DNA from: Escherichia phage vB_EcoM-101117BS1 | Direction: 5' to 3' (one strand) | Sequence record: MZ234018.1 | Length of the DNA stretch: 64,000 bases | Shown here: one piece after another, positions 1-64,000 of the stretch | How the letters are laid out: each line of letters starts with the position of its first letter | How positions within the stretch are numbered: the first letter of the stretch is position 1 | Program-made: the position numbers and the translations under genes | Notes under the pieces: generated by a model | Told to the model about the DNA's origin: nothing | Databases searched by the model: none | The model's input: the letters and a program-made list of their open reading frames with translations, nothing else

Positions 1-969
1 ATGAAAACTGTAACTATCAATAAGGGTATCTACTTCGGTAAAGAAATCTCTGGAACTTTTGAGCTCTTAGGCGAATGGTTCCCAGATAATGCTCCGGTAG
101 ATGCACAAGGAGATGGTAAAGTTTTTGTTGAAATTGACGGTAAACGTCGCGGTGTTTGGGTTTACAAATCAGATATTTCATATGATGGTGTAAAAGTTGA
201 AGAAGTTAAAGAATCGTATGAAGATATGAAAACCCGCATTAATAAAAGATTTAATGTTATGGGAATGATGACGAATGGTATTATTAACGGAAACATTCGT
301 TCATTAATTATCTCGGGAGCAGCAGGTATTGGTAAAACGTATTCTTTAGATAAAGCTTTAAATAAAGCAAATGATATTGGATACATTGAGTATAAAAGCA
401 TTAATGGTAAAATCTCTGGTATCGGTCTTTATGAACAGCTTTGGAATAATCGTGAAGAGAATTCTGTCCTTTTGATTGATGATGTGGATGTTTTCTCTGA
501 TATGGACATTCTTAATCTTCTGAAAGCTGCTCTGGACACTGGAGAGACCCGTAAAGTCTGCTGGAGCACCGCATCTTCTTACTTAGAAGAAAAAGGCATT
601 GAGCGTGAGTTTGAATTTAAAGGAACGATTGTTTTTATCACAAACGTTGACATTGACCGCGAATTAGACCGTGGTACTAAACTTGCTCCACATTTACAAG
701 CATTAGTGTCCCGCTCAGTTTATTTGGATTTGGGTGTTCACACTAATGAAGAAATTATGGTCAGGGTTGAAGATGTTATTCTTTCAACTGACATGATGCA
801 AAAACGCGGTCTTTCTGATGAAGAAACTTATAAAGCATTATCATGGATGAAAGTCAATGTTAATCGTTTACGCAATGTTTCACTGCGTACTGCTCTTTAT
901 CTTGCTGACTTTATTATGACCGACAAAAACGGTTGGGAAGAAATCGCTGAGGTTACTCTTCTGAAATAA
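1..969 (+). CDS. AAA+ ATPase-like protein, function unknown (may be 5'-partial at window edge)
   Basis: 322-aa ORF; Walker A GAAGIGKT and Walker B-like LLIDDVD motifs. Confidence 0.55.
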   Translation: MKTVTINKGIYFGKEISGTFELLGEWFPDNAPVDAQGDGKVFVEIDGKRRGVWVYKSDISYDGVKVEEVKESYEDMKTRINKRFNVMGMMTNGIINGNIRSLIISGAAGIGKTYSLDKALNKANDIGYIEYKSINGKISGIGLYEQLWNNREENSVLLIDDVDVFSDMDILNLLKAALDTGETRKVCWSTASSYLEEKGIEREFEFKGTIVFITNVDIDRELDRGTKLAPHLQALVSRSVYLDLGVHTNEEIMVRVEDVILSTDMMQKRGLSDEETYKALSWMKVNVNRLRNVSLRTALYLADFIMTDKNGWEEIAEVTLLK

Positions 970-1071
970 TTCATAAGAGGACTTCTATGACAAAAAAGGC
1001 AGTTCAGAAATAGATTATATGGACTGCCATCAAAAAGATGACTAGAATTAAACTGGTGAATGGAGGTAGTG

Positions 1072-1374
1072 ATGTTATACTCAAAGGCTCGTGAAATTTA
1101 CGAAACTAAAATTAAAGAAGCTGTATTTCAATTCGCAACGACAATGCGATGGACAAATGACTGGGAGTATTCAAAAAATCATAAGAAGCCCATGGTGACA
1201 AGAAAGGCTCATATGTTAGTGTTAATAGACCGTGAACAGATTAAAGCCCGAGAAGCCCTCCAGAATCATAAAAAGGCTGCCTTTGAATGGTTTATGGATA
1301 ACACTGCTCCTGAGACTAAGAAAGCAGTGAGCGCTTGGTTCAGTGGAAAAAATTGTGAAAGAAGTTTCTTTTAG
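1072..1374 (+). CDS. hypothetical protein
   Basis: ORF with GGAGG Shine-Dalgarno 6 nt upstream of ATG 1072; alternative in-frame ATG at 1060. Confidence 0.45.
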   Translation: MLYSKAREIYETKIKEAVFQFATTMRWTNDWEYSKNHKKPMVTRKAHMLVLIDREQIKAREALQNHKKAAFEWFMDNTAPETKKAVSAWFSGKNCERSFF

Positions 1375-1376
1375 TG

Positions 1377-1406
1377 GTTTACAAGACTGTTCCTCTGTGG
1401 TACTAT
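1377..1406 (+). promoter_or_regulatory. T4-type early promoter (GTTTAC -35, 18-bp spacer, TGGTACTAT -10)
   Basis: GTTTAC 1377-1382, TACTAT 1401-1406, 34 nt upstream of ATG 1435. Confidence 0.55.
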
Positions 1407-1434
1407 ACAACTATCAACTACGGAGGAACAGAAA

Positions 1435-1962
1435 ATGAATGCTAAAGATATTTTCAACTTGGTAAACTACAATGATGGTAAATTTAAATCTGAAGCTCAA
1501 AGCAAGTTCTTTAATGATGTCTCAATCGGTGGTGAAATCACAGTTGATGGAGGACAAATTTATAAATCTCGTTGGAATTGGATTGTTATCATCGATGAAA
1601 TAGGTATCGTAGAAATTTATAAAAATACGAATAAAAATCGTACATTACACTGGTCTCGTGATACTAACGAACAGTACAAAAAGGATAAAGCATCTAAATT
1701 ATCTCGCGTAACTCAAGAAGATATTGAGTTCATCAAGAAAGATATTTTGATGTATGATAACTTAATTGCTGAAGAGCAAGCTGTTATTGATAAATTTGAC
1801 GAGATTAAAGCTTCTCGTGAAATTCCTGATTTTATGAAAGAATCAGTAAATGAACGATACACTCTCATTTCAGAGCGTATTGAAACTTACAAAAAGCAAA
1901 GAGCTGAACGCCAGAATACTCTTCGGAAGTTTGAAGAACGGTTAAAGACGGTACTCGCATAA
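1435..1962 (+). CDS. hypothetical protein with charged helical C-terminus
   Basis: 175-aa ORF, SD GGAGG upstream, downstream of early promoter. Confidence 0.5.
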   Translation: MNAKDIFNLVNYNDGKFKSEAQSKFFNDVSIGGEITVDGGQIYKSRWNWIVIIDEIGIVEIYKNTNKNRTLHWSRDTNEQYKKDKASKLSRVTQEDIEFIKKDILMYDNLIAEEQAVIDKFDEIKASREIPDFMKESVNERYTLISERIETYKKQRAERQNTLRKFEERLKTVLA

Positions 1963-2017
1963 CCGCTTTATACCAAGGATGGTATAATGGTTCTAAGCCC
2001 TTTTAATTGAGATTATT

Positions 2018-2425
2018 ATGAAACAGTTGATAATTAAAAGATTGAATTTATTGATATGTTGTTTATGTATAGTAATTGCATATGGTTATTACGCAATTAA
2101 TGATTATATGCATTATAAAGATTATGATGTTACTGTGGTTAATACCTTTACAGGAACTCAAGGGAAGGGGTCTAGTTTATCGTTTATTGCCGTATATGAA
2201 CTCAAAGACGGTTATAGATTTAGTGAATATATTTCCCCAGAGATGTATTCATCAATAGAAAAAGGCGATAATATTACTGTAAGTTTACGTCCTTTCGACG
2301 TAAAACAGACATTGTTTGATAATATTGTTTGGTTCTTTGGAATGGTATTAGTTCAATCTGTATGCGGTGCTTATATAGTCTTTTCCATCATATTCTGCGT
2401 ATTTAGTAAAATTGAAATTGAGTGA
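2018..2425 (+). CDS. predicted membrane protein
   Basis: 135-aa ORF with hydrophobic N- and C-terminal segments. Confidence 0.5.
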   Translation: MKQLIIKRLNLLICCLCIVIAYGYYAINDYMHYKDYDVTVVNTFTGTQGKGSSLSFIAVYELKDGYRFSEYISPEMYSSIEKGDNITVSLRPFDVKQTLFDNIVWFFGMVLVQSVCGAYIVFSIIFCVFSKIEIE

Positions 2426-2432
2426 GGAAAAT

Positions 2433-3320
2433 ATGTCAGTAGTAATTAATAATGTCAATGCAGTAATTAAATCTTTAGTTAATAAAAAATTGAATGAATG
2501 GACTGTACTTCGTCGTGGAGAGCCAGATAAATTTTTTCATAGATTTAACCCAACTTTGGATTTGAATGTTATTGACAGAGATGTTCATGCAGAAATTTTA
2601 GATAAGTTTAAAGTTGATATTGGATTTGGATTAGAAAAACATTTGCAGCGAACAAACGGGTCTGGAATGGGTTTATCTAATCGCATTATGAAAGCCCTTA
2701 ATAAAATTGGAGCATTGTCTCGTATTAACGCGAGTGAAATCCTTCATAATTATAATAAAGGATATGACCTTTATGGTCGACTAATGCCGAAATTATCATT
2801 TGACCAAATGATCGCAGATTTGTGGGAAAATCAACGACGATTATTAGCATTAGGCGCTCGATTAGCTAAAGGTCTAGATAAACAAATGATTTTTAAGACC
2901 AATAATACAGAAGACCTTAAATGCTTTAAATTTAGTATTCGCGGCGATGATTATTACGTCAGAGCTCGCTCTACAGATTATGTTAATATGGGGCATCATC
3001 TCTGTTTAGCTTTTGAAGTTTTAAAAGAAGCCGGAACATTAGAATATGTGTCTGGTGCTAAATGCCCGATTGGTTCAAGTTGTATTTTAATTTATCGCCC
3101 GGATGAATCCAGTTCATCTAAATTACCTACAAAACCTGTACCAGTTCGTAGTAACGAAAAACATTCTGAGCAAATTGATTATTTTAATAAGCAAATTGAA
3201 GAGCTGAATATTTCTATTCAACAGTATGACGATGAAATTTTCAGACTATCTGGATTGAGTAGTAAAGCTAAATCTGAGCGTGAAAAATTAATTAAAATTG
3301 TTGATTTACTTAAATCTTAA
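2433..3320 (+). CDS. hypothetical protein with C-terminal coiled-coil-like tail
   Basis: ATG at 2433 after GAGGAAAA SD (track start 2412 is TTG); C-terminal K/E-rich heptad-like segment. Confidence 0.55.
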   Translation: MSVVINNVNAVIKSLVNKKLNEWTVLRRGEPDKFFHRFNPTLDLNVIDRDVHAEILDKFKVDIGFGLEKHLQRTNGSGMGLSNRIMKALNKIGALSRINASEILHNYNKGYDLYGRLMPKLSFDQMIADLWENQRRLLALGARLAKGLDKQMIFKTNNTEDLKCFKFSIRGDDYYVRARSTDYVNMGHHLCLAFEVLKEAGTLEYVSGAKCPIGSSCILIYRPDESSSSKLPTKPVPVRSNEKHSEQIDYFNKQIEELNISIQQYDDEIFRLSGLSSKAKSEREKLIKIVDLLKS

Positions 3321-3328
3321 GGAACACT

Positions 3329-4333
3329 ATGAAAACTCGTTCTCAAATTGAAGATATGGTTCGTAATGCCAGCTATACCCGTAATGTTATGACATTTTTG
3401 TGCCAAAATAATTTAGACCCTGATAGAGTTAATAGTTCCATTCACTTTAAGTATATGAATAGCAGTGAATGGTTACGTCATTTTAGTAAAGCGGGATATA
3501 TTACACAAATGACTGCTCGTGAGCAGCTCACCGATTTCTGTAAAACTATTGATTATAAAAATCCTCTATTTGTTCAAGGCGTTGGTCAGAGTAAGGTCGA
3601 TTTATCAACAGGATTTTTTAATCCAAATCATTATCGTATTGAATGGAGATTTATTGCTCTATTTCGTAAACAATTAAAGCAAATTTTGTCTACTGCTAGT
3701 CGATTAAAAGGCTCTGATATTAACTTAAAGAATCTGAAATTTGATGGTTATACTCTTCAGATGGAAGTAAGACCATTAAAAGAAAATAATAGAACTGCAC
3801 GAATTAGCTTTAAACCTAATACAAAAAATTCTCTTTCAATTTGTGAATGTCTTAAATCACAGTTGACAGAAGCATTTAAGTATATGGATGTTGTTGCTGC
3901 TGTTCAATCTAAGATTTCGCAGCATTTCGAACGATTTAAATTAGATACGACAACATATGAACTTGATATGATCGTTTCATTTAAATATGATTTTTTGAGA
4001 AAGGACGAAGTTACACAAGAGAAAAAACCTGAACCCCAAACTAATTACTCATCAAACGATCCTAAATTTTGGATGTATAGTTCAGATAATAATGATGCAT
4101 GGAAATTTAATAAAGTGAATTTTCTTCCTGTTGAAAATCCGAGTCTTAAACCTGTTGAAAAATGGCACGCTGACGCGATTGAGAAGTCTATCAAGGCAGT
4201 AGATGATGAACTCGTTAAAGCAACTAATGAAGTGTTAGAAGCTGAAAAGATGCTAGAAAAAGCTCAAGAAAAAGTAAAAAATCTCACGAAGCAACGTTCT
4301 AAATTGAACAACGCACTAAATGCACTAAACTAG
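3329..4333 (+). CDS. hypothetical protein with C-terminal coiled-coil-like tail
   Basis: 334-aa ORF; C-terminus KATNEVLEAEKMLEKAQEKVKNLTKQ. Confidence 0.55.
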   Translation: MKTRSQIEDMVRNASYTRNVMTFLCQNNLDPDRVNSSIHFKYMNSSEWLRHFSKAGYITQMTAREQLTDFCKTIDYKNPLFVQGVGQSKVDLSTGFFNPNHYRIEWRFIALFRKQLKQILSTASRLKGSDINLKNLKFDGYTLQMEVRPLKENNRTARISFKPNTKNSLSICECLKSQLTEAFKYMDVVAAVQSKISQHFERFKLDTTTYELDMIVSFKYDFLRKDEVTQEKKPEPQTNYSSNDPKFWMYSSDNNDAWKFNKVNFLPVENPSLKPVEKWHADAIEKSIKAVDDELVKATNEVLEAEKMLEKAQEKVKNLTKQRSKLNNALNALN

Positions 4334-4362
4334 TTTACTTCGCCACAAGGATGTGGTATAAT
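4333..4362 (+). promoter_or_regulatory. T4-type early promoter
   Basis: GTTTAC 4333-4338, 18-bp spacer, TGGTATAAT with TATAAT 4357-4362. Confidence 0.6.
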
Positions 4363-4390
4363 GTTCTTACTTTCTACTGAGGAGATTAAT

Positions 4391-5392
4391 ATGACTCGCA
4401 ACGAATATATTAAATCGTTCAACAGCGTTATTGATGATAAAGCTATACCGATGTTTGGTCAAAATATCGTTCTTTCTATTATCAATCAATGGCTCAATAG
4501 TGTTGATGCAAGTATTGTTTCTTCTACTAAATTTATTCATGAAATTCGTAAAATTTCTAGCCGTGTAGATAAAGATGACATTAAGAAAACCTTTAAAGGG
4601 TCTCGTCTTCTTTCATACTTAGTCAACAGAGATATTCTTAGTAAATTTGGGAAAGAAATTAAACGAACTAAAGATGTAGTAGGATATAATTGGTTCGGTG
4701 ATGTTAATTCTTATCATCTTAATAATAAAGAAGACCCTGAGAATATTTTTACTCGTCGTTGGATTAGTAATTTCAGACTTTTCAAAGGACAAATTCTAAA
4801 ATCAGCTTCTAAATTATGTTATGGCGATTATCGTCAAATTCATCCTTTGGCTTCTGATATGATTATCGTAAAAGAATATGAGCTTGATGAAAATAAAGTA
4901 GCTATTTTTGTGAATTATGGATTTTTTACACCAAACGCTAACCAAAAGAATATTAATAAATTTTTCTCAATTGCTAGCACTATAACTCGTCAGTTAGAGA
5001 CTGCATTACTTTGTATGGAAACAGTAGAAAATATTCATACATATCCTTTTAAGAATATATGCGGATGGGAAGGATATAAAATTGTAATTAGTCTTCGTGA
5101 AGTGAAATGTGCTTATTCACCTACTGATAAAGAAATTTATCAACAAAAATGTGAGGAAATTGTGAATACTCCTAAAGAAGAAACTACCCTTGAGGAACTA
5201 ATGGATAATCTTGATGATTCGCCTGAACCGGCAGAAATTCGTCCAGAAGTTATTGCATTAGAAAAAGCTTATAAAGAAGTTCTAGAAATTTCTAATAAAG
5301 CACAGAAAGAATATGAGCAGGCTAAAAGGATTTGGGAAGAATCTGTCAATCGTCTTGATCGTCTTGAACAAGCTTTACAGTTAATTAAGTAA
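4391..5392 (+). CDS. hypothetical protein with C-terminal coiled-coil-like tail
   Basis: ATG 4391 after GAGGAG SD; C-terminus EKAYKEVLEISNKAQKEYEQAKRIWEESVNRLDRLEQALQ. Confidence 0.55.
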   Translation: MTRNEYIKSFNSVIDDKAIPMFGQNIVLSIINQWLNSVDASIVSSTKFIHEIRKISSRVDKDDIKKTFKGSRLLSYLVNRDILSKFGKEIKRTKDVVGYNWFGDVNSYHLNNKEDPENIFTRRWISNFRLFKGQILKSASKLCYGDYRQIHPLASDMIIVKEYELDENKVAIFVNYGFFTPNANQKNINKFFSIASTITRQLETALLCMETVENIHTYPFKNICGWEGYKIVISLREVKCAYSPTDKEIYQQKCEEIVNTPKEETTLEELMDNLDDSPEPAEIRPEVIALEKAYKEVLEISNKAQKEYEQAKRIWEESVNRLDRLEQALQLIK

Positions 5393-5444
5393 TTTAAAGC
5401 CAAGGATGGCTCGGAGTATAAATCATTAACCAAGTGAGAAGAAT

Positions 5445-6374
5445 ATGAAAACTCGTAAACATTATATTGATTATTTTGACAGTCTTATTACTAAACACCG
5501 TAATTATCAGATCGGGCACAGAGCAGTAATCAATAATATTCTTCGTGATTTCCTTCAATATGTTGGTCAGGAAAATCATATCTGTAAAGATACTCAAAAC
5601 GCTTATTCTCATTCGTTAGGCAATTTGCTTGAATGGTTTAAACGTTCTCGTATGTTATCTTCTACTGTAGCTCGTGATAACATTAAAAACTTTATGAAGC
5701 CGAGCTTCATTAAATCTGAGACATCTATAACCGATTTGGTTGAATTTACTATTGTTAATGATGTTAAAAAGACTCATTTGGCTGATTGGTTTTCTACCAT
5801 TCCTGAAACCAAATTTGCTGATAAATTTGCTTGTCAATTCAATGACCAAGTGAATATGCTTTTTAAGCATGCTCGCAAACTGTTTACCGCGGGCGATGCT
5901 CGCACAAATACAGTTCATGTTAAGGACTGGGTTATTGCTGATGAAGTAACACACAAGCCAGGTGGTTCATCAGTATTAATTAATATTCAAGTTCCTTATT
6001 ATTACTCACGTAATCTCGGCACCATGACAGCTAGAGAAATTAATAAGCACAACAAAACTATTCGTTCGTTGTCTTATAAACTCCGCATGATGTTAAAAAT
6101 TATGGATGTAGTGGAAATGTATGACGAAACCGAAGATAATGGTTCAATGTTATACAGTTTACGCATTCTAATTAAACTGAAGAACCCTAATACGTATAAG
6201 CCAGTTGTAAAAGAGCCTAAAGTAGAAAAGGTTGATAATCTGAGTGAAGAACGCGAATATCTCAGTGCCCGTTTGATTGAAGTTGAAAAACAGATTGAAG
6301 AGCATACTAAAGTTATTAAGGCTTTAACCACCAAAGCAAATGGTTTACGTGATGCTATTGAGGTACTGAAATGA
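5445..6374 (+). CDS. hypothetical protein with C-terminal coiled-coil-like tail
   Basis: 309-aa ORF; C-terminus [44 protein letters not shown]. Confidence 0.55.
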   Translation: MKTRKHYIDYFDSLITKHRNYQIGHRAVINNILRDFLQYVGQENHICKDTQNAYSHSLGNLLEWFKRSRMLSSTVARDNIKNFMKPSFIKSETSITDLVEFTIVNDVKKTHLADWFSTIPETKFADKFACQFNDQVNMLFKHARKLFTAGDARTNTVHVKDWVIADEVTHKPGGSSVLINIQVPYYYSRNLGTMTAREINKHNKTIRSLSYKLRMMLKIMDVVEMYDETEDNGSMLYSLRILIKLKNPNTYKPVVKEPKVEKVDNLSEEREYLSARLIEVEKQIEEHTKVIKALTTKANGLRDAIEVLK

Positions 6375-6667
6375 AAAAGCGTTTATTAGAAGATATTGCC
6401 GAAGCTTCAGATTTTCCTGAATGGACTCCATGCGCTGGGTTTGATAAAGGACTGCTAGTTACTGACGATTTAGATTTTAAACCTCCAGCATGGGATGCTA
6501 TTATGGCTATGGTTAAACGTCGCGAAAGGGCTTCTAAAAACGTTCCTAATTGCCCTGAATGTGGAACTGAACAGGTGCAATTGGTCCATTGGCAGACTAG
6601 TAATCTTCGTTATAAATGTCGCCATTGTAAACACCGATTTGACCGAGAAGAAAATGACAAAGCGTAA
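6371..6667 (+). CDS. small zinc-ribbon protein
   Basis: 98-aa ORF with CPEC...CRHC motif pair; start overlaps previous stop (ATGA). Confidence 0.5.
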
Positions 6668-6857
6668 AGAATATATGGAGACTGCTGAAAAGGCAGTCCG
6701 TGAATTAGCAATAGCTTATTATAATGAACATGGTAAATTTCCTGATAGATACAGCGTGCTTAAATCTGCTTTAACTCGTTCATATAAAAATATGCTATCA
6801 GAAGTAAGTGATATTATATACAAACATAAAGAACAAACGGGCCAAAGTCTTGATTGA
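6654..6857 (+). CDS. hypothetical small protein, C-terminally truncated by a 55-bp tandem duplication
   Basis: ATG 6654; TGA 6855-6857 is created at the duplication junction; without the second copy the frame would end at TAA 6949-6951. Confidence 0.45.
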
Positions 6858-6910
6858 AGTAAGTGATATTATATACAAACATAAAGAACAAACGGGCCAA
6901 AGTCTTGATT
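6801..6910 (+). repeat. perfect tandem direct duplication, 2 x 55 bp
   Basis: 6801-6855 is identical to 6856-6910 (gaagtaagtgatattatatacaaacataaagaacaaacgggccaaagtcttgatt). Confidence 0.9.
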
Positions 6911-6952
6911 ACGATGAGACTTTTAAACAAGTACTAGGAATTAAGGAATAAT

Positions 6953-7216
6953 ATGTTTAAAGTATATGGTTATGATAGCAACATTCATAAATGCGTGTAT
7001 TGCGATAATGCAAAACGTCTTTTGACCGTGAAGAAACAGCCGTTTGAATTTATCAACATTATGCCGGAAAAAGGTGTTTTTGATGATGAGAAAATCGCTG
7101 AGCTTCTGACTAAACTAGGTCGTGATACTCAAATCGGCTTGACAATGCCTCAGGTATTTGCTCCTGATGGAAGTCATATTGGTGGATTTGACCAACTGCG
7201 AGAATATTTTAAATGA
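6953..7216 (+). CDS. nrdC: thioredoxin/glutaredoxin-like NrdC
   Basis: 87-aa ORF with CVYC active-site motif; matches T4 NrdC in size and sequence. Confidence 0.85.
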   Translation: MFKVYGYDSNIHKCVYCDNAKRLLTVKKQPFEFINIMPEKGVFDDEKIAELLTKLGRDTQIGLTMPQVFAPDGSHIGGFDQLREYFK

Positions 7217-7428
7217 TGCTCGAAGGAACTGACTATATTCACGATTACCGCGGAAGCGCTGTATATGTAGGTGATGAAGTTGCAGTTTATTATGGGTATG
7301 GAACTTTGATGACAGCAAAGGTTATTCAAATTAAAAATAATCGTGCTAAACTTGAAGTTTATTATTCTAATGGTGAAAAGTCTATTTCTAAGTGGAAATA
7401 CGGCGATTGCATGGTTAAACTGGGGTAA
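7213..7428 (+). CDS. hypothetical protein
   Basis: 71-aa ORF, start overlaps nrdC stop. Confidence 0.4.
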   Translation: MMLEGTDYIHDYRGSAVYVGDEVAVYYGYGTLMTAKVIQIKNNRAKLEVYYSNGEKSISKWKYGDCMVKLG

Positions 7429-7430
7429 AT

Positions 7431-7601
7431 ATGATTTACGATATTAGTGTATCAAGAACTCCGTCAATGGTTACTATTCCAGCCGAAGAACTAGATCGTC
7501 TTCAGAAAATTGAAGAACTTCTTTGGGAAATTGAATGTGACCTGCCATCAGGACTAGAATCCTGGATTGATGATGAAGAACTTAATAAATTGCGAAATTA
7601 A
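7431..7601 (+). CDS. hypothetical small acidic protein
   Basis: 56-aa ORF below the ORF-track threshold; tight spacing to neighbours. Confidence 0.3.
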   Translation: MIYDISVSRTPSMVTIPAEELDRLQKIEELLWEIECDLPSGLESWIDDEELNKLRN

Positions 7602-7611
7602 TTGGTGAAAA

Positions 7612-7932
7612 ATGACTATTGAAAATAAATTAGATGTTGATGCAGTTCTGAGCGAAATCATTGAAGACCATGATGCATTTTCGGAAAACTATGATTTCGA
7701 TTTTTCCGATTATCTTAAACCTGTCGAAATAGAAGACTGGGTGCAAGATGGTAAATGTCAATATCGTCAGTGTGTTTACTTTAGTCCAAAACATAATGTA
7801 CATGTGGCTGTAAATGAATCTCGGTCAGGTTCTTATCATTCTGATTGGTATTATGCAGTTCCGACTGTTGAACTAGTCGAGCCCCGTGAACGTGTAGTAA
7901 CTCAGACAGTACGAGAATGGATTACGCTATAA
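7612..7932 (+). CDS. hypothetical acidic protein
   Basis: 106-aa ORF. Confidence 0.45.
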   Translation: MTIENKLDVDAVLSEIIEDHDAFSENYDFDFSDYLKPVEIEDWVQDGKCQYRQCVYFSPKHNVHVAVNESRSGSYHSDWYYAVPTVELVEPRERVVTQTVREWITL

Positions 7933-8055
7933 AACCTTGGTGGGCGGCTAGATGGGAAACTGTAGAGCCAGAGCCGGAAGAACCGGTTTACACTGATGAA
8001 GAAACAGTATATAATGAACCAACGATAAATGACTTAATTGATATGGAGATGGGAT

Positions 8056-8541
8056 ATGATTACAGTAAATAAATGGTTTAGAATTAATCGTGCTGATACA
8101 GGGCTGTGTAATTACTGGCCGGAACTTAGCGCAGGTGCTGTCTTTAAAGTTCGTGAACTTGCAAAAGAATGTGAAGATGATATAGAGCCTGATACTGGAA
8201 TTATTGAAATTGAACTTTCCGACGGAAAGATTATTAATATCTATGATAAGCCAATTACGTATTGGTGCTTATGGAATACTGAATCCGTTGAAAATGGCGA
8301 AATTGAAGAAGTTGTAGAGCGAACTAATCAAGTTGTTCAGAAGCCTAAAGCCGATTTTCAAGGTGAACGTATTTCATACGCATTAGCTAAATTAGCTGCG
8401 CAAGAAAATAACGATGGTTATGAAGGTAACCTGATGCAAGCTGCCGCAGAATACATTGAATGGCTTGAAACTCAAATTTCTTTTTCTGACCAAAAGATTC
8501 GGCAATATAAGCGATTGAATCAAATGTTTTACAATACTTGA
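8056..8541 (+). CDS. Pin-like protein (candidate inhibitor of host Lon protease)
   Basis: 161 aa from ATG 8056 (track start 8038 is TTG); size and position between nrdC and 49 match T4 pin. Confidence 0.45.
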   Translation: MITVNKWFRINRADTGLCNYWPELSAGAVFKVRELAKECEDDIEPDTGIIEIELSDGKIINIYDKPITYWCLWNTESVENGEIEEVVERTNQVVQKPKADFQGERISYALAKLAAQENNDGYEGNLMQAAAEYIEWLETQISFSDQKIRQYKRLNQMFYNT

Positions 8542-8552
8542 AAATAATAAAT

Positions 8553-8583
8553 ACCCTTATCTATTTAAGGTAAGGGTTTATTA
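8553..8583 (+). terminator. hairpin followed by T-rich tract after pin-like ORF
   Basis: inverted repeat accctta...taagggt followed by tttatt. Confidence 0.3.
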
Positions 8584-9056
8584 TGTTATTGACTGGCAAA
8601 TTATACAAAGAAGAAAAACAGAAATTTTATGATGCACAAAATGGTAAATGTTTAATTTGCCAACGAGAACTAAATCCTGATGTTCAAGCTAATCATCTTG
8701 ATCATGACCATGAATTAAATGGACCAAAAGCAGGAAAGGTGCGTGGATTGCTTTGTAATCTCTGCAATGCCGCAGAAGGTCAAATGAAGCATAAATTTAA
8801 TCGTTCTGGCTTAAAGGGACAAGGTGTTGATTATCTTGAATGGTTAGAAAATTTACTTACTTATTTAAAATCCGATTACACCCAAAATAATATTCACCCT
8901 AACTTTGTTGGAGATAAATCAAAGGAATTTTCTCGTTTAGGAAAAGAGGAAATGATGGCCGAGATGCTTCAAAGAGGATTTGAATATAATGAATCTGACA
9001 CCAAAACACAGTTAATAGCTTCATTTAAGAAGCAGCTTAGAAAGAGTTTAAAATGA
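8583..9056 (+). CDS. 49: recombination endonuclease VII (Holliday junction resolvase)
   Basis: 157 aa; HLDHDHE and CNLCN His-Me/zinc motifs; matches T4 gp49. Confidence 0.85.
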   Translation: MLLTGKLYKEEKQKFYDAQNGKCLICQRELNPDVQANHLDHDHELNGPKAGKVRGLLCNLCNAAEGQMKHKFNRSGLKGQGVDYLEWLENLLTYLKSDYTQNNIHPNFVGDKSKEFSRLGKEEMMAEMLQRGFEYNESDTKTQLIASFKKQLRKSLK

Positions 9057-10870
9057 CAATTGAAAAAGAAATTGAAGGATTGATTCATAAAACTAATAAA
9101 GACCTTTTAAACGAGAATGCTAATAAAGATTCTCGTGTTTTTCCAACTCAACGGGACCTTATGGCTGGTATTGTGTCTAAACACATTGCCAAAAATATGG
9201 TCCCGTCTTTTATTATGAAAGCGCATGAAAGCGGAATTATTCATTTCCACGATATTGATTATTCCCCTGCTCTTCCATTTACTAATTGTTGTTTAGTAGA
9301 TTTAAAAGGAATGCTTGAGAATGGATTTAAGCTTGGTAATGCGCAGATTGAAACTCCTAAATCAATTGGAGTTGCTACTGCAATTATGGCACAAATTACT
9401 GCACAGGTTGCTTCCCATCAATACGGCGGAACGACTTTTGCTAATGTAGATAAAGTACTTTCTCCTTATGTTAAACGCACCTATGCAAAACATATTGAGG
9501 ATGCAGAAAAATGGCAAATCGCCGATGCACTGAATTATGCTCAATCTAAAACAGAAAAAGATGTATACGATGCATTCCAAGCTTATGAATATGAAGTAAA
9601 TACTCTCTTTAGTTCAAACGGACAAACGCCTTTTGTAACAATTACATTTGGTACGGGAACTGACTGGACTGAACGAATGATTCAGAAAGCAATTCTGAAA
9701 AATCGTATTAAAGGTCTTGGTCGTGATGGGATAACTCCTATTTTCCCTAAGCTTGTTATGTTTGTTGAAGAAGGTGTTAATCTTTATAAAGACGATCCGA
9801 ACTATGATATTAAACAGCTTGCTCTAGAGTGCGCAAGCAAAAGGATGTATCCTGATATTATTTCAGCTAAGAACAATAAAGCTATCACTGGTTCATCTGT
9901 TCCTGTTTCTCCGATGGGTTGCCGTAGTTTCTTGAGCGTATGGAAAGATTCGACTGGTAATGAAATTCTTGATGGACGTAATAATCTTGGTGTTGTAACA
10001 CTGAATCTTCCTCGTATCGCATTAGATTCTTATATTGGAACACAGTTCAATGAACAGAAATTTATCGAATTGTTCAATGAGCGAATGGATCTGTGTTTTG
10101 AAGCATTGATGTGTAGAATTAGTTCCTTAAAAGGAGTTAAAGCGACTGTTGCTCCTATTCTTTACCAAGAAGGTGCATTCGGGGTTCGTCTTAAACCTGA
10201 TGACGATATAATTGAGTTATTTAAAAATGGCAGAAGTTCAGTGTCCTTAGGATACATTGGTATTCACGAATTGAATATTCTTGTCGGTCGTGATATTGGA
10301 CAAGAAATTTTAACTAAAATGAATGCTCATCTTAAACAGTGGACTGAAAGAACTGGATTTGCTTTTAGTTTATATTCGACTCCTGCTGAAAACCTTTGTT
10401 ATCGCTTCTGTAAACTTGATACAGAAAAATATGGAAGTGTAAAAGATGTTACCGATAAAGGCTGGTACACTAACAGTTTCCACGTTTCAGTAGAAGAAAA
10501 TATTACTCCGTTTGAAAAGATTTCTCGTGAAGCGCCATATCATTTCATTGCGACAGGTGGTCACATTTCTTATGTTGAACTTCCTGATATGAAAAATAAC
10601 TTGAAAGGTCTTGAGGCCGTATGGGATTATGCTGCACAACATTTAGATTATTTTGGTGTTAATATGCCAGTAGATAAATGTTTTACATGTGGAAGTACCC
10701 ATGAAATGACTCCTACTGAAAACGGATTTGTTTGTTCTATTTGTGGAGAAACTGATCCTAAAAAGATGAACACCATAAGAAGAACATGTGGTTATTTGGG
10801 AAATCCAAACGAACGCGGATTTAATCTCGGTAAAAATAAAGAAATCATGCATAGGGTTAAACACCAATGA
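9053..10870 (+). CDS. nrdD: anaerobic ribonucleoside-triphosphate reductase NrdD
   Basis: 605 aa; C-terminal glycyl-radical motif RTCGYLG and Cys-rich zinc site; uninterrupted ORF. Confidence 0.95.
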   Translation: MTIEKEIEGLIHKTNKDLLNENANKDSRVFPTQRDLMAGIVSKHIAKNMVPSFIMKAHESGIIHFHDIDYSPALPFTNCCLVDLKGMLENGFKLGNAQIETPKSIGVATAIMAQITAQVASHQYGGTTFANVDKVLSPYVKRTYAKHIEDAEKWQIADALNYAQSKTEKDVYDAFQAYEYEVNTLFSSNGQTPFVTITFGTGTDWTERMIQKAILKNRIKGLGRDGITPIFPKLVMFVEEGVNLYKDDPNYDIKQLALECASKRMYPDIISAKNNKAITGSSVPVSPMGCRSFLSVWKDSTGNEILDGRNNLGVVTLNLPRIALDSYIGTQFNEQKFIELFNERMDLCFEALMCRISSLKGVKATVAPILYQEGAFGVRLKPDDDIIELFKNGRSSVSLGYIGIHELNILVGRDIGQEILTKMNAHLKQWTERTGFAFSLYSTPAENLCYRFCKLDTEKYGSVKDVTDKGWYTNSFHVSVEENITPFEKISREAPYHFIATGGHISYVELPDMKNNLKGLEAVWDYAAQHLDYFGVNMPVDKCFTCGSTHEMTPTENGFVCSICGETDPKKMNTIRRTCGYLGNPNERGFNLGKNKEIMHRVKHQ

Positions 10871-11337
10871 ATTATGATAGATTTTATCCTTGCGATTTTG
10901 TTAATGGCCCTGGTTGCAGGGTCGTTCTTTTCGTTACAGGTTGTTTGCATAAATGCGAAGGGTGTTATAATAAATCAACATGGAATGCTAGAAATGGTAT
11001 TCCATTTACTGGTGAAACACTAGAACAATTGATTGAATGTTTGAATAATGATTATATAGAAGGATTAACTATAACCGGAGGTGACCCTCTTTATCCTGAT
11101 AACAGAGACGTGATTCACTCTGTGGTTCAAACAGTAAAAAATCTTTATCCCAATAAAAGCATTTGGTTGTGGACAGGATATAAGTTTGAAGATATTAAAC
11201 AACTAGAAATGCTTAAATATGTTGATGTTATTATTGATGGGAAGTATGAGAAAAATCTTCCGACCAAAAAGCTGTGGAGAGGATCAGATAATCAGCGGCT
11301 TTGGTCAAATACCGATGGGGTGTGGAAACATGATTAA
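10867..11337 (+). CDS. nrdG: anaerobic NTP reductase activating enzyme NrdG (radical SAM)
   Basis: 156 aa; CLHKCEGC radical-SAM cysteine motif; start overlaps nrdD stop. Confidence 0.9.
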   Translation: MNYDRFYPCDFVNGPGCRVVLFVTGCLHKCEGCYNKSTWNARNGIPFTGETLEQLIECLNNDYIEGLTITGGDPLYPDNRDVIHSVVQTVKNLYPNKSIWLWTGYKFEDIKQLEMLKYVDVIIDGKYEKNLPTKKLWRGSDNQRLWSNTDGVWKHD

Positions 11338-11452
11338 ATTGAATTACATTATGGATACTATAAATGATATGATTTTTCATTTTGGTCCAGAATTTTATTC
11401 GCAGTATAGTTTAGTGCTTATCAATGCTTGGTTAATCAATTAAGGGTAAAAT

Positions 11453-11668
11453 ATGTATAAATTTCGTAAAGGTTTAGCTGATTTTCTTACAACTGTAACA
11501 TTCTTTCTGTTTATGGCAGTTGGAGCTATTTTCCTTATTCCTTTTATTGCTATATTTTTCGTGATTAGTTTGATTTCTCCAGAAAAGGGTTTATCTTCTA
11601 GCGAGTTCAATGAGCGTCTGGATAAAATTACTAACAAGCTGAATTCTGTTCTTGATAAAAAGGCTTAA
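11453..11668 (+). CDS. small membrane protein
   Basis: 71-aa ORF with central hydrophobic segment. Confidence 0.45.
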   Translation: MYKFRKGLADFLTTVTFFLFMAVGAIFLIPFIAIFFVISLISPEKGLSSSEFNERLDKITNKLNSVLDKKA

Positions 11669-11670
11669 TT

Positions 11671-11982
11671 ATGATTAGTTTTGAGCGGTATGTGGTAGAG
11701 AGTTGGAAGGGTTTTGATATGTTCGGTAATGACTATTATTTCTATGAATGTAGTCTGAACCCAAGCTTCTGGGCTGGACGTGAACAAGACCTCGAAGAAA
11801 TCAACGCTCGTGCCGATTTGTTAGGTGAACTGCCTACGGTTTATTTTACCTTTGATGAATCCGGCTTCGTTATCCAGGTTTATTTTCCTGAAGAAAACTC
11901 TGGTGAGGATTCTGTTAATCCTCCTTATTGGGCTTACCAAGGAATTATTTCTCGTGGAACAAAACTCGAACTTAAAGAATAA
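11671..11982 (+). CDS. hypothetical protein
   Basis: 103-aa ORF. Confidence 0.5.
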   Translation: MISFERYVVESWKGFDMFGNDYYFYECSLNPSFWAGREQDLEEINARADLLGELPTVYFTFDESGFVIQVYFPEENSGEDSVNPPYWAYQGIISRGTKLELKE

Positions 11983-11983
11983 G

Positions 11984-12277
11984 ATTGAAGTCTATGGAAT
12001 TCCAGATGAAGTAGGTCGTTGTCCTGGATGTCAATCAGTTACAAAACTTCTAAAGGAGCTCAATGCTCCTTTTACTTTCTATAAAGTTCTTACAAATAAT
12101 GGTAAGATTGAGTATGATCGTCCACTGATTGTATCTCTTGCTAAACGCGCTGGATTCACATCTCTTAACATTCGTTATCCAGTCATTTTCATTAATGATT
12201 CTAGACAAAAGAACATTAAACACTTCAAAGAAACTCTCATTTCACTTGGATATGATAGAGATATCATAGAAGACTAA
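11984..12277 (+). CDS. nrdH: glutaredoxin-like protein (NrdH-like); start codon uncertain
   Basis: CPGC redox motif in a ~97-aa domain; no in-frame ATG near the domain start; ATT at 11984 is proposed. Confidence 0.5.
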   Translation: MEVYGIPDEVGRCPGCQSVTKLLKELNAPFTFYKVLTNNGKIEYDRPLIVSLAKRAGFTSLNIRYPVIFINDSRQKNIKHFKETLISLGYDRDIIED

Positions 12278-12280
12278 GAT

Positions 12281-12304
12281 GGGCCCTCTGGGCCTTTCTT
12301 TCTT
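12281..12304 (+). terminator. rho-independent terminator-like hairpin
   Basis: ggccc-tct-gggcc stem-loop followed by tttctttctt. Confidence 0.55.
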
Positions 12305-12375
12305 ACATTCTGTATATTACCATTCTAAGCTATCGTTCCTTTCTTATCATTCCCTGAAATATTTTTCACAAAGTT

Positions 12376-12405
12376 GTTTACAACAAGTTCAAACCGTGGT
12401 ATTAT
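12376..12405 (+). promoter_or_regulatory. T4-type early promoter
   Basis: GTTTAC 12376-12381, 18-bp spacer, TGGTATTAT -10. Confidence 0.55.
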
Positions 12406-12435
12406 TAACATATGAATTACCTTTGAGGAATTGAT

Positions 12436-12618
12436 ATGGTTATGGTTGATAAAGAAATTAAAAAGGGACAGTATTATCTCATTAATGGTAATGCTGTTCG
12501 TGTTACTCATGTAAATAGTTTTGAAGTTTGCTATATTATACTCAAGTTACATAAACGCATGATTTGCGATCGTGCTGCATTTAGTTCAGTTGCTAAGGAA
12601 ATTAAACTCCATGGGTAA
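12436..12618 (+). CDS. hypothetical protein
   Basis: 60-aa ORF downstream of early promoter. Confidence 0.4.
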   Translation: MVMVDKEIKKGQYYLINGNAVRVTHVNSFEVCYIILKLHKRMICDRAAFSSVAKEIKLHG

Positions 12619-12904
12619 AACGTATCGTCGTAAAGACTTAAAAGTGCGTGATTATGACTATTTCGGAAAGCGTAAAGCTCCTGATGGGGTAAGTCATAAA
12701 GATATGGTTGAAAACATTTTTCGCTCAGATAAATGGCGTAGAATGAAAGGTATTGATTCAGAAGTTAAAGATGAGCTAAATCGCCAATTACGTGGTGAAG
12801 TAAGAAAGTTGAAAAAATCAGTTTACATTGACGATGATTTTGATTATAATACTTCTCAACGAGTTGCTAAACGTAAATCAAACGAGTGTTATCGTTACAG
12901 CTGA
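12611..12904 (+). CDS. hypothetical basic protein
   Basis: ATG 12611 in frame with track ORF 12572; 97 aa, Lys/Arg-rich. Confidence 0.45.
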   Translation: MGKTYRRKDLKVRDYDYFGKRKAPDGVSHKDMVENIFRSDKWRRMKGIDSEVKDELNRQLRGEVRKLKKSVYIDDDFDYNTSQRVAKRKSNECYRYS

Positions 12905-12911
12905 GGAAATT

Positions 12912-13043
12912 ATGAATATCAAACGAATGCTTTTTAAGCAGGGGTTATACACTTTAAATGTTACTCCAAAAGGTGATACAACTAAGTGGTCAGTAAATGA
13001 CTGGATTAAATTTATTGATGAAAACGGTAACTGGAAAATTTAA
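12912..13043 (+). CDS. hypothetical small protein
   Basis: 43 aa from ATG 12912 after GAGGAAA SD. Confidence 0.3.
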   Translation: MNIKRMLFKQGLYTLNVTPKGDTTKWSVNDWIKFIDENGNWKI

Positions 13044-13244
13044 ATGAATCTTGAATCTAAATTATCACAACGAATTGCCGAATCTCGTCGTCAGTTCTTT
13101 GAAAATATGATAGCCCAAGGTATTGATGATGAAGTTTTTCTAAACTGGTTTTGGAATCACAAATATTCAAGTTGCTCAGGAGCAATATTAATATCAGCCG
13201 CAATGATGTATGAAGGCTGGAAGGGTGCCAAAAAGTTTAGCTAA
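13044..13244 (+). CDS. hypothetical protein
   Basis: 66-aa ORF followed by terminator hairpin. Confidence 0.45.
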   Translation: MNLESKLSQRIAESRRQFFENMIAQGIDDEVFLNWFWNHKYSSCSGAILISAAMMYEGWKGAKKFS

Positions 13245-13262
13245 GGGCTTCGGCCCTTTTTG
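13243..13262 (+). terminator. rho-independent terminator (UUCG-loop hairpin + T-run)
   Basis: aagggcttcggccctttt. Confidence 0.55.
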
Positions 13263-13296
13263 GATAATAAAATTTTAACGTAATTGAGGATAATGT

Positions 13297-13623
13297 ATGA
13301 CTATTCAAATTAAAAACGTCATTAATTCTTACGCATATGATAAAGTAGTTTCTTTGCTAGAAAAAGGCGATATTGTAACTCCTCAAATTTTGGATAAATG
13401 GGAAAAAGAGCTTCATCAGACGATGAAACAGAATGATCAGAAGATTGGACGCAATACTGTCCGTGAATTGTTGGTTCAATATATCTTGTCAGAATTTGAT
13501 GTTAAAGCTTTTGGTGTAGAATCTAAAGCTTATCAAAAGCATGAAATTTCCGATAAAACTATTCGTCGCATGAAAAATCAACGCAAGAAAAAATTTGCAG
13601 ACCTGAAAATTACTAAGGTATAA
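13297..13623 (+). CDS. hypothetical protein
   Basis: 108-aa ORF. Confidence 0.5.
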   Translation: MTIQIKNVINSYAYDKVVSLLEKGDIVTPQILDKWEKELHQTMKQNDQKIGRNTVRELLVQYILSEFDVKAFGVESKAYQKHEISDKTIRRMKNQRKKKFADLKITKV

Positions 13624-13625
13624 TT

Positions 13626-13841
13626 ATGAACGAAGCTCTTATTAACGATTTGCGTCTTGCTGGATATGAAGTAAATACAAATGGCATTGGTTTAACTCAA
13701 ATTGAAGGAAACGGATTCATCCTTGAGTATGAATTTAGCCAATGGTGGTTATATGCCAATTATGGCGAATTGATTGAATACGTTGACCAATTTGATTCAC
13801 TAGATGCAGCTCTTGAAGCGGCTAAGTTGATGAATGTATGA
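13626..13841 (+). CDS. hypothetical protein
   Basis: 71-aa ORF. Confidence 0.45.
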   Translation: MNEALINDLRLAGYEVNTNGIGLTQIEGNGFILEYEFSQWWLYANYGELIEYVDQFDSLDAALEAAKLMNV

Positions 13842-14107
13842 AATTTATTAATATTTCTATTACTATTGAAAATTATGGCATTTTCTATGTTGACCAATAC
13901 ATGAAAATTTCATTTTTCCCAAATAAAACTGGTGTTGGATATTGGGAAAGTCATGTTTCTGAATTAAATGAAAGTGAATATGTTAGTACACATGAAAAGT
14001 TTTTAGACTTTTTATATCATGCTGATTTAACTAGTCATTATATAGATATTCATGAATTTAAAAAGATGATGGAAAAAGTATTCCAAGCATACTGTTTACT
14101 TAGATAA
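13838..14107 (+). CDS. hypothetical protein
   Basis: 89-aa ORF. Confidence 0.45.
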   Translation: MKFINISITIENYGIFYVDQYMKISFFPNKTGVGYWESHVSELNESEYVSTHEKFLDFLYHADLTSHYIDIHEFKKMMEKVFQAYCLLR

Positions 14108-14185
14108 CTGATATCCTCTATGCTTTAAGATAGATCTTCAAATATTATGATATAATAGATCTATGAATTGAGCTAAGAGGTGAAA

Positions 14186-14743
14186 ATGTCAGAAACTAAG
14201 CCTAAATATAATTACGTAAACAATAAAGAGCTTTTACAAGCTATTATTGATTGGAAAACAGAATTAGCAAATAATAAAGACCCAAATAAAGTAGTTCGTC
14301 AAAATGATACTATTGGATTAGCCATTATGCTTATTGCAGAAGGCTTATCTAAACGTTTCAACTTTTCAGGATACACCCAGTCTTGGAAACAAGAAATGAT
14401 TGCAGATGGTATAGAAGCTTCTATTAAGGGGCTTCATAATTTTGATGAAACGAAATATAAAAACCCACATGCGTATATAACTCAAGCTTGTTTTAATGCA
14501 TTCGTCCAGCGTATTAAAAAAGAACGTAAGGAAGTTGCAAAGAAATATAGTTACTTCGTTCACAATGTCTATGACAGTCGTGACGACGATATAGTTGCGT
14601 TAGTAGATGAAACTTTTATTCAAGACATCTACGATAAAATGACGCATTACGAAGAATCAACCTATAGAACACCGGGGGCTGAAAAGAAAAGTGTTGTAGA
14701 CGATTCTCCTAGTTTGGATTTTTTATATGAGGCTAACGATTAA
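14186..14743 (+). CDS. 55: late-transcription sigma factor gp55
   Basis: 185 aa from ATG 14186 ([20 protein letters not shown]...); matches T4 gp55. Confidence 0.9.
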
Positions 14744-14945
14744 CCTCTCCGGATTCTTGGAAGAAATACCTGAAGTTGAAGCTATTCCCTATTTACTTAA
14801 AATGTATCTCAGGGAAGTTTTAGCTCTTGACATTGATATTGATCCAGAAAATCCGTATGATACCGCTTTTAAATCTAATGGTGTAGAATTAAACTATCGG
14901 TATCATTTAACAGATGATGATTTTTATTTTATATTAGAGAAATAA
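14727..14945 (+). CDS. hypothetical protein
   Basis: 72-aa ORF. Confidence 0.4.
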
Positions 14946-14946
14946 T

Positions 14947-15264
14947 ATGACTGATAAACCCGAAATTAATGATGAAGTGGAAAAGCTTATTTCTTCTATT
15001 GAAGAAAAGAACCGTCTTGAAGCAGAAAGAAAAGCAAATAAGTTATTGTCTAAAAACAAACGCGAACTGAATCGTCTTTATAAGCACGCTCAGATCGCAG
15101 CTGAAAATAATAATTTTGCTCAATACGAATATGCTATCAAGAAAAGTCGGGATATTCTAAAACAGCCATATAACGATGAACTTATCAGTATTCTTTGGAA
15201 GACTACTAGATCGCAAATTGAGGATATGATTGATGCTTACACACGTAAAATTCAAGCGTCTTAA
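14947..15264 (+). CDS. hypothetical protein (charged, helical)
   Basis: 105-aa ORF. Confidence 0.45.
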   Translation: MTDKPEINDEVEKLISSIEEKNRLEAERKANKLLSKNKRELNRLYKHAQIAAENNNFAQYEYAIKKSRDILKQPYNDELISILWKTTRSQIEDMIDAYTRKIQAS

Positions 15265-15436
15265 AATTAATGCAGGATTTACTGAATCTTTGAATGGTCA
15301 TCTTTGTGTGAAAATTTCTGAAAAAGAATACCATGATAGTTCAATTAAAGAAGTTAATCCTCCTATTGTAAGAGCAGACCCTAATATGAAAGTGTGGGTT
15401 GATTCTTATCAAGTCAAAAAATGGTGGCAGTTATGA
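15230..15436 (+). CDS. hypothetical protein
   Basis: 68-aa ORF overlapping previous ORF end. Confidence 0.35.
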   Translation: MMLTHVKFKRLKINAGFTESLNGHLCVKISEKEYHDSSIKEVNPPIVRADPNMKVWVDSYQVKKWWQL

Positions 15437-15631
15437 AAGATGAACACCCAGACTTCTGAAATAGATTATAATAAAATTCGTTCCTCTAAAGAGGAAATGA
15501 TGAGACTCTTTAAAGCGTCTCATGATAAAGCTAAAGCAGAAGGAACTATAAAATATAAGCGCATAAAATTTAAAAGTTCTAACGAGCCTCTGTATGGCGT
15601 ATTATGTGGATAGGAGCTTCGGCTCCTATAT

Positions 15632-15655
15632 TGCTTTATAAATTTTTGGTAAAAT
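15632..15655 (+). promoter_or_regulatory. MotA-dependent middle promoter candidate
   Basis: MotA box TGCTTTA 15632-15638, 11-bp spacer, TAAAAT 15650-15655, upstream of a-gt. Confidence 0.45.
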
Positions 15656-15679
15656 AAACCAAAACAAAGAGGATATTAA

Positions 15680-16882
15680 ATGAAAGTATGTATTTTTATG
15701 GCTCGAGGTCTTGAAGGTTGTGGTGTAACTAAATTTTCTCTTGAGCAACGTGATTGGTTTATTAAGAATGGTCATGAAGTAACTTTGGTTTATGCTAAAG
15801 ATAAATCATTTACTCGTAATTGCGCGCATGATTATAAATCATTTTCAATTCCGGTTTTATTGGCAAAAGAATATGATAAAACACTTAAGCTGGTAAATGA
15901 TTGTGATATTCTAATTATCAATTCAGTTCCTGCTACTTCGGTTGAAGAAGACACTATTAATAACTATAAAAAAATTATTGATAACATTAAACCTTCTGTT
16001 CGTGTTGTAGTTTATCAACATGACCATTCTTCTCTTTCTTTGCGCCGAAATTTGGGATTAGAAGAAACTGTTCGTCGAGCTGATGTTATTTTTAGCCATT
16101 CTGATAATGGTGATTTTAATAAAGTTCTGATGAAAGAATGGTATCCTGAAACAGTTTCTCTGTTTGATGATATTGAAGAAGCACCGACAGTATATAACTT
16201 TCAGCCTCCTATGGATATTGCGAAGGTTCGGTCAACCTACTGGAAAGATGTTTCTGAAATTAACATGAATATCAACCGTTGGATTGGTCGTACGACTACA
16301 TGGAAAGGTTTTTATCAGATGTTTGATTTTCATGAAAAACATCTTAAACCTGCAGGACTAAGTACTATTATGGAAGGTCTGGAACGTTCTCCGGCGTTCA
16401 TTCCTATTAAAGAAAAAGGAATTCCATACGAGTATTATCGTCTTCATCAAGTAGACCAAATTAAAATTGCTCCTAATTTGCCAACGCAAATTCTTGACCG
16501 TTATGTAAATAGCGAAATGCTTGAACGCATGAGTAAATCCGGATTTGGTTATCAGCTAAGTAAGTTGGATAAAAAATATCTACAACGTTCTTTAGAATAT
16601 ACTCATCTCGAGCTTGGTGCATGCGGAACAATTCCAGTATTTTGGAAATCTACTGGCGAAAATTTAAAATTCCGTGTTGATAATACTCCGTTAATTTCTC
16701 ATGATAGCGGTATCGTTTGGTTTGATGAAAATGACATGGAATCAACATTTGAACGTATTAAAGAACTGTCATCTGACCGAGCTTTTTATGACCGTGAACG
16801 CGAAAAAGCTTATGAATTTTTGTATCAGCATCAAGATTCAAGCTTCTGCTTTAAAGAACAGTTTGACATTATTACAAAATAA
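15680..16882 (+). CDS. a-gt: DNA alpha-glucosyltransferase
   Basis: 400 aa; matches T4 alpha-glucosyltransferase. Confidence 0.9.
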   Translation: MKVCIFMARGLEGCGVTKFSLEQRDWFIKNGHEVTLVYAKDKSFTRNCAHDYKSFSIPVLLAKEYDKTLKLVNDCDILIINSVPATSVEEDTINNYKKIIDNIKPSVRVVVYQHDHSSLSLRRNLGLEETVRRADVIFSHSDNGDFNKVLMKEWYPETVSLFDDIEEAPTVYNFQPPMDIAKVRSTYWKDVSEINMNINRWIGRTTTWKGFYQMFDFHEKHLKPAGLSTIMEGLERSPAFIPIKEKGIPYEYYRLHQVDQIKIAPNLPTQILDRYVNSEMLERMSKSGFGYQLSKLDKKYLQRSLEYTHLELGACGTIPVFWKSTGENLKFRVDNTPLISHDSGIVWFDENDMESTFERIKELSSDRAFYDREREKAYEFLYQHQDSSFCFKEQFDIITK

Positions 16883-16898
16883 AGGGCTTCGGCCCTTT
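16881..16898 (+). terminator. UUCG-loop hairpin after a-gt
   Basis: aaagggcttcggcccttt. Confidence 0.5.
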
Positions 16899-16899
16899 A

Positions 16900-16923
16900 G
16901 CTTTATACGGAGTTTGATATAAT
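16900..16923 (+). promoter_or_regulatory. MotA-box-like middle promoter candidate
   Basis: GCTTTA 16900-16905, 12-bp spacer, TATAAT 16918-16923. Confidence 0.35.
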
Positions 16924-17062
16924 GATATTTCTTGGATATGTGATACTTTTTCTCGCATTTTATCTATTCACTAGAGCATGTTGGATTGGGTTCTTTAGCA
17001 CTCCAGATGGATTTATTTCAATAATTTTATTTTGCATTTCAATGACGGTTCTTGATATATGA
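16922..17062 (+). CDS. small membrane protein (at the position of T4 47.1)
   Basis: 46-aa hydrophobic ORF; stop overlaps gene 47 start. Confidence 0.35.
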   Translation: MIFLGYVILFLAFYLFTRACWIGFFSTPDGFISIILFCISMTVLDI

Positions 17063-18078
17063 AAATTTTAAATTTAGGTGATTGGCATTTAGGCGTTAAA
17101 GCCGATGATGAGTGGGTTCAATCCATTCAGTTGGATGGAATTAAGCAAGCGATAGAATATTCTAAGAAAAATGGAATTACTACCTGGATTCAATACGGCG
17201 ATATTTTTGATGTGCGAAAAGCAATTACGCATAAAACTATGGAGTTTGCTCGTGAAATAGTTCAAATGCTTGATGATGCTGGTATTACCCTACATACTGT
17301 TGTAGGAAACCATGATATGCATTTTAAAAATACTTTAACTCCAAATGCCTCTACTGAGCTTTTGGCTAAATATCCTAATGTTAAAGTATATGATAAGCCT
17401 ACTACGGTAGATTTTGACGGGTGTTTGATTGATTTGATTCCTTGGATGTGCGAAGAAAATACTGGTGAAATTCTTGAGCACATCAAAACTTCATCTGCTT
17501 CTTTTTGTGTTGGTCACTGGGAACTGAATGGATTTTATTTTTATAAAGGAATGAAATCTCACGGTCTTGAACCTGATTTCCTTAAGACTTATAAAGAGGT
17601 GTGGTCTGGTCACTTCCATACTATCTCTGAGGCTGCTAACGTCAGATATATTGGGACACCATGGACACTAACCGCAGGTGACGAGAATGACCCTCGTGGG
17701 TTCTGGATGTTTGATACAGAAACAGAACGAATGGAATTTATTCCAAACAATACTACCTGGCATCGTAGAATTCATTATCCATTTAAAGGAAAAATTGACT
17801 ATAAAGATTTTACAAATCTATCAGTACGTGTTATAGTAACTGAAGTAGACAAAAATCTAACGAAGTTCGAATCTGAACTAGAAAAAGTTGTGCATTCATT
17901 ACGAGTTGTGTCAAAGATTGATAACTCTGTCGAGTCAGATGACAGTGAAGAAGTTGAAGTTCAATCTCTTCAGACGTTGATGGAAGAATACATTAATGCA
18001 ATTCCAGACATCACTGATTCTGACCGTGAAGCACTTATTCAATATGCAAATCAGCTATATGTAGAGGCAACACAATGA
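17059..18078 (+). CDS. 47: recombination nuclease subunit gp47 (Mre11-like)
   Basis: 339 aa; N-terminal LGDWHLG phosphoesterase motif; matches T4 gp47. Confidence 0.9.
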   Translation: MKILNLGDWHLGVKADDEWVQSIQLDGIKQAIEYSKKNGITTWIQYGDIFDVRKAITHKTMEFAREIVQMLDDAGITLHTVVGNHDMHFKNTLTPNASTELLAKYPNVKVYDKPTTVDFDGCLIDLIPWMCEENTGEILEHIKTSSASFCVGHWELNGFYFYKGMKSHGLEPDFLKTYKEVWSGHFHTISEAANVRYIGTPWTLTAGDENDPRGFWMFDTETERMEFIPNNTTWHRRIHYPFKGKIDYKDFTNLSVRVIVTEVDKNLTKFESELEKVVHSLRVVSKIDNSVESDDSEEVEVQSLQTLMEEYINAIPDITDSDREALIQYANQLYVEATQ

Positions 18079-18338
18079 CTTTTGATGAATTTAAAAATGT
18101 TATGATGAGTCAGCATTTTGAATGCGAAGTAAAAGATGATATTGGGCATAAAGAAATTATTGAATATTGGTTTGAACCGTTAGAGGTTGAAGATAATTGT
18201 ATTAAAAAGGTTACAGTCTGCACTGACTGGGCTGTATCTTTTAACTTCAACATTTTAGATAATGACACACCTAAATCATTACAAGATATGGCTGTATCTT
18301 GTATTAAGGATGCATACTGTGAAGTTTTCGACATTTGA
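18075..18338 (+). CDS. hypothetical protein
   Basis: 87-aa ORF, start overlaps gene 47 stop. Confidence 0.5.
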   Translation: MTFDEFKNVMMSQHFECEVKDDIGHKEIIEYWFEPLEVEDNCIKKVTVCTDWAVSFNFNILDNDTPKSLQDMAVSCIKDAYCEVFDI

Positions 18339-18525
18339 CATTAATGATGAATTCATAGCAAATATTGATTATACCGAAGAAGATTCTAGATATGTTGGAA
18401 TAATTTATATCACATCAAAAGCAGCACAAGGTGTTGTTTGCATGGCTGAATTTGATGAATACTTTTTAGATTATGATGATATGATAGAATGGTCTAAAAG
18501 ATACATTAAAAGGAATCTTTTGTGA
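18310..18525 (+). CDS. hypothetical protein
   Basis: ATG 18310 in frame with track ORF 18262; 71 aa. Confidence 0.4.
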   Translation: MHTVKFSTFDINDEFIANIDYTEEDSRYVGIIYITSKAAQGVVCMAEFDEYFLDYDDMIEWSKRYIKRNLL

Positions 18526-20204
18526 AGAATTTTAAACTAAACCGAGTTAGGTATCAAAATATAATGTCAGTAGGTGGAAATCCTATTGACATTCAATTAG
18601 ATAAGGTTCAAAAAACTCTTATTACTGGACGAAATGGCGGTGGTAAGTCTACTATGTTAGAAGCCATCACATTTGGGCTTTTTGGCAAGCCATTTCGTGA
18701 TGTAAAGAAAGGTCAATTAATAAACAGCACAAATAAGAAAGAACTTTTAGTTGAACTGTGGATGGAATATGATGAGAAAAAGTATTATATCAAAAGAGGA
18801 CAAAAACCAAACGTTTTCGAAATCACCGTTAACGGTACACGTCTTAATGAATCTGCCAGCAGTAAAGATTTCCAAGCAGAATTTGAACAGCTTATCGGAA
18901 TGTCATATGCCAGTTTCAAGCAGATTGTTGTCCTTGGTACAGCAGGGTATACCCCTTTCATGGGTTTGTCGACCCCTGCACGAAGAAAGCTTGTGGAAGA
19001 CCTGCTTGAGGTAGGAACATTAGCTGAAATGGATAAGCTTAATAAAGCGCTAATACGTGAATTAAATTCACAAAACCAAGTGCTTGATGTTAAAAAAGAT
19101 AGTATTATCCAACAAATTAAAATATATAATGATAACGTTGAACGCCAGAAAAAATTAACGGGTGACAACCTTACTCGTCTACAAAATATGTATGATGATT
19201 TGGCAAAAGAAGCTAGAACGCTAAAATCGGAAATAGAAGAAGCTAATGAAAGATTAGTTAATATTGTTTTGGATGAAGACCCGACTGATGCATTTAATAA
19301 AATCGGTCAAGAAGCAGTTTTAATTAAATCAAAAATTGACTCGTATAATAAAGTCATTAATATGTATCACGAAGGTGGATTATGTCCAACCTGCTTGTCA
19401 CAATTAAGTTCCGGTGATAAAGTTGTTTCTAAAATTAAAGATAAAGTTTCTGAATGTACGCATTCGTTTGAGCAGCTTTCAACGCATCGTGATAATTTAA
19501 AAGTTCTTGTTGATGAATACCGAGATAATATTAAAACCCAACAGTCGTTGGCAAATGATATTCGCAATAAAAAGCAATCTCTAATCACGACGGTAGATAA
19601 AGCTAAAAAAGTTAAAGCGGCTATAGAAAAAGCATCTTCTGAGTTTATTGACCATGCTGATGAAATAGCATTGCTTCAAGAAGAACTTGATAAAATTGTT
19701 AAGACAAAAACTAATTTAGTAATGGAAAAATACCACCGAGGAATTTTGACTGATATGCTCAAAGATTCTGGTATTAAAGGTGCTATTATTAAAAAGTACA
19801 TTCCATTATTTAATAAGCAGATTAACCATTATCTTAAAATAATGGAAGCGGATTATGTGTTTACATTAGATGAAGAATTTAATGAGACAATTAAATCCCG
19901 TGGTCGTGAAGATTTTAGTTATGCTTCATTCAGTCAAGGTGAAAAAGCACGAATTGATATTGCTCTTTTATTTACTTGGCGTGATATTGCTGAAAAAGTT
20001 TCAGGTGTTAAAATAAACACGTTAATTCTTGACGAAGTTTTTGATTCAGCGACCGATGTTGAAGGTGTAAAAGCTATTTCAACTATTTTAGATAGTTTAA
20101 AAAATACTAATGTTTTTGTTATTTCGCATAGAGACCATGACCCACAAGCATATGGTCAGCACCTTCAAATGAAGAAAGTTGGTCGATTTACTGTAATGGT
20201 TTAA
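18522..20204 (+). CDS. 46: recombination ATPase subunit gp46 (Rad50-like)
   Basis: 560 aa; P-loop GRNGGGKST, CPTC zinc hook, C-terminal signature and D-loop; GTG start. Confidence 0.9.
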   Translation: MKNFKLNRVRYQNIMSVGGNPIDIQLDKVQKTLITGRNGGGKSTMLEAITFGLFGKPFRDVKKGQLINSTNKKELLVELWMEYDEKKYYIKRGQKPNVFEITVNGTRLNESASSKDFQAEFEQLIGMSYASFKQIVVLGTAGYTPFMGLSTPARRKLVEDLLEVGTLAEMDKLNKALIRELNSQNQVLDVKKDSIIQQIKIYNDNVERQKKLTGDNLTRLQNMYDDLAKEARTLKSEIEEANERLVNIVLDEDPTDAFNKIGQEAVLIKSKIDSYNKVINMYHEGGLCPTCLSQLSSGDKVVSKIKDKVSECTHSFEQLSTHRDNLKVLVDEYRDNIKTQQSLANDIRNKKQSLITTVDKAKKVKAAIEKASSEFIDHADEIALLQEELDKIVKTKTNLVMEKYHRGILTDMLKDSGIKGAIIKKYIPLFNKQINHYLKIMEADYVFTLDEEFNETIKSRGREDFSYASFSQGEKARIDIALLFTWRDIAEKVSGVKINTLILDEVFDSATDVEGVKAISTILDSLKNTNVFVISHRDHDPQAYGQHLQMKKVGRFTVMV

Positions 20205-20259
20205 TTTATAAGAGATTATGCTTTAATTTATTAGAGTATAATCTCTGTGGAGGAAAAAC

Positions 20260-20448
20260 ATGGAATATTCAACTGGACAACATCTATTAACTATTCCTGA
20301 AATAAAACGATATATTCTGAGAAATAATTTTTCTAATGAAGAGCATATAGTTACTGAATCTATGCTTAGGAATGCATTTAAAGCAGAATATACAAAAATA
20401 ATGTCCAATAGAAATGAAGCTTGGACTGTTACTGATTATTATGACTAA
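20260..20448 (+). CDS. hypothetical protein (at the position of T4 45.2)
   Basis: 62-aa ORF. Confidence 0.45.
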   Translation: MEYSTGQHLLTIPEIKRYILRNNFSNEEHIVTESMLRNAFKAEYTKIMSNRNEAWTVTDYYD

Positions 20449-20457
20449 AGGTGTATT

Positions 20458-20847
20458 ATGACTAAAATTACTGTGAATTATACTGTTGATGTAAAAGATA
20501 TTCAGCCAAAACACGTGCGTTCTGAATCAAATCCACAAAACCAAAATAAAATTCGTCGAGCATGGGTTTTGTCTCTTTCTGATAACGCAATGGAAGTTAT
20601 TCAGAACAAAATTAAATCTGCACCTGCTCGTCATGCGTATTATGAAGCTATCGATCGTGAAGTAAGTAATAAATGGATTGAACTAATGCGCAAACATACT
20701 ACAGAATCCCTAAACGCCGGTGCTAAATTTATTATGACTTCATGTGGTGAACGTCTTGAAGATGATTATTGCGGTAATGCAGATGAACGTCTAATTGTTG
20801 CTGCTCAAATTGTTGCGGAAACAATTGCGGCTGATTTTAATCGTTAA
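20458..20847 (+). CDS. rpbA: RNA polymerase-binding protein RpbA
   Basis: 129 aa, located between 46 and 45 as in T4. Confidence 0.65.
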
Positions 20848-20902
20848 TTGCTTTATTAAATTAGTTATAAAATTAAATCTCATTTGAATTGAAGGAAATT
20901 AC

Positions 20903-21589
20903 ATGAAACTGTCTAAAGATACTACTGCTCTGCTCAAAAATTTCGCTACTATTAACTCTGGTATTATGCTTAAATCCGGTCAATTTATTATGACTCGCGC
21001 AGTTAATGGTACAACTTACGCGGAAGCAAATATTTCTGACACTATTGATTTTGATGTAGCAATTTACGATTTGAACGGTTTTCTCGGTATTCTGTCTCTA
21101 GTTAATGATGATGCAGAAATTTCCCAGTCAGAAGATGGAAATATTAAAATTGCTGATGCCCGTTCAACAATTTTTTGGCCAGCAGCCGATCCGAGTACAG
21201 TAGTTGCTCCTAATAAACCAATTCCATTCCCGGTAGCATCTGTTGTTACTGAAATTAAAGCTGAAGACCTTCAACAGCTGTTGCGTGTATCTCGTGGTCT
21301 GCAGATTGATACAATTGCTATCACGGTAAAAGAAGGTAAAATCGTAATTAACGGTTTTAATAAAGTAGAAGATTCTGCTTTGACCCGTGTTAAATATTCT
21401 TTGACTCTTGGTGATTATGATGGTGAAAACACATTTAATTTCATTATCAATATGGCAAATATGAAAATGCAACCAGGAAATTATAAACTTCTGCTCTGGG
21501 CAAAAGGTAAACAAGGCGCTGCTAAATTTGAAGGTGAACATGCGAATTATGTAGTAGCTCTTGAAGCTGATTCTACCCACGATTTTTAA
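20903..21589 (+). CDS. 45: sliding clamp gp45
   Basis: 228 aa; matches T4 gp45. Confidence 0.9.
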   Translation: MKLSKDTTALLKNFATINSGIMLKSGQFIMTRAVNGTTYAEANISDTIDFDVAIYDLNGFLGILSLVNDDAEISQSEDGNIKIADARSTIFWPAADPSTVVAPNKPIPFPVASVVTEIKAEDLQQLLRVSRGLQIDTIAITVKEGKIVINGFNKVEDSALTRVKYSLTLGDYDGENTFNFIINMANMKMQPGNYKLLLWAKGKQGAAKFEGEHANYVVALEADSTHDF

Positions 21590-21591
21590 TA

Positions 21592-21607
21592 GAGGGCTTC
21601 GGCCCTT
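21592..21607 (+). terminator. UUCG-loop hairpin after gene 45
   Basis: agagggcttcggcccttt. Confidence 0.45.
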
Positions 21608-21640
21608 TATAATTTACACTAAAACTTGAATGAGGAAATT

Positions 21641-22600
21641 ATGATTACCGTAAATGAAAAAGAACACATTCTTGAACAGAAATATCGTCCATCTACTATC
21701 GATGAATGTATTCTTCCCGCCTTTGATAAAGAAACCTTTAAATCTATTACAAGTAAAGGTAAGATTCCACATATTATTCTTCATTCTCCTTCTCCAGGAA
21801 CAGGTAAAACAACTGTAGCAAAAGCATTGTGTCATGATGTAAATGCTGATATGATGTTTGTGAATGGGTCAGATTGTAAAATTGATTTCGTTCGTGGTCC
21901 TTTGACTAATTTTGCCAGCGCCGCTTCATTTGATGGTCGTCAAAAAGTAATCGTTATTGATGAATTTGACCGTTCAGGTTTAGCAGAATCTCAGCGACAT
22001 CTTCGTTCCTTTATGGAAGCTTACAGCTCAAACTGTAGTATTATTATTACTGCTAACAATATTGATGGTATTATTAAACCGCTTCAGTCACGCTGCCGAG
22101 TTATCACATTCGGTCAACCGACCGATGAAGATAAAATTGAAATGATGAAGCAGATGATTCGTCGGTTGACCGAAATCTGTAAACATGAAGGTATTGCTAT
22201 AGCTGATATGAAAGTTGTAGCAGCTTTGGTTAAAAAGAATTTTCCTGATTTTCGTAAAACTATTGGCGAGCTCGATAGTTATTCATCTAAAGGTGTTTTG
22301 GATGCTGGTATTTTATCACTGGTTACTAACGATCGTGGTGCTATTGATGATGTTCTTGAGTCTCTCAAAAATAAAGATGTTAAACAACTCAGAGCTTTAG
22401 CACCAAAATATGCAGCCGATTATTCGTGGTTCGTAGGTAAACTTGCCGAAGAAATCTATTCACGTGTAACTCCACAGAGTATTATTCGTATGTACGAAAT
22501 TGTCGGCGAAAATAATCAGTATCATGGTATTGCAGCTAATACTGAATTGCATTTAGCTTATCTTTTCATTCAATTAGCATGCGAAATGCAGTGGAAGTGA
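21641..22600 (+). CDS. 44: clamp loader large subunit gp44
   Basis: 319 aa from ATG 21641; Walker [11 protein letters not shown]. Confidence 0.9.
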
Positions 22601-22601
22601 T

Positions 22602-23165
22602 ATGAGCTTATTTGAAGATGATATTCAATTAAACGAGCATCAAGTTGCTTGGTATTCAAAAGATTGGACAGCTGTCCAATCCGCTGCTGATTCTTTTAAA
22701 GAAAAAGCTGAAAATGAATTTTTTGAAATAATTGGAGCTATTAATAATAAAACTAAATGCTCTATTGTTCAAAAAGATTATTCAAAATTCATGGTTGAAA
22801 ATGCATTGTCACAATTTCCAGAGTGCATGCCAGCTGTATATGCTATGAATTTAATTGGATCAGGCTTAAGTGATGAAGCCCATTTTAATTATCTAATGGC
22901 TGCAGTTCCTCGTGGTAAAAGATATGGTAAATGGGCAAAACTAGTTGAAGATTCCACCGAAGTATTGATTATTAAGTTACTTGCTAAGCGGTATCAAGTT
23001 AATACAAATGATGCAATTAACTATAAATCAATTCTTATTAAAAATGGAAAACTTCCTTTAGTATTAAAAGAACTAAAAGGTTTAGTCACGGATGATTTTT
23101 TGAAAGAAGTGACTAAGAACGTAAAAGAACAGAAACAACTCAAAAAACTAGCATTGGAATGGTAA
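22602..23165 (+). CDS. 62: clamp loader small subunit gp62
   Basis: 187 aa; position and size match T4 gp62. Confidence 0.8.
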
Positions 23166-23166
23166 A

Positions 23167-23535
23167 ATGATTGAAATTACTCTTAAAAAACCTGAAGATT
23201 TTCTGAAAGTAAAAGAAACTTTGACTCGTATGGGAATTGCTAATAATAAAGATAAAGTTCTGTATCAGTCCTGTCATATTCTTCAGAAAAAAGGACTATA
23301 CTATATCGTTCATTTTAAAGAAATGCTTCGTATGGATGGCCGTCAAGTTGAAATGACAGAAGAAGATGAAGTTCGTCGTGATTCGATTGCATGGCTATTA
23401 GAAGATTGGGGACTGATTGAAATCGTTCCTGGTCAAAGAACTTTTATGAAAGATTTAACTAATAACTTCCGAGTTATTTCTTTTAAACAAAAACATGAAT
23501 GGAAACTCGTTCCTAAATATACGATTGGTAATTAA
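23167..23535 (+). CDS. regA: translational repressor RegA
   Basis: 122 aa; position and size match T4 RegA. Confidence 0.8.
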   Translation: MIEITLKKPEDFLKVKETLTRMGIANNKDKVLYQSCHILQKKGLYYIVHFKEMLRMDGRQVEMTEEDEVRRDSIAWLLEDWGLIEIVPGQRTFMKDLTNNFRVISFKQKHEWKLVPKYTIGN

Positions 23536-23545
23536 GGTAAATTAT

Positions 23546-23782
23546 ATGACACAATCAGAGATTCAGTTTACCGAAGCTTTTCTAATATTCGAAAATCTAA
23601 AACAAACATATGGTCTGTCTTCTACCCAACTGGTTTTTGACCTCCCGGAAGATAAACAAATAGAATTCCAAAAAGAATTCCAACGATTAGTTTACCCACG
23701 CCAACGCGCATTTCATGCGATTATCAAAACCACAAATACAGATGGCAAGTCCGTTATATCGCGTCGTACAATAGAAATTTAA
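23546..23782 (+). CDS. hypothetical protein
   Basis: 78 aa from ATG 23546. Confidence 0.45.
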   Translation: MTQSEIQFTEAFLIFENLKQTYGLSSTQLVFDLPEDKQIEFQKEFQRLVYPRQRAFHAIIKTTNTDGKSVISRRTIEI

Positions 23783-23786
23783 AGCA

Positions 23787-23804
23787 AAGGGGCTTCGGCC
23801 CCTT
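23787..23804 (+). terminator. UUCG-loop hairpin
   Basis: aaggggcttcggcccctt. Confidence 0.45.
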
Positions 23805-23862
23805 ATTTGGAGTATAATATATCAAGAGCCTAATAACTCGGGCTATAAACTAAGGAATATCT

Positions 23863-26559
23863 ATGAAAGAATTTTATATCTCTATTGAAACAGTCGGAAA
23901 TAATATTGTTGAACGTTATATTGATGAAAATGGAAAGGAACGTACTCGTGAAGTAGAATATCTTCCAACTATGTTTAGGCATTGTAAGGAAGAGTCAAAG
24001 TACAAAGACATCTATGGTAAAAACTGCGCTCCTCAAAAATTTCCATCAATGAAAGATGCTCGAGATTGGATGAAACGAATGGAAGACATCGGTCTCGAAG
24101 CTCTCGGTATGAACGATTTTAAACTCGCTTATATCAGTGATACATACGGTTCAGAAATTGTTTATGACCGAAAATTTGTTCGTGTAGCTAACTGTGACAT
24201 TGAGGTTACTGGTGATAAATTTCCTGACCCAATGAAAGCTGAATATGAAATTGATGCTATCACTCATTACGATTCAATTGATGATCGTTTTTATGTTTTC
24301 GACCTTTTGAATTCAATGTATGGTTCAGTATCAAAATGGGATGCAAAGTTAGCTGCTAAGCTTGACTGTGAAGGTGGTGATGAAGTTCCTCAAGAAATTC
24401 TTGACCGAGTAATTTATATGCCATTCGATAATGAGCGTGATATGCTCATGGAATATATCAATCTCTGGGAACAGAAACGACCTGCTATTTTTACTGGTTG
24501 GAATATTGAGGGATTTGACGTTCCGTATATCATGAATCGCGTTAAAATGGTTCTCGGTGAACGTAGTATGAAACGCTTCTCTCCAATCGGTCGAGTAAAA
24601 TCTAAACTAATTCAAAATATGTACGGCAGCAAAGAAATTTATTCTATTGATGGTGTATCTATTCTTGATTATTTAGATTTGTACAAGAAATTTGCTTTTA
24701 CTAATTTGCCGTCATTCTCTTTGGAATCAGTTGCTCAACATGAAACCAAAAAAGGTAAATTACCATACGACGGTCCTATTAATAAACTTCGTGAGACTAA
24801 TCATCAACGATACATTAGTTATAACATCATTGACGTAGAATCAGTTCAAGCAATTGATAAAATTCGCGGGTTTATCGATCTAGTTTTAAGTATGTCTTAT
24901 TACGCTAAAATGCCTTTTTCTGGTGTAATGAGTCCTATTAAAACTTGGGATGCTATTATTTTTAACTCATTGAAAGGTGAACACAAGGTTATTCCTCAAC
25001 AAGGTTCGCACGTTAAACAAAGTTTTCCGGGTGCATTTGTATTTGAACCTAAACCAATTGCTCGTCGATATATTATGAGTTTTGACTTGACGTCTCTGTA
25101 TCCGAGCATTATTCGTCAGGTTAACATTAGTCCTGAGACTATTCGTGGTCAGTTTAAAGTTCATCCAATTCATGAATATATCGCAGGAACAGCTCCTAAA
25201 CCGAGTGATGAATATTCTTGTTCTCCGAATGGATGGATGTATGATAAGCATCAAGAAGGTATCATTCCAAAGGAAATCGCTAAAGTATTTTTCCAGCGTA
25301 AAGATTGGAAAAAGAAAATGTTCGCTGAAGAAATGAATGCCGAAGCTATTAAAAAGATTATTATGAAAGGCGTAGGGTCTTGTTCAACTAAACCTGAAGT
25401 TGAACGATATGTTAAGTTCAGTGATGATTTCTTAAATGAACTATCGAATTATACTGAATCTGTTCTCAATAGTTTGATTGAAGAATGTGAAAAAGCGGCT
25501 ACACTTGCTAATACAAATCAGCTGAACCGTAAAATTCTTATTAACAGCCTTTACGGTGCTCTTGGTAATATTCATTTCCGTTACTATGATTTGCGAAATG
25601 CTACTGCTATCACAATTTTCGGCCAAGTTGGTATTCAGTGGATTGCTCGTAAAATTAATGAATATCTGAATAAAGTATGCGGAACTAATGGCGAAGATTT
25701 CATTGCAGCAGGTGATACTGATTCGGTATATGTTTGTGTAGATAAAGTTATTGAAAAAGTTGGTCTTGACCGATTCAAAGAGCAGAACGATTTAGTTGAA
25801 TTCATGAATCAGTTCGGTAAGAAAAAGATGGAACCTATGATTGATGTTGCATATCGTGAGTTATGTGATTATATGAATAACCGCGAGCATCTGATGCATA
25901 TGGACCGTGAAGCTATTTCTTGCCCTCCACTTGGTTCAAAGGGCGTTGGTGGATTTTGGAAAGCGAAAAAGCGTTATGCTCTGAACGTATATGATATGGA
26001 AGATAAGCGATTTGCTGAACCGCATCTAAAAATCATGGGTATGGAAACTCAGCAGAGTTCAACGCCTAAAGCGGTCCAAGAAGCTCTCGAAGAAAGTATT
26101 CGTCGTATTCTTCAGGAAGGTGAAGAGTCTGTCCAAGAATATTACAAGAACTTCGAGAAAGAATATCGTCAACTTGACTATAAAGTTATTGCTGAAGTAA
26201 AAACTGCGAACGATATAGCGAAATATGATGATAAAGGTTGGCCAGGATTTAAATGTCCGTTCCATATTCGTGGTGTGCTAACTTATCGTCGAGCTGTTAG
26301 CGGTTTAGGTGTAGCTCCAATTTTGGATGGAAATAAAGTAATGGTTCTTCCATTGCGTGAAGGAAATCCATTTGGTGACAAGTGCATTGCTTGGCCATCA
26401 GGTACAGAACTTCCAAAAGAAATTCGTTCTGACGTACTGTCTTGGATTGACTACTCAACTTTGTTCCAAAAATCGTTTGTTAAACCGCTTGCGGGCATGT
26501 GTGAATCGGCTGGTATGGACTATGAAGAAAAAGCTTCGTTAGACTTCCTGTTTGGCTGA
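23863..26559 (+). CDS. 43: DNA polymerase gp43 (family B)
   Basis: 898 aa; exo and pol motifs (DIE, YGDTDS); near-identical to T4 gp43 as recalled. Confidence 0.97.
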   Translation: MKEFYISIETVGNNIVERYIDENGKERTREVEYLPTMFRHCKEESKYKDIYGKNCAPQKFPSMKDARDWMKRMEDIGLEALGMNDFKLAYISDTYGSEIVYDRKFVRVANCDIEVTGDKFPDPMKAEYEIDAITHYDSIDDRFYVFDLLNSMYGSVSKWDAKLAAKLDCEGGDEVPQEILDRVIYMPFDNERDMLMEYINLWEQKRPAIFTGWNIEGFDVPYIMNRVKMVLGERSMKRFSPIGRVKSKLIQNMYGSKEIYSIDGVSILDYLDLYKKFAFTNLPSFSLESVAQHETKKGKLPYDGPINKLRETNHQRYISYNIIDVESVQAIDKIRGFIDLVLSMSYYAKMPFSGVMSPIKTWDAIIFNSLKGEHKVIPQQGSHVKQSFPGAFVFEPKPIARRYIMSFDLTSLYPSIIRQVNISPETIRGQFKVHPIHEYIAGTAPKPSDEYSCSPNGWMYDKHQEGIIPKEIAKVFFQRKDWKKKMFAEEMNAEAIKKIIMKGVGSCSTKPEVERYVKFSDDFLNELSNYTESVLNSLIEECEKAATLANTNQLNRKILINSLYGALGNIHFRYYDLRNATAITIFGQVGIQWIARKINEYLNKVCGTNGEDFIAAGDTDSVYVCVDKVIEKVGLDRFKEQNDLVEFMNQFGKKKMEPMIDVAYRELCDYMNNREHLMHMDREAISCPPLGSKGVGGFWKAKKRYALNVYDMEDKRFAEPHLKIMGMETQQSSTPKAVQEALEESIRRILQEGEESVQEYYKNFEKEYRQLDYKVIAEVKTANDIAKYDDKGWPGFKCPFHIRGVLTYRRAVSGLGVAPILDGNKVMVLPLREGNPFGDKCIAWPSGTELPKEIRSDVLSWIDYSTLFQKSFVKPLAGMCESAGMDYEEKASLDFLFG

Positions 26560-26572
26560 TAGAATAAATCTA

Positions 26573-26593
26573 GGGACCTCCGGGTCCCTTTTT
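26573..26593 (+). terminator. rho-independent terminator after gene 43
   Basis: gggacctccgggtccc hairpin followed by ttttt. Confidence 0.6.
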
Positions 26594-26675
26594 CATACAA
26601 GTAATATAAATCTATACTTATGAAAAACAGATGATTCTGGACATTTAGAATTCCCTAAAAATTTTTCACAAAACT

Positions 26676-26705
26676 GTTTACAAGACTGTTCTTCCATGGT
26701 ACTAT
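26676..26705 (+). promoter_or_regulatory. T4-type early promoter
   Basis: GTTTAC 26676-26681, 18-bp spacer, TGGTACTAT; shares a conserved leader with the promoters at 53899 and 57885. Confidence 0.55.
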
Positions 26706-26739
26706 ACAACTATCAACTAATACGGATTTGGAGAATAAA

Positions 26740-26976
26740 ATGAAAATTGTTTATGGTTGCTTAGCAGTGTGTTTAGTTGCATTAGCAACTGTTCCATTTA
26801 TTGATATTGAAAATGATACTCAGAATGTGATTGAATCTAATACTGTTATTCACATGAATGGTAAAGTATCAACAAAAATTGATGATAATCTTCATATGAA
26901 TACTAATGGAACGCTAGGTGTTCAATTAGGTAATACCTGTGTAAGCACTACTGGAGTAATTACTACTTGCATTTGA
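26740..26976 (+). CDS. small secreted protein (signal peptide)
   Basis: 78 aa from ATG 26740; N-terminal hydrophobic signal-like segment. Confidence 0.45.
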   Translation: MKIVYGCLAVCLVALATVPFIDIENDTQNVIESNTVIHMNGKVSTKIDDNLHMNTNGTLGVQLGNTCVSTTGVITTCI

Positions 26977-26986
26977 GGAAATTATT

Positions 26987-27367
26987 ATGAAAATCGCTAT
27001 TTTGGTTATTGCATTAGGTCTTACTGGTTGTGTAGCTCAAGGACCGGTAGTAAATCAGTCTGATGCAGGAAAAATTGTAAACTGTTCAAGCAAATTTTAT
27101 AATCCTAATGTCAAGTGTTATAAAGAAGCTCCAAAGCAAACAGTCGAACAAATGCAGGCGAATTTTGACGAAGCTATTCGTCCAGATGAATCTGCTCAAG
27201 CATATCGTAATTCGGATGTAATTACACGCGAAGAAAAAATTGAAAACTACTGCGCTGAAATTTGGGCTAATTGGGCTAATAATTACCAATGGCGTACTGG
27301 TAAAAATGCTCCGATGGAGTATGTAGTGAATTCTTATAATTCATGCGTAAAAAATTTGACTAAGTGA
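26987..27367 (+). CDS. putative lipoprotein
   Basis: 126 aa; lipobox-like LTGC after N-terminal signal segment. Confidence 0.5.
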   Translation: MKIAILVIALGLTGCVAQGPVVNQSDAGKIVNCSSKFYNPNVKCYKEAPKQTVEQMQANFDEAIRPDESAQAYRNSDVITREEKIENYCAEIWANWANNYQWRTGKNAPMEYVVNSYNSCVKNLTK

Positions 27368-27374
27368 GGAAAAG

Positions 27375-27626
27375 ATGGAAACTTTAGTAGCAGGTTCAAT
27401 TTTTATGGTTTTAGTTTCAGGTGTGTTGGCTATTATTATATACATGCTTCCATGGTTTATCGCCTTGATGCGTGGGTCAAAATCGACAGTAGGAATCTTT
27501 TTCACATCTTTACTGTTTAATTGGTCAATTATTGGTTGGTTTATTACATTTATTTGGTCAATTGCGGGTGAAACTAAAAAGTCTGCACAACCAAATCAGG
27601 TAATTATCATCAGAGAGAAGGAATGA
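27375..27626 (+). CDS. imm: immunity to superinfection membrane protein Imm
   Basis: 83 aa with two TM segments; matches T4 Imm. Confidence 0.8.
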   Translation: METLVAGSIFMVLVSGVLAIIIYMLPWFIALMRGSKSTVGIFFTSLLFNWSIIGWFITFIWSIAGETKKSAQPNQVIIIREKE

Positions 27627-27772
27627 AAAGCAAAATTATAACAGTGTTGCTTTTAATCTTGATGGTTATAATAAGTATATACTATAGCGTAACAGTTCCT
27701 GCTATGATTCCAACTATTATTTTAGGTTGGGGTTTATTACTGTTACAAGTTAAATATGAATGTATCAATTGA
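27623..27772 (+). CDS. small membrane protein
   Basis: 49-aa hydrophobic ORF overlapping imm stop. Confidence 0.35.
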   Translation: MKSKIITVLLLILMVIISIYYSVTVPAMIPTIILGWGLLLLQVKYECIN

Positions 27773-27779
27773 GGTTTAA

Positions 27780-28520
27780 ATGATTAGTGACTCTATGACA
27801 GTTGAAGAAATCCGTCTTCATTTGGGGCTTGCATTAAAAGAAAAAGATTTCGTAGTTGATAAAACTGGTGTTAAAACTATTGAAATTATTGGCGCATCAT
27901 TTGTAGCAGATGAACCGTTTATTTTTGGCGCTCTTAATGATGAATACATTCAGCGTGAACTTGAATGGTATAAATCTAAGAGCTTGTTTGTTAAAGATAT
28001 TCCAGGTGAAACACCGAAGATTTGGCAACAAGTAGCATCTTCTAAAGGTGAAATTAACTCGAATTATGGTTGGGCTATCTGGTCAGAAGATAACTATGCT
28101 CAATATGATATGTGTTTAGCTGAACTTGGTCAAAATCCTGATTCTCGACGTGGTATCATGATTTATACTCGTCCATCCATGCAATTTGACTACAATAAAG
28201 ATGGCATGTCAGATTTCATGTGTACGAATACCGTACAGTATCTGATTCGTGACAAGAAAATCAATGCGGTTGTTAACATGCGCTCAAATGACGTGGTCTT
28301 CGGATTCCGTAATGATTATGCATGGCAAAAATACGTATTAGATAAATTAGTATCTGATTTGAATGCAGGCGATTCAACTCGTCAGTATAAAGCAGGTTCT
28401 ATTATATGGAATGTTGGAAGTCTTCATGTATATTCTCGTCATTTTTACTTGGTTGATCATTGGTGGAATACTGGCGAAACTCATATTGTGAAAAAAGATT
28501 ATAACGGTGAGTGGAAATGA
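27780..28520 (+). CDS. 42: dCMP hydroxymethylase gp42
   Basis: 246 aa; thymidylate-synthase-like; matches T4 gp42. Confidence 0.9.
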   Translation: MISDSMTVEEIRLHLGLALKEKDFVVDKTGVKTIEIIGASFVADEPFIFGALNDEYIQRELEWYKSKSLFVKDIPGETPKIWQQVASSKGEINSNYGWAIWSEDNYAQYDMCLAELGQNPDSRRGIMIYTRPSMQFDYNKDGMSDFMCTNTVQYLIRDKKINAVVNMRSNDVVFGFRNDYAWQKYVLDKLVSDLNAGDSTRQYKAGSIIWNVGSLHVYSRHFYLVDHWWNTGETHIVKKDYNGEWK

Positions 28521-29359
28521 TTCAATTCGTAATTCCAAGTTATCAGCGTGTTGGGGCAGTTTCTGCCCTTGATATGTTTCCGACTGATTATGAACCCCAT
28601 ATTGTAGTGCGTGAACACGAAGAAAAAGCTTATTATGATGCCTATGGGTCTAGAGCTAAAATTGTAACTATTCCTGATGATGTAAATGGAATTGCCGGTA
28701 CTCGTAAAGCAATTACTGATATGTATGCAGGTCAACGAATCTGGATGATTGACGATGATACTACTATTCGTATGAGTTCAATGCGAAAAAGAGATGATCG
28801 TCGTTGTGTAGATAAAGTCAATCAATTGACTCGTGAACAGTTCTATGAATTGATTCAATATGTTGAGGATGCCATGGATTGCGGGTATTATCACGGTCAT
28901 GCTCGTCTACCTATTTTTAAAATTACTTCATCTTGGGGTAATTATCGTGAAAATTCATATGGATTCACGAATACATGGTATGACCTTGGAAAACTTACTA
29001 CAGAACAAATTGGGTATGGAAAAATTGATTTATGCGAAGATATGTATGCATTTCTCAATTTAATTAATCAAGGTTATCCGCATTTGGCCTTGTTCAAATA
29101 TCTAGTTGTATCTGGAAAAGCACAAGCTCCTGGCGGGTGCAGTTCAATTCGTAGTAATTCTAAACATAATAGAGCGCTTGAGCAAATCAATAGAGAGTTT
29201 CCAGAACAAGCTCGTTGGAAAACTTCTAATATTGAAAAACGAAAATCGTTGGGTGAAGAAGACGAGCCATTAAAGGTTCTTCGCATGTGTGTTTCGCGTA
29301 AAGAAAAATCAGAAGCATTTCATAAGTTTAATGCTATTCATCCGATAGCAGTTGATTAA
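28517..29359 (+). CDS. DNA glucosyltransferase (beta-alpha-gt-like, T2/T6 type rather than T4 b-gt)
   Basis: 280 aa in the b-gt position; sequence unlike T4 351-aa beta-gt as recalled. Confidence 0.55.
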   Translation: MIQFVIPSYQRVGAVSALDMFPTDYEPHIVVREHEEKAYYDAYGSRAKIVTIPDDVNGIAGTRKAITDMYAGQRIWMIDDDTTIRMSSMRKRDDRRCVDKVNQLTREQFYELIQYVEDAMDCGYYHGHARLPIFKITSSWGNYRENSYGFTNTWYDLGKLTTEQIGYGKIDLCEDMYAFLNLINQGYPHLALFKYLVVSGKAQAPGGCSSIRSNSKHNRALEQINREFPEQARWKTSNIEKRKSLGEEDEPLKVLRMCVSRKEKSEAFHKFNAIHPIAVD

Positions 29360-29436
29360 TGCCTAAATTTATTGTGTTATAATTACTCTATCTTTAACCA
29401 GTGAGGAAAATATAATGATGCCTATGGAAAAAATGA

Positions 29437-30618
29437 ATGTCTATTGCAGATTTAAAATCCCGTTTGATTAAAGCTTCCACTTCTAAAATGACTGCTGAAC
29501 TGACTACATCTAAATTCTTTAATGAAAAGGATGTAATCCGTACAAAAATCCCAATGCTTAATATTGCTATTTCTGGTGCGATTGATGGCGGCATGCAGTC
29601 TGGTTTAACTATTTTCGCAGGGCCTTCTAAACACTTTAAATCAAATATGTCTTTGACTATGGTTGCGGCATATTTGAACAAATATCCTGACGCGGTTTGT
29701 CTATTCTATGATAGCGAATTTGGTATTACTCCAGCTTATTTGCGATCCATGGGAGTTGACCCGGAACGAGTAATTCATACACCAATCCAGTCAGTTGAAC
29801 AACTGAAAATTGACATGGTGAATCAGCTTGAAGCTATTGAGCGTGGTGAAAAGGTTATTGTATTCATCGACTCAATCGGTAATATGGCTTCTAAGAAAGA
29901 AACGGAAGATGCCTTGAATGAAAAATCTGTGGCAGATATGACTCGTGCTAAATCACTGAAGTCATTATTCCGTATTGTTACTCCTTATTTTAGCATTAAA
30001 AATATTCCATGTGTTGCGGTTAACCATACAATTGAAACAATTGAAATGTTTAGTAAAACCGTGATGACAGGTGGTACAGGCGTAATGTATTCGGCTGATA
30101 CTGTATTCATTATCGGTAAACGCCAGATTAAAGATGGTTCTGATCTTCAGGGGTATCAATTTGTTCTAAATGTAGAAAAATCTCGTACCGTTAAAGAAAA
30201 AAGTAAATTCTTTATTGATGTTAAATTTGACGGTGGTATCGATCCTTATTCTGGATTGTTAGATATGGCTCTAGAATTAGGATTTGTAGTAAAACCTAAA
30301 AATGGCTGGTATGCCCGTGAATTTCTTGATGAAGAAACCGGTGAGATGATTCGCGAAGAAAAATCTTGGCGTGCAAAAGATACCAACTGCACTACATTCT
30401 GGGGTCCTTTATTTAAGCATCAACCATTCCGAGATGCTATTAAACGTGCTTATCAGTTAGGTGCTATTGATAGTAATGAAATTGTTGAAGCTGAAGTTGA
30501 TGAATTGATTAACTCAAAGGTTGAAAAATTTAAATCTCCAGAAAGTAAAAGTAAATCAGCTGCTGATTTAGAAACTGACCTCGAACAGTTAAGTGATATG
30601 GAAGAATTTAATGAATAA
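29437..30618 (+). CDS. uvsX: recombinase UvsX (RecA-like)
   Basis: 393 aa; Walker A GPSKHFKS; near-identical to T4 UvsX as recalled. Confidence 0.95.
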   Translation: MSIADLKSRLIKASTSKMTAELTTSKFFNEKDVIRTKIPMLNIAISGAIDGGMQSGLTIFAGPSKHFKSNMSLTMVAAYLNKYPDAVCLFYDSEFGITPAYLRSMGVDPERVIHTPIQSVEQLKIDMVNQLEAIERGEKVIVFIDSIGNMASKKETEDALNEKSVADMTRAKSLKSLFRIVTPYFSIKNIPCVAVNHTIETIEMFSKTVMTGGTGVMYSADTVFIIGKRQIKDGSDLQGYQFVLNVEKSRTVKEKSKFFIDVKFDGGIDPYSGLLDMALELGFVVKPKNGWYAREFLDEETGEMIREEKSWRAKDTNCTTFWGPLFKHQPFRDAIKRAYQLGAIDSNEIVEAEVDELINSKVEKFKSPESKSKSAADLETDLEQLSDMEEFNE

Positions 30619-30955
30619 AGATGATTTAGATTTAGATCTAGAAATTATCGATGAATCCCCCTCTTCGGAGGGGGAAGAAGAAAGAAAAGAACGTCTTTTT
30701 AATGAGTCTCTTAAGATAATTAAATCTGCTATGGAAAATGTTATCCAGGAGATTGTCATTAAACTAGAAGATGGTTCTACGCATATAGTGTATGTAACTA
30801 AACTGGATTGGGTTGATGGAAAGGTTGTAATGGACTTTGCTGTTCTTGACCAAGAAAGAAAAGCTGAGTTAGCTCCTCATGTAGAAAAATGTATTACAAT
30901 GCAACTGCAAGATGCATTTAATAAAAGGTCAAAGAAAAAATTTAAATTCTTTTAA
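30611..30955 (+). CDS. 40: gp40 (head vertex assembly protein)
   Basis: 114 aa from ATG 30611 (track GTG start 30593); position between uvsX and 41. Confidence 0.55.
   Translation: MNKDDLDLDLEIIDESPSSEGEEERKERLFNESLKIIKSAMENVIQEIVIKLEDGSTHIVYVTKLDWVDGKVVMDFAVLDQERKAELAPHVEKCITMQLQDAFNKRSKKKFKFF
30657..30674 (+). other. stable UUCG-loop RNA hairpin inside gene 40 coding sequence
   Basis: ccccctc-ttcg-gaggggg, 7-bp G/C stem. Confidence 0.5.
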
Positions 30956-30964
30956 GGAGTAAGT

Positions 30965-32392
30965 GTGGTAGAAATTATTCTTTCTCATCTCATATTTGAT
31001 CAAGCTTATTTTTCAAAAGTTTGGCCATATATGGATTCAGAATATTTTGAAAGTGGTCCAGCTAAAAATACATTCAAATTAATTAAATCTCATGTCAATG
31101 AGTATCATAGCGTTCCATCTATTAATGCGTTAAATGTTGCATTAGAAAATAGTTCATTTACTGAAACAGAATATTCTGGTGTAAAAACACTTATTTCAAA
31201 ACTGGCTGATTCTCCGGAAGACCACAGTTGGTTAATAAAAGAAACAGAAAAATATGTTCAGCAAAGGGCGATGTTTAATGCTACGTCTAAAATAATCGAA
31301 ATTCAAACTAATGCTGAGCTTCCTCCGGAAAAACGAAATAAGAAAATGCCGGACGTTGGTGCTATTCCTGACATTATGCGACAAGCATTATCAATTTCAT
31401 TTGATAGTTACGTTGGTCATGATTGGATGGATGACTACGAAGCACGTTGGCTATCTTATATGAATAAAGCTCGTAAGGTTCCATTTAAACTCAGAATTCT
31501 AAACAAAATTACTAAAGGCGGAGCTGAGACTGGAACACTGAACGTTTTAATGGCTGGCGTTAACGTTGGTAAGTCATTAGGATTGTGTTCATTGGCAGCA
31601 GATTATTTGCAGCTCGGACATAATGTTCTTTACATTTCCATGGAAATGGCAGAAGAAGTCTGTGCTAAGCGTATTGATGCTAATATGCTTGATGTTTCTC
31701 TTGATGATATTGATGATGGGCATATTTCTTACGCTGAGTATAAAGGAAAAATGGAAAAATGGCGTGAGAAATCTACCCTTGGTCGTTTAATCGTTAAGCA
31801 ATATCCTACTGGTGGAGCAGACGCTAATACATTTCGATCACTTTTAAATGAATTAAAGCTCAAGAAGAATTTTGTTCCAACAGTCATTATTGTCGACTAT
31901 CTAGGTATTTGTAAATCTTGCCGCATTAGAGTTTATTCAGAAAATAGTTACACAACTGTTAAAGCTATCGCAGAGGAATTGCGTGCTCTGGCTGTTGAAA
32001 CCGAAACTGTTCTTTGGACTGCAGCACAGGTCGGTAAACAAGCTTGGGACTCTTCCGATGTTAACATGAGCGATATTGCAGAATCTGCTGGTCTTCCAGC
32101 AACAGCTGATTTTATGCTTGCGGTCATTGAAACCGAGGAGCTAGCAGCTGCTGAACAACAACTCATTAAGCAAATCAAATCACGATATGGCGATAAGAAT
32201 AAGTGGAATAAGTTTTTAATGGGTGTTCAAAAGGGAAATCAGAAATGGGTAGAAATTGAACAAGATTCTACTCCAACTGAAGTGAGTGAAGTAGCAGGTT
32301 CACAACAGATTCAGGCTGAACAGAATCGCTATCAAAGAAACGAATCAGCTCGAGCTCAGTTAGATGCTTTGGCAAATGAATTAAAATTTTAG
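30965..32392 (+). CDS. 41: replicative DNA helicase gp41
   Basis: 475 aa; GTG start; Walker A GVNVGKS; matches T4 gp41. Confidence 0.95.
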   Translation: MVEIILSHLIFDQAYFSKVWPYMDSEYFESGPAKNTFKLIKSHVNEYHSVPSINALNVALENSSFTETEYSGVKTLISKLADSPEDHSWLIKETEKYVQQRAMFNATSKIIEIQTNAELPPEKRNKKMPDVGAIPDIMRQALSISFDSYVGHDWMDDYEARWLSYMNKARKVPFKLRILNKITKGGAETGTLNVLMAGVNVGKSLGLCSLAADYLQLGHNVLYISMEMAEEVCAKRIDANMLDVSLDDIDDGHISYAEYKGKMEKWREKSTLGRLIVKQYPTGGADANTFRSLLNELKLKKNFVPTVIIVDYLGICKSCRIRVYSENSYTTVKAIAEELRALAVETETVLWTAAQVGKQAWDSSDVNMSDIAESAGLPATADFMLAVIETEELAAAEQQLIKQIKSRYGDKNKWNKFLMGVQKGNQKWVEIEQDSTPTEVSEVAGSQQIQAEQNRYQRNESARAQLDALANELKF

Positions 32393-32421
32393 TTTACAAG
32401 CTGACAAGACTATGGTATAGT
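32392..32421 (+). promoter_or_regulatory. T4-type early promoter
   Basis: GTTTAC 32392-32397, 18-bp spacer, TGGTATAGT. Confidence 0.55.
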
Positions 32422-32450
32422 AGTCTTGTTGGTTAAATGAGGAGATTGTT

Positions 32451-32633
32451 ATGGAATTGGTAAAGGTAGTTTTTATGGGGTGGTTTAAGAATGAAAGCAT
32501 GTTTATTAAAGAAATCACAATGATGAAAGATGACGTTCAATGGGCTACTACTCAATATGCTGAAGTTAATAAAGCATTAGTTAAAGCTTTCATTGATGAC
32601 AAGAAAGTGTGCGAAGTGGATTGCCGAGGATAA
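32451..32633 (+). CDS. dmd: Dmd, inhibitor of host RnlA/LsoA toxins
   Basis: 60 aa MELVKVVFMGWFKNESMF...; matches T4 Dmd as recalled. Confidence 0.75.
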   Translation: MELVKVVFMGWFKNESMFIKEITMMKDDVQWATTQYAEVNKALVKAFIDDKKVCEVDCRG

Positions 32634-32634
32634 T

Positions 32635-32892
32635 ATGCATATTGTTTTATTTAAACCTACTCCGTATAACGTCAGGAAAAATACTCAATTCAAAGCACTT
32701 ATTGCAGATACGTGGGAATTGGTGTTAGATATTCCAGCAGAAGAAAGTCCTCCATTTGGTCGAGTGGAATTTATTAAGTTTGCTGTACGTCCTACGAAGA
32801 GGCAGATTCGTCAGTATAAAAGGTATTTTCGTAAAATCGTTAAGCTAGAGAAACAGTTTGTAACATGTGATTACGCAGAAGTTTTAAAATAG
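32635..32892 (+). CDS. small basic protein at the T4 61.4 position (possible TifA-like ToxIN inhibitor)
   Basis: 85 aa from ATG 32635; Arg/Lys-rich C-terminus; adjacent to dmd. Confidence 0.4.
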   Translation: MHIVLFKPTPYNVRKNTQFKALIADTWELVLDIPAEESPPFGRVEFIKFAVRPTKRQIRQYKRYFRKIVKLEKQFVTCDYAEVLK

Positions 32893-32894
32893 CT

Positions 32895-32924
32895 GTTTAC
32901 TTTTGTTGGAAATTGAGATACTAT
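32895..32924 (+). promoter_or_regulatory. T4-type early promoter
   Basis: GTTTAC 32895-32900, 18-bp spacer, TACTAT 32919-32924. Confidence 0.5.
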
Positions 32925-32952
32925 ATAAACATAAACTACTGAGGAGATTATC

Positions 32953-33246
32953 ATGAAAAAATTTATTTTTGCTACAATTTTTACTTTGGCTTCTTGTGCT
33001 GCTCAGCCTGCTATGGCAGGATATGATAAAGATTTGTGTGAATGGTCTATGACTGCAGATCAGACTGAAGTTGAAACTCAAATTGAAGCGGATATTATGA
33101 ATATCGTTGAGCGCGATCGTCCTGAAATGAAAGCTGAAGTGCAAAAACAACTTAAGTCTGGTGGTGTAATGCAGTATAATTATGTTCTGTATTGCGATAA
33201 AAACTTTAATAACAAAAATATCGTAACCGAAATCACAGGCGAATAA
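32953..33246 (+). CDS. sp: Spackle (Sp), periplasmic superinfection-exclusion protein
   Basis: 97 aa with cleavable signal peptide ending AQPAMA; matches T4 Sp. Confidence 0.75.
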   Translation: MKKFIFATIFTLASCAAQPAMAGYDKDLCEWSMTADQTEVETQIEADIMNIVERDRPEMKAEVQKQLKSGGVMQYNYVLYCDKNFNNKNIVTEITGE

Positions 33247-33247
33247 T

Positions 33248-33880
33248 ATGATTTATTATATGCACAAAAATCCACCGTTTAAATACGGTAAATTTCCTGA
33301 TGCACAATGTTATAATATAACGCCTGATGAAAATAACCGTGGATATCTTATTGGCACAATTTTTGTAATTGTTAAAGATAACGAAATCGTTGCCTGGGCA
33401 GATTTTAAAGGTACAACATATGATGTTAATCCGGTGCCTTTCACATATTACAATTTAATGGATTTGGCATACGATTATAATTGGTTTAATCATGACACTT
33501 TGGCTCATATTGAAGGTGTAGGATTTGATATTTCATATTCGGAATACACTTTAAGCCCTATGAGTCGAGCCCATAAAGAACCTGAATATTTTTCATTTAG
33601 GAAACGTGTAAACTTTAAACGCAGCACAGAGTATGTCGGTGGAATCTTTGTTAAAGATAATCGAATTATTCGTATTAATTATCCTTTGAGCGTTAGTCAA
33701 AAAGATATTGATGTTGATTTAGATTTCACTGAAAATAATATTAATAATATTGCTTCTGTGTATTTTGGTATCGATCACAAAATTGTAATATGTGGATATG
33801 AATTACCGTTTGAAGAACAGCCTAAAGTAAAAGTTTCTATTGACGATCAAATTTTTAATGCTTTTATGAATAAAGGTTAA
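33248..33880 (+). CDS. hypothetical protein at the T4 61.2 position (possible AdfA-like)
   Basis: 210-aa ORF; C-terminal tail IDDQIFNAFMNKG is shared with the next ORF. Confidence 0.45.
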   Translation: MIYYMHKNPPFKYGKFPDAQCYNITPDENNRGYLIGTIFVIVKDNEIVAWADFKGTTYDVNPVPFTYYNLMDLAYDYNWFNHDTLAHIEGVGFDISYSEYTLSPMSRAHKEPEYFSFRKRVNFKRSTEYVGGIFVKDNRIIRINYPLSVSQKDIDVDLDFTENNINNIASVYFGIDHKIVICGYELPFEEQPKVKVSIDDQIFNAFMNKG

Positions 33881-33884
33881 TATG
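33836..33884 (+). repeat. 49-bp direct repeat, copy A (3' end of ORF plus junction to next start)
   Basis: tctattgacgatcaaatttttaatgcttttatgaataaaggttaatatg; 3 mismatches to copy B. Confidence 0.8.
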
Positions 33885-34238
33885 TATAGTTCTGAATTTT
33901 CATATTTAAAAATGGAAAAAATTTCATACGATTTTATAGATGAAAAGGTTTATTACAGTTTCCATGAACCGCGTTTTAATAGTGAGGTTGGGTTTATTGT
34001 AGTAAAAGACAATTTCATTTTAAAGATATATTCGGCATTAAAGGATTTTCACTACGAAAATATTAACCTAAAATTTGATAAAGAAAACGTTCGTAATTGT
34101 GCAGTAACAATTACAGGAAATAAAGGTACATGTGTTATGCTATCTGATGAAATTAATGATTTGCTAAATGATGCAGAAAATATTACTGCGCCATCTATTG
34201 ATGACCAAATTTTTAATGCTTTTATGAATAGAGGTTAA
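33882..34238 (+). CDS. hypothetical protein
   Basis: 118-aa ORF ending IDDQIFNAFMNRG. Confidence 0.45.
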   Translation: MYSSEFSYLKMEKISYDFIDEKVYYSFHEPRFNSEVGFIVVKDNFILKIYSALKDFHYENINLKFDKENVRNCAVTITGNKGTCVMLSDEINDLLNDAENITAPSIDDQIFNAFMNRG

Positions 34239-34242
34239 TATG
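34194..34242 (+). repeat. 49-bp direct repeat, copy B
   Basis: tctattgatgaccaaatttttaatgcttttatgaatagaggttaatatg. Confidence 0.8.
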
Positions 34243-34404
34243 AAAACATATAAAGAATTTATTAAAGAAGATATGGTCGCTGGAGATTCAGGTGGTAATC
34301 CTGAAAATATCTCTACTGGAACAACATCAGGTGCTGTAGTAAATAAAGGTCCTGAACAGATTCCTAAAAAGAAAAAAGAGGAATCTAAAGAAAAAGAAGA
34401 GTAA
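34240..34404 (+). CDS. hypothetical small Lys/Glu-rich protein
   Basis: 54-aa ORF filling the gap to gene 61. Confidence 0.35.
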   Translation: MKTYKEFIKEDMVAGDSGGNPENISTGTTSGAVVNKGPEQIPKKKKEESKEKEE

Positions 34405-34406
34405 AA

Positions 34407-35435
34407 ATGTCATCAATACCTTGGATTGATAATGAGTTTGCGTATCGTGCATTGGCTCATTTACCTAAATTCACACAAGTAAATAATAGTTCAACTTTTA
34501 AATTGCGGTTTAGATGTCCTGTTTGTGGAGATTCAAAAACCGACCAGAATAAAGCTCGTGGATGGTATTATGGTGATAATAATGAAGGAAATATTCATTG
34601 TTATAACTGTAATTATCATGCACCAATCGGAATATATTTAAAGGAGTTTGAACCTGATTTATATCGTGAGTATATCTTTGAAATAAGAAAAGAAAAAGGT
34701 AAAAGTCGTCCAGTAGAAAAACCTAAAGAACTTCCTAAGCAACCTGAGAAGAAAATAATTAAATCTCTTCCGTCATGTGTTAGATTAGATAAACTGGCGG
34801 AAGACCATCCAATTATAAAATATGTAAAAGCTCGTTGTATTCCAAAGGATAAATGGAAATATCTTTGGTTTACAACCGAATGGCCTAAATTAGTTAATAG
34901 CATAGCACCGGGAACATACAAAAAGGAAATTTCTGAGCCTCGTCTTGTTATTCCAATTTATAATGCTAATGGAAAAGCTGAGTCTTTTCAAGGACGTGCA
35001 TTAAAGAAAGATGCTCCTCAAAAATATATCACCATTAAAGCTTATCCTGAGGCAACAAAAATTTACGGTGTTGAACGAGTTAAAGATGGTGATGTATATG
35101 TTCTAGAAGGACCTATAGATTCACTTTTTATTGAAAATGGTATAGCTATTACAGGTGGTCAATTAGACCTAGAAGTTGTTCCATTTAAAGATAGACGAGT
35201 GTGGGTTTTAGATAATGAACCTCGTCACCCTGACACTATCAAACGAATGACTAAATTAGTTGATGCTGGAGAAAGGGTTATGTTTTGGGATAAATCTCCC
35301 TGGAAATCAAAAGATGTCAATGATATGATTAGAAAGGAAGGTGCAACCCCTGAACAAATTATGGAATATATGAAAAATAATATTGCCCAGGGGTTGATGG
35401 CTAAAATGCGGCTATCTAAATATGCTAAGATTTAA
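34407..35435 (+). CDS. 61: DNA primase gp61
   Basis: 342 aa; N-terminal zinc ribbon CPVCGDS...CYNC and TOPRIM domain. Confidence 0.95.
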   Translation: MSSIPWIDNEFAYRALAHLPKFTQVNNSSTFKLRFRCPVCGDSKTDQNKARGWYYGDNNEGNIHCYNCNYHAPIGIYLKEFEPDLYREYIFEIRKEKGKSRPVEKPKELPKQPEKKIIKSLPSCVRLDKLAEDHPIIKYVKARCIPKDKWKYLWFTTEWPKLVNSIAPGTYKKEISEPRLVIPIYNANGKAESFQGRALKKDAPQKYITIKAYPEATKIYGVERVKDGDVYVLEGPIDSLFIENGIAITGGQLDLEVVPFKDRRVWVLDNEPRHPDTIKRMTKLVDAGERVMFWDKSPWKSKDVNDMIRKEGATPEQIMEYMKNNIAQGLMAKMRLSKYAKI

Positions 35436-35632
35436 ATCAACCCAACTAAAGCAAATGCTAAATCTACAAATGTATCAAGAGTAACTACTGGAATATTAAT
35501 ACCATGCGCAATTGCAACAGGTGATAGAATAAAGTTCCAGAGTAAAATTCCTACCATAGCAGAAATAGTAAAAGCTATACGTTTTTTATTACCTTTTATG
35601 GCATTAACAAGTGCCATTAATTTTTGTACCAT
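35432..35632 (-). CDS. small membrane protein encoded antisense to the early-gene block
   Basis: 66 aa with two hydrophobic segments; AAGGAGG SD 4 nt upstream of ATG on the - strand. Confidence 0.4.
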   Translation of the reverse strand: MVQKLMALVNAIKGNKKRIAFTISAMVGILLWNFILSPVAIAHGINIPVVTLDTFVDLAFALVGLI

Positions 35633-35645
35633 ATGTCCTCCTTAT

Positions 35646-35669
35646 TGCTTTATATATTTATTGTATAAT
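35646..35669 (+). promoter_or_regulatory. MotA-dependent middle promoter candidate upstream of gene 56
   Basis: TGCTTTA 35646-35652, 11-bp spacer, TATAAT 35664-35669. Confidence 0.5.
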
Positions 35670-35703
35670 TAATCTACTAACCCATGAATTGAAAGGAAAA
35701 ATA

Positions 35704-36222
35704 ATGGCTTACTTTAATGAATGTGCTCATTTGATCGAAGGTGTTGATAAAGCAAATCGTGCATATGCTGAGAATATTATGCACAATATTGACCCACTGC
35801 AGGTTATGCTTGATATGCAGCGGCATTTACAGATTCGTTTGGCTAATGATAAACCAGAAACAAATCGTCATCCTGATTCACTTGAAACCGCAGGAGAAGT
35901 TCTTGCTTGGTTGCGAAACCAAGACGATTATATCGCAGATGAAACTCGCGAACTATATACTTCTCTTGGTGGTATGAGTAATGGTGAAAAAGAAGCTTCT
36001 GCTGTATGGAAACCTTGGAAGAAACGTTATTCTGAAATGCAATCCAAGAAAATTCAAGATTTATCTCCCGAAGATCAGCTTGAAATTAAATTTGAACTGA
36101 TTGACCAATTTCACTTTTTCATGAATAAATTTATTGCTCTTGGAATGTCAGCTGAAGAAATCTTTAAACTTTATTACCTGAAAAATGCTGAAAACTTCGC
36201 TCGTCAAGACCGAGGTTATTAA
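35704..36222 (+). CDS. 56: dCTP pyrophosphatase gp56 (MazG-like)
   Basis: 172 aa from ATG 35704 (MAYFNECAHLIEGVDKA...). Confidence 0.7.
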   Translation: MAYFNECAHLIEGVDKANRAYAENIMHNIDPLQVMLDMQRHLQIRLANDKPETNRHPDSLETAGEVLAWLRNQDDYIADETRELYTSLGGMSNGEKEASAVWKPWKKRYSEMQSKKIQDLSPEDQLEIKFELIDQFHFFMNKFIALGMSAEEIFKLYYLKNAENFARQDRGY

Positions 36223-36422
36223 TGGCTCGTTTAAATAAGCGTCAGCTTAAGAAAGCCCATAAGAAACGTATTGACCAGCTATTTAAAGATTATAACAAGG
36301 AGCTCGTATGTGAGCTCTTAACTAATCAACTTCGTATGGTTGATTGGGTTATAGAAGAAGGTCCTGACGAAATTTTTGTCAGCGAAGAAGCCTTAAAATT
36401 AATTATAGAGCATTCAAAATGA
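36222..36422 (+). CDS. hypothetical protein
   Basis: 66-aa ORF. Confidence 0.4.
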   Translation: MARLNKRQLKKAHKKRIDQLFKDYNKELVCELLTNQLRMVDWVIEEGPDEIFVSEEALKLIIEHSK

Positions 36423-36628
36423 AATTTGATTTCTACGCGTGGCAAAAAGCCGGGAGACCGGCTACTCGAGCATTTGGTTCTGATGGATATAATATTAGAG
36501 CCCATTGGAAATTTAATGCTCCAGAAGATTATTCTCCGGTAATTATTAACGGTGATGTTGTTATATTAACTAAAATCGGATATTTTAACGTTCCGCGAGA
36601 ATTTATTATAAATAATCATGTAATTTAA
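36419..36628 (+). CDS. hypothetical protein
   Basis: 69-aa ORF. Confidence 0.4.
   Translation: MKFDFYAWQKAGRPATRAFGSDGYNIRAHWKFNAPEDYSPVIINGDVVILTKIGYFNVPREFIINNHVI
36607..36614 (+). promoter_or_regulatory. T4 late promoter (TATAAATA) upstream of soc
   Basis: TATAAATA located 30 nt upstream of the soc ATG. Confidence 0.5.
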
Positions 36629-36644
36629 ATAAAAGGAGAATTAC

Positions 36645-36902
36645 ATGGCTAGTACTCGCGGTTATGTTAATATCAAAACATTTGACCAAGCAGTTGATGG
36701 TGGTACAATTCAGGGTAAAGAAATTTCTGTAGCTTTCCCTCTTTATTCTGATGTTCACAAAATTTCTGGTGCTCATTATCAGACATTCCCTTCTGAAAAA
36801 GCAGCATATTCTACAGTATATGAAGAAAATCAGCGTACTGAATGGATCACTGCTAATGAAGGTCTTTGGACTGTTACGCCAACTCCAGGTATTGGTGGTT
36901 AA
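36645..36902 (+). CDS. soc: small outer capsid protein Soc
   Basis: 85 aa MASTRGYVNIKTF...; matches T4 Soc as recalled. Confidence 0.85.
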   Translation: MASTRGYVNIKTFDQAVDGGTIQGKEISVAFPLYSDVHKISGAHYQTFPSEKAAYSTVYEENQRTEWITANEGLWTVTPTPGIGG

Positions 36903-36908
36903 AATTTA

Positions 36909-36940
36909 AGGAATCCTTCGGGGTTCCTTTTTTCGTTTTT
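36909..36940 (+). terminator. rho-independent terminator after soc
   Basis: aggaatcc-ttcg-gggttcct hairpin followed by tttttcgttttt. Confidence 0.6.
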
Positions 36941-36943
36941 GCA

Positions 36944-36973
36944 GTTTACATATCAAAATGAGTATGGTATAAT
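36944..36973 (+). promoter_or_regulatory. T4-type early promoter
   Basis: GTTTAC 36944-36949, 18-bp spacer, TGGTATAAT. Confidence 0.6.
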
Positions 36974-36999
36974 AGAATTATCTTATAGAGGAGAGCACT

Positions 37000-37206
37000 A
37001 TGTTAAATCGTTGGATTAAACCAAATGAAGATTTAGATATTATCATTTCACGGCATGTAATGAAGAAATATGAACTGCAACCATGGTCTACAGAAGTTGT
37101 TGTTCATTCATTTATGATGTACGCAGATGGTTCTGTCGAATTTAATGCAGAAATTCGATATGATTATGGCGAAAAGCAAGTCGAATTCAAGAGAGGCTTT
37201 TTGTAA
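37000..37206 (+). CDS. hypothetical protein
   Basis: 68-aa ORF. Confidence 0.4.
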   Translation: MLNRWIKPNEDLDIIISRHVMKKYELQPWSTEVVVHSFMMYADGSVEFNAEIRYDYGEKQVEFKRGFL

Positions 37207-37547
37207 TGTTTATCTTTAATTGGTTTAAAAGTTTCTTTACAGATTTTTTCTCTACAACTCCCGGAGAAGGTGTAGTTCCTATTTCAAATGACTACCTTCC
37301 TTTAACTGTAGTTGAGTATGTTTATATGGGAGATGGAACAGTAGAAGCAGTTACTATGACTTATGAAGAAGCCCAAGAATATTATAAAAATCCTTGGCGC
37401 TGGTCAACACCTACTACATCATCTAATGCACAGAAAACACAGTCTAGTTCTGATTCATATGATACAAATGTTCCTGTTCATGTATGGACGGGCGATTCAT
37501 GTGGAAGTTCTTGTGATTCTAGTTGTTCATCTACATCTTGTGATTGA
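37206..37547 (+). CDS. hypothetical protein with Cys/Ser-rich C-terminal tail
   Basis: 113 aa ending [18 protein letters not shown]. Confidence 0.45.
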
Positions 37548-38041
37548 GGAAAATTATGGAAGCAATTTTGTTTGAAATGTCTATCAATAGCATTAGTATG
37601 GCGTTTGTCAAGGATGTTCCAATTACCGTAGCAGTAATGATTGATAAAAGATATGACAATAACATGTATCTAGTAGAAGATTTTATTTCAATGCCAATTC
37701 CAGAAGATGTTGAAATAAAACTTAAAAAGATCGGAATTATTGAAACTGTACAAAATTCTCCATTTATGGCAATTCAAGCATTTACTAAATCTAACTATAT
37801 TGATGTTGCTGAAGCATATTATAATAATAAACCGTTATCCTTCTATTCATATGATTCAATATATGATTGGAAAATAGATAAAGGAAATAAATTTATAATT
37901 ACGGACGAAAGTGCGCTATCATATTTTATTACCTCTTTATGGAATAATTTAAATCCAAATTTGCTAAAAATTCATAAATTTGACAATGCTCCTACTATTG
38001 TTTTAGGTAAAATAAATGAAAGCTCTCAAGAAGATTCTTGA
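37544..38041 (+). CDS. hypothetical protein
   Basis: 165-aa ORF. Confidence 0.45.
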
Positions 38042-38219
38042 ATGGTTCAATAGACCAAACTCAATGTACATTGATGATGGTTGGGTTGAACAAGCAAATA
38101 AAGAAATGCAGAACGAATCGGAAGAATGGATGAAATCAATGATTAGTGCTGAGAAAGAAAAGAAATTAGAACGCTCAGCGCTTAAATTGATGAGAGACAT
38201 CTATGGGGATAAATCGTGA
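38016..38219 (+). CDS. hypothetical protein
   Basis: 67-aa ORF. Confidence 0.4.
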
Positions 38220-38227
38220 ACAAAGAT

Positions 38228-38380
38228 ATGACGCTGGAAGAGGCTAAAGCTAAAGCAAATGAAGCACTGGATTTGCTTCTTAAAATTGGCAGTAAAATGA
38301 TGGAAGAAAATGAGAAATATATCCAGGAAAACAAAATTCCCGATGGTCCATTAGTAGGCAAAAGGAAATCCCATGATTGA
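38228..38380 (+). CDS. hypothetical small protein
   Basis: 50-aa ORF (possible GTG start at 38216). Confidence 0.3.
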
Positions 38381-38843
38381 AGTAGCAAAACATTATTCAA
38401 TAGAATTTATGTCTAAAGAAGGTAAATCAGTAAATACACTTGATAAAAAGTGCTCATTAATTATTCCTTTAGCAGAAAATCCGGATATTTTAATTAAAGA
38501 TATAAAAGAAAGAAAATATCCAGAAAATATTATTCTAATTATAAAGCATACTGAAGATATTTTGCAGAATACAGATTCACCATTTTCTTCTTCTGAAGCT
38601 TTAACTATTAAAGGCTATAAAAGAGCTCATGAATATGGTCTTTTTGACATGTTTGAAGATGATAAAGTTAAATTAGCGAGTCAGCCTTTTAAAAGTAAAA
38701 CATTCATTATTGAAGATATTAAAGATATAAATGCATTTGTTAAGATGGTCTGGGCTCATTTTGACGTTGGACTACGCTGGAGAATGTCCGAAGAAGAAAG
38801 AAAGATTGCTGAAGCTAATCGTCATTTTGGTTTTTATCGCTAG
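38373..38843 (+). CDS. hypothetical protein
   Basis: 156-aa ORF. Confidence 0.45.
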
Positions 38844-38851
38844 GAATTAAT

Positions 38852-39034
38852 ATGGATTTATTTGAGATGTTAGAAGATAATCATTCTACGAATATCCAGA
38901 ATGATTCTAGTGATTATAAGAAAGAGTACCGTATAGTATTACAGAATTATGGAATTGAAGCCCCAGATGCTCTTCTAGAAGAACTAGCTTCATACCATCT
39001 TGACCCTCCGCCCTGGGCTCCCTGGGCAAAATAA
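38852..39034 (+). CDS. hypothetical acidic protein
   Basis: 60-aa ORF. Confidence 0.4.
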   Translation: MDLFEMLEDNHSTNIQNDSSDYKKEYRIVLQNYGIEAPDALLEELASYHLDPPPWAPWAK

Positions 39035-39045
39035 TTCAAAAAGTT

Positions 39046-39075
39046 GTTTACTTTCCTTTCTATCGATGATATGAT
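39046..39075 (+). promoter_or_regulatory. T4-type early promoter
   Basis: GTTTAC, 18-bp spacer, TATGAT, 26 nt upstream of modB ATG. Confidence 0.5.
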
Positions 39076-39101
39076 AGCTTCTGAAGTATACGGAGGCTAT
39101 C

Positions 39102-39725
39102 ATGATTATTAATCTTGCAGATGTTGAACAGTTATCTATAAAAGCTGAAAGCGTTGATTTTCAATATGATATGTATAAAAAGGTCTGTGAAAAATTTACT
39201 GACTTTGAACAATCCGTTCTTTGGCAATGTATGGAAGCCAAAAAGAATGAAGCTCTTCATAGGCAGTTGAATAAAATCATTAAAAAGCATTTAACTAAAT
39301 CACCTTATCAGTTATATCGTGGTATATCAAAATCAACAGAAGAACTTATTAAAGATTTACAAGTTGGAGAAGTGTTTTCAACGAATAGAGTAGATTCATT
39401 TACTACTAGTTTGCTCACAGCATGTTCTTTTTCTTACGCTGAATATTTTACTAAAATAATACTTCGCTTAAAAACTAATAAAGCTTTTAATTATTCTGAC
39501 CATATCAGCGATATTATACTTTCTTCTCCTAATACTGAGTTTAAGTACACGTATGAAGATACTGATGGATTAGATTCAGAGCGTACTGATAACTTAATGA
39601 TGATTGTGCGTGAACAGGAATGGATGATTCCAATTGGAAAGTATAGAATAACTTCTATTTCAAAAGAAAAATTACACGATTCATTTGGAACATTTAAAGT
39701 TTATGATATTGAGGTAGTTGAATGA
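39102..39725 (+). CDS. modB: ADP-ribosyltransferase ModB
   Basis: 207 aa; R...STS...E-x-E type motifs (YRGISKST, FSTNR, EQEWMIP). Confidence 0.65.
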   Translation: MIINLADVEQLSIKAESVDFQYDMYKKVCEKFTDFEQSVLWQCMEAKKNEALHRQLNKIIKKHLTKSPYQLYRGISKSTEELIKDLQVGEVFSTNRVDSFTTSLLTACSFSYAEYFTKIILRLKTNKAFNYSDHISDIILSSPNTEFKYTYEDTDGLDSERTDNLMMIVREQEWMIPIGKYRITSISKEKLHDSFGTFKVYDIEVVE

Positions 39726-40324
39726 AATACTCAGTAATGCAACTAAAAGATTTTAAAATAAAATCAATGGATGCATCGGTGCGTGCTTCTATTCGTGAAG
39801 AATTACTTTCTGAAGGGTTTAATTTATCTGAAATTGAACTTTTAATTCATTGTATTACTAATAAACCAGATGACCATACTTGGTTAAATGAAATAATCAA
39901 ATCTCGTTTGGAACCAAACGATAAACCTCTTTGGAGAGGTGTTCCAGCTGAGACTAAACAAGTATTAAATCAAGGAATTGATATTATTACATTTGATAAA
40001 GTAGTATCAGCTTCATATGATAAAAATATAGCTCTACATTTTGCTTCTGGTTTAGAATATAACACACAAGTTATTTTTGAATTCAAAGCTCCTATGGTAT
40101 TCAATTTCCAGGAGTATGCTATAAAAGCTCTACGCTGTAAAGAATACAATCCAAACTTTAAGTTTCCGGATAGTCATCGTTATCGTAATATGGAATTAGT
40201 TTCAGATGAACAAGAAGTAATGATACCAGCTGGAAGTGTATTTAGAATTGCAGATAGATATGAGTACAAAAAGTATTCAACATACACTATCTATACTCTT
40301 GATTTTGAAGGATTTAATCTATAA
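39722..40324 (+). CDS. modA: ADP-ribosyltransferase ModA
   Basis: 200 aa; paralogue of the preceding ORF (WRGVP, SASYD, EQEVMIP). Confidence 0.65.
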   Translation: MKYSVMQLKDFKIKSMDASVRASIREELLSEGFNLSEIELLIHCITNKPDDHTWLNEIIKSRLEPNDKPLWRGVPAETKQVLNQGIDIITFDKVVSASYDKNIALHFASGLEYNTQVIFEFKAPMVFNFQEYAIKALRCKEYNPNFKFPDSHRYRNMELVSDEQEVMIPAGSVFRIADRYEYKKYSTYTIYTLDFEGFNL

Positions 40325-40381
40325 TGGAAGGACTTAGATTCATTATACCATGAAAGTTTTAAAGCATTTTTACATAAAGTT

Positions 40382-40411
40382 GTTTACAAGTTAAGGTAAA
40401 AATGTTATAGT
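40382..40411 (+). promoter_or_regulatory. T4-type early promoter
   Basis: GTTTAC 40382-40387, 18-bp spacer, TATAGT. Confidence 0.5.
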
Positions 40412-40450
40412 ATAAGTAGTAGTTAACCGTCCGTAAGATGTGAGAAAAAT

Positions 40451-41197
40451 ATGAAGCTGTCTAATAATCAAATTCGTAAAATTAAACGTCGTCTAGAGCA
40501 TACTCAGGCATCTGCAAAAAGACGTTCTAAAGATTTTAACTTAGACTTCAATTACATTAAGAACATTTTAGATCAAAAAGTTTGTGCTTACTCGGGAGAA
40601 CCTTTTGATAATCGTATTGAAGGAGAGAAATTATCATTAGAACGTTTTGATAATAACATTGGATACATTAAAGGGAATGTTATTGCAGTAAAGAAAAAGT
40701 ATAATACATTTCGTTCTGATTATACTTTAGAAGAGTTGATTGAAAAACGGGATTTATTTGCTTTGCGAATTGGTCGTTCATCTGCGAAAAAAGTTCATAA
40801 ACTAAATTTAGATGAAAAGAAATGGGCTAAAATCAAAAAGACTTATAATCAAATTAAAGCTATACAGAAAAAACGTGAAAACCGAATTGAACACATTTCT
40901 CAGCTTTCTAAATCAAAACAGACCTCTGACATTAAGCTAAGGATTATAGCACTTAAAGCACGTATTGATGGTTCTCGCATAGCAGAAGGCGCTGAAGTTG
41001 TTAAATTGAACGTTCTTCTTAAAGGCTCGGATTGGAAAATTGTGAAAAAGCTGTCAGAAGCAGAAATGCAATATGATATGTGTGATAAAATTATTCAAGG
41101 TGTAGAGCGGTATCAAAATTTGTCTTTTATTGATAAACTTAAACTGAAAAGAGGATACCCGCTAAATTGTTCAATTTTTAAACTTATCCGAGGATAA
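40451..41197 (+). CDS. Srd-like protein (at the position of T4 srd)
   Basis: 248-aa basic ORF between modA and dda. Confidence 0.4.
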   Translation: MKLSNNQIRKIKRRLEHTQASAKRRSKDFNLDFNYIKNILDQKVCAYSGEPFDNRIEGEKLSLERFDNNIGYIKGNVIAVKKKYNTFRSDYTLEELIEKRDLFALRIGRSSAKKVHKLNLDEKKWAKIKKTYNQIKAIQKKRENRIEHISQLSKSKQTSDIKLRIIALKARIDGSRIAEGAEVVKLNVLLKGSDWKIVKKLSEAEMQYDMCDKIIQGVERYQNLSFIDKLKLKRGYPLNCSIFKLIRG

Positions 41198-41198
41198 T

Positions 41199-41510
41199 AT
41201 GGTTTATGTATATGCGATAGTTTACCGAGACAAAGACGGATTTACGGCGCCAGTTCCACTTGATGAACATCGTCCTGCTGTGTTTTTTGAAAGAGAGATT
41301 GCTGATAGAGTTTTTACTACTCTCAAAGACCAATATAAACTAGCTTTAGGTATGGGAATTCCAAGACTAGTTGAGACTCCACGCAAGTTTTGGTTTAATA
41401 AAATAGAAGTTAAACATGTTAAGCCTGATGTAGATACACAAAGATTATATCAACGAATTCTAGATACTGGGCGTATTGTTAGTATTCCAATTGCAGGGAC
41501 TTTCCGATGA
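41199..41510 (+). CDS. hypothetical protein
   Basis: 103-aa ORF. Confidence 0.45.
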   Translation: MVYVYAIVYRDKDGFTAPVPLDEHRPAVFFEREIADRVFTTLKDQYKLALGMGIPRLVETPRKFWFNKIEVKHVKPDVDTQRLYQRILDTGRIVSIPIAGTFR

Positions 41511-42826
41511 CATTTGATGATTTGACAGAAGGCCAGAAAAATGCCTTTAACATCGTTATGAGGGCTATTAAAGAAAAGAAACATCATGTAACTATTAATG
41601 GACCTGCTGGTACTGGTAAGACTACTCTTACTAAGTTCATCATTGAAGCCTTAATATCTACAGGCGAAACTGGCATTATTTTAGCAGCTCCTACTCATGC
41701 AGCTAAAAAGATTCTTTCAAAACTGTCGGGGAAAGAAGCGAGTACTATTCACAGTATTCTTAAAATTAACCCAGTTACGTATGAAGAAAACGTTCTTTTT
41801 GAACAGAAGGAAGTACCAGATTTAGCTAAATGCAGGGTATTAATCTGCGACGAAGTGTCAATGTATGATAGAAAGCTATTTAAAATTCTGCTTTCAACTA
41901 TTCCACCATGGTGTACTATAATTGGAATAGGCGATAATAAGCAAATTAGACCTGTTGACCCAGGAGAAAACACTGCTTATATCAGTCCGTTCTTTACACA
42001 CAAAGATTTTTATCAGTGTGAACTCACTGAAGTTAAACGCAGTAATGCTCCTATTATTGATGTAGCTACTGACGTTCGTAACGGTAAGTGGATTTATGAT
42101 AAAGTTGTTGACGGGCATGGAGTACGTGGATTTACTGGTGATACCGCTTTACGCGATTTTATGGTAAATTATTTTTCAATCGTCAAATCTTTAGATGATT
42201 TGTTTGAAAATCGCGTAATGGCATTTACGAATAAATCTGTTGACAAGTTAAATAGCATTATTCGTAAAAAGATTTTTGAAACTGATAAAGATTTTATTGT
42301 CGGTGAAATTATTGTAATGCAGGAACCATTAATTAAAACATATAAAATTGATGGAAAGCCTGTGTCAGAAATTATTTTTAATAACGGACAATTAGTTCGT
42401 ATTATAGAAGCAGAGTATACATCAACGTTTGTTAAAGCTCGTGGTGTTCCTGGAGAATATCTAATTCGTCATTGGGATTTAACAGTAGAAACTTATGGCG
42501 ATGATGAATATTATCGTGAAAAGATTAAAATAATTTCATCTGACGAAGAATTGTATAAGTTTAACCTATTTTTAGGTAAAACTGCAGAAACTTATAAAAA
42601 TTGGAACAAAGGCGGAAAAGCTCCGTGGAGTGATTTTTGGGATGCTAAATCACAGTTTAGTAAAGTGAAAGCACTTCCTGCATCAACATTCCATAAAGCT
42701 CAGGGTATGTCTGTAGACCGTGCTTTCATTTATACGCCTTGTATTCATTATGCAGATGCTGAATTGGCTCAACAACTTCTTTATGTTGGTGTTACCCGTG
42801 GTCGTTATGACGTATTTTATGTGTGA
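41507..42826 (+). CDS. dda: DNA helicase Dda (SF1B)
   Basis: 439 aa; Walker A GPAGTGKTT; matches T4 Dda. Confidence 0.9.
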   Translation: MTFDDLTEGQKNAFNIVMRAIKEKKHHVTINGPAGTGKTTLTKFIIEALISTGETGIILAAPTHAAKKILSKLSGKEASTIHSILKINPVTYEENVLFEQKEVPDLAKCRVLICDEVSMYDRKLFKILLSTIPPWCTIIGIGDNKQIRPVDPGENTAYISPFFTHKDFYQCELTEVKRSNAPIIDVATDVRNGKWIYDKVVDGHGVRGFTGDTALRDFMVNYFSIVKSLDDLFENRVMAFTNKSVDKLNSIIRKKIFETDKDFIVGEIIVMQEPLIKTYKIDGKPVSEIIFNNGQLVRIIEAEYTSTFVKARGVPGEYLIRHWDLTVETYGDDEYYREKIKIISSDEELYKFNLFLGKTAETYKNWNKGGKAPWSDFWDAKSQFSKVKALPASTFHKAQGMSVDRAFIYTPCIHYADAELAQQLLYVGVTRGRYDVFYV

Positions 42827-42832
42827 GGATAT

Positions 42833-43093
42833 ATGATTAACATCAATTCAAAATATTTAAATCGTCTAATAGATGGTATAAGGAAGCATACTAATAAGCA
42901 AGATAATCTTAATGTTATGGTAACAGGAGCTGAGCTCCTTCATAAGCTTTATCTTATAAGTGATACTATATTAGCAATTAAACGAATTGAAAAACAATCA
43001 TATCACAGTAATACAGATACGGTAATTACACTAGATGAAAGTGTCTGTAAATTACTAATTAAATTTGAGGAAGCTATTCGTGGAAATAACTAA
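42833..43093 (+). CDS. hypothetical protein
   Basis: 86-aa ORF. Confidence 0.4.
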   Translation: MININSKYLNRLIDGIRKHTNKQDNLNVMVTGAELLHKLYLISDTILAIKRIEKQSYHSNTDTVITLDESVCKLLIKFEEAIRGNN

Positions 43094-43325
43094 AGATCAG
43101 TTTTATCTTCTTCAGGATAAAGTTAGCGAAATTTATGAAATTGCTCATGGTAAAAATCGTGAAACTGTAAAAATTGAATCTAGTAAGTTGATGCTTCAAT
43201 TAGAAGAAATTGAACGAGATTTAATTGCGTTAGAATTCTTTTGTGGTGAAGTGAAAACTGTTACAATCAATGATTACGTTTTAGGCGAAATTAGCTATCT
43301 TTATGAGGCGATTATTAATGATTGA
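43080..43325 (+). CDS. hypothetical protein (paralogue of the next ORF)
   Basis: GTG 43080 with GAGGA SD; shares a C-terminal motif with ORF 43318. Confidence 0.4.
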   Translation: MEITKDQFYLLQDKVSEIYEIAHGKNRETVKIESSKLMLQLEEIERDLIALEFFCGEVKTVTINDYVLGEISYLYEAIIND

Positions 43326-43560
43326 ATTAAGTTGGTACCAGTTTAAATCTCTTATGACAAATGTTAAAGCTGTCATTGAGAAAAATTCTGGTCCTGAAAA
43401 TATTACTATTCGCGAAAAAGCTTTAAAGATAATATACAGTCTTGAAGAGATGCAAAAAGATATTGAATCTATGGCAAAATTTATTGATGAGCCCATTAAT
43501 AAAGTTTATATCCAAGATTATACTGTAGGTCAAATTCGCGATTTAGCGAGGAAAGTTTAA
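43318..43560 (+). CDS. hypothetical protein (paralogue of the previous ORF)
   Basis: ATG 43318 overlapping previous stop; 80 aa. Confidence 0.4.
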   Translation: MIELSWYQFKSLMTNVKAVIEKNSGPENITIREKALKIIYSLEEMQKDIESMAKFIDEPINKVYIQDYTVGQIRDLARKV

Positions 43561-44243
43561 TGTTTGATTTTATTATAGATTTTGAAACAATGGGAAGTGG
43601 TGAAAAAGCAGCTGTTATTGATTTGGCTGTAATTGCTTTTGACCCTAACCCGGAAGTTGTTGAAACATTCGATGAATTAGTTTCACGTGGCATTAAAATC
43701 AAATTTGATTTAAAAAGCCAAAAAGGACATCGTCTTTTTACTAAAAGCACTATCGAATGGTGGAAGAATCAATCTCCCGAAGCTCGAAAAAATATTGCGC
43801 CATCAGATGAAGATGTAAGCACTATCGATGGTATTGCAAAATTTAATGATTACATCAATGCACATAATATCGATCCTTGGAAATCTCAAGGCTGGTGCCG
43901 TGGAATGTCGTTTGATTTTCCAATTTTAGTCGATCTCATTCGCGATATTCAACGTCTTAACGGCGTTTCAGAGAATGAGCTTGATACATTTAAGTTAGAA
44001 CCTTGTAAATTTTGGAATCAGCGTGATATTCGTACCAGAATTGAAGCACTTCTCCTTGTTCGTGATATGACCACGTGTCCTCTTCCAAAAGGAACCTTAG
44101 ATGGATTCGTTGCGCATGATTCTATTCATGACTGTGCGAAAGACATCCTGATGATGAAGTATGCTTTGCGCTATGCTATGGGTCTTGAAGATGCTCCGTC
44201 AGAGGAAGAGTGCGATCCTCTATCTCTTCCAACAAAACGATAA
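43560..44243 (+). CDS. dexA: exonuclease A DexA (DEDDh 3'-5' exonuclease)
   Basis: 227 aa; DFETMG and H...D motifs. Confidence 0.85.
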   Translation: MFDFIIDFETMGSGEKAAVIDLAVIAFDPNPEVVETFDELVSRGIKIKFDLKSQKGHRLFTKSTIEWWKNQSPEARKNIAPSDEDVSTIDGIAKFNDYINAHNIDPWKSQGWCRGMSFDFPILVDLIRDIQRLNGVSENELDTFKLEPCKFWNQRDIRTRIEALLLVRDMTTCPLPKGTLDGFVAHDSIHDCAKDILMMKYALRYAMGLEDAPSEEECDPLSLPTKR

Positions 44244-44249
44244 AAAGTT

Positions 44250-44279
44250 GTTTACTTCCTCGGTTAGTTGTGGTATTAT
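44250..44279 (+). promoter_or_regulatory. T4-type early promoter
   Basis: GTTTAC 44250-44255, 18-bp spacer, TGGTATTAT. Confidence 0.55.
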
Positions 44280-44306
44280 AACATCATAGCTACTGAGGAT
44301 AATAAA

Positions 44307-44819
44307 ATGAAAATTTATCGTGTTGAATCATCGTTTAGTGCATTAAATGATGATAGTGGTATAATGAAAATTAGGCAAGAGTTATGCGTTCAATCAACTC
44401 CTTATCGTGGATTTGATTCTATGAAAACTCGAACTTGGTTAAAATTTTGTGGTATTAATTCATCATCATTTCATCATCATAGCGATAATTATGAAAGCCA
44501 TGAAAGTATTCCTATTCCACACGATGATAAGTTATTAGTTGAAAATGCTAATGATGTTATTAAAACTAAATGGAATAAAGATTATTCACGAATTGAAAAT
44601 TATATTCCATTATGGTTTATTGCATTATATCATTTTGCTTTCGCTAGTGAATATGATATGATGAGATGGTTCACTCGAGAAGAGCGTGAAGACTTAAAAG
44701 AACGTGGAATGTACATTGCGATTTATGAAGTGCCAGATGATCAAGTTATCATTGGTGGGCATCAAGTAATGTTTCGCAAATCGCATGCTGAATTAAAAGG
44801 CTTTATTACCTTAGACTAA
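44307..44819 (+). CDS. hypothetical protein
   Basis: 170 aa from ATG 44307 after GAGGA SD. Confidence 0.45.
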   Translation: MKIYRVESSFSALNDDSGIMKIRQELCVQSTPYRGFDSMKTRTWLKFCGINSSSFHHHSDNYESHESIPIPHDDKLLVENANDVIKTKWNKDYSRIENYIPLWFIALYHFAFASEYDMMRWFTREEREDLKERGMYIAIYEVPDDQVIIGGHQVMFRKSHAELKGFITLD

Positions 44820-44829
44820 AGAGAAAATT

Positions 44830-45330
44830 ATGATTAAAATTAATACTACGTATCAAATGAAAAAACCGTCTGAAATTGATTTCCAGACAATGTCGAATAC
44901 GACTGATAGCAAGTTTTGGGAACTTCTTGGTACAACTGGCGGATATCCTTTTACTGTTATTAGTGTTAATAGCGGAATTCTCATTGGTACAGTGTACATG
45001 GAAATTAGAAACTATTATGGAAGGGTATCATCATTCATCATCTATGAAGAAGATTTCAATTTATTGACAGAAATTGAAAAAGAAGAACAAGAAAAATCCC
45101 ATATTGATATGGATTTAGTTTCTATGTATGTAACACCAGTTGAAAAAATTGAAGACCCGACTGATTTGTTGTGTAAGGCAGTTTATATTCGTCGTCCATT
45201 CGCGAATCCGATTGGCGGTTGGGTAACTGATCAGTGGATTGAAGATGGTGTTGAACTTCTGAACGTAGTTCATGCTGGAGAGTACTCTGTAGTTCCTCGC
45301 AGCGCAGTGATTAATGTTCGTGTAAGCTAG
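44830..45330 (+). CDS. hypothetical protein (paralogue of ORF 45404)
   Basis: 166 aa; shared C-terminal motif TDQWIEDGVELLNVV. Confidence 0.5.
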   Translation: MIKINTTYQMKKPSEIDFQTMSNTTDSKFWELLGTTGGYPFTVISVNSGILIGTVYMEIRNYYGRVSSFIIYEEDFNLLTEIEKEEQEKSHIDMDLVSMYVTPVEKIEDPTDLLCKAVYIRRPFANPIGGWVTDQWIEDGVELLNVVHAGEYSVVPRSAVINVRVS

Positions 45331-45359
45331 TTTACAAACTCTTGGGACCAGAGTATAAT
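45330..45359 (+). promoter_or_regulatory. T4-type early promoter
   Basis: GTTTAC 45330-45335, 18-bp spacer, TATAAT 45354-45359. Confidence 0.6.
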
Positions 45360-45403
45360 GGTCCTGCGGAGTATAAAATCTTTTTAACAAGTGAGAGATA
45401 ATT

Positions 45404-45895
45404 ATGAATATTAATATCGGTGAAATTGCTCGTGTATCTGATAAATCCCGTTCTAAAGCAGCAGGAAAATTGGTTGAAGTCGTAAGCATTCAGCTTAAAC
45501 ATGGTGTTAAAGATGAAGATTCTGAAGTAAAAGTGCGTATCATTCCTAAAGATGGAATGTCTAAACCTCAGTTTGGTTATGTTCGATGGAAATTTCTTGA
45601 GCCTGCGTTTTTGAAAGCTGTTCCCGCTAAAGGAATTGAAACGATTGATACTTCGCATGTAGGTGTAGACTTTAAGTGGAAACTCGGTCAAGCTATCAAG
45701 TTCGTTGCTCCTTATGAGTTTGAATTTACTGAAGGTGAGGAAGGTGTTGTTAACCGTACTCGCGCTATGTGTGCATACATTACTGATCAATGGGTAGAAG
45801 ATGGCGTTAAATTATACAACGCGGTATTTTTAGGAACATACAAAGTCATTCCTGAAAGTTGGATTAAACACTACAGCAAAGCTCGCTATGCATAA
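45404..45895 (+). CDS. hypothetical protein (at the position of T4 motB)
   Basis: 163 aa; paralogue of the preceding ORF. Confidence 0.5.
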   Translation: MNINIGEIARVSDKSRSKAAGKLVEVVSIQLKHGVKDEDSEVKVRIIPKDGMSKPQFGYVRWKFLEPAFLKAVPAKGIETIDTSHVGVDFKWKLGQAIKFVAPYEFEFTEGEEGVVNRTRAMCAYITDQWVEDGVKLYNAVFLGTYKVIPESWIKHYSKARYA

Positions 45896-45991
45896 AGTTT
45901 AAAATTTTTCATAAAACTATATACATCAGTAGTTGATTATGGTACTATATCAATATCAACTACTGATACAGAAAATAACTTGGAGAATAAA

Positions 45992-46261
45992 ATGGAAAAC
46001 TTAATTATCATCGAGCAATCTTTCAATGATTATGGTATGGCTTATGGTTATCGTGCGATAATGGAAGATTCTCGTGGATGTGTTATCGATATTGCTGAAT
46101 GTAAAGATTTACTGCAGCTTTTGAAGATTGTTCGTAAAAATTGGGATTGTGAAAACATTAAAGCTCGTGTTGTAACGGAAGAAGAAACTGTTTTTCATGA
46201 TGTAAAATTCGCTAAAGGTGCTGCTACTCTTCTGAAACGTATCGCTCCACTGTTTAATTAA
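45992..46261 (+). CDS. hypothetical protein
   Basis: 89 aa from ATG 45992; upstream leader resembles those at 26740 and 53966. Confidence 0.45.
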   Translation: MENLIIIEQSFNDYGMAYGYRAIMEDSRGCVIDIAECKDLLQLLKIVRKNWDCENIKARVVTEEETVFHDVKFAKGAATLLKRIAPLFN

Positions 46262-46274
46262 TGAGGAAATTGTA

Positions 46275-46490
46275 ATGAAACGTAAAATTGTTCAGAATTG
46301 CACTAATGACGAATTTGAAGATGTATTATTTGATCCAGATTTGGTAGTGGTTCAAAAGGAACATACCGTTAAGTTTACTCACTTGACTTCGGTTTATGTG
46401 TATGAAAAGGTTGGTGATAAACAACCGATTTATGGTGTATTCCGTGAAATCACTGAAGACGGTACAACTTACTGGAAGGAAATTTATTAA
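46275..46490 (+). CDS. hypothetical protein
   Basis: 71-aa ORF. Confidence 0.4.
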
Positions 46491-46915
46491 TGGCTATTAG
46501 ATTTGAAGTTAATAAATGGTATCAATTTAAAAATAAACAAGCTCAAGAAAATTTTATTAAAGACCATACTGATAACGGAATTTATGCACGACGTTTAGGT
46601 ATGCATCCTTTTAAAATTTTAGATGTTGACCATCTTGGTCGTCCTACTAAAATTGTGACATCTACTGGCACAGTTGGATATGCAACACATGGTGATATCC
46701 TTGACGAAAACTTTATCTGGCTCTCTACTAACGAAGCCGAGTTCTTTGATGAAGTTGAAAATCCATACCAGGCAGCTGAAGAGCAAGAGCAGGAAGAGAA
46801 AGAGCAAGAACAAATAGAAGATTTCACAGAATTTCCTGTCATGAAAGTTACTATTAAAAATAATGAACAGGCATGGTCCTTGTATCAAATGCTGAAAGCA
46901 CACTTTAAGGAATAA
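46490..46915 (+). CDS. hypothetical protein with acidic E/Q-rich region
   Basis: 141-aa ORF. Confidence 0.45.
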
Positions 46916-46917
46916 TT

Positions 46918-47094
46918 ATGCCAATGTATGATTATAAATGCCAATCCGAAGATTGCGGGCATGAATATGAAAAAATTAAAAAGATTTCTGAACGAGAAAA
47001 TGATGTTTGCCCTAAATGTCATCGTTTGTCTACTCGTCGGCCTTCTGCTCCTAAGCATGTGAATGGTGGTTTTTACGATTTACTTAAAGGGTAA
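46918..47094 (+). CDS. small zinc-ribbon protein
   Basis: 58 aa with CQSEDC...CPKC motif pair. Confidence 0.4.
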   Translation: MPMYDYKCQSEDCGHEYEKIKKISERENDVCPKCHRLSTRRPSAPKHVNGGFYDLLKG

Positions 47095-47096
47095 TT

Positions 47097-47468
47097 ATGT
47101 TTAAAATCGGTAAGAAATATTGCATTCGTGAAGGTGAAGAACAGAAATATCTACTTTCTGCTAGTAATAGGAATAGTTCTATTAATGCTGTAATATTGAC
47201 TAGTGAATTTATCGTTGAAGATATGAAAGGTCATAATGTTACAATGATTAGTACAGCATCTGGAAATGATGGAAAAATTCTTCATAGTTGTCAGAGTAAT
47301 GTTCTAATTTATGATGAAGAATTTGACTTCTTCAAAGAAGTTTCCGAAGATTTTGATTTTGAATGTACTATTACTATGAAATCTGGTGACCCTCTTTCTT
47401 TTACAGTTAAAGATGAAAGAAGTCGCTTGAGAATTATTAGTCTTCTTCAAGCCATTAAATTTAAGTGA
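47097..47468 (+). CDS. hypothetical protein
   Basis: 123-aa ORF. Confidence 0.45.
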   Translation: MFKIGKKYCIREGEEQKYLLSASNRNSSINAVILTSEFIVEDMKGHNVTMISTASGNDGKILHSCQSNVLIYDEEFDFFKEVSEDFDFECTITMKSGDPLSFTVKDERSRLRIISLLQAIKFK

Positions 47469-47473
47469 AAATT

Positions 47474-47734
47474 ATGAAATATATTAATCGTTCTATTGCA
47501 GCATTAGTATTAGCAGTGTCTTTAGTAGGATGTACTGATGCTGATAATGCAACCAAAGTTTTGTCTTCAAGTGGTTTTACGAATATCGAAATCACTGGAT
47601 ATAACTGGTTCGGTTGCTCTGAAAATGATTTCCAACATACTGGATTTCGTGCTGTTGGACCTACCGGGCAGAAAGTAGAAGGAACAGTATGTTCTGGGCT
47701 GTTCTTTAAGGATTCAACTATTCGTTTTAAATAA
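47474..47734 (+). CDS. putative lipoprotein
   Basis: 86 aa from ATG 47474; signal segment then lipobox-like LVGC. Confidence 0.45.
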   Translation: MKYINRSIAALVLAVSLVGCTDADNATKVLSSSGFTNIEITGYNWFGCSENDFQHTGFRAVGPTGQKVEGTVCSGLFFKDSTIRFK

Positions 47735-47752
47735 AAAGGCCTTCGGGCCTTT
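47735..47752 (+). terminator. UUCG-loop hairpin
   Basis: aaaggccttcgggccttt. Confidence 0.45.
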
Positions 47753-47753
47753 A

Positions 47754-47777
47754 GCTTTATGATTACCGGAGTATAAT
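47754..47777 (+). promoter_or_regulatory. MotA-box-like middle promoter candidate upstream of gene 39
   Basis: GCTTTA 47754-47759, 12-bp spacer, TATAAT 47772-47777. Confidence 0.4.
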
Positions 47778-47804
47778 ATTCCCGAAACCAAACGAGGATA
47801 AGTG

Positions 47805-49622
47805 ATGATTAAGAATGAAATTAAAATTCTGAGCGATATTGAACATATCAAAAAGCGTAGCGGCATGTACATTGGCTCTTCAGCTAATGAAATGCATGAG
47901 CGCTTTCTGTTTGGTAAATGGGAAAGTGTTCAGTATGTACCTGGTCTTGTTAAGCTTATTGATGAAATTATCGATAACTCAGTAGATGAAGGTATTCGTA
48001 CTAAGTTTAAATTCGCAAATAAAATTAATGTTACTATTAAAAACAATCAAGTAACAGTTGAAGATAACGGTCGTGGTATTCCGCAGGCAATGGTTAAAAC
48101 ACCTACCGGTGAAGAAATTCCTGGTCCTGTTGCTGCATGGACTATTCCAAAAGCAGGTGGTAACTTTGGTGATGATAAAGAACGCGTCACTGGCGGTATG
48201 AATGGTGTTGGTTCTAGTTTGACAAACATTTTTTCTGTGATGTTTGTCGGTGAAACTGGTGATGGTCAAAATAATATTGTAGTTCGTTGTTCAAATGGCA
48301 TGGAAAATAAATCATGGGAAACTATTCCTGGAAAATGGAAAGGAACTCGTGTTACTTTCATTCCTGATTTTATGTCATTTGAAACTAATGAGCTGTCCCA
48401 AGTTTATCTTGACATTACATTAGATCGTCTCCAGACACTTGCTGTTGTTTATCCTGATATTCAATTTACCTTTAATGGTAAAAAGGTTCAGGGCAATTTT
48501 AAGAAATATGCACGCCAATATGATGAGCATGCTATTGTTCAAGAACAAGAAAATTGTTCTATTGCGGTTGGTCGTTCACCGGATGGTTTTCGTCAATTAA
48601 CATACGTCAATAACATTCATACTAAGAATGGTGGCCATCACATTGACTGTGTTATGGATGATATTTGTGAAGACCTTATTCCACAAATCAAACGTAAGTT
48701 CAAAATTGATGTGACTAAAGCACGCGTTAAAGAATGTTTGACTATCGTTATGTTTGTCCGTGATATGAAAAACATGCGATTTGATTCTCAAACTAAAGAG
48801 CGTTTGACTTCTCCATTTGGCGAAATTCGTAGTCATATTCAGCTTGATGCTAAAAAGATTTCACGCGCTATTCTAAATAATGAAGCAATTCTAATGCCGA
48901 TTATCGAAGCTGCTTTGGCTCGTAAATTGGCAGCAGAAAAAGCAGCTGAAACTAAAGCAGCTAAAAAGGCCTCTAAGGCAAAGGTTCATAAACATATTAA
49001 AGCGAATCTTTGCGGTAAAGATGCTGACACTACTCTTTTCTTGACTGAGGGTGATTCTGCTATCGGATATCTTATTGATGTTCGTGATAAAGAACTTCAC
49101 GGTGGTTATCCATTGCGTGGTAAAGTTCTTAATAGCTGGGGTATGTCATATGCCGATATGCTTAAAAACAAAGAACTATTTGATATTTGCGCAATCACTG
49201 GTCTAGTTCTTGGTGAAAAAGCTGAAAACTTGAATTATCATAATATTGCTATTATGACTGATGCTGACCATGATGGTCTAGGAAGCATTTATCCTTCTCT
49301 GCTCGGGTTTTTTAGTAATTGGCCAGAATTGTTTGAACAAGGACGAATTCGCTTTGTCAAAACTCCTGTAATCATCGCTCAGGTCGGTAAAAAACAAGAA
49401 TGGTTTTATACAGTCGCTGAATATGAGAGTGCCAAAGATGCTCTACCTAAACATAGCATCCGTTATATTAAGGGACTTGGCTCTTTGGAAAAATCTGAAT
49501 ATCGTGAGATGATTCAAAACCCAGTATATGATGTTGTTAAACTTCCTGAGAACTGGAAAGAGCTTTTTGAAATGCTCATGGGAGATAATGCTGACCTTCG
49601 CAAAGAATGGATGAGTCAGTAG
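47805..49622 (+). CDS. 39: DNA topoisomerase II large subunit (gyrase B-like), fused 39+60 form
   Basis: 605 aa from ATG 47805; ATPase and TOPRIM regions in one continuous ORF. Confidence 0.9.
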   Translation: MIKNEIKILSDIEHIKKRSGMYIGSSANEMHERFLFGKWESVQYVPGLVKLIDEIIDNSVDEGIRTKFKFANKINVTIKNNQVTVEDNGRGIPQAMVKTPTGEEIPGPVAAWTIPKAGGNFGDDKERVTGGMNGVGSSLTNIFSVMFVGETGDGQNNIVVRCSNGMENKSWETIPGKWKGTRVTFIPDFMSFETNELSQVYLDITLDRLQTLAVVYPDIQFTFNGKKVQGNFKKYARQYDEHAIVQEQENCSIAVGRSPDGFRQLTYVNNIHTKNGGHHIDCVMDDICEDLIPQIKRKFKIDVTKARVKECLTIVMFVRDMKNMRFDSQTKERLTSPFGEIRSHIQLDAKKISRAILNNEAILMPIIEAALARKLAAEKAAETKAAKKASKAKVHKHIKANLCGKDADTTLFLTEGDSAIGYLIDVRDKELHGGYPLRGKVLNSWGMSYADMLKNKELFDICAITGLVLGEKAENLNYHNIAIMTDADHDGLGSIYPSLLGFFSNWPELFEQGRIRFVKTPVIIAQVGKKQEWFYTVAEYESAKDALPKHSIRYIKGLGSLEKSEYREMIQNPVYDVVKLPENWKELFEMLMGDNADLRKEWMSQ

Positions 49623-49651
49623 TTTACTTTACCACAAGGATGTGGTATAAT
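49622..49651 (+). promoter_or_regulatory. T4-type early promoter
   Basis: GTTTAC 49622-49627, 18-bp spacer, TGGTATAAT. Confidence 0.6.
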
Positions 49652-49676
49652 TAATTGGGCAAATGAGGATATTGAA

Positions 49677-49880
49677 ATGAAATCATATAAAGTAAATTTA
49701 GAACTTTTTGATAAAGCAGTTCATCGAGAATATAGAATCATTCAACGCTTTTTCGATATGGGAGAAGCCGAAGAATTTAAAAACCGCTTTAAAGATATTA
49801 GAGATAAAATTCAATCCGACACCGCAACTAAAGATGAACTACTAGAAGTTGCTGAAGTTATTAAGCGTAATATGAATTAA
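49677..49880 (+). CDS. hypothetical protein (at the position of T4 rIIA.1)
   Basis: 67-aa ORF. Confidence 0.45.
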
Positions 49881-49890
49881 TGAGGAAATT

Positions 49891-52068
49891 ATGATTATCA
49901 CCACTGAAAAAGAAACAATTCTTGGTAATGGTTCTAAATCAAAAGCATTTAGCATCACAGCATCTCCTAAAGTATTTAAAATTCTGTCATCTGATTTGTA
50001 TACAAACAAAATTCGCGCAGTAGTCCGTGAATTGATTACCAACATGATTGATGCCCATGCTCTCAATGGAAATCCTGAAAAATTTATCATACAAGTTCCT
50101 GGACGTTTAGACCCACGATTTGTTTGTCGAGATTTTGGTCCGGGTATGAGTGATTTTGATATTCAAGGTGATGATAATTCTCCTGGGTTGTATAATTCAT
50201 ACTTCAGTTCATCTAAAGCTGAATCTAATGACTTTATTGGCGGATTTGGTTTAGGTTCTAAATCTCCATTTAGTTATACTGATACGTTTAGTATTACTTC
50301 GTATCACAAAGGTGAAATTCGTGGTTATGTAGCTTACATGGATGGCGATGGTCCACAAATTAAACCTACATTCGTAAAAGAAATGGGTCCAGATGATAAA
50401 ACTGGTATTGAAATCGTAGTTCCAGTTGAAGAAAAAGACTTTAGAAACTTTGCTTATGAAGTTTCTTATATCATGCGACCATTCAAAGATTTGGCTATCA
50501 TTAATGGTCTTGACCGCGAAATTGATTATTTTCCGGATTTTGATGATTATTATGGCGTAAATCCAGAAAGATACTGGCCTGATCGCGGTGGATTATATGC
50601 TATCTATGGCGGTATTGTTTATCCTATCGATGGTGTTATTAGAGACCGTAACTGGCTAAGCATTCGCAATGAAGTGAATTACATTAAGTTTCCAATGGGT
50701 TCACTTGATATTGCTCCATCTCGCGAGGCTCTTTCACTGGATGATCGCACTCGTAAAAATATTATTGAACGAGTTAAAGAACTCAGTGAGAAAGCATTTA
50801 ATGAAGATGTAAAACGATTTAAAGAATCTACATCTCCTCGTCATACATATCGTGAATTGATGAAGATGGGGTATTCTGCTCGAGATTATATGATTAGTAA
50901 TTCAGTCAAATTCACGACTAAAAATCTGTCATATAAGAAAATGCAGAGCATGTTTGAACCTGACAGTAAGTTATGTAATGCAGGCGTGGTGTATGAAGTA
51001 AATCTTGACCCTCGACTGAAGCGTATTAAGCAAAGTCATGAAACTTCAGCCGTTGCATCAAGTTATCGTCTGTTTGGTATTAATACGACAAAAATTAATA
51101 TTGTTATTGATAATATTAAAAATCGTGTTAATATTGTCCGTGGATTAGCACGTGCATTAGATGATAGTGAATTTAATAACACCTTAAATATTCATCACAA
51201 TGAGCGTCTTCTGTTTATTAATCCGGAAGTAGAATCACAGATTGATTTGCTTCCTGACATTATGGCGATGTTTGAAAGTGATGAAGTTAACATTCATTAT
51301 TTGTCAGAAATTGAAGCTTTAGTTAAAAGCTATATTCCAAAGGTAGTTAAAAGTAAAGCTCTTCGTCCTAAAGCTGCTACAGCATTTAAATTTGAAATTA
51401 AAGATGGGCGATGGGAAAAAGAGGAACTATTTACACTTACGTCAGAAGCAGATGAAATTACTGGTTATGTAGCGTATATGCATCGTTCTGATATTTTCTC
51501 TATGGATGGTACTACATCGCTTTGTCATCCATCTATGAATATTTTGATTCGTATGGCTAATCTTATTGGCATTAATGAATTTTATGTTATTCGTCCGCTT
51601 TTGCAGAAAAAGGTAAAAGAGCTTTGTCAGTGCCAATGTATTTTTGAAGCTTTACGTGATTTATATGTAGATGCTTTTGATGATGTAGATTATGATAAGT
51701 ATGTAGGTTATTCAAGTTCAGCTCAACGATATATTGATAAAATTATCAAGCATCCTGAACTAGATTTTATGATGAAGTACTTCAGTACAGATGAAGTTTC
51801 TGAAGAATATACACGACTTGGTAATATGGTTAGTTCATTACGCGGTGTATATTTCAACGGTGGAAAAGATACCATCGGTCATGATATCTGGACAGTAACT
51901 AATCTCTTTGATGAATTATCACGTAATGCTTCAAAAAATAGTGATAAAATGGTTGCTGAGTTTACCAAGAAATTCCGTATTGTTTCCGACTTCATCGGTT
52001 ATCGCAACTCTTTAAGTGATGATGAAGTTTCCCAAATCGCTAAAACTATGAAGGCCCTTGCGGCCTAA
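49891..52068 (+). CDS. rIIA: rIIA protein
   Basis: 725 aa; size, position and sequence match T4 rIIA. Confidence 0.9.
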
Positions 52069-52079
52069 TAAGGAAAATT

Positions 52080-53018
52080 ATGTACAATATTAAATGCCTG
52101 ACCAAAAACGAACAATCTGAAATTGTTAAATTGTATTCAAGTGGTAATTACACCCAACAGGAATTGGCTGATTGGCAAGGTGTATCGGTTGACACAATCC
52201 GTCGTGTTTTGAAAAATGCTGAAGAAGCTAAACGCTCTAAAGTTACTATTAGCGGTGATATTACAGTTAAAGTTAATAGCGATGCAGTTATTGCTCCAGT
52301 TGCTAAATCTGACATTATTTGGAATGCATCTAAAAAATTCATTTCAATTACTGTTGACGGTGTAACTTATAACGCAACTCCTAATACTCATTCAAACTTC
52401 CAGGAAATTCTTAATCTGCTTGTAGCGGATAAGCTGGAAGAAGCTGCACAAAAAATTAATGTTCGCCGTGCTGTTGAAAAATATATTTCCGGCGATGTTC
52501 GAATTGAAGGTGGAAGCTTGTTCTATCAAAATATCGAATTGCGGTCTGGTTTGGTTGATCGTATTCTTGACTCGATGGAAAAAGGCGAAAACTTTGAATT
52601 TTATTTTCCGTTCTTGGAAAATCTGCTGGAAAACCCAAGCCAAAAAGCGGTATCTCGACTCTTTGATTTCTTGGTAGCAAACGATATTGAAATTACAGAA
52701 GATGGTTACTTCTATGCTTGGAAAGTAGTTCGCAGCAATTACTTTGACTGTCACTCAAACACCTTTGATAACAGTCCGGGTAAAGTAGTTAAAATGCCGC
52801 GTACTCGTGTGAATGACGATGATACACAAACTTGTTCTCGTGGTCTGCATGTGTGTTCTAAATCTTATATTCGTCACTTCGGTGGTTCAACCAGCCGAGT
52901 TGTAAAAGTTAAAGTACATCCACGCGATGTAGTATCAATTCCGATTGATTACAACGATGCTAAAATGCGTACCTGCCAATACGAAGTAGTTGAAGACGTT
53001 ACTGAACAATTTAAATAA
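52080..53018 (+). CDS. rIIB: rIIB protein
   Basis: 312 aa immediately downstream of rIIA. Confidence 0.9.
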   Translation: MYNIKCLTKNEQSEIVKLYSSGNYTQQELADWQGVSVDTIRRVLKNAEEAKRSKVTISGDITVKVNSDAVIAPVAKSDIIWNASKKFISITVDGVTYNATPNTHSNFQEILNLLVADKLEEAAQKINVRRAVEKYISGDVRIEGGSLFYQNIELRSGLVDRILDSMEKGENFEFYFPFLENLLENPSQKAVSRLFDFLVANDIEITEDGYFYAWKVVRSNYFDCHSNTFDNSPGKVVKMPRTRVNDDDTQTCSRGLHVCSKSYIRHFGGSTSRVVKVKVHPRDVVSIPIDYNDAKMRTCQYEVVEDVTEQFK

Positions 53019-53032
53019 GGGCTTCGGCCCTT
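53017..53032 (+). other. UUCG-loop hairpin after rIIB
   Basis: aagggcttcggccctt, no T-run. Confidence 0.4.
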
Positions 53033-53046
53033 AACTAAGGAAAATT

Positions 53047-53241
53047 ATGTTAGGTTATCAAGCACGAGTAAAAGAAGAATACGATCAATTAATGCTCAAA
53101 ATTAATGCACTGAGTAAATTTTTAGAAAGCACAAAGTTTCTAACGGTTAGTGCAGTTGAGCAAGAACTGCTACTTTCACAGTTCATCTCAATGAAATCTT
53201 ATGCTGAATGTTTAGAGAAAAGAATTGCACAATTCAAATAA
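53047..53241 (+). CDS. hypothetical protein
   Basis: 64-aa ORF. Confidence 0.4.
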   Translation: MLGYQARVKEEYDQLMLKINALSKFLESTKFLTVSAVEQELLLSQFISMKSYAECLEKRIAQFK

Positions 53242-53243
53242 AT

Positions 53244-53267
53244 AAGGGCTTCGGCCCTTTTGTTTTA
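53244..53267 (+). terminator. rho-independent terminator
   Basis: aagggcttcggccctttt followed by gtttt. Confidence 0.55.
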
Positions 53268-53323
53268 AGGGAAACTATGATTTTGTATGAATATCAGTGA
53301 TTCCGACGTAAAAGGAAAGTTTA

Positions 53324-53881
53324 ATGCAGAAAACGAATCCGGGTTTACAGAGACTATTTCAGATTCCGACATTTACCCTATCGAACAGTGACTTGACTAG
53401 TGAAATGAAGGTCAAAATTGCTGATACAGCAAGATACTCTTTAAAACAAAACCCGAACCAGGATAAAGCAGAAGTTATCGAAAGATGCCGTATCGCTGTG
53501 TACGCAGAGTTTTTTGTGGCAGATTGGCTAAGCGGATATGTCAATAAAGGCCAAGAAAATGTCGATGATCCGTACACGTATGCATGGGATGTTTTAGCGC
53601 ATCCAAAATATTGCGGGCTTCGTGTAGAAGTCAAAACACATCAAACTGACTCGCGTTGGATTTCGGTAACAACGGGATGCAGCGGAGAGTATCCATATGG
53701 TTCTGGAATAAATTTAGGGCCCATTCTAAATCATCAAGTCGCTGACTGTATAATTATATTCAACACTAAAGAAATTCATCCAGGTGTCATCCAGTACACT
53801 CCGAAGTTCATCGGTGACAGAGAAGACCTTCGTAGGGTTGTAAGAAAAAGCAACTACAACGGATGGTATCTTTCCATTTAA
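53324..53881 (+). CDS. denB: endonuclease IV DenB-like
   Basis: 185 aa; size and position (between rIIB and ndd) match T4 denB. Confidence 0.6.
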   Translation: MQKTNPGLQRLFQIPTFTLSNSDLTSEMKVKIADTARYSLKQNPNQDKAEVIERCRIAVYAEFFVADWLSGYVNKGQENVDDPYTYAWDVLAHPKYCGLRVEVKTHQTDSRWISVTTGCSGEYPYGSGINLGPILNHQVADCIIIFNTKEIHPGVIQYTPKFIGDREDLRRVVRKSNYNGWYLSI

Positions 53882-53898
53882 AAAAATTTCACAAAACA

Positions 53899-53928
53899 GT
53901 TTACATACCACAAGGACCGTGGTACTAT
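53899..53928 (+). promoter_or_regulatory. T4-type early promoter
   Basis: GTTTAC 53899-53904, 18-bp spacer, TGGTACTAT. Confidence 0.55.
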
Positions 53929-53965
53929 ACAACTATCAACTACTGATACGGATTTGGAGAATAAA

Positions 53966-54229
53966 ATGAAATTTAAATTTTATTACGCTAAACATAAAAT
54001 AACTGATGAGTTTGTGTCAGTTGAATATTCTAGCGATGATGAAGGCATGATTTATACTCGCTTAGGATTATCGCATTGGGAGTCTGATCAGCCTTATTTT
54101 TCAACTCCCGAAGAAATTACACGCTTAATTAATGGTCATATGAATGACCACTGGAATGTAATTCTTTCAGATAGTCTTAAAGCGGCTATTAATAGTAATG
54201 AAATGAAAATCGCTGAGATTGAGCTATGA
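53966..54229 (+). CDS. hypothetical protein
   Basis: 87 aa from ATG 53966. Confidence 0.45.
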   Translation: MKFKFYYAKHKITDEFVSVEYSSDDEGMIYTRLGLSHWESDQPYFSTPEEITRLINGHMNDHWNVILSDSLKAAINSNEMKIAEIEL

Positions 54230-54308
54230 GTTCATTATGGTGGTGTTTTATTTGGTTAATTAGTATTCCAGTAATTTGTTTAACATTTACTTTTGTAATG
54301 AGGTTATT

Positions 54309-54407
54309 ATGAAAATTTTGAATTCTGTACTTATTGCTTGCGCGTGGTGGGTTGCACAGGTTTCAGCGGTAGTAGTTGGTATTCACATTTATTACGAATA
54401 TTTTTAA
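54309..54407 (+). CDS. tiny hydrophobic protein
   Basis: 32-aa ORF with one predicted TM segment. Confidence 0.3.
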   Translation: MKILNSVLIACAWWVAQVSAVVVGIHIYYEYF

Positions 54408-54414
54408 AAAAGTT

Positions 54415-54444
54415 GTTTACAAGACTGTTCTTCCGTGGTATTAT
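54415..54444 (+). promoter_or_regulatory. T4-type early promoter
   Basis: GTTTAC 54415-54420, 18-bp spacer, TGGTATTAT. Confidence 0.55.
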
Positions 54445-54472
54445 TACTCTATCAACTACGGAGGAACAGAAA

Positions 54473-54586
54473 ATGAAAAAGATTATTAAAGCTATATGGA
54501 ATGTAGTTATAATATTAATAGTTTTGAGTATATTCCCAATCGTTTTAATGATTGATGTATTAAACGCTTACTTTGGATTTATGTGA
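54473..54586 (+). CDS. tiny hydrophobic protein
   Basis: 37-aa ORF after GGAGGAACAGAAA leader. Confidence 0.35.
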   Translation: MKKIIKAIWNVVIILIVLSIFPIVLMIDVLNAYFGFM

Positions 54587-54593
54587 GGAAAAT

Positions 54594-54791
54594 ATGAAGC
54601 GTAAACGCAGTGCTTTTACATTTATTGAATGGTTTTTCGATAATATTTTTCCGGCTTTATTCATTTTCATGCTGATTTTTGCGCTAGGTTCAGTTGTAGT
54701 TGGAATCTATTTGATGGCAGTAGTCGGAATGGATATTCATCAAAATGGTTTAAAATCCGTAGTTGAAACAATTTGGAATGGTGTAAAATGA
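54594..54791 (+). CDS. small membrane protein
   Basis: 65 aa from ATG 54594 after GAGGAAAA SD. Confidence 0.4.
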   Translation: MKRKRSAFTFIEWFFDNIFPALFIFMLIFALGSVVVGIYLMAVVGMDIHQNGLKSVVETIWNGVK

Positions 54792-54898
54792 TGAATTTAC
54801 TAAACATTTGGTTTTATATTCTTATGTTTTACATTGGTGCAAATTTTCCGTATTGGATGGGATGGTCAACAACTGCATTTGGATTTTATACTCCTTGA
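54788..54898 (+). CDS. tiny hydrophobic protein
   Basis: 36-aa ORF overlapping previous stop. Confidence 0.3.
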   Translation: MMNLLNIWFYILMFYIGANFPYWMGWSTTAFGFYTP

Positions 54899-54906
54899 GG
54901 TGAATT

Positions 54907-55122
54907 ATGAAAATCTTTAAAGATGTAAAAGTTGGTGAAATTTTCTGTTTAGATAACGGTGATCAGTTAATTCGTATTTCACCTCTTAAGAGCACCAGCG
55001 AGAAAATGACAGTTAACGCTACTTTAGCAAATAACAGTAATGAACGTTTCTGTATTGAAAATGATACTGAAACTTATACTGTAGAAGAGTTTTGGGAATT
55101 GAGCGTCGACTGCGACGATTAA
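54907..55122 (+). CDS. hypothetical protein
   Basis: 71-aa ORF. Confidence 0.45.
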   Translation: MKIFKDVKVGEIFCLDNGDQLIRISPLKSTSEKMTVNATLANNSNERFCIENDTETYTVEEFWELSVDCDD

Positions 55123-55182
55123 TTTATCGGGCCGTATGTATTCATGCGGCCTTGGAGTAGAAAATAATTAGAGGAAATTAAC

Positions 55183-55638
55183 ATGAAATATATGACTGTT
55201 ACTGATTTGAATAATGCAGGCGCAACTGTTATTGGTACAATCAAGGGCGGTGAATGGGTTTTTGGAACTCCGCATAAAGACATTTTGTCTAACCCTGGAT
55301 TTTACTTTTTAGTGAGCAAATTTGGTGGTCCATTTGATAGTCCGTGTGTATCTGCACGATTTTATGTAGGTAATCAGCGTTCTAAACAAGGGTTCAGTGC
55401 AGTTCTAAGTCATATTCGTCAGCGTCGGTCTCAGCTTGCGCGTACTATTGCAAATAACAATGTTCCATACACAGTATTTTATCTTCCTGCTTCTAAGATG
55501 AAACCTTTGACGACAGGATTTGGAAAAGGTCAGTTAGCTTTGGCGTTTACTCGTAATCATCATTCTGAGTATCAAACGCTTGAAGAAATGAACCGTATGT
55601 TGGCTGATAACTTTAAATTTGTTTTGCAGGCATACTAA
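55183..55638 (+). CDS. ndd: nucleoid disruption protein Ndd
   Basis: 151 aa; size and position match T4 ndd. Confidence 0.75.
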
Positions 55639-55811
55639 TGAAAGCTCTATTTGTAATGGGTTACCTATTAGTTTTAGCCTTATTCACATTGACTGGAATC
55701 TTTACGGCTTTAGGTCTACCTCTTAATGATAATGTGGCTGTCGTGATGTGTGTAGGTGGCGGATTTATCTGTTTTGAACGTTTATGCAAAATGTGTGGTG
55801 TGTATGAGTAA
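55638..55811 (+). CDS. small membrane protein
   Basis: 57-aa hydrophobic ORF overlapping ndd stop. Confidence 0.35.
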
Positions 55812-55884
55812 TTTCCATAACGAACATGTGATGCAGTTCTATCGTAACAATCTTAAAACCAAAGGCGTCTTCGGACGCCAGTGA
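55804..55884 (+). CDS. stp: Stp peptide (activator of host PrrC anticodon nuclease via EcoprrI)
   Basis: 26-aa [29 protein letters not shown], matching T4 Stp as recalled. Confidence 0.7.
55864..55879 (+). other. UUCG-loop hairpin inside stp coding sequence
   Basis: ggcgtcttcggacgcc. Confidence 0.45.
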
Positions 55885-55891
55885 GGAAAAT

Positions 55892-56047
55892 ATGAAATTT
55901 GTTCACGGTATAGCCTTTTTCTGTTGGTTCTTTTTATGCATCGGAACAGTAATAACCGGAGAAACTTCAGTATTTTTGCAAGCATCAGCTCAGGGCGTAT
56001 TAGCGATTTTATCATTATTCGCGTACATTGGTTCTAAAAATAGTTGA
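55892..56047 (+). CDS. ac: Ac-like small membrane protein (acridine sensitivity)
   Basis: 51-aa hydrophobic ORF between ndd and 52; size matches T4 Ac. Confidence 0.55.
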   Translation: MKFVHGIAFFCWFFLCIGTVITGETSVFLQASAQGVLAILSLFAYIGSKNS

Positions 56048-56057
56048 GGAGAATATT

Positions 56058-56216
56058 ATGAATATCGCAAAATTATTAGGAGTTATTTCATTTATTTGTT
56101 GGATAGTAGCATGTGTTTTAACTATCTGTATCGATGCTAGCAGTGTGTTTTCACAAGCTTTAGCCCAGGGTATGTGTGCATATTTAACATTTGTGTTGTT
56201 ATCTACTAATGATTAA
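56058..56216 (+). CDS. small membrane protein
   Basis: 52 aa from ATG 56058. Confidence 0.4.
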   Translation: MNIAKLLGVISFICWIVACVLTICIDASSVFSQALAQGMCAYLTFVLLSTND

Positions 56217-56349
56217 GAAAATCTTGGGCTATTCATTAGCCCTTGCTACTTTATTAGTAGCACTATATTATGGAGTAATGTTCGGATTAATTCAAGTCGT
56301 GCTTTTCATTTCTGATGTTATTATGGCACTACATTCACTAGTATGGTAA
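56209..56349 (+). CDS. small membrane protein
   Basis: 46-aa hydrophobic ORF. Confidence 0.3.
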   Translation: MIKKILGYSLALATLLVALYYGVMFGLIQVVLFISDVIMALHSLVW

Positions 56350-56353
56350 ATTT

Positions 56354-57682
56354 ATGCAACTGAATAATCGCGATTTAAAAAGTATCATTGATAATGAAGC
56401 ATTGGCTTATGCTATGTACACGGTTGAAAATCGTGCTATTCCAAATATGATTGATGGATTTAAGCCAGTTCAACGATTTGTTATTGCTCGAGCTCTTGAT
56501 TTGGCACGAGGAAATAAAGATAAGTTTCACAAACTCGCTTCTATTGCAGGTGGTGTAGCGGACCTTGGATATCATCATGGTGAAAACTCTGCGCAAGACG
56601 CAGGTGCTTTGATGGCTAACACTTGGAATAATAACTTTCCTCTGTTAGATGGTCAAGGAAACTTCGGTTCTCGTACTGTCCAAAAGGCAGCAGCAAGTCG
56701 TTATATTTTTGCTCGTGTAAGTAAAAATTTCTATAACGTATATAAAGATACTGAATATGCTCCGGTACATCAAGATAAAGAACACATTCCGCCTGCTTTC
56801 TATTTGCCTATTATTCCTACTGTTCTTCTTAATGGCGTTTCCGGTATTGCAACTGGTTATGCAACTTACATTCTTCCTCATAGTGTTTCTTCTGTTAAGA
56901 AAGCTGTACTGCAAGCTCTTCAAGGAAAGAAAGTAACTAAACCGAAGGTAGAATTCCCAGAATTTCGTGGTGAAGTCGTTGAAATTGATGGGCAATATGA
57001 AATTCGTGGAACATATAAGTTTACTTCACGAACTCAAATGCATATCACTGAGATTCCGTATAAGTATGATCGTGAAACTTACGTGAGTAAAATCTTAGAC
57101 CCACTTGAAGATAAAGGCTTCATTACATGGGATGATGCTTGCGGTGAGCACGGTTTTGGATTCAAAGTTAAATTCCGCAAAGAATATTCTTTGAGCGATA
57201 ATGAAGAAGAACGCCATGCAAAAATTATGAAAGACTTCGGGTTGATTGAGCGTCGTTCTCAGAATATTACGGTTATTAATGAGAAAGGAAAACTGCAAGT
57301 TTACGATAACGTAGTTGATTTAATCAAAGACTTCGTCGAAGTTCGTAAAACTTATGTCCAAAAACGAATTGATAACAAAATTAAAGAAACTGAGTCAGCT
57401 TTTCGTTTAGCCTTTGCCAAGGCACATTTCATTAAGAAAGTAATTTCAGGTGAAATTGTTGTACAGGGTAAAACTCGTAAAGAACTGACCGAAGAACTTT
57501 CGAAAATCGATATGTATTCTTCTTATGTTGATAAACTAGTTGGAATGAATATTTTTCATATGACTTCCGACGAAGCAAAGAAACTTGCTGAAGAAGCTAA
57601 AGCTAAAAAAGAAGAAAACGAATATTGGAAAACTACTGATGTAGTTACTGAATACACCAAAGATTTAGAGGAAATCAAATGA
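56354..57682 (+). CDS. 52: DNA topoisomerase II medium subunit gp52 (gyrase A-like)
   Basis: 442 aa; matches T4 gp52. Confidence 0.9.
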   Translation: MQLNNRDLKSIIDNEALAYAMYTVENRAIPNMIDGFKPVQRFVIARALDLARGNKDKFHKLASIAGGVADLGYHHGENSAQDAGALMANTWNNNFPLLDGQGNFGSRTVQKAAASRYIFARVSKNFYNVYKDTEYAPVHQDKEHIPPAFYLPIIPTVLLNGVSGIATGYATYILPHSVSSVKKAVLQALQGKKVTKPKVEFPEFRGEVVEIDGQYEIRGTYKFTSRTQMHITEIPYKYDRETYVSKILDPLEDKGFITWDDACGEHGFGFKVKFRKEYSLSDNEEERHAKIMKDFGLIERRSQNITVINEKGKLQVYDNVVDLIKDFVEVRKTYVQKRIDNKIKETESAFRLAFAKAHFIKKVISGEIVVQGKTRKELTEELSKIDMYSSYVDKLVGMNIFHMTSDEAKKLAEEAKAKKEENEYWKTTDVVTEYTKDLEEIK

Positions 57683-57828
57683 GTCCATTCATTGGTATTA
57701 CAAGCGCTGCATTAGTATCTGGTAGCATTTTACTGGCGGGTTTAGGCGTTGTTCCAGCAGTAGCAGGAGGTCTTCTTGCGTTCGGCATTCAACGTGTTAT
57801 CATGACAGTTATCACAGTCATGCAGTAA
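57679..57828 (+). CDS. small membrane protein
   Basis: 49-aa Gly/Ala-rich hydrophobic ORF overlapping gene 52 stop. Confidence 0.35.
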   Translation: MSPFIGITSAALVSGSILLAGLGVVPAVAGGLLAFGIQRVIMTVITVMQ

Positions 57829-57833
57829 TTTTA

Positions 57834-57862
57834 GGGAGAGCCGAGGCTCTCCCTTTTTTATT
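57834..57862 (+). terminator. rho-independent terminator
   Basis: gggagagccgaggctctccc hairpin followed by ttttttatttt. Confidence 0.6.
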
Positions 57863-57884
57863 TTAAAATTTTTTTCACAAAACG

Positions 57885-57914
57885 GTTTACAACCAAAGCA
57901 TACTGTGGTACTAT
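57885..57914 (+). promoter_or_regulatory. T4-type early promoter of motA
   Basis: GTTTAC 57885-57890, 18-bp spacer, TGGTACTAT. Confidence 0.6.
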
Positions 57915-57955
57915 ACAACTATCAACTACTGATACAGAATTACGGAGATTAGAAA

Positions 57956-58591
57956 ATGTCTAAAGTAACTTACATCATCAAAGCTTCTAACGATGTTCTG
58001 AATGAAAAAACTGCTGCGATTTTAATTACCATTGCTAAGAAAGATTTCATTACAGCTGCGGAAGTTCGTGAGGTGCATCCAGATTTAGGTAACGCAGTAG
58101 TTAATAGTAATATTGGGGTGTTGATTAAAAAAGGCCTGGTGGAGAAATCTGGTGATGGATTAATCATTACTGGTGAAGCTCAGGATATTATTTCAAATGC
58201 AGCAACTTTATACGCGCAAGAAAATGCTCCGGAACTACTGAAAAAACGAGCAACTCGTAAAGCTCGTGAGATTACTTCTGATATGGAAGAAGATAAAGAC
58301 CTCATGTTAAAACTTTTAGATGAAAATGGATTTGTTCTTAAAAAGGTCGAAACTTATCGCAGTAACTATCTCGCTATTTTAGAAAAACGCACTCACGGAA
58401 TTCGTAATTTTGAAATTAACAACAATGGAAATATGCGAATTTTTGGATACAAAATGATGGAACATCATATTCAGAAATTTACTGACATCGGAATGTCATG
58501 TAAAATCGCTAAAAACGGTAATGTGTATCTTGACATTAAACGCTCGGCAGAAAACATTGAAGCTGTAATCACTGTAGCATCTGAACTGTGA
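57956..58591 (+). CDS. motA: middle-transcription activator MotA
   Basis: 211 aa; matches T4 MotA. Confidence 0.9.
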   Translation: MSKVTYIIKASNDVLNEKTAAILITIAKKDFITAAEVREVHPDLGNAVVNSNIGVLIKKGLVEKSGDGLIITGEAQDIISNAATLYAQENAPELLKKRATRKAREITSDMEEDKDLMLKLLDENGFVLKKVETYRSNYLAILEKRTHGIRNFEINNNGNMRIFGYKMMEHHIQKFTDIGMSCKIAKNGNVYLDIKRSAENIEAVITVASEL

Positions 58592-58601
58592 GGAATAAAT
58601 A

Positions 58602-58931
58602 ATGAACAAGTTAGAAATTGTTAATGAACTTCGTCGTTGCGCAGAACCCACTCAAGAGGGGTGGGACATCTGGTATCATGGAGCTTATCTTGGAACTATC
58701 GTAAAGATTAAGACTGGTAAATACATGATTATTCGTGAAAGTAAAGATGCTCCAGTAGGTATTCGCAATAATTTTATGGCAGCGATAAGTTCATTTACTG
58801 ATGCAGCTTACGAAATTTACCTTGCCGATTATAAAGAATATCAGCAGTCACAACCGGTTATTCGTTCAATTGGTGTTAACAAAGCTCAGCAGAAAACTTT
58901 GTGGCAACGTATTAAAGGATGGTTTAAATGA
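58602..58931 (+). CDS. hypothetical protein
   Basis: 109-aa ORF. Confidence 0.45.
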
Positions 58932-59389
58932 AAACTTTTAAAGAACGTTTAGCTCTGTTAAATAAAGCTTTGTCGCGTGAGACTCCGGAAAGTCTGGCTG
59001 CTAAATTAGCTTCTTACGGTGGTGAATATACAGAACAAAATGTTTTAGATGAAGTTCCTGAAATCTGTTGGCAGACTGCATATTGGGATGAAAAACAAAA
59101 GTATCAACGACGAATTGTCTGTGCAGCCAACCGTTTTAAATTAAAAGATGGACGAACTCTTATTATTCCAGGTGCTCGTCATTATTCTAAAGATATGGCC
59201 GAAGTTTTAGATGTAGTTAAACCTCAATTAGTTACTCAACAAGTTTGTGATGATGACCAAGGGTTTATTGACCAATATAGTAATTATTGGACACGTGAAG
59301 AAGCAATGATTATTGCAACTTACGCTGGACAAGTACGTATTGAACGCGGTGGTAGTGAAAAAGAACTTTACTCTGAGGACCTTTACTAA
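58928..59389 (+). CDS. hypothetical protein
   Basis: 153-aa ORF. Confidence 0.5.
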
Positions 59390-59685
59390 TGAATATTAAA
59401 AAGTTTCAAATTGATGGAATTATGAATCAAATCCAGGCATTAGAATATGCCAATAAAATGATGTCAACTAATTGGGGAATTTATGCCAATGAACCGGCGT
59501 TTCAGTTCTGTAATATGGAATTCGCCAAAAAGCTCGTAGGAAAAGATTATGTGTGTCCATTTAGTTCTCCAGTAAATGGAATGCTAAAACCTGCTTTACG
59601 CGATCTTTATATTGCGATGAACGAAGAAATGATAAAAGAGTTAAAACGTCAACTGAAGGTGATTCAATTTGGCCAGGGAAATTAA
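59389..59685 (+). CDS. hypothetical protein
   Basis: 98-aa ORF. Confidence 0.45.
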   Translation: MNIKKFQIDGIMNQIQALEYANKMMSTNWGIYANEPAFQFCNMEFAKKLVGKDYVCPFSSPVNGMLKPALRDLYIAMNEEMIKELKRQLKVIQFGQGN

Positions 59686-59887
59686 TTCAAAATCCGATTA
59701 TTTTAATTCTCTCAATGATAAAGATAAAAATCTAATACGGCATTTTATTGTTGAGATGGGATATACGGATACACGCGATTTAAGAGAACATATATTTGAA
59801 TGTGGTGTAGCTAAAAAGTTTTCATTCACATGCAAATGTTTGAGAGAGGTAATTCAGCACTATGAACAATTTAGTCGCAAAGCATAA
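59669..59887 (+). CDS. hypothetical protein (start uncertain)
   Basis: TTG start at 59669 or internal ATG at 59756. Confidence 0.3.
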   Translation: MAREINSKSDYFNSLNDKDKNLIRHFIVEMGYTDTRDLREHIFECGVAKKFSFTCKCLREVIQHYEQFSRKA

Positions 59888-59970
59888 TTTTAATAAAGCT
59901 TCTGTTCATAAAGATAAGAAGAAAGCGTTTAAAGAATCTAATCGCAAACAGAAACATAAGGGGAAGGTCT

Positions 59971-60249
59971 ATGATTATTGATTCTCAGTCTGTGGTTCAA
60001 TACACAATCAAAATTGATATTCTAGAAAAGCTATATAAGTTTCTACCAAACCTATACCATTCAATTGTTAATGAATTAGTTGAAGAACTACATCTCGAGA
60101 ATAATGATTTCTTGATTGGAACTTATAAAGACCTCTCAAAAGCAGGATATTTTTACGTAATTCCAGCTCCAGGAAAAAGTATCGATGATGTATTAAAAAC
60201 TATAATGATTTATGTCCATGATTATGAAATTGAAGATTATTTCGAATGA
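59971..60249 (+). CDS. arn: Arn-like anti-restriction protein (inhibitor of McrBC)
   Basis: 92-aa acidic ORF immediately upstream of asiA; size and position match T4 arn. Confidence 0.6.
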   Translation: MIIDSQSVVQYTIKIDILEKLYKFLPNLYHSIVNELVEELHLENNDFLIGTYKDLSKAGYFYVIPAPGKSIDDVLKTIMIYVHDYEIEDYFE

Positions 60250-60398
60250 GTCATAATCTTGAAAAGGTAATCGAGCATAATGTAGCTCAGGAACGCGAGT
60301 CGTTCAAGGAATTCGTAGAAAAAATTTTTGAAGAAAATAACACAGACCAGTTTACAAATCAAGCGTCTGATGATATTATAATAAAGTCAACTAATTGA
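60246..60398 (+). CDS. hypothetical small protein
   Basis: 50-aa ORF between arn and asiA. Confidence 0.3.
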   Translation: MSHNLEKVIEHNVAQERESFKEFVEKIFEENNTDQFTNQASDDIIIKSTN

Positions 60399-60410
60399 GT
60401 GGTATAGTTA

Positions 60411-60683
60411 ATGAATAAAAACATTGATACAGTTCGTGAAATTATTACTGTTGCATCTATTTTGATTAAATTTTCCAGAGAAGATATTGTTGAGAATCGT
60501 GCTAATTTTATTGCATTTCTGAATGAGATTGGAGTAACGCATGAAGGTAGAAAATTAAATCAGAATTCATTCCGTAAAATTGTTTCTGAATTAACTCAAG
60601 AAGATAAGAAAACCCTCATCGACGAATTCAACGAGGGTTTTGAGGGTGTATATCGATATCTAGAGATGTATACGAACAAATAA
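60411..60683 (+). CDS. asiA: anti-sigma70 factor AsiA
   Basis: 90 aa MNKNIDTVREIITVASILIKF...; matches T4 AsiA. Confidence 0.9.
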   Translation: MNKNIDTVREIITVASILIKFSREDIVENRANFIAFLNEIGVTHEGRKLNQNSFRKIVSELTQEDKKTLIDEFNEGFEGVYRYLEMYTNK

Positions 60684-61340
60684 TTATTTAGCCCTTCCTA
60701 ATATTCTGGCCGCCTGAGCACATATTGATTCAAGGCGGTCATTACTTATATGATCATTTCTATACCAGTACATTGTTATTGTTCCAGCATAGATATTATC
60801 CAAATTAAAATATGGACAACTATACATGTAGTTTATTTCGGGAGTAGGCTTTTTAGTTGGTAAAAAAGCAAATTTTGAGTCAGAATAATAATGACGTCCA
60901 TTTAAATGAACTATATATTCATCCATAGTTTTATCAACAGGATATCCTCCAAGTGATTTTTCAGTTATTGTTGAAGGTAATCTTCCTTCGTATGCTATAA
61001 TATCAACAAAATAGTTTAAGTTTTTAGGGCGGAAAGAATACACCGCACTAAAGTCTGCCTCAGATGATATATGAACTATCTGGAGTTGTTCCAGGGCGAC
61101 AGATTCAAAGCGTGCATTTCTTTCCTTTTCAATAATTTCACTGTATGTTTCATACTTTGATTGCTTATAGTACTCAAAGAAACTATCTCCCCTATACCAA
61201 ACAATCGCCATCATAAATAAAAGAATTACGACAGCTACCCGGGAAGCAAGAACCTTCCCAGTAGCGTTATCTTTGAACAAGCGATCTAGAACACCAAACA
61301 GAATATCAGAGGGCGAAAATGATATTCTAGGTGCTGCCAT
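60684..61340 (-). CDS. t: holin T
   Basis: 218 aa with N-terminal TM segment; matches T4 holin. Confidence 0.9.
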   Translation of the reverse strand: MAAPRISFSPSDILFGVLDRLFKDNATGKVLASRVAVVILLFMMAIVWYRGDSFFEYYKQSKYETYSEIIEKERNARFESVALEQLQIVHISSEADFSAVYSFRPKNLNYFVDIIAYEGRLPSTITEKSLGGYPVDKTMDEYIVHLNGRHYYSDSKFAFLPTKKPTPEINYMYSCPYFNLDNIYAGTITMYWYRNDHISNDRLESICAQAARILGRAK

Positions 61341-61357
61341 AGACCCTCCTTTTAAGA

Positions 61358-61365
61358 TATTTATA
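61358..61365 (-). promoter_or_regulatory. T4 late promoter (TATAAATA) for gene t
   Basis: - strand reads TATAAATA, then AGGAGG SD, then the t ATG. Confidence 0.55.
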
Positions 61366-61912
61366 CGTAATGCTTGAATAAACGCTTATACCAAGGTTTC
61401 CGTTCTTTTTCAGGCCATGAAGGGAATTCACCACCTAAATGCTCATGCTTTTCTAAAAGAGCAAAGAACCGCTTAAGGTTTTTATAATAAAATTTTTCCT
61501 TTTTATTGGCGACAGAAGCTTCAATCATATTATTTAAAACTTGGAACTCTTTATATAATTCTTCAATTTTTCTATTACGAATTAAAACTCGCTTATATGT
61601 TTCGTCTTCTTTCCAACCGTCATCAGTCCATATATCAAATTCGCCAGGCTCATCAAAAGTTATACCAACCGGGCTTCCAATTTCACTTATAAAAATTTCT
61701 TCTTTATTAAAAGTCCATGCTCGTTTTCCGCGATGGTCTTCTTCATAAATCCAATCCTGAGTACGTTCATCAAATACAACTGCATATCCTTCTTTAGGTT
61801 CTAAAGGTTTTTTAATTGTTGAATGAGCAGGAAGACCGAGGCCTTTAACCGGTTTGTAATTTTCTTCTTTGTAAAATTCTTTAGTGTCAAAATAATAATG
61901 ATATATTTTCAT
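61361..61912 (-). CDS. 38: gp38, T4-type tail-fibre assembly chaperone
   Basis: 183 aa MKIYHYYFDTKEFYKEENYKP...; matches T4 gp38. Confidence 0.85.
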   Translation of the reverse strand: MKIYHYYFDTKEFYKEENYKPVKGLGLPAHSTIKKPLEPKEGYAVVFDERTQDWIYEEDHRGKRAWTFNKEEIFISEIGSPVGITFDEPGEFDIWTDDGWKEDETYKRVLIRNRKIEELYKEFQVLNNMIEASVANKKEKFYYKNLKRFFALLEKHEHLGGEFPSWPEKERKPWYKRLFKHYV

Positions 61913-61920
61913 ATTTAGAA

Positions 61921-61934
61921 GGGGCCGAAGCCCC
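61921..61934 (-). other. UUCG-loop hairpin between genes 37 and 38
   Basis: - strand reads ggggcttcggcccc. Confidence 0.4.
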
Positions 61935-61939
61935 TCTCC

Positions 61940-64000
61940 TTATGCTAAACGAACGATATAGTTAAAAGCAATGTTTTTAACCGTGTTTTCTGTATTACCT
62001 GTACTATTTACAGTGATAGTATGACCATGCGAGCCAATTGCTACCTTGTGGGTATGAGCACCGATACCTACAGTATGGGTATGAGCACCAATACCTACTG
62101 TGTGAGCATGGTTACCTGTAGTGCTTGTAGTACCAGACCAAGTATGAGTATGAGCACCGTCTGAAGAAGTTTTGGCTATATTCGACCCTGCAGTAGCACC
62201 GTTCACGGTTCCAGTGAATTTAGCGTTGGCGTTTGCACCTACACTATTATATCCGTCATAGAATATGTTATTGGGTATGCCGGCTTGTATCTGAGGACCT
62301 GAGCGCGCATGTTGGTGTGCACCAGCAGAACTCGTAGTACCGCTTACAGTATGAGAGTGGTTACCTGTGGTATTGCTAGTCTTAGTGCCATAGTCAAAGC
62401 TACTTGTCGTCTTAGTACCATAATCAAAACTCGACGTAGTTTTAGTACCCAAGTCAGTACTTGAAGCCGATGCACTATGGCTATGAGCCTTAACACCATC
62501 GGCTTCTGCGCTTAATACAGCTCGACCACTTGGTTTACCTTTAATAGTTTGCCCGCGCATATCTGGAATTACGCCAGATGGGTAAGCCATAGCCAATTTT
62601 GGGTATGCAGACTTATCAAAAGTCTGGCCTTCCATAATAGCGTAACCGTCAGGAGGAGTATCCGTTGGCCATGGAATAGGAGCACCGATTGGGTAACTCG
62701 ATACAATATCGGTTTTAAGTGATTCAATTGTACTGTTTAAATTAGCAAAATTGCCAGAACCACCTGTAATATTGCCGTCTGTACCTAAATAAACTGAACC
62801 ACCAGCAGAAACACGCTTAGGAGATATAAAATCACCATTTTTGTTAAATTCCCAACCTAAATCCTTTATAATAGCGCCAGTCGAACCGCCATCGCCGCCT
62901 TTATGATAATGAACTCTGAAGTTACCGCCGTTAATTAGAGTTCCCAGAGAATAACAACTGTTTCCTTGGACATATCGTTGTTTCAAAATAGGAACGTAAG
63001 TACTTTTATCTGTACGATTAATATTCATATAGAATGGAGCACGAACGTTTTCATTATTTTGTGAAGCAAAAGACCCTGCACCAGCCGGGCGAACTGTGTC
63101 AGTACATTCAGCATCAATATAAGCTGCTTGTCCTACCTGCATACGGTAATTAGGAGAAATGCGACTATTACTAGTAACAACAACAAGTTTGGTATCGTTG
63201 TCCACAGTAATCATATTACCGCCAGCGCCATCATCGCCTAACGTAACAGAATGGCGCATTTGTACCATACCATTATTAAGACTAATACTAAGTGGGCGGA
63301 GATTACTTATTCCACCACTTTCACCGGCATCTTTAGGAGTCGGGATAATATGTAATGCTGTTTCTGAGCGACGGAAAATAGCACCGTATTCGGCATTCCA
63401 AATTCTTAATGCATCAGCAGTTCCACCAATTTTTACTTGTCCAGTAATAGAAGAACCACCTTGGACAAACAAACCATTAGACATGGTAACATTACCGACT
63501 AAAGTGCTTAATCCATTAACTTTAAAACTTCCGTCAGTAATAATACTTCCTCTAGCATTAACTTGTCCATTGAACTGGGTTACAACAGGCCCAGTAGTTT
63601 CAGAGCCACTTGGAGCCACACGCTGTGAATAAAAATAATATCCTTGTCCATCAGCTACTTCAAAAACCGTTTCACGATTACGATCGCCAGATGCGTTAAA
63701 TGAATTACCCCATGCTTTAACAGTTACATAGCTTTTATTCTGACCAGCACGAGTACCGCCTTCCCACAAAATTTGCTTAGTGCCATCAATTGTAGTAGTT
63801 GGAGCGAATGTTAGCCCAGCAGTAGAATTATTAGCTGCTAAATATATGCCATTATATATTGAAAGCTGCTTAACAGATGTAATACCGCCATCAGCATAAA
63901 ACATTACATTATTAGAGCCAGTTACCAATTTCAAAATACCCGGGTTAACTTCCATGCCTTCTTGAGTATTAATATTAGTTTTGCCTTTACCACGGAAATA
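61940..64000 (-). CDS. 37: long tail fibre distal subunit gp37 (5'-partial; continues beyond window end)
   Basis: reading frame stays open to the window edge; C-terminal His-rich [33 protein letters not shown] repeats as in T4 gp37. Confidence 0.9.
62018..62158 (-). repeat. tandem codon repeats encoding the HxH-rich segment of the gp37 tip
   Basis: near-identical ~24-nt units (gggtatgagcaccgatacctacag...) on the + strand. Confidence 0.6.
62378..62449 (-). repeat. tandem ~30-nt repeats encoding [10 protein letters not shown] units in gp37
   Basis: protein reads [24 protein letters not shown]. Confidence 0.5.

Follow-up and report, generated by a model that had tools for sequence, protein, structure and literature searches.

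The tandem proteins NrdC.6 to NrdC.3 of a T4-like phage as diverged paralogues and candidate counter-defence factors

T4 is the best-studied phage, and most of its ~130 non-essential early genes are without a function. DSAD1 of the SPbeta-like Bacillus phages is a protein inhibitor that disables the SIR2-domain NADase defence DSR2 by binding. In T4, a deletion mutant regains the ability to plate on dsr1-carrying cells when nrdC.5 is expressed (Srikant et al., eLife 2022, PMC9391042), and the loss of nrdC.5 leaves the deletion clone T4 evo 3 viable on its laboratory host (PMC9391042). The dmd-tifA-adfA 'anti-TA island' of T4 and Gp49.2, an inhibitor of OLD, are also counter-defence loci, and they have been gained, lost or amplified through recombination.

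NrdC.5 is the sole gene of its block with a recognised counter-defence phenotype. Its anti-Dsr1 role was known already (PMC9391042); what is new here is that NrdC.3, NrdC.4 and NrdC.6 are paralogous to it, so that three further proteins are now tied to NrdC.5.

Identity and setting of the four genes

The window, a 64,000-nucleotide stretch of Escherichia phage vB_EcoM-101117BS1 (MZ234018.1), belongs to a Tequatrovirus (T4-like) genome. The four plus-strand ORFs of similar size (295-334 aa) that had been picked out in the initial annotation are present as described, and they are orthologues of T4 NrdC.6, NrdC.5, NrdC.4 and NrdC.3, in that order (Table 1). All four are T4-type early genes and lie on the same strand as the T4-type early genes; the NrdC.5 orthologue occupies the same genomic position as in T4. 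In a mechanical ORF list, two of them begin further upstream (at TTG 2412 and ATG 4361). The ATG starts chosen in the annotation are preceded by a Shine-Dalgarno sequence (GAGG, AAGGA or GAGGAG) and agree with the annotated coding sequences of T4 and RB14.

An alignment of the gaps upstream of nrdC.4 and nrdC.3 shows that the promoter-like site in the former is resembled by a sequence at 5393-5423 in the latter. Since promoter-like sites are no commoner in the window than in shuffles (29 found, 27.6 expected), we treat this site as a lead only.

Table 1. Coordinates of the genes, shared motif, heptad tails and promoter-like site
Feature	Position	Strand	Basis or remark
NrdC.6 orthologue, 295 aa	2433..3320	+	96.6% aa identity to T4 NrdC.6
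NrdC.5 orthologue (DUF7235), 334 aa	3329..4333	+	90% aa identity to T4 NrdC.5
NrdC.4 orthologue, 333 aa	4391..5392	+	94.6% identity to T4 NrdC.4
NrdC.3 orthologue, 309 aa	5445..6374	+	61% identity to T4 NrdC.3; phrog_1435
Shared motif 1, NrdC.6 (IMKALNKIGALSRINASEILHNYNK)	2685..2759	+	four-family MAFFT alignment A4; hhalign
Shared motif 1 equivalents	3467-3544 (NrdC.5), 4580-4654 (NrdC.4), 5625-5699 (NrdC.3)	+	alignment A4
NrdC.6 tail, aa 241-295, ending ...EREKLIKIVDLLKS	3153..3317	+	9/10 a/d hydrophobic; modelled helices
NrdC.5 tail, aa 279-334, ending ...TKQRSKLNNALNALN	4163..4330	+	10/10 a/d hydrophobic
NrdC.4 tail, aa 285-333, ending ...NRLDRLEQALQLIK	5243..5389	+	heptad score, modelled helix, conservation
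NrdC.3 tail, aa 265-309	6237..6371	+	heptad score, conservation
Promoter-like TTTACT-17-TATAAT with extended TG	4334..4362	+	consensus scan; 57-nt gap upstream of nrdC.4

Remote homology of the four proteins

At first sight the four proteins fall apart. The NrdC.5 orthologue matches PF23882 (DUF7235) over the full length of the profile (positions 1-307, E 3.8e-116, 388.3 bits against a Pfam gathering score of 30 bits), and a Pfam search gave no DUF7235 match in the NrdC.6, NrdC.4 or NrdC.3 orthologues even at E<=1. NrdC.4 and NrdC.3 match phrog_1435 over their full length (E 1.4e-169 and 6e-115), with PF26897 precomputed on every NrdC.4 homologue; NrdC.6 matches phrog_2257, again at full length (E 7e-152), and PF26899 is precomputed on all 105 of its homologues. 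Both Pfam and PHROGs thus hold three separate families, and BLASTP finds no match in five of the six pairs. The four could on these grounds be unrelated genes, alike only in size and in a coiled-coil tail acquired by convergence. We find this reading hardly credible, as it is contradicted by profile comparison, by a chain of intermediate sequences, by a non-circular HMM and by the structure models of NrdC.4 and NrdC.6.

The one pair that BLASTP does recover is NrdC.4 and its closest paralogue NrdC.3 (25% identity over 285 aa, E 5e-7), which hhalign aligns with a probability of 98.1% (E 1e-13). The combined profile of these two aligns with NrdC.5 at 85% (E 6e-6) over 244 columns, near full length and including the tail, and NrdC.6 aligns with the merged NrdC.5/NrdC.4/NrdC.3 profile at P 3e-4. 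BLASTP alone connects all four through intermediates: NrdC.6 finds P0235 and P0243 (E 7e-8 to 6e-10), P0235 finds P0240 (E 4e-12), and P0240 finds NrdC.3 (4e-6), NrdC.4 (2e-5) and, in the tail only, NrdC.5 (6e-6). The intermediate sequences match DUF7235, two of them reaching or exceeding the Pfam cut-off. An HMM built from eight tail-less relatives from other phage genera, free of the four ORFs and their close relatives, picked exactly these four out of 182 scanned ORFs of the window (E 1.3e-9, 2e-8, 1.3e-7 and 4e-5, with NrdC.6 at 1.3e-7); the next best ORF had an E value of 0.3.

In a MAFFT alignment of the four families (A4), three motifs run in register: motif 1, F/L-x-K-x-G/S-x-L/I-S/T-x-x-x-A/N-R/S-D/E-x-I/L-x-x-F/Y, a second, A-S/A-R/K-L-x-x-G-D, and a third, L-x-x-A-L/F-x-x-M-D/E-x-V. 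hhalign places the same motif segments opposite each other. The statement that the N-terminal parts show no obvious mutual identity is accordingly correct by eye and, for most pairs, by BLASTP, but a reading of these parts as unrelated fails at depth: profile alignment, A4, the BLASTP chain and the tail-less HMM all point to N-domains that are remote homologues. The proposed tandem array with a shared architecture therefore gains strength over what was originally thought, because homology extends to the N-domains as well. Taken together, the alignments and models show that all four are diverged tandem paralogues of one superfamily specific to T4-like phages, and the three Pfam and PHROGs families could be merged into it.

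Domain architecture and heptad tails

The four proteins share one layout: a basic globular domain of ~220-260 residues, a short, poorly ordered linker and a C-terminal heptad helix. Structure models were obtained for the NrdC.4 and NrdC.6 monomers with AlphaFold2 and are of medium confidence (pLDDT 77-79). In the NrdC.4 model (pLDDT 78.9, pTM 0.65), an alpha/beta globular domain (aa 1-258) is followed by a disordered acidic linker (259-284) and a single helix (285-332); in that of NrdC.6 (pLDDT 77), the basic globular domain (aa 1-222) and a low-confidence linker precede two C-terminal helices (241-271 and 277-294). The predicted globular domain has a helical part at the N-terminus and then a beta-beta-alpha-beta-beta sandwich, and the order of secondary-structure elements is identical in both models. 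In Foldseek searches, both match the same uncharacterised BFVD proteins of T4-like phages (probability 1.0, TM 0.4-0.48), and the NrdC.4 model also matches JS10 NrdC.6 (E 2.5e-5). These two proteins, on which the question was tested, hence appear to share one fold and are not structurally unrelated.

The alpha/beta sandwich of tail terminator or gpU-like proteins (DUF3168) may be a near fold for the sandwich domain. The four proteins might be decoys or mimics of virion proteins, the sandwich imitating a tail-terminator-like protein so as to occupy or mislead sensors of phage structural proteins; we rate this as quite unlikely. It would be one particular form of counter-defence.

The globular domains are basic in all four proteins (pI 9.0-9.6, net charge +7 to +12) and the tails neutral or acidic, and motif 1 forms a helix-turn-helix-like helix pair. 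Residues 30-86 of NrdC.3 also match, weakly (E 0.004-0.11) and far short of the cut-offs, the SAM-like N-domain of XerD and phage integrases. Such features would suit nucleic-acid-binding early proteins, either regulators of transcription or replication or proteins that shield DNA or RNA, with the tail serving to dimerise them and the anti-Dsr1 effect of NrdC.5 being indirect. The basic domains and the weak, sub-threshold NrdC.3 matches leave room for nucleic-acid binding in the family, and we regard this alternative as unlikely, although less so than virion mimicry.

Enzymes are a further alternative, acting for example on NAD+ or its breakdown products. This would explain resistance to an NAD+-depleting defence, and phages have other, metabolic ways of countering SIR2 defences (the NAD+ reconstitution pathways NARP1, NARP2 and NARP3). 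However, profile and structure searches gave no match to enzyme families or solved enzymes. Alignment A4 has no invariant column, and the two columns conserved at >=90% are both hydrophobic (L and A); with no polar residue conserved across the superfamily, it gives no sign of an active site. Moreover, a paralogue-to-paralogue identity of 13-25% and a variable copy number are unlike a metabolic enzyme, and we consider this alternative very unlikely.

The charged heptad-like segment reported at the end of each ORF is indeed there. It is an amphipathic heptad helix of 45-55 residues and constant length at the extreme C-terminus, and the peptide originally quoted, EKAYKEVLEISNKAQKEYEQAKRIWEESVNRLDRLEQALQ, lies in the tail of the third ORF (NrdC.4). 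The best 35-residue heptad window of each protein falls in its tail (starts at aa 248, 288, 283 and 275), with a hydrophobic residue at 9-10 of the 10 a/d positions. Whole-protein shuffles matched the heptad score in 8/300 (NrdC.6), 1/300 (NrdC.5), 14/300 (NrdC.4) and 4/300 (NrdC.3) cases. Charged residues make up 36-41% of the tails, as against 25-27% of the remaining protein, and a 48-residue alignment of 22 tails has no internal gaps. An HMM made from the tails of other genera missed those of NrdC.4 and NrdC.3, so that the case for tail homology in the whole set depends on where the tails lie, on their length and on their heptad pattern. The heptads, together with helix prediction, mark the tail as a putative coiled coil without proving it, and NrdC.3-NrdC.6 may oligomerise through it.

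Distribution, evolution and possible function

Among 1.84 billion (1.84e9) proteins the family has 28 representatives at E<=1e-3, all from phages, and neither profile nor structure searches found a related cellular family. Marfavirus and Kanagawavirus carry one copy, Mosig-, Dhaka- and Gaprivervirus three and Tequatrovirus four; the related single-copy genes of other T4-like genera occupy the same locus. The block had been called variable. Gene content does differ between genera and by occasional deletions, but within Tequatrovirus it is stable: of 686 phage records with a match, 462 span 80% or more of positions 2000-6700, mostly at 90-99% DNA identity. Natural fusions (Manna_094, P0057), deletions (ACG-C40, Pinarejo) and N-domain/tail chimeras (Manna_094, P0244) exist, and because deletions and fusions occur, nrdC.3-nrdC.6 are dispensable.

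Median pairwise dN/dS is 0.09 for NrdC.6, 0.21 for NrdC.5, 0.18 for NrdC.4 and 0.32 for NrdC.3, which is 3- to 30-fold higher than in the neighbours NrdC.10, NrdC.8, nrdC and endoVII (0-0.03). These values mean that the four genes are under purifying selection; pairwise and gene-wide, none exceeds 1, the mark of diversifying selection, and there is thus no gene-wide arms-race signature. From genus to genus the N-domains have changed more quickly than the tails, as in NrdC.6, where tail identity is 56-71% and N-domain identity 25-37%. Between the window and T4, the variable spots of NrdC.5 are residues 15-60 and the linker. NrdC.3 has sharply different alleles inside Tequatrovirus: identity to the T4 protein drops to 23-70% in central windows, and dS is ~1.2 in the centre and ~0-0.1 in the tail. 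By these comparisons it is an allelic mosaic, its ends conserved and its centre (aa ~75-270) replaced relative to T4, T2 and T6. The notion of a diversifying family hence survives in the raised rates, the faster N-domains and the NrdC.3 alleles, but not as positive selection on whole genes.

All functional evidence in the array concerns NrdC.5 and consists of plating rescue with the T4 protein (PMC9391042). The suggested role as counter-defence effectors is therefore backed by the literature for NrdC.5; for NrdC.6, NrdC.4 and NrdC.3 we infer it from paralogy, dispensability and evolutionary rate, and they would have other targets. The NrdC.5 of the window, judging from its sequence, probably keeps the anti-Dsr1 activity. 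NrdC.6 is fairly well conserved, with a dN/dS of 0.09 and an amino acid identity of 95-99% in the majority of Tequatrovirus records, which is compatible with a conserved role and with counter-defence alike.

The explanation that we favour, and hold to be somewhat more probable than its negation, is that the array consists of duplicated paralogues, non-enzymatic binders that neutralise host immunity and carry a tail with a common function. NrdC.3-NrdC.6 would then act by binding, not catalysis. One ancestral gene would have been duplicated at this locus, and recombination would have remodelled the array by replacing the NrdC.3 allele and by microhomology deletions and fusions. The fast-evolving globular domain would recognise a different host target in each paralogue, NrdC.5 blocking Dsr1, a SIR2-type NADase defence, and the slow-evolving tail would provide the common function, most likely coiled-coil self-association or docking to a shared partner.

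A bolder and rather doubtful proposal is a modular toolkit, in which the conserved tail, constant in length and place throughout T4-like phages, plugs all paralogues into one hub and each of the interchangeable globular domains disables a different sensor. The paralogues themselves might form this hub as a hetero-oligomeric coiled coil, or it might be a host or phage protein with which all of them associate. Dsr1 would be the target of NrdC.5, with NrdC.3, NrdC.4 and NrdC.6 directed against other immune systems, and duplication and the exchange of central-domain cassettes would generate new specificities, as the NrdC.3 alleles and the Manna_094 and P0244 chimeras may illustrate.

NrdC.5 being a published anti-Dsr1 factor makes the other three ready counter-defence candidates and, as its paralogues, specific ones to be set against libraries of defence systems. 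In practice, the array is of interest for what determines the host range of Tequatrovirus phages in therapy.

Compared with T4 NrdC.5 (PF23882), the second ORF is alike in amino acid identity (90%), full-length Pfam match and position. The other three share its architecture and are remote homologues, but lack the DUF7235 match; its activity is known from plating rescue with the T4 protein, and NrdC.6, NrdC.4 and NrdC.3 are known here by relatedness. DSAD1, likened by function alone, offers a working model in which NrdC.5 would bind a SIR2-domain NADase; it acts on another target (DSR2) in another host, and that NrdC.5 binds Dsr1 is our proposal. The array also resembles the dmd-tifA-adfA and Gp49.2 loci, small clusters of non-essential early genes each directed against a particular defence. 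However, the proteins of those loci are small and mutually unrelated, whereas those described here are paralogues from a single family of ~300-aa proteins that all end in a C-terminal helix.

Gene map and neighbouring genes

The window genome is a Tequatrovirus (T4-like), and bases 2000-6700 are matched in 686 phage records, 462 of which span at least 80% of this segment, mostly at 90-99% identity. Genes were named by comparison with the annotated RB14 and T4 records. The four consecutive ORFs described in the initial annotation are all present at the sizes claimed, and each ATG start is preceded by a Shine-Dalgarno sequence and is the same as the annotated T4/RB14 start.

Genes of the region, named by T4/RB14 comparison, and their median dN/dS against seven other Tequatrovirus genomes
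Gene	Position	Strand	Median dN/dS
NrdC.10	1-969	+	0.03
NrdC.9	1060-1374	+	
NrdC.8	1435-1962	+	0.01
NrdC.7 (membrane protein)	2018-2425	+	
NrdC.6	2433-3320	+	0.09
NrdC.5	3329-4333	+	0.21
NrdC.4	4391-5392	+	0.18
NrdC.3	5445-6374	+	0.32
NrdC.2	6371-6667	+	
nrdC	6953-7216	+	~0
56-aa ORF	7431-7601	+	
gp49.2 orthologue	7612-7932	+	
Endonuclease VII	8583-9056	+	

A promoter and terminator scan returned no more promoters than were found in shuffled sequences. The gaps 4334-4390 (before nrdC.4) and 5393-5444 (before nrdC.3) are alike, reading TTTAC/TTTAA...CAAGGATG...GTATAAT/GTATAAA, and have the appearance of T4 early promoters, for which they are candidates. Their likeness is consistent with a gene and its promoter having been duplicated together.

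Several neighbours deserve comment. NrdC.10, a P-loop NTPase whose Pfam matches to AAA and STAND-like families are sub-threshold, shares 99.7% identity with its T4 counterpart; at a dN/dS of about 0.03, it is under much tighter constraint than the four downstream genes. A seg-like homing endonuclease gene lies between nrdC.10 and nrdC.9 in RB14 (record L002, 1466-2185) and T6 (record L010, 814-1533) and is missing from the window and T4. NrdC.2 is a small zinc-ribbon protein with two CxxC pairs and several sub-threshold zinc-ribbon Pfam matches; its start and the stop of NrdC.3 share bases (ATGA), and in all genera examined it comes after the last member of the family. The 56-aa ORF, which lies after nrdC and before the gp49.x genes, carries the annotation "antitoxin from a toxin-antitoxin system" in several relatives. 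The next ORF is 97% identical in amino acids to T4 gp49.2. A T6 protein named Gp49.2 is an inhibitor of the OLD defence according to a 2026 paper; the T6 record examined contains no match to the window ORF, so that the two may not be the same protein. Finally, the entire nrdC.1-nrdC.11 block is labelled "thioredoxin" in many GenBank records (phage records H1, H6 and H9, for example), which looks like a spill-over of the name from nrdC, and none of NrdC.6, NrdC.5, NrdC.4 and NrdC.3 gave a thioredoxin match.

Kinship of the four proteins

It had been claimed that the N-terminal parts show no obvious mutual identity. This holds for five of the six pairs, which give no BLASTP signal, but not for NrdC.4 and NrdC.3, which are 25% identical over 285 residues (E 5e-7), and deeper comparison joins all four. 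In PHROGs, NrdC.4 shares its family with NrdC.3, and NrdC.6 and NrdC.5 each have one of their own; Pfam splits the four proteins over three families (PF23882/DUF7235, PF26897 and PF26899). With hhalign, NrdC.4 aligns to NrdC.3 at 98% (E 1e-13), and the combined profile of the two aligns to NrdC.5 at 85% (E 6e-6); this alignment spans 244 columns, starting at residue ~50 and running through the complete tail. The profile-profile match of NrdC.6 to the other three merged is weak (P 3e-4).

When the four families are aligned with plain MAFFT, three motifs come into register. The first reads IKKTFKGSRLLSYLVNRDILSKF in NrdC.4, LLEWFKRSRMLSSTVARDNIKNF in NrdC.3, WLRHFSKAGYITQMTAREQLTDF in NrdC.5 and IMKALNKIGALSRINASEILHNY in NrdC.6; A-S/A-R/K-L-x-x-G-D forms the centre of the second, and L-x-x-A-L/F-x-x-M-D/E-x-V that of the third. 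Intermediate sequences from other phage genera, drawn from the hits of the four-family profile described below, provide a further link. BLASTP leads from the NrdC.6 family to the family proteins P0235, P0243 and P0247 (E 7e-8 to 6e-10), from P0235 to P0240 (E 4e-12), and from P0240 to NrdC.3 (4e-6), NrdC.4 (2e-5) and NrdC.5 (6e-6), the last match being confined to the 56-residue tail. DUF7235 is also matched by P0240 (48 bits) and P0235 (30 bits, at the cut-off of 30). In a non-circular test, an HMM was built solely from eight intermediates, each trimmed of its 50 C-terminal residues, and was run against the 182 window ORFs of at least 50 aa. It detected exactly the four ORFs (E 1.3e-9, 2e-8, 1.3e-7 and 4e-5), the next best value being 0.3.

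The AlphaFold2 models of NrdC.4 and NrdC.6 share their order of elements: two successive helix pairs, with motifs 1 and 2 respectively, are followed by a beta hairpin, a long helix with motif 3, another beta hairpin, the linker and lastly the tail. When searched against BFVD with Foldseek, both models match the same uncharacterised T4-like phage proteins of ~300-335 aa (probability 1.0, TM 0.4-0.48), from Pectobacterium PM2, Enterobacter IME523, Acinetobacter fHyAci03, Acj9 and Acj61, Klebsiella Mineola and Yersinia fHe-Yen9-01. Further matches of the NrdC.4 model are JS10 NrdC.6 (E 2.5e-5) and one Tequatrovirus NrdC.3. Taken together, the profile, motif, intermediate-sequence, HMM and model evidence therefore identifies the four proteins, with high confidence, as paralogues, and contradicts the alternative that the array consists of four unrelated genes.

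Tail, evolutionary rates and remodelling of the array

The shared architecture with a heptad-like tail, also part of the initial annotation, proved to be real. Every 35-residue window of each protein was scored for hydrophobicity at a/d positions and compared with 300 whole-protein shuffles. The top-scoring window of each of the four proteins falls in its C-terminal tail, where hydrophobic residues occupy 9-10 of the 10 a/d positions, a score matched by 8, 1, 14 and 4 shuffles, respectively, in ORF order. Charged residues make up 36-41% of the tails versus 25-27% of the remainder. The NrdC.4 model (pLDDT 78.9, pTM 0.65) consists of an alpha/beta globular part (1-258), a disordered stretch (259-284) and a single helix (285-332), and that of NrdC.6 (pLDDT 77.1) is built in the equivalent way, its helices lying at 241-271 and 277-294. 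The tail, which probably forms a coiled coil, could be aligned over 48 residues in 22 family members with zero internal gaps, and is absent from NrdC.8 (E 2.3) and all other window ORFs. Tail HMMs of single families did not detect the tails of the other families, and tail homology is therefore weaker than that of the N-domains. Weak tail matches to coiled-coil families and BrxC in Pfam, NCBIfam and PADLOC scans were rejected as compositional.

The four genes are clearly less constrained than the genes around them. The description of the family as "diversifying" is only partly supported: dN/dS is higher than in the neighbours (0.09-0.32 versus 0-0.03), but the comparison with the seven genomes gave no gene-wide positive selection in any of the four. 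The tail is more conserved than the globular domain in every between-genera comparison (56-71% versus 25-37% identity for NrdC.6; mostly 57-69% versus 40-52% for NrdC.4). NrdC.3 is only 61% identical between the window and T4, whereas neighbouring genes are 90-99.7% identical, and its ends are conserved while its centre is not. As dS is ~1.0-1.2 in the centre and ~0-0.1 in the tail, NrdC.3 is a mosaic in which an old or foreign central cassette is flanked by recently shared ends.

The family is small. Of 1.84 billion representatives searched with a profile of the four-family alignment, just 28 reached E<=1e-3, word-indexed homologue searches returned only close relatives of at least 40% identity, and a scan of viral contigs with NrdC.3 gave 7 loci. 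Tequatrovirus carries all four copies. Dhakavirus (WG01) and Gaprivervirus (SP18) carry NrdC.6 (~50% identity), an NrdC.5-like protein (23%) and NrdC.4 (45-53%), and lack NrdC.3; Mosigvirus (APCEc01) has NrdC.6-like (32%) and NrdC.5-like (21%) proteins and NrdC.3 (75%), and lacks NrdC.4. Marfavirus (F48) and Kanagawavirus (IME523) have one copy, found at the same locus, with the nrdC.11/nrdC.10 region on one side and nrdC on the other, which fits growth of the array by tandem duplication of one ancestral gene.

The block is remodelled by recombination, and the four genes are dispensable. In Salmonella phage Manna (record L006, 4215-5252), NrdC.6 (aa 1-269) is joined in frame to the NrdC.4 linker and tail, and NrdC.5 is deleted; ACG-C40 and Pinarejo also carry deletions. 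Among family proteins, P0057 is an NrdC.5-NrdC.3 fusion with its junction at a short peptide common to both, P0123 contains an internal duplication within NrdC.6, and in P0244 an exact NrdC.5 tail is preceded by an N-terminus that is unrelated. Junctions of such fusions, duplications and deletions (Manna, P0057, P0123, P0244 and phage records L008 and L009) lie at short shared sequences.

Possible function

Pfam, NCBIfam and PADLOC scans of the four proteins gave nothing above threshold except DUF7235 on NrdC.5, and no enzyme, DNA-binding or defence-related family matched above threshold. The only matches from a profile search of PDB sequences, to designed helical repeats and ribosomal L36, were judged spurious. 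The four-family alignment contains zero invariant columns and zero conserved polar residues, which argues against catalysis, and the proteins are more likely to act via binding; we consider it less likely that they are enzymes or that they serve as decoys. The main rival explanation is a role in nucleic-acid binding, suggested by the basic globular domains (pI 9.0-9.6). NrdC.3 residues 30-86 (window 5532-5702) bear a far sub-threshold likeness to the N-terminal SAM-like domain of XerD/phage integrases (E 0.004-0.11), and this, with the basic pI of all four domains, is the only hint of such binding.

The counter-defence role put forward earlier is supported for NrdC.5 by published work on T4. 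A T4 clone with compensatory deletions lost plating on ECOR17, deletion of host dsr1 gave it back, and T4 nrdC.5 expressed alone regained plating on MG1655 carrying dsr1 (PMC9391042). The window NrdC.5 probably keeps this anti-Dsr1 activity, and NrdC.6, NrdC.4 and NrdC.3 may, we infer, be counter-defence proteins as well. According to a 2026 preprint (PMC12803255), Dsr1 recognises the major capsid proteins of phages through its TPR sensor. A literature search found nothing on how NrdC.5 acts, nor on NrdC.3, NrdC.4 and NrdC.6, and nothing on DUF7235 or named Dsr1 inhibitors beyond the 2022 eLife paper (PMC9391042). In the reading we favour, these phage-only paralogues would be non-enzymatic proteins that counter host immunity by binding. 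The globular domain, which evolves faster, would determine specificity, and the conserved C-terminal helix would serve a role common to all four, probably oligomerisation.

The outcome is three named candidates, NrdC.3, NrdC.4 and NrdC.6, for counter-defence functions. Neither the description of one superfamily, nor its reach into other T4-like genera, nor the conserved tail was found in the searchable literature or family databases. The result is useful yet incremental: rather than revealing a new kind of system, it concerns long-known T4 ORFs, one of which has a published phenotype.

Follow-up and report, generated by a model that had tools for sequence, protein, structure and literature searches.

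Does the exact 55-bp tandem repeat immediately upstream of nrdC in the genome record of Escherichia phage vB_EcoM-101117BS1 (MZ234018.1) belong to the phage, where it would truncate a small gene, or did it enter the record when the genome was put together? The stretch of DNA analysed here, referred to as the window, comprises 64,000 nucleotides and represents, by comparison with its relatives, the opening 64 kb in the genome of a T4-like phage (Tequatrovirus). Judged from sequence comparisons, the duplication is most probably no real feature of the phage.

The repeat and the gene that it interrupts

Positions 6801-6855 and 6856-6910 are identical (55/55) and abut directly, as the first-pass annotation had claimed and as was confirmed by sequence read-out, a scan of the window, Tandem Repeats Finder (6801-6910, period 55, 2.0 copies, 100% matches, score 220) and a pattern search with the 55-bp unit, which gave 2 exact matches against 0 expected (100 shuffles). 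In the scan, 6801-6910 is the only exact tandem duplication with a period of at least 12 in the 64-kb window. The unit has the sequence GAAGTAAGTG…CTTGATT; it is preceded by a unique left flank ending …ATGCTATCA, the order being left flank, one full copy and then GAAGTAAG, and the junction of copy 1 with copy 2 is given by the 31-mer GGCCAAAGTCTTGATTGAAGTAAGTGATATT, which is impossible in a single-copy genome. The edges of the repeat (tatca/GAAGT and TGATT/acgat) have 0 nt in common to either side, which means no microhomology in the form of a short direct repeat at the two endpoints. A promoter and terminator scan inside the unit found nothing exceeding shuffle expectation, and a regulatory element within the unit was rejected on this ground. 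The features relevant to the analysis are as follows.

1-3, plus strand: start of the window and of the record; ATG of the first CDS, the same as in PM107 and PM133
3599-6914: block 100% identical to PM107/PM108 (3,262 bp with one copy removed), ending 4 nt past the unit
6371-6667, plus strand: nrdC.2, a 98-aa zinc-ribbon variant with a 14-nt overlap with the nrdC.1 start, as in T4
6654-6857, plus strand: nrdC.1 as written, 67 aa and stop; 80 aa in T4 (T4p085) and relatives
6801-6855: copy 1 of the 55-bp unit; in the case of an artefact, the original circular contig would have ended with these 55 bases as its final k-mer
6855-6857, plus strand: TGA stop in the nrdC.1 frame, arising across the junction of the two copies
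6856-6910: copy 2 of the unit, identical to copy 1; in the case of an artefact, the original contig would have begun with these 55 bases
6911-6951, plus strand: displaced nrdC.1 3' end, 13 aa and TAA (6949-6951), out of frame with the 5' part
6953-7216, plus strand: nrdC, a glutaredoxin-fold thioredoxin of 87 aa, intact and with a Pfam Glutaredoxin match

By its sequence, the ORF at 6654 is nrdC.1 of a T4-like phage. The family assignment derives from the precomputed matches of NrdC.1 homologues to Pfam PF26914 (Phage_T4_Y04M) and from the identity to T4p085, and several relatives' records name the ORF nrdC.1; when NrdC.1 was compared with a local copy of Pfam, no family matched, presumably because the PF26914 model is absent from that copy. 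In T4 (NC_000866), nrdC.1 (T4p085, 243 nt; NP_049699.1, UniProt-style Y04M, PF26914) overlaps nrdC.2 by 14 nt and is separated from nrdC by 1 nt, and the gene in the window resembles it in its place between nrdC.2 and nrdC, in this overlap and in this gap. Unlike the T4 gene, however, the window as written encodes residues 1-67 only, the ORF being cut from 80 to 67 aa by the junction TGA. That this TGA is in frame with the ATG at 6654 had been stated beforehand and is borne out by the ORF list, in which an entry at 6495-6857 has the same frame, and by the 67-aa translation. The loss of 14 codons previously described corresponds to 13 aa plus the stop, ending with the TAA at 6949-6951, and the spacing of 1 nt noted there between this TAA and nrdC agrees with the position of the nrdC ATG at 6953. 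nrdC has an AAGGA Shine-Dalgarno motif of its own just upstream of that ATG.

When one copy of the unit is removed, the predicted protein is identical to T4 NrdC.1 (NP_049699.1) at 80/80 residues, compared with 67/67 as written, and the conserved spacing of stop, 1 nt and nrdC ATG is restored. The one-copy protein is also 100% identical in 9 of 11 sampled relatives, the 13 C-terminal residues included.

The window contains further repeats of other kinds. Dispersed direct repeats occur at 1359-1449, 26658-26748, 53881-53971, 54397-54487 and 57867-57957, as well as at 4331-4362, 49620-49651 and other places; they have the form GTTTAC…N…TGGTACTATAC / TATAAT, with a Shine-Dalgarno sequence and an ATG coming after it, and resemble T4 early promoters with leaders, which are expected in this group. 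These early-promoter-like families are unrelated to the 55-bp repeat. A 49-nt direct repeat (33836-33884 and 34194-34242; 94% identical, 358 nt apart, both copies ending TAATATG) probably represents the 3' ends of a pair of small paralogues lying side by side. Imperfect tandem repeats with periods of 27 and 30 and 76-77% matches are found at 62042-62097 and 62377-62449, within a 671-aa minus-strand ORF (61940-63955) that is, by position, probably a tail-fibre gene.

Copy number in related phages and the start of the record

The nearest records are vB_EcoM-PM107/PM108, PM133 and PM105 (MZ2340xx), with ~98% identity overall. Across the repeat region all close relatives are shorter by exactly 55 bases (946 versus 1001), in 497 records a 70-nt query across the junction falls back onto one 55-bp stretch, and one-copy records among related phages number ~500. 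Moreover, a junction-only query (27+27 nt, with arms too short for seeding on a single copy) had no match among 50,697 phage records, the junction 31-mer was not found in IMG/VR, and the junction was not found in the locus or contig of any fetched relative, each of which has one copy or none. On this comparative evidence the one-copy form is taken as ancestral and the two-copy form as unique to the vB_EcoM-101117BS1 record. Alignment to T-even relatives had been suggested as a way to see whether a single copy is ancestral, and the ~500 one-copy records answer this in the affirmative; no conserved two-copy arrangement, which had been named as a refuting finding, turned up among the 50,697 phage records and IMG/VR. 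An exact-protein look-up with the truncated NrdC.1 had no match, and none of the contigs reached through exact matches to NrdC, DNA polymerase and the rare NrdC.2 variant is identical to the window.

Two sequences deviate within the same small gene in other ways. In OQ067376.1 (3756-3860) nrdC.1 opens with ~55 nt whose register differs from that in all other phages, and is called as 46 aa only, with nrdC.2 lengthened to 124 aa; this is either a separate, independent disruption of the gene or a sequencing error. In the metagenome contig ERZ19210739 NODE_14 (1784-2035), NrdC.1 is called as 83 aa, overlapping the nrdC start, and the 55-bp unit is inexact, the product being a C-terminal variant of an otherwise invariant protein.

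Also significant is the position at which the record begins. The ATG shared with PM107 and PM133 is not a natural start for a T4-like genome that is circularly permuted, and the common start points to deliberate re-opening at the siblings' coordinate; this indirect evidence suggests that a circular genome was re-opened at a chosen position following the siblings' convention. A phage annotation guide (PMC8785237) describes such re-ordering to a conventional start and cautions that contigs should be examined for stretches present twice. Taken together, the complete genomes of PM107 and PM133 (338.7 kb) contain no exact tandem duplication with a period of at least 12 and no terminal overlap, and the number of other exact tandem duplications in ~400 kb of the lineage (window, PM107 and PM133) is thus 0. 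An artefact recurring systematically in the same laboratory's records is, as a consequence, unsupported, and a literature search found no paper on the PM-series assemblies.

Origin of the second copy

Direct observation covers the repeat itself with its length and uniqueness, the rotated start, and the gene left intact once one copy is removed; the explanation that best accommodates these findings, to which we assign a high probability, is that the second copy is an untrimmed assembly overlap absent from the phage. When set against assembler k values of 21, 33, 55, 77, 99 and 127, the length of the repeat equals 55, a default or standard k of SPAdes in published k lists. As for a k-mer overlap, the copies are exact and adjacent, their length is that of an assembler k, and the junction is missing from the searched records of relatives and from IMG/VR. 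An artefact is favoured by this length in combination with the lack of microhomology, the rotated record and the documented ~55-bp end repeats of SPAdes; by the restoration of the 80-aa protein on removal of one copy, so conserved a gene being unlikely to be broken in a wild isolate; and by the fact that the sole exact tandem duplication in the window, PM107 and PM133 has the assembler's k as its length. The absence of microhomology is expected for a cut-and-paste join and is unusual for slippage or illegitimate recombination. The first-pass annotation had listed slippage or recombination, a stock-specific mutation and an assembly artefact as origins; the last of these has gained from the length of 55 and the rotated record, whereas recent slippage fits poorly, since it depends on short direct repeats bordering the duplicated unit, which are absent here.

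In the proposed course of events, SPAdes would have assembled the circle into a contig with the same 55-base k-mer as its first and last bases, and the submitter would have re-opened the circle at the ATG of the PM siblings by cut-and-paste, leaving one terminal k-mer untrimmed. The old contig end (…6855) would then have met the old contig start (6856…), with a perfect 55-bp tandem repeat inside the record as the result; concatenation of two neighbouring contigs with a common 55-bp graph overlap is considered a less likely variant. The assembler, the k value and the missed trimming step are what we infer here. The true sequence would accordingly have one copy and an intact 80-aa nrdC.1, and the artefact would account for the shortened ORF, its TGA and the stranded 3' end.

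This proposal has precedents in the literature. Published phage announcements state that SPAdes "typically" leaves ~55-bp terminal repeats on circles, which resemble the present case in being exact direct repeats with the length of the final k of 55, and which likewise concern a circularly permuted T4-like (~170 kb) genome and are harmless once one copy is trimmed. Unlike these end repeats, the copies considered here are internal and adjacent rather than at the ends of the record, which fits rotation without trimming. For phages of Bacteroides thetaiotaomicron, SPAdes contigs were joined "based on 55 bp overlaps" (PMC12697093); the likeness lies in the 55-bp length and in the cause, a k-mer vertex common to adjacent graph edges, and such overlaps, if naively concatenated, would yield exactly this kind of tandem repeat. 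In contrast to the present record, with one such repeat in 64 kb, the overlaps in that study were merged correctly and confirmed by reads.

Three points nevertheless speak against an assembly overlap. PM107 and PM133 follow the same start convention without having an overlap and, if their pipeline was shared with the present record, it usually trims or did not use SPAdes. A real nrdC.1 knock-out would be viable, since the gene lies in a removable block of T4 (PMC9825161). Lastly, the repeat stands at the end of the longest block of PM107 identity, which is unexpected for a randomly placed contig end, although this last argument is a soft one.

A rival view is that the duplication is real and specific to this strain or stock, an illegitimate recombination or a template switch having added 55 bp within nrdC.1. 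The resulting frameshift would give the 67-aa NrdC.1, and ribosomes would end 96 nt, not 1 nt, upstream of nrdC. The repeat is, after all, present in the deposited sequence, its undiverged copies suit a recent event, and the same-laboratory siblings are free of untrimmed overlaps; furthermore, nrdC.1 falls within the dispensable block of T4 (PMC9825161), and T-even phages do form tandem duplications and amplifications, that of gp49.1-nrdC.1 in T6 among them (PMC13096335). Yet the T6 amplification junction is microhomologous (PMC13096335) and the edges of the present repeat are not, and a length exactly equal to an assembler k is, biologically, one among hundreds of possible lengths. A junction found in no other record, the breakage of a protein 100% conserved between T4 and vB_EcoM-101117BS1, and the lack of any further exact tandem duplication in ~400 kb of the lineage add to these objections, and a real duplication is accordingly regarded as unlikely.

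About equally doubtful is a particular form of the artefact, in which two contigs sharing a 55-bp vertex k-mer were pasted in reference order without trimming. The break in the graph might have come, for example, from a PM107-like phage in the same lysate or run, and the record might then be chimeric to the left of the junction. Neighbouring SPAdes contigs do overlap by k, phage contigs have been joined through 55-bp overlaps (PMC12697093), and the start of the record follows the sibling records. To this can be added the distribution of identity to PM107. With one copy removed, the block to the left of the junction is a 3,262-bp run that is 100% identical in PM107/PM108 only (next best record, 96.9%) and is the longest stretch of PM107 identity in the first 30 kb (next longest, 828 bp), compared with 98.7% identity to the right of the junction, and the end of this block at the repeat may indicate that two sequences were joined there, whether in silico or in vivo. 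It is a soft signal, which places the breakpoint within ~200 bp only, because the T at 6915, the first PM107 mismatch, also occurs naturally as a minority allele (in 14 of 493 records, T2 included), because positions 6712-6914 are almost invariant among all relatives, and because divergence from PM107 climbs gradually to the right of the block, as in ordinary mosaicism. Natural mosaic boundaries are in any case expected in the conserved stretch around the breakpoint. A pasted join is further disfavoured by the absence of a second 55-bp duplication at the left edge of the block, which is abrupt (3599) and without duplication, or elsewhere in the 64 kb; by the register of the repeat, a branch from the first PM107 mismatch (6915) predicting a unit at 6805-6859 rather than 6801-6855; and by the tendency of T4-like lysates mostly to give one contig.

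The left edge of the block can also be described in its own right. At 3599 the divergence from PM107, which is ~7% over the preceding 300 nt (23 differences, with a 3-nt indel at 3441), falls abruptly to 0% for the next 3.26 kb, which makes this edge a sharp mosaic boundary within the hypervariable nrdC.2-nrdC.11 region.

A further explanation is suggested by the behaviour of this locus in T6, where phages escaping the OLD defence amplify gp49.1-nrdC.1 in a manner dependent on SegB and UvsX/Y, where Gp49.2 is the anti-OLD factor (an inhibitor of the OLD defence) and where NrdC.1 is without effect on OLD defence (PMC13096335). The 55-bp repeat could in principle be the footprint or edge of a SegB-type amplification, either as the scar of a collapsed array or as the edge, at 6801/6855, of an amplification carried by a minority of phages, this edge having given rise to the graph vertex at which the contig stops. 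The locus is the same as that amplified in the T6 escapers (PMC13096335), the gene order of the window matches that of T6, with a 106-aa ORF of gp49.2 size at 7612-7932, and, in a de Bruijn graph, branching occurs at the k-mer with which an amplified unit begins. The T6 amplification (PMC13096335) is like the present repeat in that both put tandem copies into this locus of a T-even phage, but it is unlike it in its dimensions, in that the T6 units are kilobase-scale, form multi-copy ladders and are selected for gp49.2, whereas here there is one extra 55 bp and no gene is gained, the unit lying inside nrdC.1 in 2 copies without the anti-defence gene and the gp49.2-sized ORF (7612-7932) being single copy. 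The T6 junction that is given in sequence (tRNA-Tyr/segB locus) has microhomology and the 55-bp repeat has none, there is no second vertex duplication, and the collapse of an array through homologous recombination leaves no scar. All of this makes a SegB-type origin extremely improbable, the least probable of the explanations considered. A SegB cleavage hotspot as the cause seems improbable as well, to judge from data on T6 rather than on vB_EcoM-101117BS1: the T6 SITE-seq table has no SegB peak at 39,230-46,396, and nrdC.1 lies at ~44.85-45.08 kb in T6.

Slightly less improbable, but still a long shot, is that the repeat is an assembler-made overlap marking the branch vertex of a lysate sub-population amplified from 6801/6855, or else a genuine natural knock-out of NrdC.1. 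By analogy with T6, the locus would in the former case be the gp49.1-nrdC.1 anti-OLD hotspot that is amplified under OLD pressure.

Consequences for the record and neighbouring annotations

Should the second copy be an untrimmed assembly overlap, the length of the genome on record is overstated by 55 bp, nrdC.1 is mistakenly given as a split gene or a pseudogene, and the annotation may include a 47-aa ORF (6808-6951) that does not exist, errors of a kind that propagate to pangenome, gene-presence and 'novel small ORF' analyses. The main value of the observation would then lie in data hygiene and in correction of the record; in general, rotated records of phages or plasmids can be flagged for such errors wherever their interior contains a tandem repeat that is exact and measures 55, 77, 99 or 127 bp. 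Should the duplication be real, a natural truncation would have removed 13 invariant C-terminal residues from a protein for which T4 and vB_EcoM-101117BS1 show 100% conservation, next to a locus whose amplification for anti-OLD defence has recently been demonstrated; this would be a modestly useful natural allele without a new mechanism. The change in translational coupling into nrdC that had been envisaged would likewise arise only in that case.

Several annotations in this part of the genome merit comment independently of the repeat. The 106-aa plus-strand ORF at 7612-7932 has the position and the length of T4 gp49.2 and is followed by ORFs of gp49.1 and pin size at 7917-8072 and 8038-8541. 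The gp49.2-like gene is labelled 'ribonucleotide reductase' or 'nucleotide reductase subunit C' by RefSeq and RAST, apparently through a carried-over misannotation. In PM133 (MZ234052.1; 7658-7974) there is no annotated CDS at the place of the 106-aa gp49.2-like gene of PM107 and the window; the anti-OLD gene may truly have been lost there, or else a frameshift or an error in sequencing may be responsible. In PM107 (MZ234042.1; CDS within 1-6899), and likewise in several other records, ten consecutive nrdC.x genes are called 'thioredoxin', a label that has apparently spread from nrdC to unrelated neighbours.

What the first reader, a model, noticed from the sequence alone, without database searches (positions are those of the whole stretch)
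26740..27772. Secreted and lipoprotein ORFs clustered with imm
Immediately upstream of Imm are a 78-aa signal-peptide protein and a 126-aa putative lipoprotein; a 49-aa membrane peptide follows imm. All are expressed from an early promoter after the gene 43 terminator. Envelope-targeted early proteins next to Imm are plausible additional superinfection-exclusion or envelope-defence inhibitors.
Basis: inference. Interest (0 to 1): 0.4.

Follow-up and report, generated by a model that had tools for sequence, protein, structure and literature searches.

The report
Envelope-protein genes flanking T-even imm
Next to the T4-type superinfection-immunity gene sit three small, real, already-catalogued genes for envelope-targeted proteins of unknown function. 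Only the lipoprotein Imm.1 stays linked to imm across related phages.

Summary
The window is a Tequatrovirus (T4-like phage). After the gene 43 terminator and a T4-type early promoter come four tightly packed genes:
- orf78, 26740-26976, a probable secreted protein.
- imm.1, 26987-27367, a lipoprotein with lipobox LTGC, in DUF5481 and phrog_1754, 97.6% identical to T4 Imm.1.
- imm, 27375-27626.
- orf49, 27623-27772, a hydrophobic (probably two-helix) membrane peptide in phrog_3610.

All are known database entries with no known function.

**Imm.1.** Comparative genomics supports a link to Imm. A phrog_1754 lipoprotein gene lies beside imm in seven Tevenvirinae genera, even after the pair moved next to spackle in Mosigvirus or changed gene order. 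However, Karamvirus lacks imm at that locus, and a Kanagawavirus lacks it across the 50 kb examined. T4 imm.1 knockdown has no fitness cost.

**orf78.** It is a fast-evolving accessory gene, deleted in T4 and located elsewhere in Dhakavirus.

**orf49.** It stays in the gene 43-to-42 slot rather than with imm, and is left unannotated in the T4 reference.

No fold or family match suggests a mechanism. A role in superinfection exclusion is plausible for Imm.1 only, and is untested.

The parts
26572..26597 (+). Intrinsic terminator ending the gene 43 transcript (7-bp GC-rich stem, 4-nt loop, T-run)
   Evidence: 3 terminator-like sites found against 0.7 expected. A putative terminator is annotated just after gene 43 in T4 record M37159. 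The sequence is nearly identical in T4.
26676..26705 (+). T4-type early promoter (GTTTAC, 18-nt spacer, TGgTACTAT extended -10). The predicted transcription start is near 26712.
   Evidence: The motif GTTTAC-N16-18-TAYWAT occurs 15 times, all on the + strand, against 0.27 expected. The site is conserved in T4. No transcript mapping was done.
26740..26976 (+). orf78 (phrog_4189): probable Sec-exported protein. The mature part would be about 61 residues, a small beta domain with a C-terminal Cys67-Cys77 pair. It is an accessory gene, absent from T4.
   Evidence: AF2 pLDDT is 77-90 for residues 31-78, with six short strands. dN/dS is 0.14-0.72. The gene is precisely deleted in T4. It lies elsewhere in Dhakavirus.
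26987..27367 (+). imm.1: lipoprotein precursor with lipobox LTGC, lipidated Cys15 and no Asp at +2. It belongs to Pfam DUF5481 (PF17578) and phrog_1754, and is the orthologue of T4 Imm.1.
   Evidence: 235 bits against a cut-off of 27. (phrog_1754, E = 9e-44). (97.6% identical to T4).. dN is 0-0.007.
27375..27626 (+). imm: the known T4 superinfection-immunity inner-membrane protein, 83 aa
   Evidence: PF14373, 58.2 bits. (phrog_1039)..
27623..27772 (+). orf49 (phrog_3610, 'gp42.1' of RB51): hydrophobic membrane peptide, probably a two-helix hairpin, with conserved P-x-MIPT and Q-x-K-Y/F-x-C-F/I-N motifs. Its start overlaps the imm stop (ATGA), and its stop lies inside the Shine-Dalgarno sequence of gene 42.
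   Evidence: It is intact but unannotated in T4.
27780..28520 (+). Gene 42 (dCMP hydroxymethylase): the downstream end of the block and the likely recipient of translational coupling from orf49
   Evidence: The sequence around 27765-27782 is shown.

Best explanation
This is the conserved early-gene block that T-even phages carry between the DNA polymerase gene (43) and the dCMP hydroxymethylase gene (42). One early promoter drives four small genes whose products all go to the cell envelope.

**Imm** is the known inner-membrane protein that blocks DNA entry from superinfecting phage.

**Imm.1** is made as a lipoprotein precursor. It is cut and lipidated at Cys15. Because it has no Asp at +2, it is most likely sent to the inner face of the outer membrane, where its roughly 110-residue disulfide-stabilised helical domain faces the periplasm. 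I infer that Imm.1 works in the same process as Imm, protecting the infected cell envelope against incoming T-even virions. It would act as a periplasmic or outer-membrane adjunct, not as a required subunit.

**orf49** is a small hydrophobic (probably two-helix) inner-membrane peptide. It is translationally coupled to imm upstream and to gene 42 downstream. Its role is unknown, and it belongs to the 43-to-42 slot rather than to imm.

**orf78** is a dispensable, fast-evolving secreted accessory protein that happens to be inserted here.

**Shown here:** gene anatomy, family membership, export signals by sequence rules, the promoter and terminator motifs, and synteny.

**Inferred:** localisation, co-transcription, and every functional statement.
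For: **Anatomy and signals:**

**One lipoprotein family.** Imm.1 and the lipoproteins of other genera all match phrog_1754 over their full length, with E from 1e-44 to 1e-53. They share K2, the lipobox Gly, Y38 and two Cys.

**Linkage to imm.**
- All four divergent DUF5481 lineages (32-45% identical to the window's Imm.1) lie 7-61 nt upstream of a PF14373 gene. They do so in three different upstream contexts.
- In Mosigvirus the pair moved together, to lie between dmd and spackle.
- In Dhakavirus and Gaprivervirus the order is imm, orf49, lipoprotein.
- In Jiaodavirus, Moonvirus and Gelderlandvirus the order is lipoprotein then imm.
- Among 73 Imm-family loci from IMG/VR, all 21 T4-like loci have an adjacent lipobox ORF. 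Only 4 of the other 52 do, and the background is 4 of 670 ORFs.
- The reverse search returned only contigs that also carry imm.

**Selection.** Purifying selection is strong on imm.1 and imm, with dN of 0-0.01 against dS of 0.04-0.19.

**Periplasmic location.** One family member replaces the lipobox with an ordinary signal peptide (P0004). This suggests the periplasmic location is what is conserved.
Against: **The lipoprotein exists without imm.** Karamvirus CC31 has gene 43, lipoprotein, gene 42 with no imm at the locus. Kanagawavirus IME523 has no Imm-family ORF in the 50 kb that include the spackle region. At least 27 Enterobacter-phage records carry the lipoprotein, whereas Enterobacter falls below the 15-record tenth place in both Imm searches, so it has at most 15 records.

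**No fitness cost in T4.** A genome-wide CRISPRi-ART screen scored imm.1 'Not Fit' (PMC11879866 supplement).

**Imm is sufficient alone.** From my own knowledge (Lu and Henning 1989), plasmid-borne imm by itself excludes T4.

**No mechanistic lead.** The Imm.1 model is poor (mean pLDDT 64.7, with only the C-terminal helical hairpin confident). Foldseek against the PDB and a profile search of PDB sequences found nothing.

**Adjacency may be inheritance.** The loci are related by descent, so they are not independent observations.
Confidence: 0.4

Rival explanations
1. Imm.1 acts independently of Imm. It is a periplasm-facing outer-membrane lipoprotein with its own target, such as a host envelope protein, an envelope-level defence, or virion parts of competing phages. 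It lies next to imm only because both are old residents of the early slot between genes 43 and 42.
For: The lipoprotein is kept where imm is missing (counts). Gene order relative to imm is not fixed. Imm-family genes outside T4-like phages rarely have a lipoprotein neighbour, 4 of 52. imm.1 knockdown is neutral in the laboratory.
Against: When imm moved in Mosigvirus, imm.1 moved with it and orf49 did not. Pairing survives a change of order and three different upstream contexts.
Confidence: 0.35
2. Imm.1 is a receptor-masking lipoprotein of the T5 Llp or Cor type. It would bind the phage's outer-membrane receptor to stop superinfection and protect released progeny.
For: It is an early-expressed lipoprotein predicted to go to the outer membrane. 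The Llp precedent is described in PMC9586334 (listed).
Against: Foldseek against the PDB found no similarity to any solved structure. Imm.1 is 96-100% identical across about 500 Tequatrovirus records isolated on Escherichia, Shigella, Yersinia, Salmonella and Citrobacter. From my own knowledge, T-even phages use different receptors (OmpC, Tsx, FadL/OmpF), so a receptor-specific binder should vary with them.
Confidence: 0.08
3. orf49 is kept mainly as a translational coupling device that carries ribosomes from the upstream gene into gene 42 or the DNA-modification genes. It would not be an envelope effector.
For: Its start overlaps the stop of whatever gene is upstream, imm here and an arabinose-5-phosphate isomerase in other genera. 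Its stop lies inside the gene 42 Shine-Dalgarno sequence. The non-essential imm scored 'Fit' in the knockdown screen, as expected if blocking imm translation is polar on gene 42.
Against: The peptide sequence is conserved across five genera (P-x-MIPT, Q-x-K-Y/F-x-C-F/I-N), with dN/dS about 0.35 at dS 0.7. A pure coupler would not need this. The gene is absent in some lineages where imm abuts gene 42 directly (L012).
Confidence: 0.15
4. orf78 and orf49 are chance ORFs or annotation artefacts, not genes.
For: Both are short. orf49 is not annotated in the T4 reference. orf78 is missing from T4.
Against: tblastn matches to orf78 were found in 325 phage records, 320 of them covering at least 80% of it, and to orf49 in 745 records in several genera. 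Both have ribosome-binding sites, PHROG families and dN/dS below 1. orf78 has a confidently predicted beta domain.
Confidence: 0.03

Closest known systems
[quoted passage not shown]
   Same: It is 97.6% identical in protein sequence, has the same position directly upstream of imm, and has the same promoter and terminator context.
   Different: In the window orf78 is inserted between the promoter and imm.1. T4 has lost it, and T4 imm.1 uses what is the orf78 ribosome-binding site here. No function is known for either copy.
T4 Imm (superinfection immunity protein, PF14373)
   Same: The window's imm is the orthologue. Imm.1-family genes are its usual neighbour in Tevenvirinae.
   Different: Imm is an integral inner-membrane protein. 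Imm.1 is an exported lipoprotein, and the two share no sequence similarity. The Imm domain is widespread in many phage groups that lack the lipoprotein.
T4 Spackle (Sp), the periplasmic inhibitor of the gp5 tail lysozyme (PMC7677548)
   Same: It is an early, exported, small periplasmic protein with disulfides that acts in superinfection exclusion. In Mosigvirus the sp gene directly follows imm.1-imm.
   Different: Only the signal peptides align (hhalign probability 41% over 18 residues). No fold match to solved structures was found.
T5 Llp and other phage receptor-blocking lipoproteins (PMC9586334)
   Same: It is an early phage lipoprotein predicted to sit in the outer membrane.
   Different: No sequence or fold similarity was found. 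Imm.1 is nearly invariant across about 500 Tequatrovirus records from varied hosts. From my own knowledge these phages use different receptors, which argues against receptor-specific binding.
RB51 'gp42.1' / phrog_3610 small membrane protein
   Same: orf49 is 95.9% identical and in the same position.
   Different: Nothing differs. It is simply not annotated in the T4 reference, and its function is unknown.

Membership tests
Bacterial lipoprotein precursor (signal peptidase II substrate): Imm.1 | Positively charged n-region, an uncharged hydrophobic region, and a lipobox [LVI][ASTVI][GAS]C with the Cys roughly between positions 15 and 35 | tested here: met
   MKIAILVIALGLTGC. The PROSITE-style rule and the classic lipobox both match, with Cys15. 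The lipobox Gly is invariant and the Cys is present in 11 of 12 family members. The Pfam LPAM_1 match is weak only (E = 0.44). SignalP and LipoP were not available.
Bacterial lipoprotein precursor (signal peptidase II substrate): Imm.1 | Actual lipid modification, and sorting by the residue at +2 | not testable with these tools
   The +2 residue is Val here, and Gly, Ala, Gln or Ser in relatives. It is never Asp. By the E. coli +2 rule (my own knowledge) this predicts the outer membrane. Labelling and fractionation are needed.
Pfam DUF5481 (PF17578) / phrog_1754 | Profile match above the curated threshold over the full domain | tested here: met
   235.1 bits against a cut-off of 27, covering profile positions 1-103 of 103. 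phrog_1754 E = 9.2e-44.
Sec-type cleavable signal peptide: orf78 | An n-region with a positive charge, a hydrophobic core of about 7-15 residues, and small residues at -3 and -1 before the cleavage site | tested here: inconclusive
   K2, the core IVYGCLAVCLV, then ALA followed by T. Relatives have LAA followed by V. The hydrophobic run continues to residue 21, so an uncleaved membrane anchor is not excluded. Seven-residue duplications within it are tolerated. No formal predictor was available.
Superinfection immunity protein Imm (PF14373) | Profile match above threshold, and a small protein with two transmembrane segments | tested here: met
   58.2 bits against 27.9. Hydrophobic windows cover both segments. 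The DNA is nearly identical to T4 imm. This applies to the imm gene only, not to its neighbours.
Receptor-blocking phage lipoproteins (T5 Llp, Cor) | Sequence or fold similarity to Llp or Cor | tested here: not met
   Foldseek against the PDB gave no match at E <= 0.001. The profile search of PDB sequences found nothing significant. The Imm.1 model is of low confidence, so the fold test is weak.
Receptor-blocking phage lipoproteins (T5 Llp, Cor) | Binding to the phage's own outer-membrane receptor | not testable with these tools
   Near-invariance of Imm.1 across many Tequatroviruses argues indirectly against receptor specificity.
Spackle (gp5-lysozyme inhibitor) | Homology to Sp | tested here: not met
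   hhalign aligns only the 18-residue signal peptide, with probability 41%.
Two-component spanin (outer-membrane lipoprotein plus inner-membrane partner) | A lipoprotein gene beside or within a gene for a type II inner-membrane protein with a long periplasmic coiled coil, located in a late lysis cassette | tested here: not met
   The neighbour Imm is a two-segment membrane protein without a periplasmic domain. The block has an early-type promoter and lies among replication and nucleotide genes.

The most novel reading that the evidence does not exclude
The Imm.1-family lipoprotein is an unrecognised third component of T-even superinfection exclusion. Anchored in the outer membrane, it would meet the tip of an incoming tail (or Imm itself) in the periplasm. 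That could help explain how an 83-residue inner-membrane protein stops DNA ejection part-way. Phages that kept the lipoprotein but lost imm would then show that it has exclusion or envelope-protection activity of its own.
Probability: 0.2. Interest if true: 0.6.

Novelty: already known. Interest (0 to 1): 0.3.

Why it matters
T4 superinfection exclusion is a textbook phenomenon, yet how Imm works is still unclear. About a third of T4 genes have no assigned function (PMC11879866 supplement). Imm.1 is a strongly conserved lipoprotein that follows imm through genome rearrangements in many T4-like genera. That gives a cheap, specific experiment: delete or express imm.1, with and without imm and sp. 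Separately, the T4 reference annotation misses a conserved 49-codon gene that couples imm to the essential gene 42. This matters when interpreting knockdown and deletion phenotypes of imm. If Imm.1 turns out to have no exclusion role, the block is just ordinary accessory early genes.

Tried and rejected
- **Literature.** Searches for DUF5481 and imm.1 found no functional study. The one genome-comparison paper only lists Imm.1 as a T4-group marker. The Miller 2003 T4 genome review is not held.
- **Word-indexed protein search with Imm.1.** It returned only near-identical proteins. The exhaustive HMMER search of 1.84 billion representatives found only 6 clusters, so the DUF5481 branch is very narrow.
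- **Imm.1 structure.** AF2 gave mean pLDDT 64.7. Foldseek against the PDB gave nothing at E <= 0.001, and the profile search of PDB sequences gave nothing.
- **orf78 structure.** AF2 gave a confident small beta domain, but Foldseek against the PDB found nothing. The weak resemblance to the adenovirus fibre shaft has probability 0.13, and I do not rely on it.
- **Other libraries.** NCBIfam and PADLOC gave only noise. Rfam found no RNA family in 26300-28000.
- **Profile comparison of mature lipoproteins.** hhalign on the mature DUF5481-type sequences against the 146-176-aa lipoproteins of other genera gave only 59-70% probability. Homology was settled instead by full-length matches of all of them to phrog_1754.
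- **Domain fusions.** Fusions of the Imm domain involve zinc ribbons and SHOCT, not lipoprotein domains.
- In one search the gene 43 3' end comparison for L014 and L016, and the T4 orf49 row, used wrong coordinates. I ignore them.
Full report
**What the window is.**
The region matches more than 500 phage records at 90-99% nucleotide identity. Nearly all listed hits are Tequatrovirus, the T4-like phages of Escherichia, Shigella and Yersinia. Gene order around the finding is:
- gene 43, DNA polymerase (23863-26559)
- the four small ORFs
- gene 42, dCMP hydroxymethylase (27780-28520)
- a T2/T6-type beta-glucosyl-HMC-alpha-glucosyltransferase (28511-29359)
- uvsX

**Checking the observation.**
Each has a Shine-Dalgarno-like motif, and they are packed with gaps of 10, 7, -4 and 7 nt.
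- The 126-aa protein begins MKIAILVIALGLTGC. This satisfies both a PROSITE-style lipoprotein rule and the classic lipobox, with the lipidated Cys at position 15.
- The 78-aa protein has a Lys at position 2, an 11-residue hydrophobic core and an Ala-Leu-Ala motif before residue 17. This fits a short Sec signal peptide. I had no formal predictor, and the hydrophobic run is long enough that an uncleaved anchor is not excluded.
- The 49-aa protein is hydrophobic from residue 5 to 43, with a Pro-rich turn in the middle.
- A clean intrinsic terminator follows gene 43 at 26572-26589. A putative terminator is annotated just after gene 43 in an old T4 record.
- At 26676-26705 there is a T4-type early promoter. 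The motif GTTTAC-N16-18-TAYWAT occurs 15 times in the window, always on the + strand, against 0.27 expected by chance.
- Four consecutive genes with hydrophobic segments are modestly unlikely by chance (P about 0.016).

Co-transcription from the early promoter is a well-founded inference, not a measurement.

**What the genes are.**
- The 126-aa ORF is T4 gene imm.1. It is 97.6% identical to the T4 protein. It matches Pfam DUF5481 at 235 bits and phrog_1754. The T4 reference calls it 'hypothetical predicted membrane protein'. The RefSeq name 'iduronate sulfatase' has no support.
- The 83-aa ORF is imm.
- The 49-aa ORF is phrog_3610, annotated as gp42.1 in RB51. It is intact in T4 but falls in an unannotated 153-nt gap of both T4 reference records.
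- The 78-aa ORF is phrog_4189, a hypothetical protein with tblastn matches in 325 phage records.

**orf78 is an accessory gene, and T4 has lost it.**
Aligning the window with T4 shows a precise 240-250-nt difference. In T4 the sequence upstream of imm.1 (GGAGAATGAA-ATG) corresponds to the sequence upstream of orf78 in the window. Both orf78 and imm.1 begin ATGAAAAT. The simplest reading is a deletion in the T4 lineage between these short repeats, which leaves imm.1 on the orf78 ribosome-binding site.
- orf78 evolves much faster than its neighbours. Against loci L014 and L016, dN is 0.12 for orf78 and 0-0.003 for imm.1 and imm.
- Its dN/dS stays below 1, at 0.14-0.72.
- Its signal region tolerates 7-residue tandem duplications.
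- In Dhakavirus the homologue lies in a different part of the genome, near the lysozyme, NUDIX and denV genes.
- AF2 predicts a confident small six-stranded beta domain for residues 31-78, ending in a conserved Cys pair. No solved structure resembles it.

Nothing ties orf78 to imm except its position in this lineage.

**orf49 belongs to the slot, not to imm.**
Homologues with conserved P-x-MIPT and Q-x-K-Y/F-x-C-F/I-N motifs occur in Tequatrovirus, Mosigvirus, Dhakavirus, Kanagawavirus and Kagamiyamavirus. In Mosigvirus, Kanagawavirus and Kagamiyamavirus the gene follows an arabinose-5-phosphate isomerase-like gene downstream of gene 43 and precedes DNA-modification genes, away from imm. Its start overlaps the stop of whatever gene is upstream. 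In the window its stop codon lies inside the GAGG of the gene 42 ribosome-binding site. This suggests a coupling chain from imm through orf49 to gene 42. In a published CRISPRi-ART screen of T4, imm scored 'Fit' although the authors' literature table lists it as non-essential. Gene 42 scored strongly 'Fit' and imm.1 'Not Fit' (PMC11879866 supplement). Polarity through this chain would explain that pattern. This is my inference.

**Imm.1 is the one neighbour with real comparative support.**
- The DUF5481 branch is tiny, with six clusters among 1.84 billion representative proteins.
- Every divergent member (32-45% identical) lies 7-61 nt upstream of an Imm-family gene. The upstream contexts differ: gene 43, a Phage_FRD3 gene, and dmd in Mosigvirus.
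- In Mosigvirus the imm.1-imm pair sits directly before spackle, the other known exclusion gene.
- Scanning IMG/VR with an Imm alignment gave 73 loci. All 21 T4-like loci have a lipobox ORF beside imm. Only 4 of the other 52 do, and the background is 4 of 670 ORFs.
- These neighbouring lipoproteins are 146-176 aa in Moonvirus, Gelderlandvirus, Gaprivervirus, Dhakavirus and Jiaodavirus. On my own small alignments they looked only marginally related to Imm.1. However, all tested representatives match phrog_1754 over their full length, at E from 1e-45 to 1e-53.
- They share the lipobox, a Tyr, and two Cys placed in a C-terminal helical hairpin.
- Gene order can be lipoprotein then imm, or imm, orf49, then lipoprotein.
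- A reverse scan with the lipoproteins returned only contigs that also carry imm.
- One member has an ordinary signal peptide instead of a lipobox, so the periplasmic location seems to be the conserved feature.
- No member has Asp at +2, which by the E. coli sorting rule (my own knowledge) predicts the outer membrane.

**Limits of that support.**
- Karamvirus CC31 has gene 43, lipoprotein, gene 42 with no imm at the locus.
- Kanagawavirus IME523 has the lipoprotein but no Imm-family ORF in the 50 kb that contain all the usual locations.
- At least 27 Enterobacter-phage records carry the lipoprotein. Enterobacter falls below the 15-record tenth place in the organism counts of both Imm searches, so it has at most 15 records.
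- From my own knowledge, imm alone on a plasmid excludes T4 (Lu and Henning 1989).

So Imm.1 is not an obligate subunit of Imm. Shared ancestry of the slot explains part of the adjacency. No family, fold or defence-library match gives a mechanism.

**Most likely mechanism.**
I commit, at about 0.4, to this reading. The block is an early envelope-remodelling cassette. Imm.1 is an outer-membrane, periplasm-facing lipoprotein that contributes to the same protective process as Imm and Spackle, as an adjunct. The main rival, at about 0.35, is that Imm.1 has an independent envelope target and is merely an old neighbour. A receptor-masking role like T5 Llp is unlikely, because Imm.1 is nearly invariant across hundreds of Tequatroviruses from varied hosts. 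A spanin role does not fit the early promoter or the partner's architecture.

**Novelty and verdict.**
Every gene here is already in the databases. The sequences are 96-100% identical to those of many deposited phages, and the functions are listed as unknown as recently as 2025. Its functional suggestion is reasonable for Imm.1, unsupported for orf78, and doubtful for orf49. What this analysis adds:
- the cross-genus linkage of the phrog_1754 lipoprotein with imm, and its exceptions
- the deletion origin of the T4 arrangement
- the unannotated, translationally coupled orf49 in T4

Interest is modest.

Noticed in passing
window 27623-27772; T4 NC_000866 26220-26372 (L003): The T4 reference records leave the imm-to-42 gap unannotated, although it holds an intact 49-codon ORF conserved in at least five genera. 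Its start overlaps the imm stop, and its stop lies inside the gene 42 Shine-Dalgarno sequence. Polarity through this chain could explain why the non-essential imm scored 'Fit' in a CRISPRi-ART screen.
   Followed up: partly
window 26715-26995 compared with T4 (L003, reverse strand): T4 lacks orf78 through a precise 240-250-nt deletion, apparently between short ATGAAAAT repeats at the starts of orf78 and imm.1. As a result, T4 imm.1 sits on the orf78 ribosome-binding site.
   Followed up: yes
proteins P0010 and P0017 (orf78 homologues); window 26758-26790: Some phages carry 21-nt tandem duplications inside the orf78 signal-peptide region (LAVCLVA repeated). In P0010 this creates an LAAC lipobox-like motif, and a source names that protein 'Lipoprotein'.
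   Followed up: no
NC_000866 imm.1 (L003 4637-5014) and RB18 and ECO4 records: RefSeq names Imm.1 'iduronate sulfatase'. The only Pfam match above threshold is DUF5481, so the name appears to be an annotation error that has spread.
   Followed up: partly
window 1377, 26676 and 54415 (and 12 further sites): Fifteen T4-type early promoter motifs lie in the window, all on the + strand. Three of them share an identical 16-nt start, GTTTACAAGACTGTTC, and could act as short recombination repeats.
   Followed up: no
window 26593-26709, minus strand; L001 1534-1638: A 34-38-codon antisense ORF lying over the terminator-to-promoter spacer is annotated as a hypothetical protein in phage ADUt. It is probably a spurious gene call.
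   Followed up: no
loci L041, L043, L044, L051, L053, L059, L060: Outside T4-like phages the Imm_superinfect domain is often fused to weak, sub-threshold zinc-ribbon-like matches or to a SHOCT domain. This suggests that family has a cytoplasmic partner or sensing function.
   Followed up: no
window 28511-29359: The window carries the T2/T6-type beta-glucosyl-HMC-alpha-glucosyltransferase directly after gene 42. It has no beta-gt or segA as in T4, so the phage is T2/T6-like in its DNA glucosylation.
   Followed up: no
L005 3237-3530 (Mosigvirus spackle): The Mosigvirus Spackle signal peptide contains a lipobox-like AVSC. My lipobox rule flagged it, which may be a false positive or a real difference from T4 Sp.
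   Followed up: no

Follow-up and report, generated by a model that had tools for sequence, protein, structure and literature searches.

The stretch between helicase gene 41 and primase gene 61 of Escherichia phage vB_EcoM-101117BS1 (Tequatrovirus) raises the question of whether its six small open reading frames (ORFs) form a counter-defence island, and what the 118-aa and 54-aa ORFs, which the first-pass annotation regarded as uncharacterised candidate inhibitors, contribute to it. The window analysed is a 64,000-nucleotide stretch of record MZ234018.1. All six ORFs are present on the + strand as originally called, between gene 41 upstream (30965-32392, 99.2% identity to T4 gp41) and gene 61 downstream (34407-35435, 99.4% identity to T4). 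They are separated by spacers of 1-2 nt, except for 58 nt before dmd and 60 nt before sp. The region is 100% identical to that of Escherichia phage 303Ecol101PP. Near matches of the 2.2-kb stretch were found in 664 phage records and each of the six ORFs matches a Pfam and/or PHROG family at E < 1e-30, indicating that the ORFs are real and not due to chance. None of the six proteins had a match in PADLOC or NCBIfam, and an Rfam E-value scan of 32000-35000 returned no RNA families.

Position between genes 41 and 61 and gene order are those of the T4 locus dmd-tifA-sp-adfA-61.1 (PMC9391042), with five of the six genes orthologous at 73-98% identity; in contrast to T4, an extra 118-aa gene lies between adfA and 61.1, and adfA is a mosaic allele carrying an Asn discussed below. 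Alignment against T4 61.1-61.5, TifA and AdfA upheld the 61.4 and 61.2 assignments, which had been made by position, and no unrelated housekeeping functions appeared. The concept of an "anti-TA island" at the T4 locus has already been published (Srikant, Guegler & Laub 2022, PMC9391042). It is highly probable that the region is a T4-type early accessory-gene island of Tequatrovirus, an account that here includes our readings of the 118-aa gene, its exchange as a cassette, and gp61.1. The island itself is known biology, and its confirmation matters mainly for correct annotation; the 118-aa gene and gp61.1 are two testable new leads.

Upstream of dmd, a consensus scan located an early-promoter-like site on the + strand at 32393-32421, consisting of TTTACA, a 17-nt spacer and a TG-extended TATAGT. 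The site has 10 of 12 consensus matches with TG ahead of the -10 element, in a scan that overall gave no enrichment over shuffled sequence. Its position agrees with that reported for the early promoter of dmd-tifA in T4 (PMC9391042), such a site thus lying at the same place in both islands. The 60-nt spacer at 32893-32952 (+ strand), as read from the sequence, contains GTTTAC (32895-32900), an 18-nt gap, TACTAT and then a GAGG Shine-Dalgarno for sp. It may be a second promoter, with a score below the scan threshold; a promoter downstream of tifA is mentioned for T4 (PMC9391042). No terminator-like site was found in the island by sequence scan. Transcription would start from the early promoter just past gene 41 and read through the tightly coupled small genes.

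The first two genes encode orthologues of known toxin inhibitors. The 60-aa product of dmd (61.5; 32451-32633, + strand) was correctly recognised as Dmd in the first-pass annotation, with 98.3% identity to T4 Dmd, a substitution T19I, and a match to PF17587 at 153.8 bits (cut-off 27) over residues 1-60 of 60. T4 Dmd binds and inhibits the RnlA/LsoA toxins directly (PMC9391042), a function assigned here by orthology. The tifA gene (61.4; 32635-32892, + strand) starts 2 nt past the dmd stop and is co-operonic with dmd. Its 85-aa product is 97.6% identical to T4 61.4 over the full length and 57% identical to RB69 TifA, and matches Pfam DUF7279 and phrog_2375. T4 gene 61.4 has been renamed tifA as encoding a ToxN inhibitor (PMC9391042), and the function and key residues of TifA have been described (PMC9391042, PMC10853763); by orthology, the protein here is an RNA-binding inhibitor of the ToxN endoribonuclease. 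It represents the T4-type allele, with F41, K55, R56 and R59, and differs from T4 by C61Y and I83V. K55, R56 and R59 are the basic residues mutated in a published TifA-RB69 variant (PMC10853763). The F41S and F41H changes in T4 TifA lead to stronger ToxN inhibition (PMC9391042, PMC10853763), and position 41 here is Phe, like wild-type T4, rather than Ser or His. Since F41 is the weak T4-type residue, a single copy of tifA may not overcome toxIN. This residue bears on the potency of TifA, not on its family membership.

The third gene, sp (61.3; 32953-33246, + strand), encodes a 97-aa protein with 93.8% identity to T4 Sp and a match to PF25676 at 152.3 bits (residues 1-96 of 96), in agreement with its earlier recognition as Spackle. 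The signal peptide noted then was also seen in the translation, which begins with the Sec-type sequence MKKFIFATIFTLASCAAQPAMA↓G, its hydrophobic segment ending in AMA↓G. Spackle is a superinfection-exclusion factor whose target is the gp5 tail lysozyme (PMC7677548). By orthology, the protein would be exported to the periplasm and block the tail lysozyme of superinfecting T-even phages. The label "counter-defence island" is therefore apt for the Dmd, TifA and AdfA orthologues and not for Spackle, which acts in superinfection exclusion (PMC7677548).

The 210-aa ORF at 33248-33880 (+ strand) is adfA (61.2), encoding anti-DarT factor A. It matches PF23813, "Anti-DarT factor A", with an E-value of 3.2e-139 and 461.7 bits (residues 1-210 against profile positions 1-211), and shows 72.9% identity to T4 gp61.2 and 81% to RB69 AdfA. 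The two-domain architecture with a C-terminal tail is present over the full length of the ORF. T4 gene 61.2 is equated with adfA in PMC9391042, which cites LeRoux 2022. The allele is a mosaic, with an RB69-like N-terminus (89%) and a T4-like C-terminal half. Residue 164 of RB69 AdfA determines DarT1 specificity: His neutralises DarT1 and Arg does not, and a point change at this residue turns DarT1 binding on or off in a two-hybrid assay (PMC11257639). Deletion of adfA from T4 had no phenotype against DarTG1 (PMC11257639). The equivalent position is occupied by His in every other Tequatrovirus-type representative and by Arg in sequences of the RB69 type, whereas here it is Asn167, neither the required His nor Arg, and activity of this AdfA against DarT1 therefore cannot be assumed. 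Asn167 affects the predicted target range of the protein, not its family membership. Exact-pattern IMG/VR scans for the frequency of the Asn versus the His codon gave only 1 and 0 matches. A natural Asn allele at the sole known specificity position offers a ready test of target-range tuning.

In its AlphaFold2 (AF2) model (pLDDT 68), AdfA is predicted to contain a domain of a five-strand sheet, a helix and a strand, occurring twice, followed by a C-terminal helix. It looks like a tandem duplication of a 118-aa-type domain, a reading based on the repeated order of secondary-structure elements in a model of moderate quality. From sequence, internal duplication in AdfA was not detected, with a BLAST E-value of 0.024 and only 11 columns aligned by hhalign. 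By sequence, Dmd, TifA and AdfA are orthologous to experimentally characterised stoichiometric toxin inhibitors: Dmd would bind RnlA/LsoA, TifA would bind ToxN and RNA and trap ToxN, and AdfA would bind the DNA ADP-ribosyltransferase DarT.

The 118-aa gene at 33882-34238 (+ strand; phrog_4122, "RB32ORF033c" in older annotations) is not an orphan, and profile searches and structure models place it in the AdfA family. The ORF matches the Pfam AdfA profile (PF23813) at 31.9 bits (cut-off 27) at positions 113-211 only, and hhalign aligns it with the AdfA family at a probability of 98% and an E-value of 2e-13. With the tail removed, the E-values against AdfA are 2e-4 to 7e-4, at a probability of just 27-44%. 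The AF2 model is compact (pLDDT 82) and its secondary-structure order is found twice in the AdfA model. Moreover, Foldseek searches with the 118-aa and AdfA models gave reciprocal matches to BFVD entries of the other family (E-values of 2.6e-4 and 1e-3). These comparisons point to a probable single-domain AdfA paralogue sharing the C-terminal DDQIFNAFM helix. The two proteins have the tail in common and, probably, the C-terminal domain and the helix with the specificity residue; AdfA (RB69/T4 gp61.2; PF23813) has two domains whereas the 118-aa protein has one, lacking the N-terminal half of AdfA, and DarT binding is so far a property of AdfA only. In the 118-aa family, the counterpart of the AdfA specificity residue varies (N/H/D) and is flanked by invariant residues. 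The 118-aa protein would most likely bind and inhibit a DarT-like or other toxin, possibly through the surface of helix 67-78, the counterpart of the AdfA specificity site. Among 1.84 billion representatives searched exhaustively with phmmer, no more than three were real relatives, so that remote homology yields no functional clue for the 118-aa protein; a word-indexed search returned only five clusters at 75-99% identity.

Alignment with the C-terminal half of AdfA alone, together with a nearly identical 49-nt 3' end and the absence of the gene from T4 with no known consequence, would also be expected of a functionless, decaying partial duplicate of adfA. This explanation is very improbable. 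The ORF occurs in 337 phage records, about 293 of them at at least 90% amino-acid identity, and its orthologues in other genera, at 42-51% identity, keep 34 invariant residues. It has a Shine-Dalgarno and ATG of its own and a confidently predicted fold, and is the sole family member at the locus in 141 records. Its identity to AdfA beyond the shared tail amounts to only about 27-36%, indicating an old divergence. A functional paralogue would make the AdfA family broader and more modular than described, with one-domain and tandem two-domain forms and a docking-like tail. T2-type phages, scored as adfA-negative in published comparisons, carry the probable AdfA paralogue at the same locus, and correlations between genotype and DarTG-resistance phenotype could therefore be confounded.

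A repeat search revealed a 49-nt direct repeat flanking the 118-aa gene, with copies on the + strand at 33836-33884 and 34194-34242 that are identical at 46 of 49 positions and spaced 358 nt apart. The first copy covers the end of adfA, with the codons for the tail SIDDQIFNAFMNKG and the stop, and runs on into the Shine-Dalgarno and ATG of the 118-aa gene. In the second copy, the 42 tail-coding nt are identical to the 3' end of T4 adfA. Of the two genes, only adfA occurs in T4 and only the 118-aa gene in T2, while vB_EcoM-101117BS1 has both, and the T4 locus corresponds to an exact deletion of the repeat-bounded 118-aa cassette. Junction counts in phage records gave 157 with both genes and 141 with the 118-aa gene only. 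The 118-aa gene may thus be gained and lost through recombination between the 49-nt repeats that encode the common tail.

The tail helix DDQIFNAFM is invariant in AdfA and the 118-aa protein, with synonymous codon changes between the copies, and the tail core also occurs in a 145-aa ORF of EAWsc9 that is otherwise little similar. A MotA-box middle promoter (TGCTTTT) was considered as the main cause of the conservation of the tail DNA and rejected, because the box is broken in the copies of RB69 and EAWsc9, which still keep the peptide. Both AF2 models, of AdfA and of the 118-aa protein, show a flexible linker and then the tail as a separate helix of low confidence, as expected of a docking motif. 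The invariance of the core over three protein types whose copies differ by synonymous changes could likewise mean that AdfA-family proteins are defined by docking of the tail onto a common phage or host hub, where the globular domains would exert different activities, with toxin binding secondary. We regard this as improbable. We know of no partner for the tail, and to our knowledge it fits no sliding-clamp binding motif in a convincing register. Residue 164, which switches DarT1 binding in the two-hybrid assay, lies in the globular C-terminal domain (PMC11257639), which counts against this reading.

Gain and loss of the 118-aa cassette also bears on the nature of the island, which could be a hyperplastic region of unrelated accessory cassettes between conserved replication genes, where the clustering of anti-toxin genes is incidental. 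The genes found here vary between genera, RB69 carrying imm, imm.1 and four other small ORFs and EAWsc9 another set, and Spackle and Imm both act in superinfection exclusion. However, the three anti-TA genes with experimental support lie side by side and are transcribed together in T4, T2 (without adfA), RB69 and this phage, and the order dmd-tifA-sp-adfA is conserved across genera. An incidental cluster is therefore rather unlikely, and an early accessory-gene island is favoured. Like anti-CRISPR and anti-restriction islands, it consists of clustered small early genes for stoichiometric inhibitors with cassette-like gain and loss; it differs from them in that its targets are TA toxins, no Aca-like regulator is present and a superinfection-exclusion gene is included.

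The 54-aa ORF at 34240-34404 (+ strand), also listed as uncharacterised in the first-pass annotation, is T4 61.1 (96.3% identity to T4 gp61.1). Its N-terminus, MKTYKEFIKE, is identical to the T4 capsid targeting sequence (CTS) MKTYQEFIAE at 8 of 10 positions, and an I-x-E↓D site such as the gp21 protease cleaves lies at the same position as in the CTS. Across the T4 regions 17-24 kb and 50-160 kb plus the window, a relaxed CTS pattern matches only IPII, IPIII and 61.1; IPI shares the first seven residues (MKTFKEF) of T4 gp61.1 and departs from the pattern after them. The top PDB match of gp61.1 is the major capsid protein gp23. The alignment spans gp23 residues 57-93 and places E10 of gp61.1 on E65, the residue at the maturation cleavage site of gp23, and residues 11-38 on the N-fist of mature gp23 (gp23*), with 43% identity and a score of z ~11 that none of 2000 shuffles reached. 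A hydrophobic-x-E↓DM site is present in 14 of 14 gp61.1 homologues, and the RB69 homologue lacks the MKTY start. These features suggest that gp61.1 may be a prohead-targeted peptide matured by the gp21 protease: the CTS-like N-terminus would direct it to the prohead core, where cleavage by gp21 after Glu10 would free a 44-residue peptide mimicking the gp23* N-fist. The likeness to the CTS and the N-fist opens the function of this conserved orphan gene of T4 to a direct test, and packaging of gp61.1, if true, would give a capsid that has been studied in great depth a new component.

The internal head proteins of T4 that bear a CTS resemble gp61.1 in the CTS-like start and the position of the I-x-E motif. 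They differ in that gp61.1 is a far smaller protein, with 44 residues left once the predicted cleavage has occurred, and that its mature part is similar to the gp23 N-fist and not to an internal protein. The Lys-rich tail of gp61.1 turns acidic, and the mature peptide predicted for the T4-type form is slightly acidic, with a net charge of -2, whereas the internal proteins are basic. Also unlike them, 61.1 has no nearby late promoter: the sequence TATAAATA does not occur within 32380-34460, the closest + strand copy being at 36607. The literature searched gave no report of gp61.1 in virions, its mentions there appearing, by title and abstract, to be genome descriptions.

An early counter-defence neighbourhood lacking a late promoter and a conserved core that equals the gp23 N-fist segment would also suit an unpackaged cytoplasmic early protein, acting as a decoy or inhibitor of a host factor that recognises the gp23 N-terminus, such as a capsid-sensing immune receptor, a chaperone or EF-Tu. 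Major capsid proteins trigger defence systems, namely Lit/Gol and CapRel. Nevertheless, a cytoplasmic decoy would need neither a CTS-like start nor an exactly aligned cleavage site. The similarity between gp61.1 and gp23 ends just before the Gol region, which we presume to count against a decoy as well. We consider such a role doubtful, and prefer a prohead-targeted peptide.

Taken jointly, the two leads allow a bolder and rather improbable reading, with gp61.1 as a fourth, overlooked capsid-targeted T4 protein, which would enter the prohead core through its CTS and be cut by the gp21 protease after Glu10 to a free 44-residue N-fist peptide, and with the DDQIFNAFM tail as defining a modular family of toxin inhibitors swapped as cassettes at the tail-coding repeat. 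If so, the free peptide would either occupy N-fist docking sites on the shell or serve, injected or not, as a decoy for host factors that sense the major capsid protein. The family would comprise AdfA, the 118-aa protein and the Gaprivervirus 145-aa protein, and phages said to lack adfA, such as T2, would still have a functional half-size member.

An early protein such as gp61.1 could still persist into the late period. Furthermore, 61.1 contains a run of six A on the + strand at 34371-34376, where dropping a single A turns the product into the T6-type 62-aa isoform. This isoform has a basic tail and overlaps gene 61, and deletion of an A in silico reproduces protein P0023 exactly.

The window is a segment of a Tequatrovirus (T4-like) genome. 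Its interval 32300-34500 matches Escherichia phage 303Ecol101PP at 100% identity and has near matches in 664 phage records. Between helicase gene 41 (30965-32392, 99.2% identity to T4 gp41) and primase gene 61 (34407-35435, 99.4% identity to T4), six small ORFs lie on the plus strand at exactly the positions reported in the first-pass annotation. They are separated by spacers of 1-2 nt, except for a 60-nt gap upstream of sp, and their G+C content is 24-36%, with the minimum at the 3' end of adfA and in the 118-aa gene. A T4 early-promoter-like site (32393-32421; TTTACA, 17 nt, TG-TATAGT) was located 30 nt upstream of dmd by a consensus scan that as a whole gave no more sites than shuffled sequence. 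Neither a terminator-like site in a scan of the island nor an Rfam match was found there.

The T4 proteins from NC_000866 served as reference for identity values. The 60-aa ORF (32451-32633) and the 97-aa ORF (32953-33246), already recognized from sequence as Dmd and Spackle, are 98.3% and 93.8% identical to T4 Dmd and T4 Sp and have full-length Pfam matches (Dmd and T4_Spackle). The 85-aa ORF (32635-32892; Pfam DUF7279) and the 210-aa ORF (33248-33880), previously assigned by position, were verified by alignment as T4 gp61.4 (97.6% identity) and gp61.2 (72.9% identity), the latter with a full-length AdfA match (PF23813, E 3.2e-139). Gene 61.4 has been renamed tifA, a ToxN inhibitor, and gene 61.2 is the anti-DarT factor adfA (PMC9391042). 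The same paper suggested that the locus "may be an anti-TA island", with its remaining genes as candidate anti-toxins (PMC9391042); the island itself is already known. The observation is confirmed, and its interpretation is supported with caveats. Spackle acts in superinfection exclusion by inhibiting the gp5 tail lysozyme (PMC7677548), which is a phage-versus-phage function and not a counter-defence. TifA binds both ToxN and RNA, trapping ToxN in a ribonucleoprotein complex (PMC10853763). The window TifA retains K55, R56 and R59, and at position 41, where Ser or His gives stronger ToxN inhibition, it carries Phe, the weaker T4-type residue, so that a single copy, as in T4, may not be enough against toxIN.

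AdfA of the window is a mosaic: residues 1-60 share 89% identity with RB69 AdfA versus 44% with T4 AdfA, and over residues 106-196 T4 is the nearer relative. The only position known to decide DarT1 binding is residue 164 of RB69 AdfA, His being active and Arg inactive, and His is found at this position in T4 and most T-even phages (PMC11257639). Among 17 aligned representatives, every Tequatrovirus-type sequence has His and the RB69 type has Arg; the window protein carries Asn (N167). The Asn allele is no sequencing error: it recurs in 303Ecol101PP and one IMG/VR contig. The target range of the window AdfA cannot be predicted from Asn167; deletion of T4 AdfA has no phenotype on DarTG1, its probable target being another DarT (PMC11257639).

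The 118-aa ORF (33882-34238), listed earlier as uncharacterized, has no counterpart in T4 and is probably a new AdfA-family member. Its protein matches Pfam AdfA with 31.9 bits (cut-off 27), a match confined to the profile's C-terminal half, and in profile-profile comparison residues 20-118 align with AdfA 110-210 (98% probability, E 2e-13). A large share of this score comes from a common 14-residue tail, but with the tail cut off residues 31-74 still align with AdfA 125-169 (E 2e-4 to 7e-4, at low probability). AlphaFold2 modeled the 118-aa protein confidently (pLDDT 82, pTM 0.71) as five strands, a helix (67-78), a strand and a helix (89-101), from which a flexible linker leads to a detached tail helix (106-115). 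In the weaker AdfA model (pLDDT 68), the strand-helix-strand order occurs twice (2-90 and 100-181) before the tail helix, suggesting that AdfA may be a tandem duplication of a 118-aa-type domain; an internal duplication was not demonstrable by sequence comparison. In the alignment, the specificity residue of AdfA corresponds to N72 of the 118-aa protein in helix 67-78, a variable position (N/H/D) flanked by invariant N69-V70 and C73-A74, as would be expected if the same surface met a variable target. The family is narrow: searching 1.84 billion representatives exhaustively yielded only three true relatives. In T2, which naturally lacks adfA (PMC11257639), the 118-aa gene lies directly 3' of sp, where adfA would be.

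The AdfA proteins of T4, RB69 and the window, the 118-aa-family proteins of T2, the window and EAWsc9, and a 145-aa ORF of EAWsc9 all carry an unchanged tail core, DDQIFNAFM. Its coding copies differ by synonymous codons, so that selection acts on the tail peptide. In the window, a 49-nt direct repeat (33836-33884 and 34194-34242) spans the tail, the stop codon, and the Shine-Dalgarno sequence and ATG of the following gene; its copies are 94% identical and 358 nt apart, the exact length of the 118-aa cassette. The T4 locus corresponds to a clean deletion between these repeats, and the 3' end of T4 adfA is nucleotide-identical to copy 2. Across 50,697 phage records, the adfA-to-118 junction (both genes) was found in 157, the sp-to-118 junction (T2 type, without adfA) in 141 and the AdfA N-terminal half (all AdfA carriers) in 486; the locus is therefore polymorphic, with three states, in agreement with the microhomology-driven recombination reported there (PMC9391042). 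In T2, sp and the 118-aa gene are separated by a 12-nt spacer (TTAGAGGTTAGT; L005 2489-2500, on the T2 locus) that agrees at 10/12 positions with the 12 nt immediately 5' of the tail-repeat ATG (ATAGAGGTTAAT); it is either left over from a deleted gene with such a tail or just conserved Shine-Dalgarno context. The tail-coding DNA (33859-33882 and 34217-34240) also contains TGCTTTT about 12 nt 5' of TAATAT, one mismatch from the MotA-box core, TGCTTtA, and could double as a middle promoter of the next gene; the copies of RB69 and EAWsc9 have no intact box.

The island differs in content among relatives. In RB69, two genes of superinfection immunity, imm and imm.1, adjoin sp, between tifA and sp. 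In EAWsc9, a Gaprivervirus, a 113-aa ORF follows dmd at the tifA position (L006 1367-1708); its residues 34-64 give a weak, below-cut-off match to the Dmd family of Pfam (19.1 bits), suggesting a putative second, diverged Dmd-like gene replacing tifA. RB69 also has two more ORFs 5' of dmd, the 105-aa one being 86% conserved in EAWsc9 (L006 836-1153); together with imm and imm.1 they occupy 4012-4690 and 5153-5899 of the RB69 locus L004. These upstream ORFs have no Pfam match and are candidates for further accessory or anti-defence genes.

The 54-aa ORF (34240-34404) is T4 gp61.1 (96.3% identity) and, as labelled earlier, is uncharacterized in the searchable literature. Its N-terminus, MKTYKEFIKE, is identical at 8/10 positions to the T4 capsid targeting sequence (CTS), MKTYQEFIAE, and the first seven residues of T4 gp61.1 are common to IPI. 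A relaxed CTS pattern matched only IPII, IPIII and 61.1 in T4 17-24 kb and 50-160 kb plus the window sequence, which by position represents the remaining T4 map. The CTS directs internal proteins to the core of the prohead, and the gp21 protease removes it by cutting after Glu (PMC8442874, PMC5694885). [quoted passage not shown] Glu10 aligns with Glu65, after which gp23 is cleaved, and residues 11-38 with the start of mature gp23*, the 25-residue 'N-fist', which touches four adjacent subunits and contributes to the Soc site (PMC9958956). The similarity is old, with 51% DNA identity and 32% of third codon positions matching. Among 14 homologues from three genera, both termini vary, but E10, D11, M12 and the fist-like core do not.

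The simplest reading is that gp61.1 would be sent to the prohead, processed by gp21 and mimic the N-fist. Against it count the lack of a late promoter in the island, the slightly acidic mature peptide of the T4 type, an RB69 gp61.1 without the MKTY start, and the lack of known virion detection in the literature; a cytoplasmic decoy is a live alternative. As far as found, these features are undescribed, and they are directly testable. Read jointly, a new capsid-targeted N-fist peptide together with a modular, tail-defined inhibitor family is a possible but rather unlikely account of the locus.

Loss of one A from the A6 run at 34371-34376 in 61.1 gives exactly the 62-aa T6-type isoform (P0023, 17 contigs), whose tail is strongly basic (net +6 vs -2) and whose ORF overlaps the beginning of gene 61; a single homopolymer slip separates these natural isoforms. 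Beyond gene 61 lies a 66-aa hydrophobic ORF on the minus strand (35432-35632), which the EAWsc9 annotation calls 'holin family protein'. The interval 35611-36902 holds gene 56 (dCTPase), which is directly next, then two small ORFs and an 85-aa ORF, presumably soc. The window lacks the dam methyltransferase gene that T4 has between 61 and 56, an arrangement resembling that of RB69.
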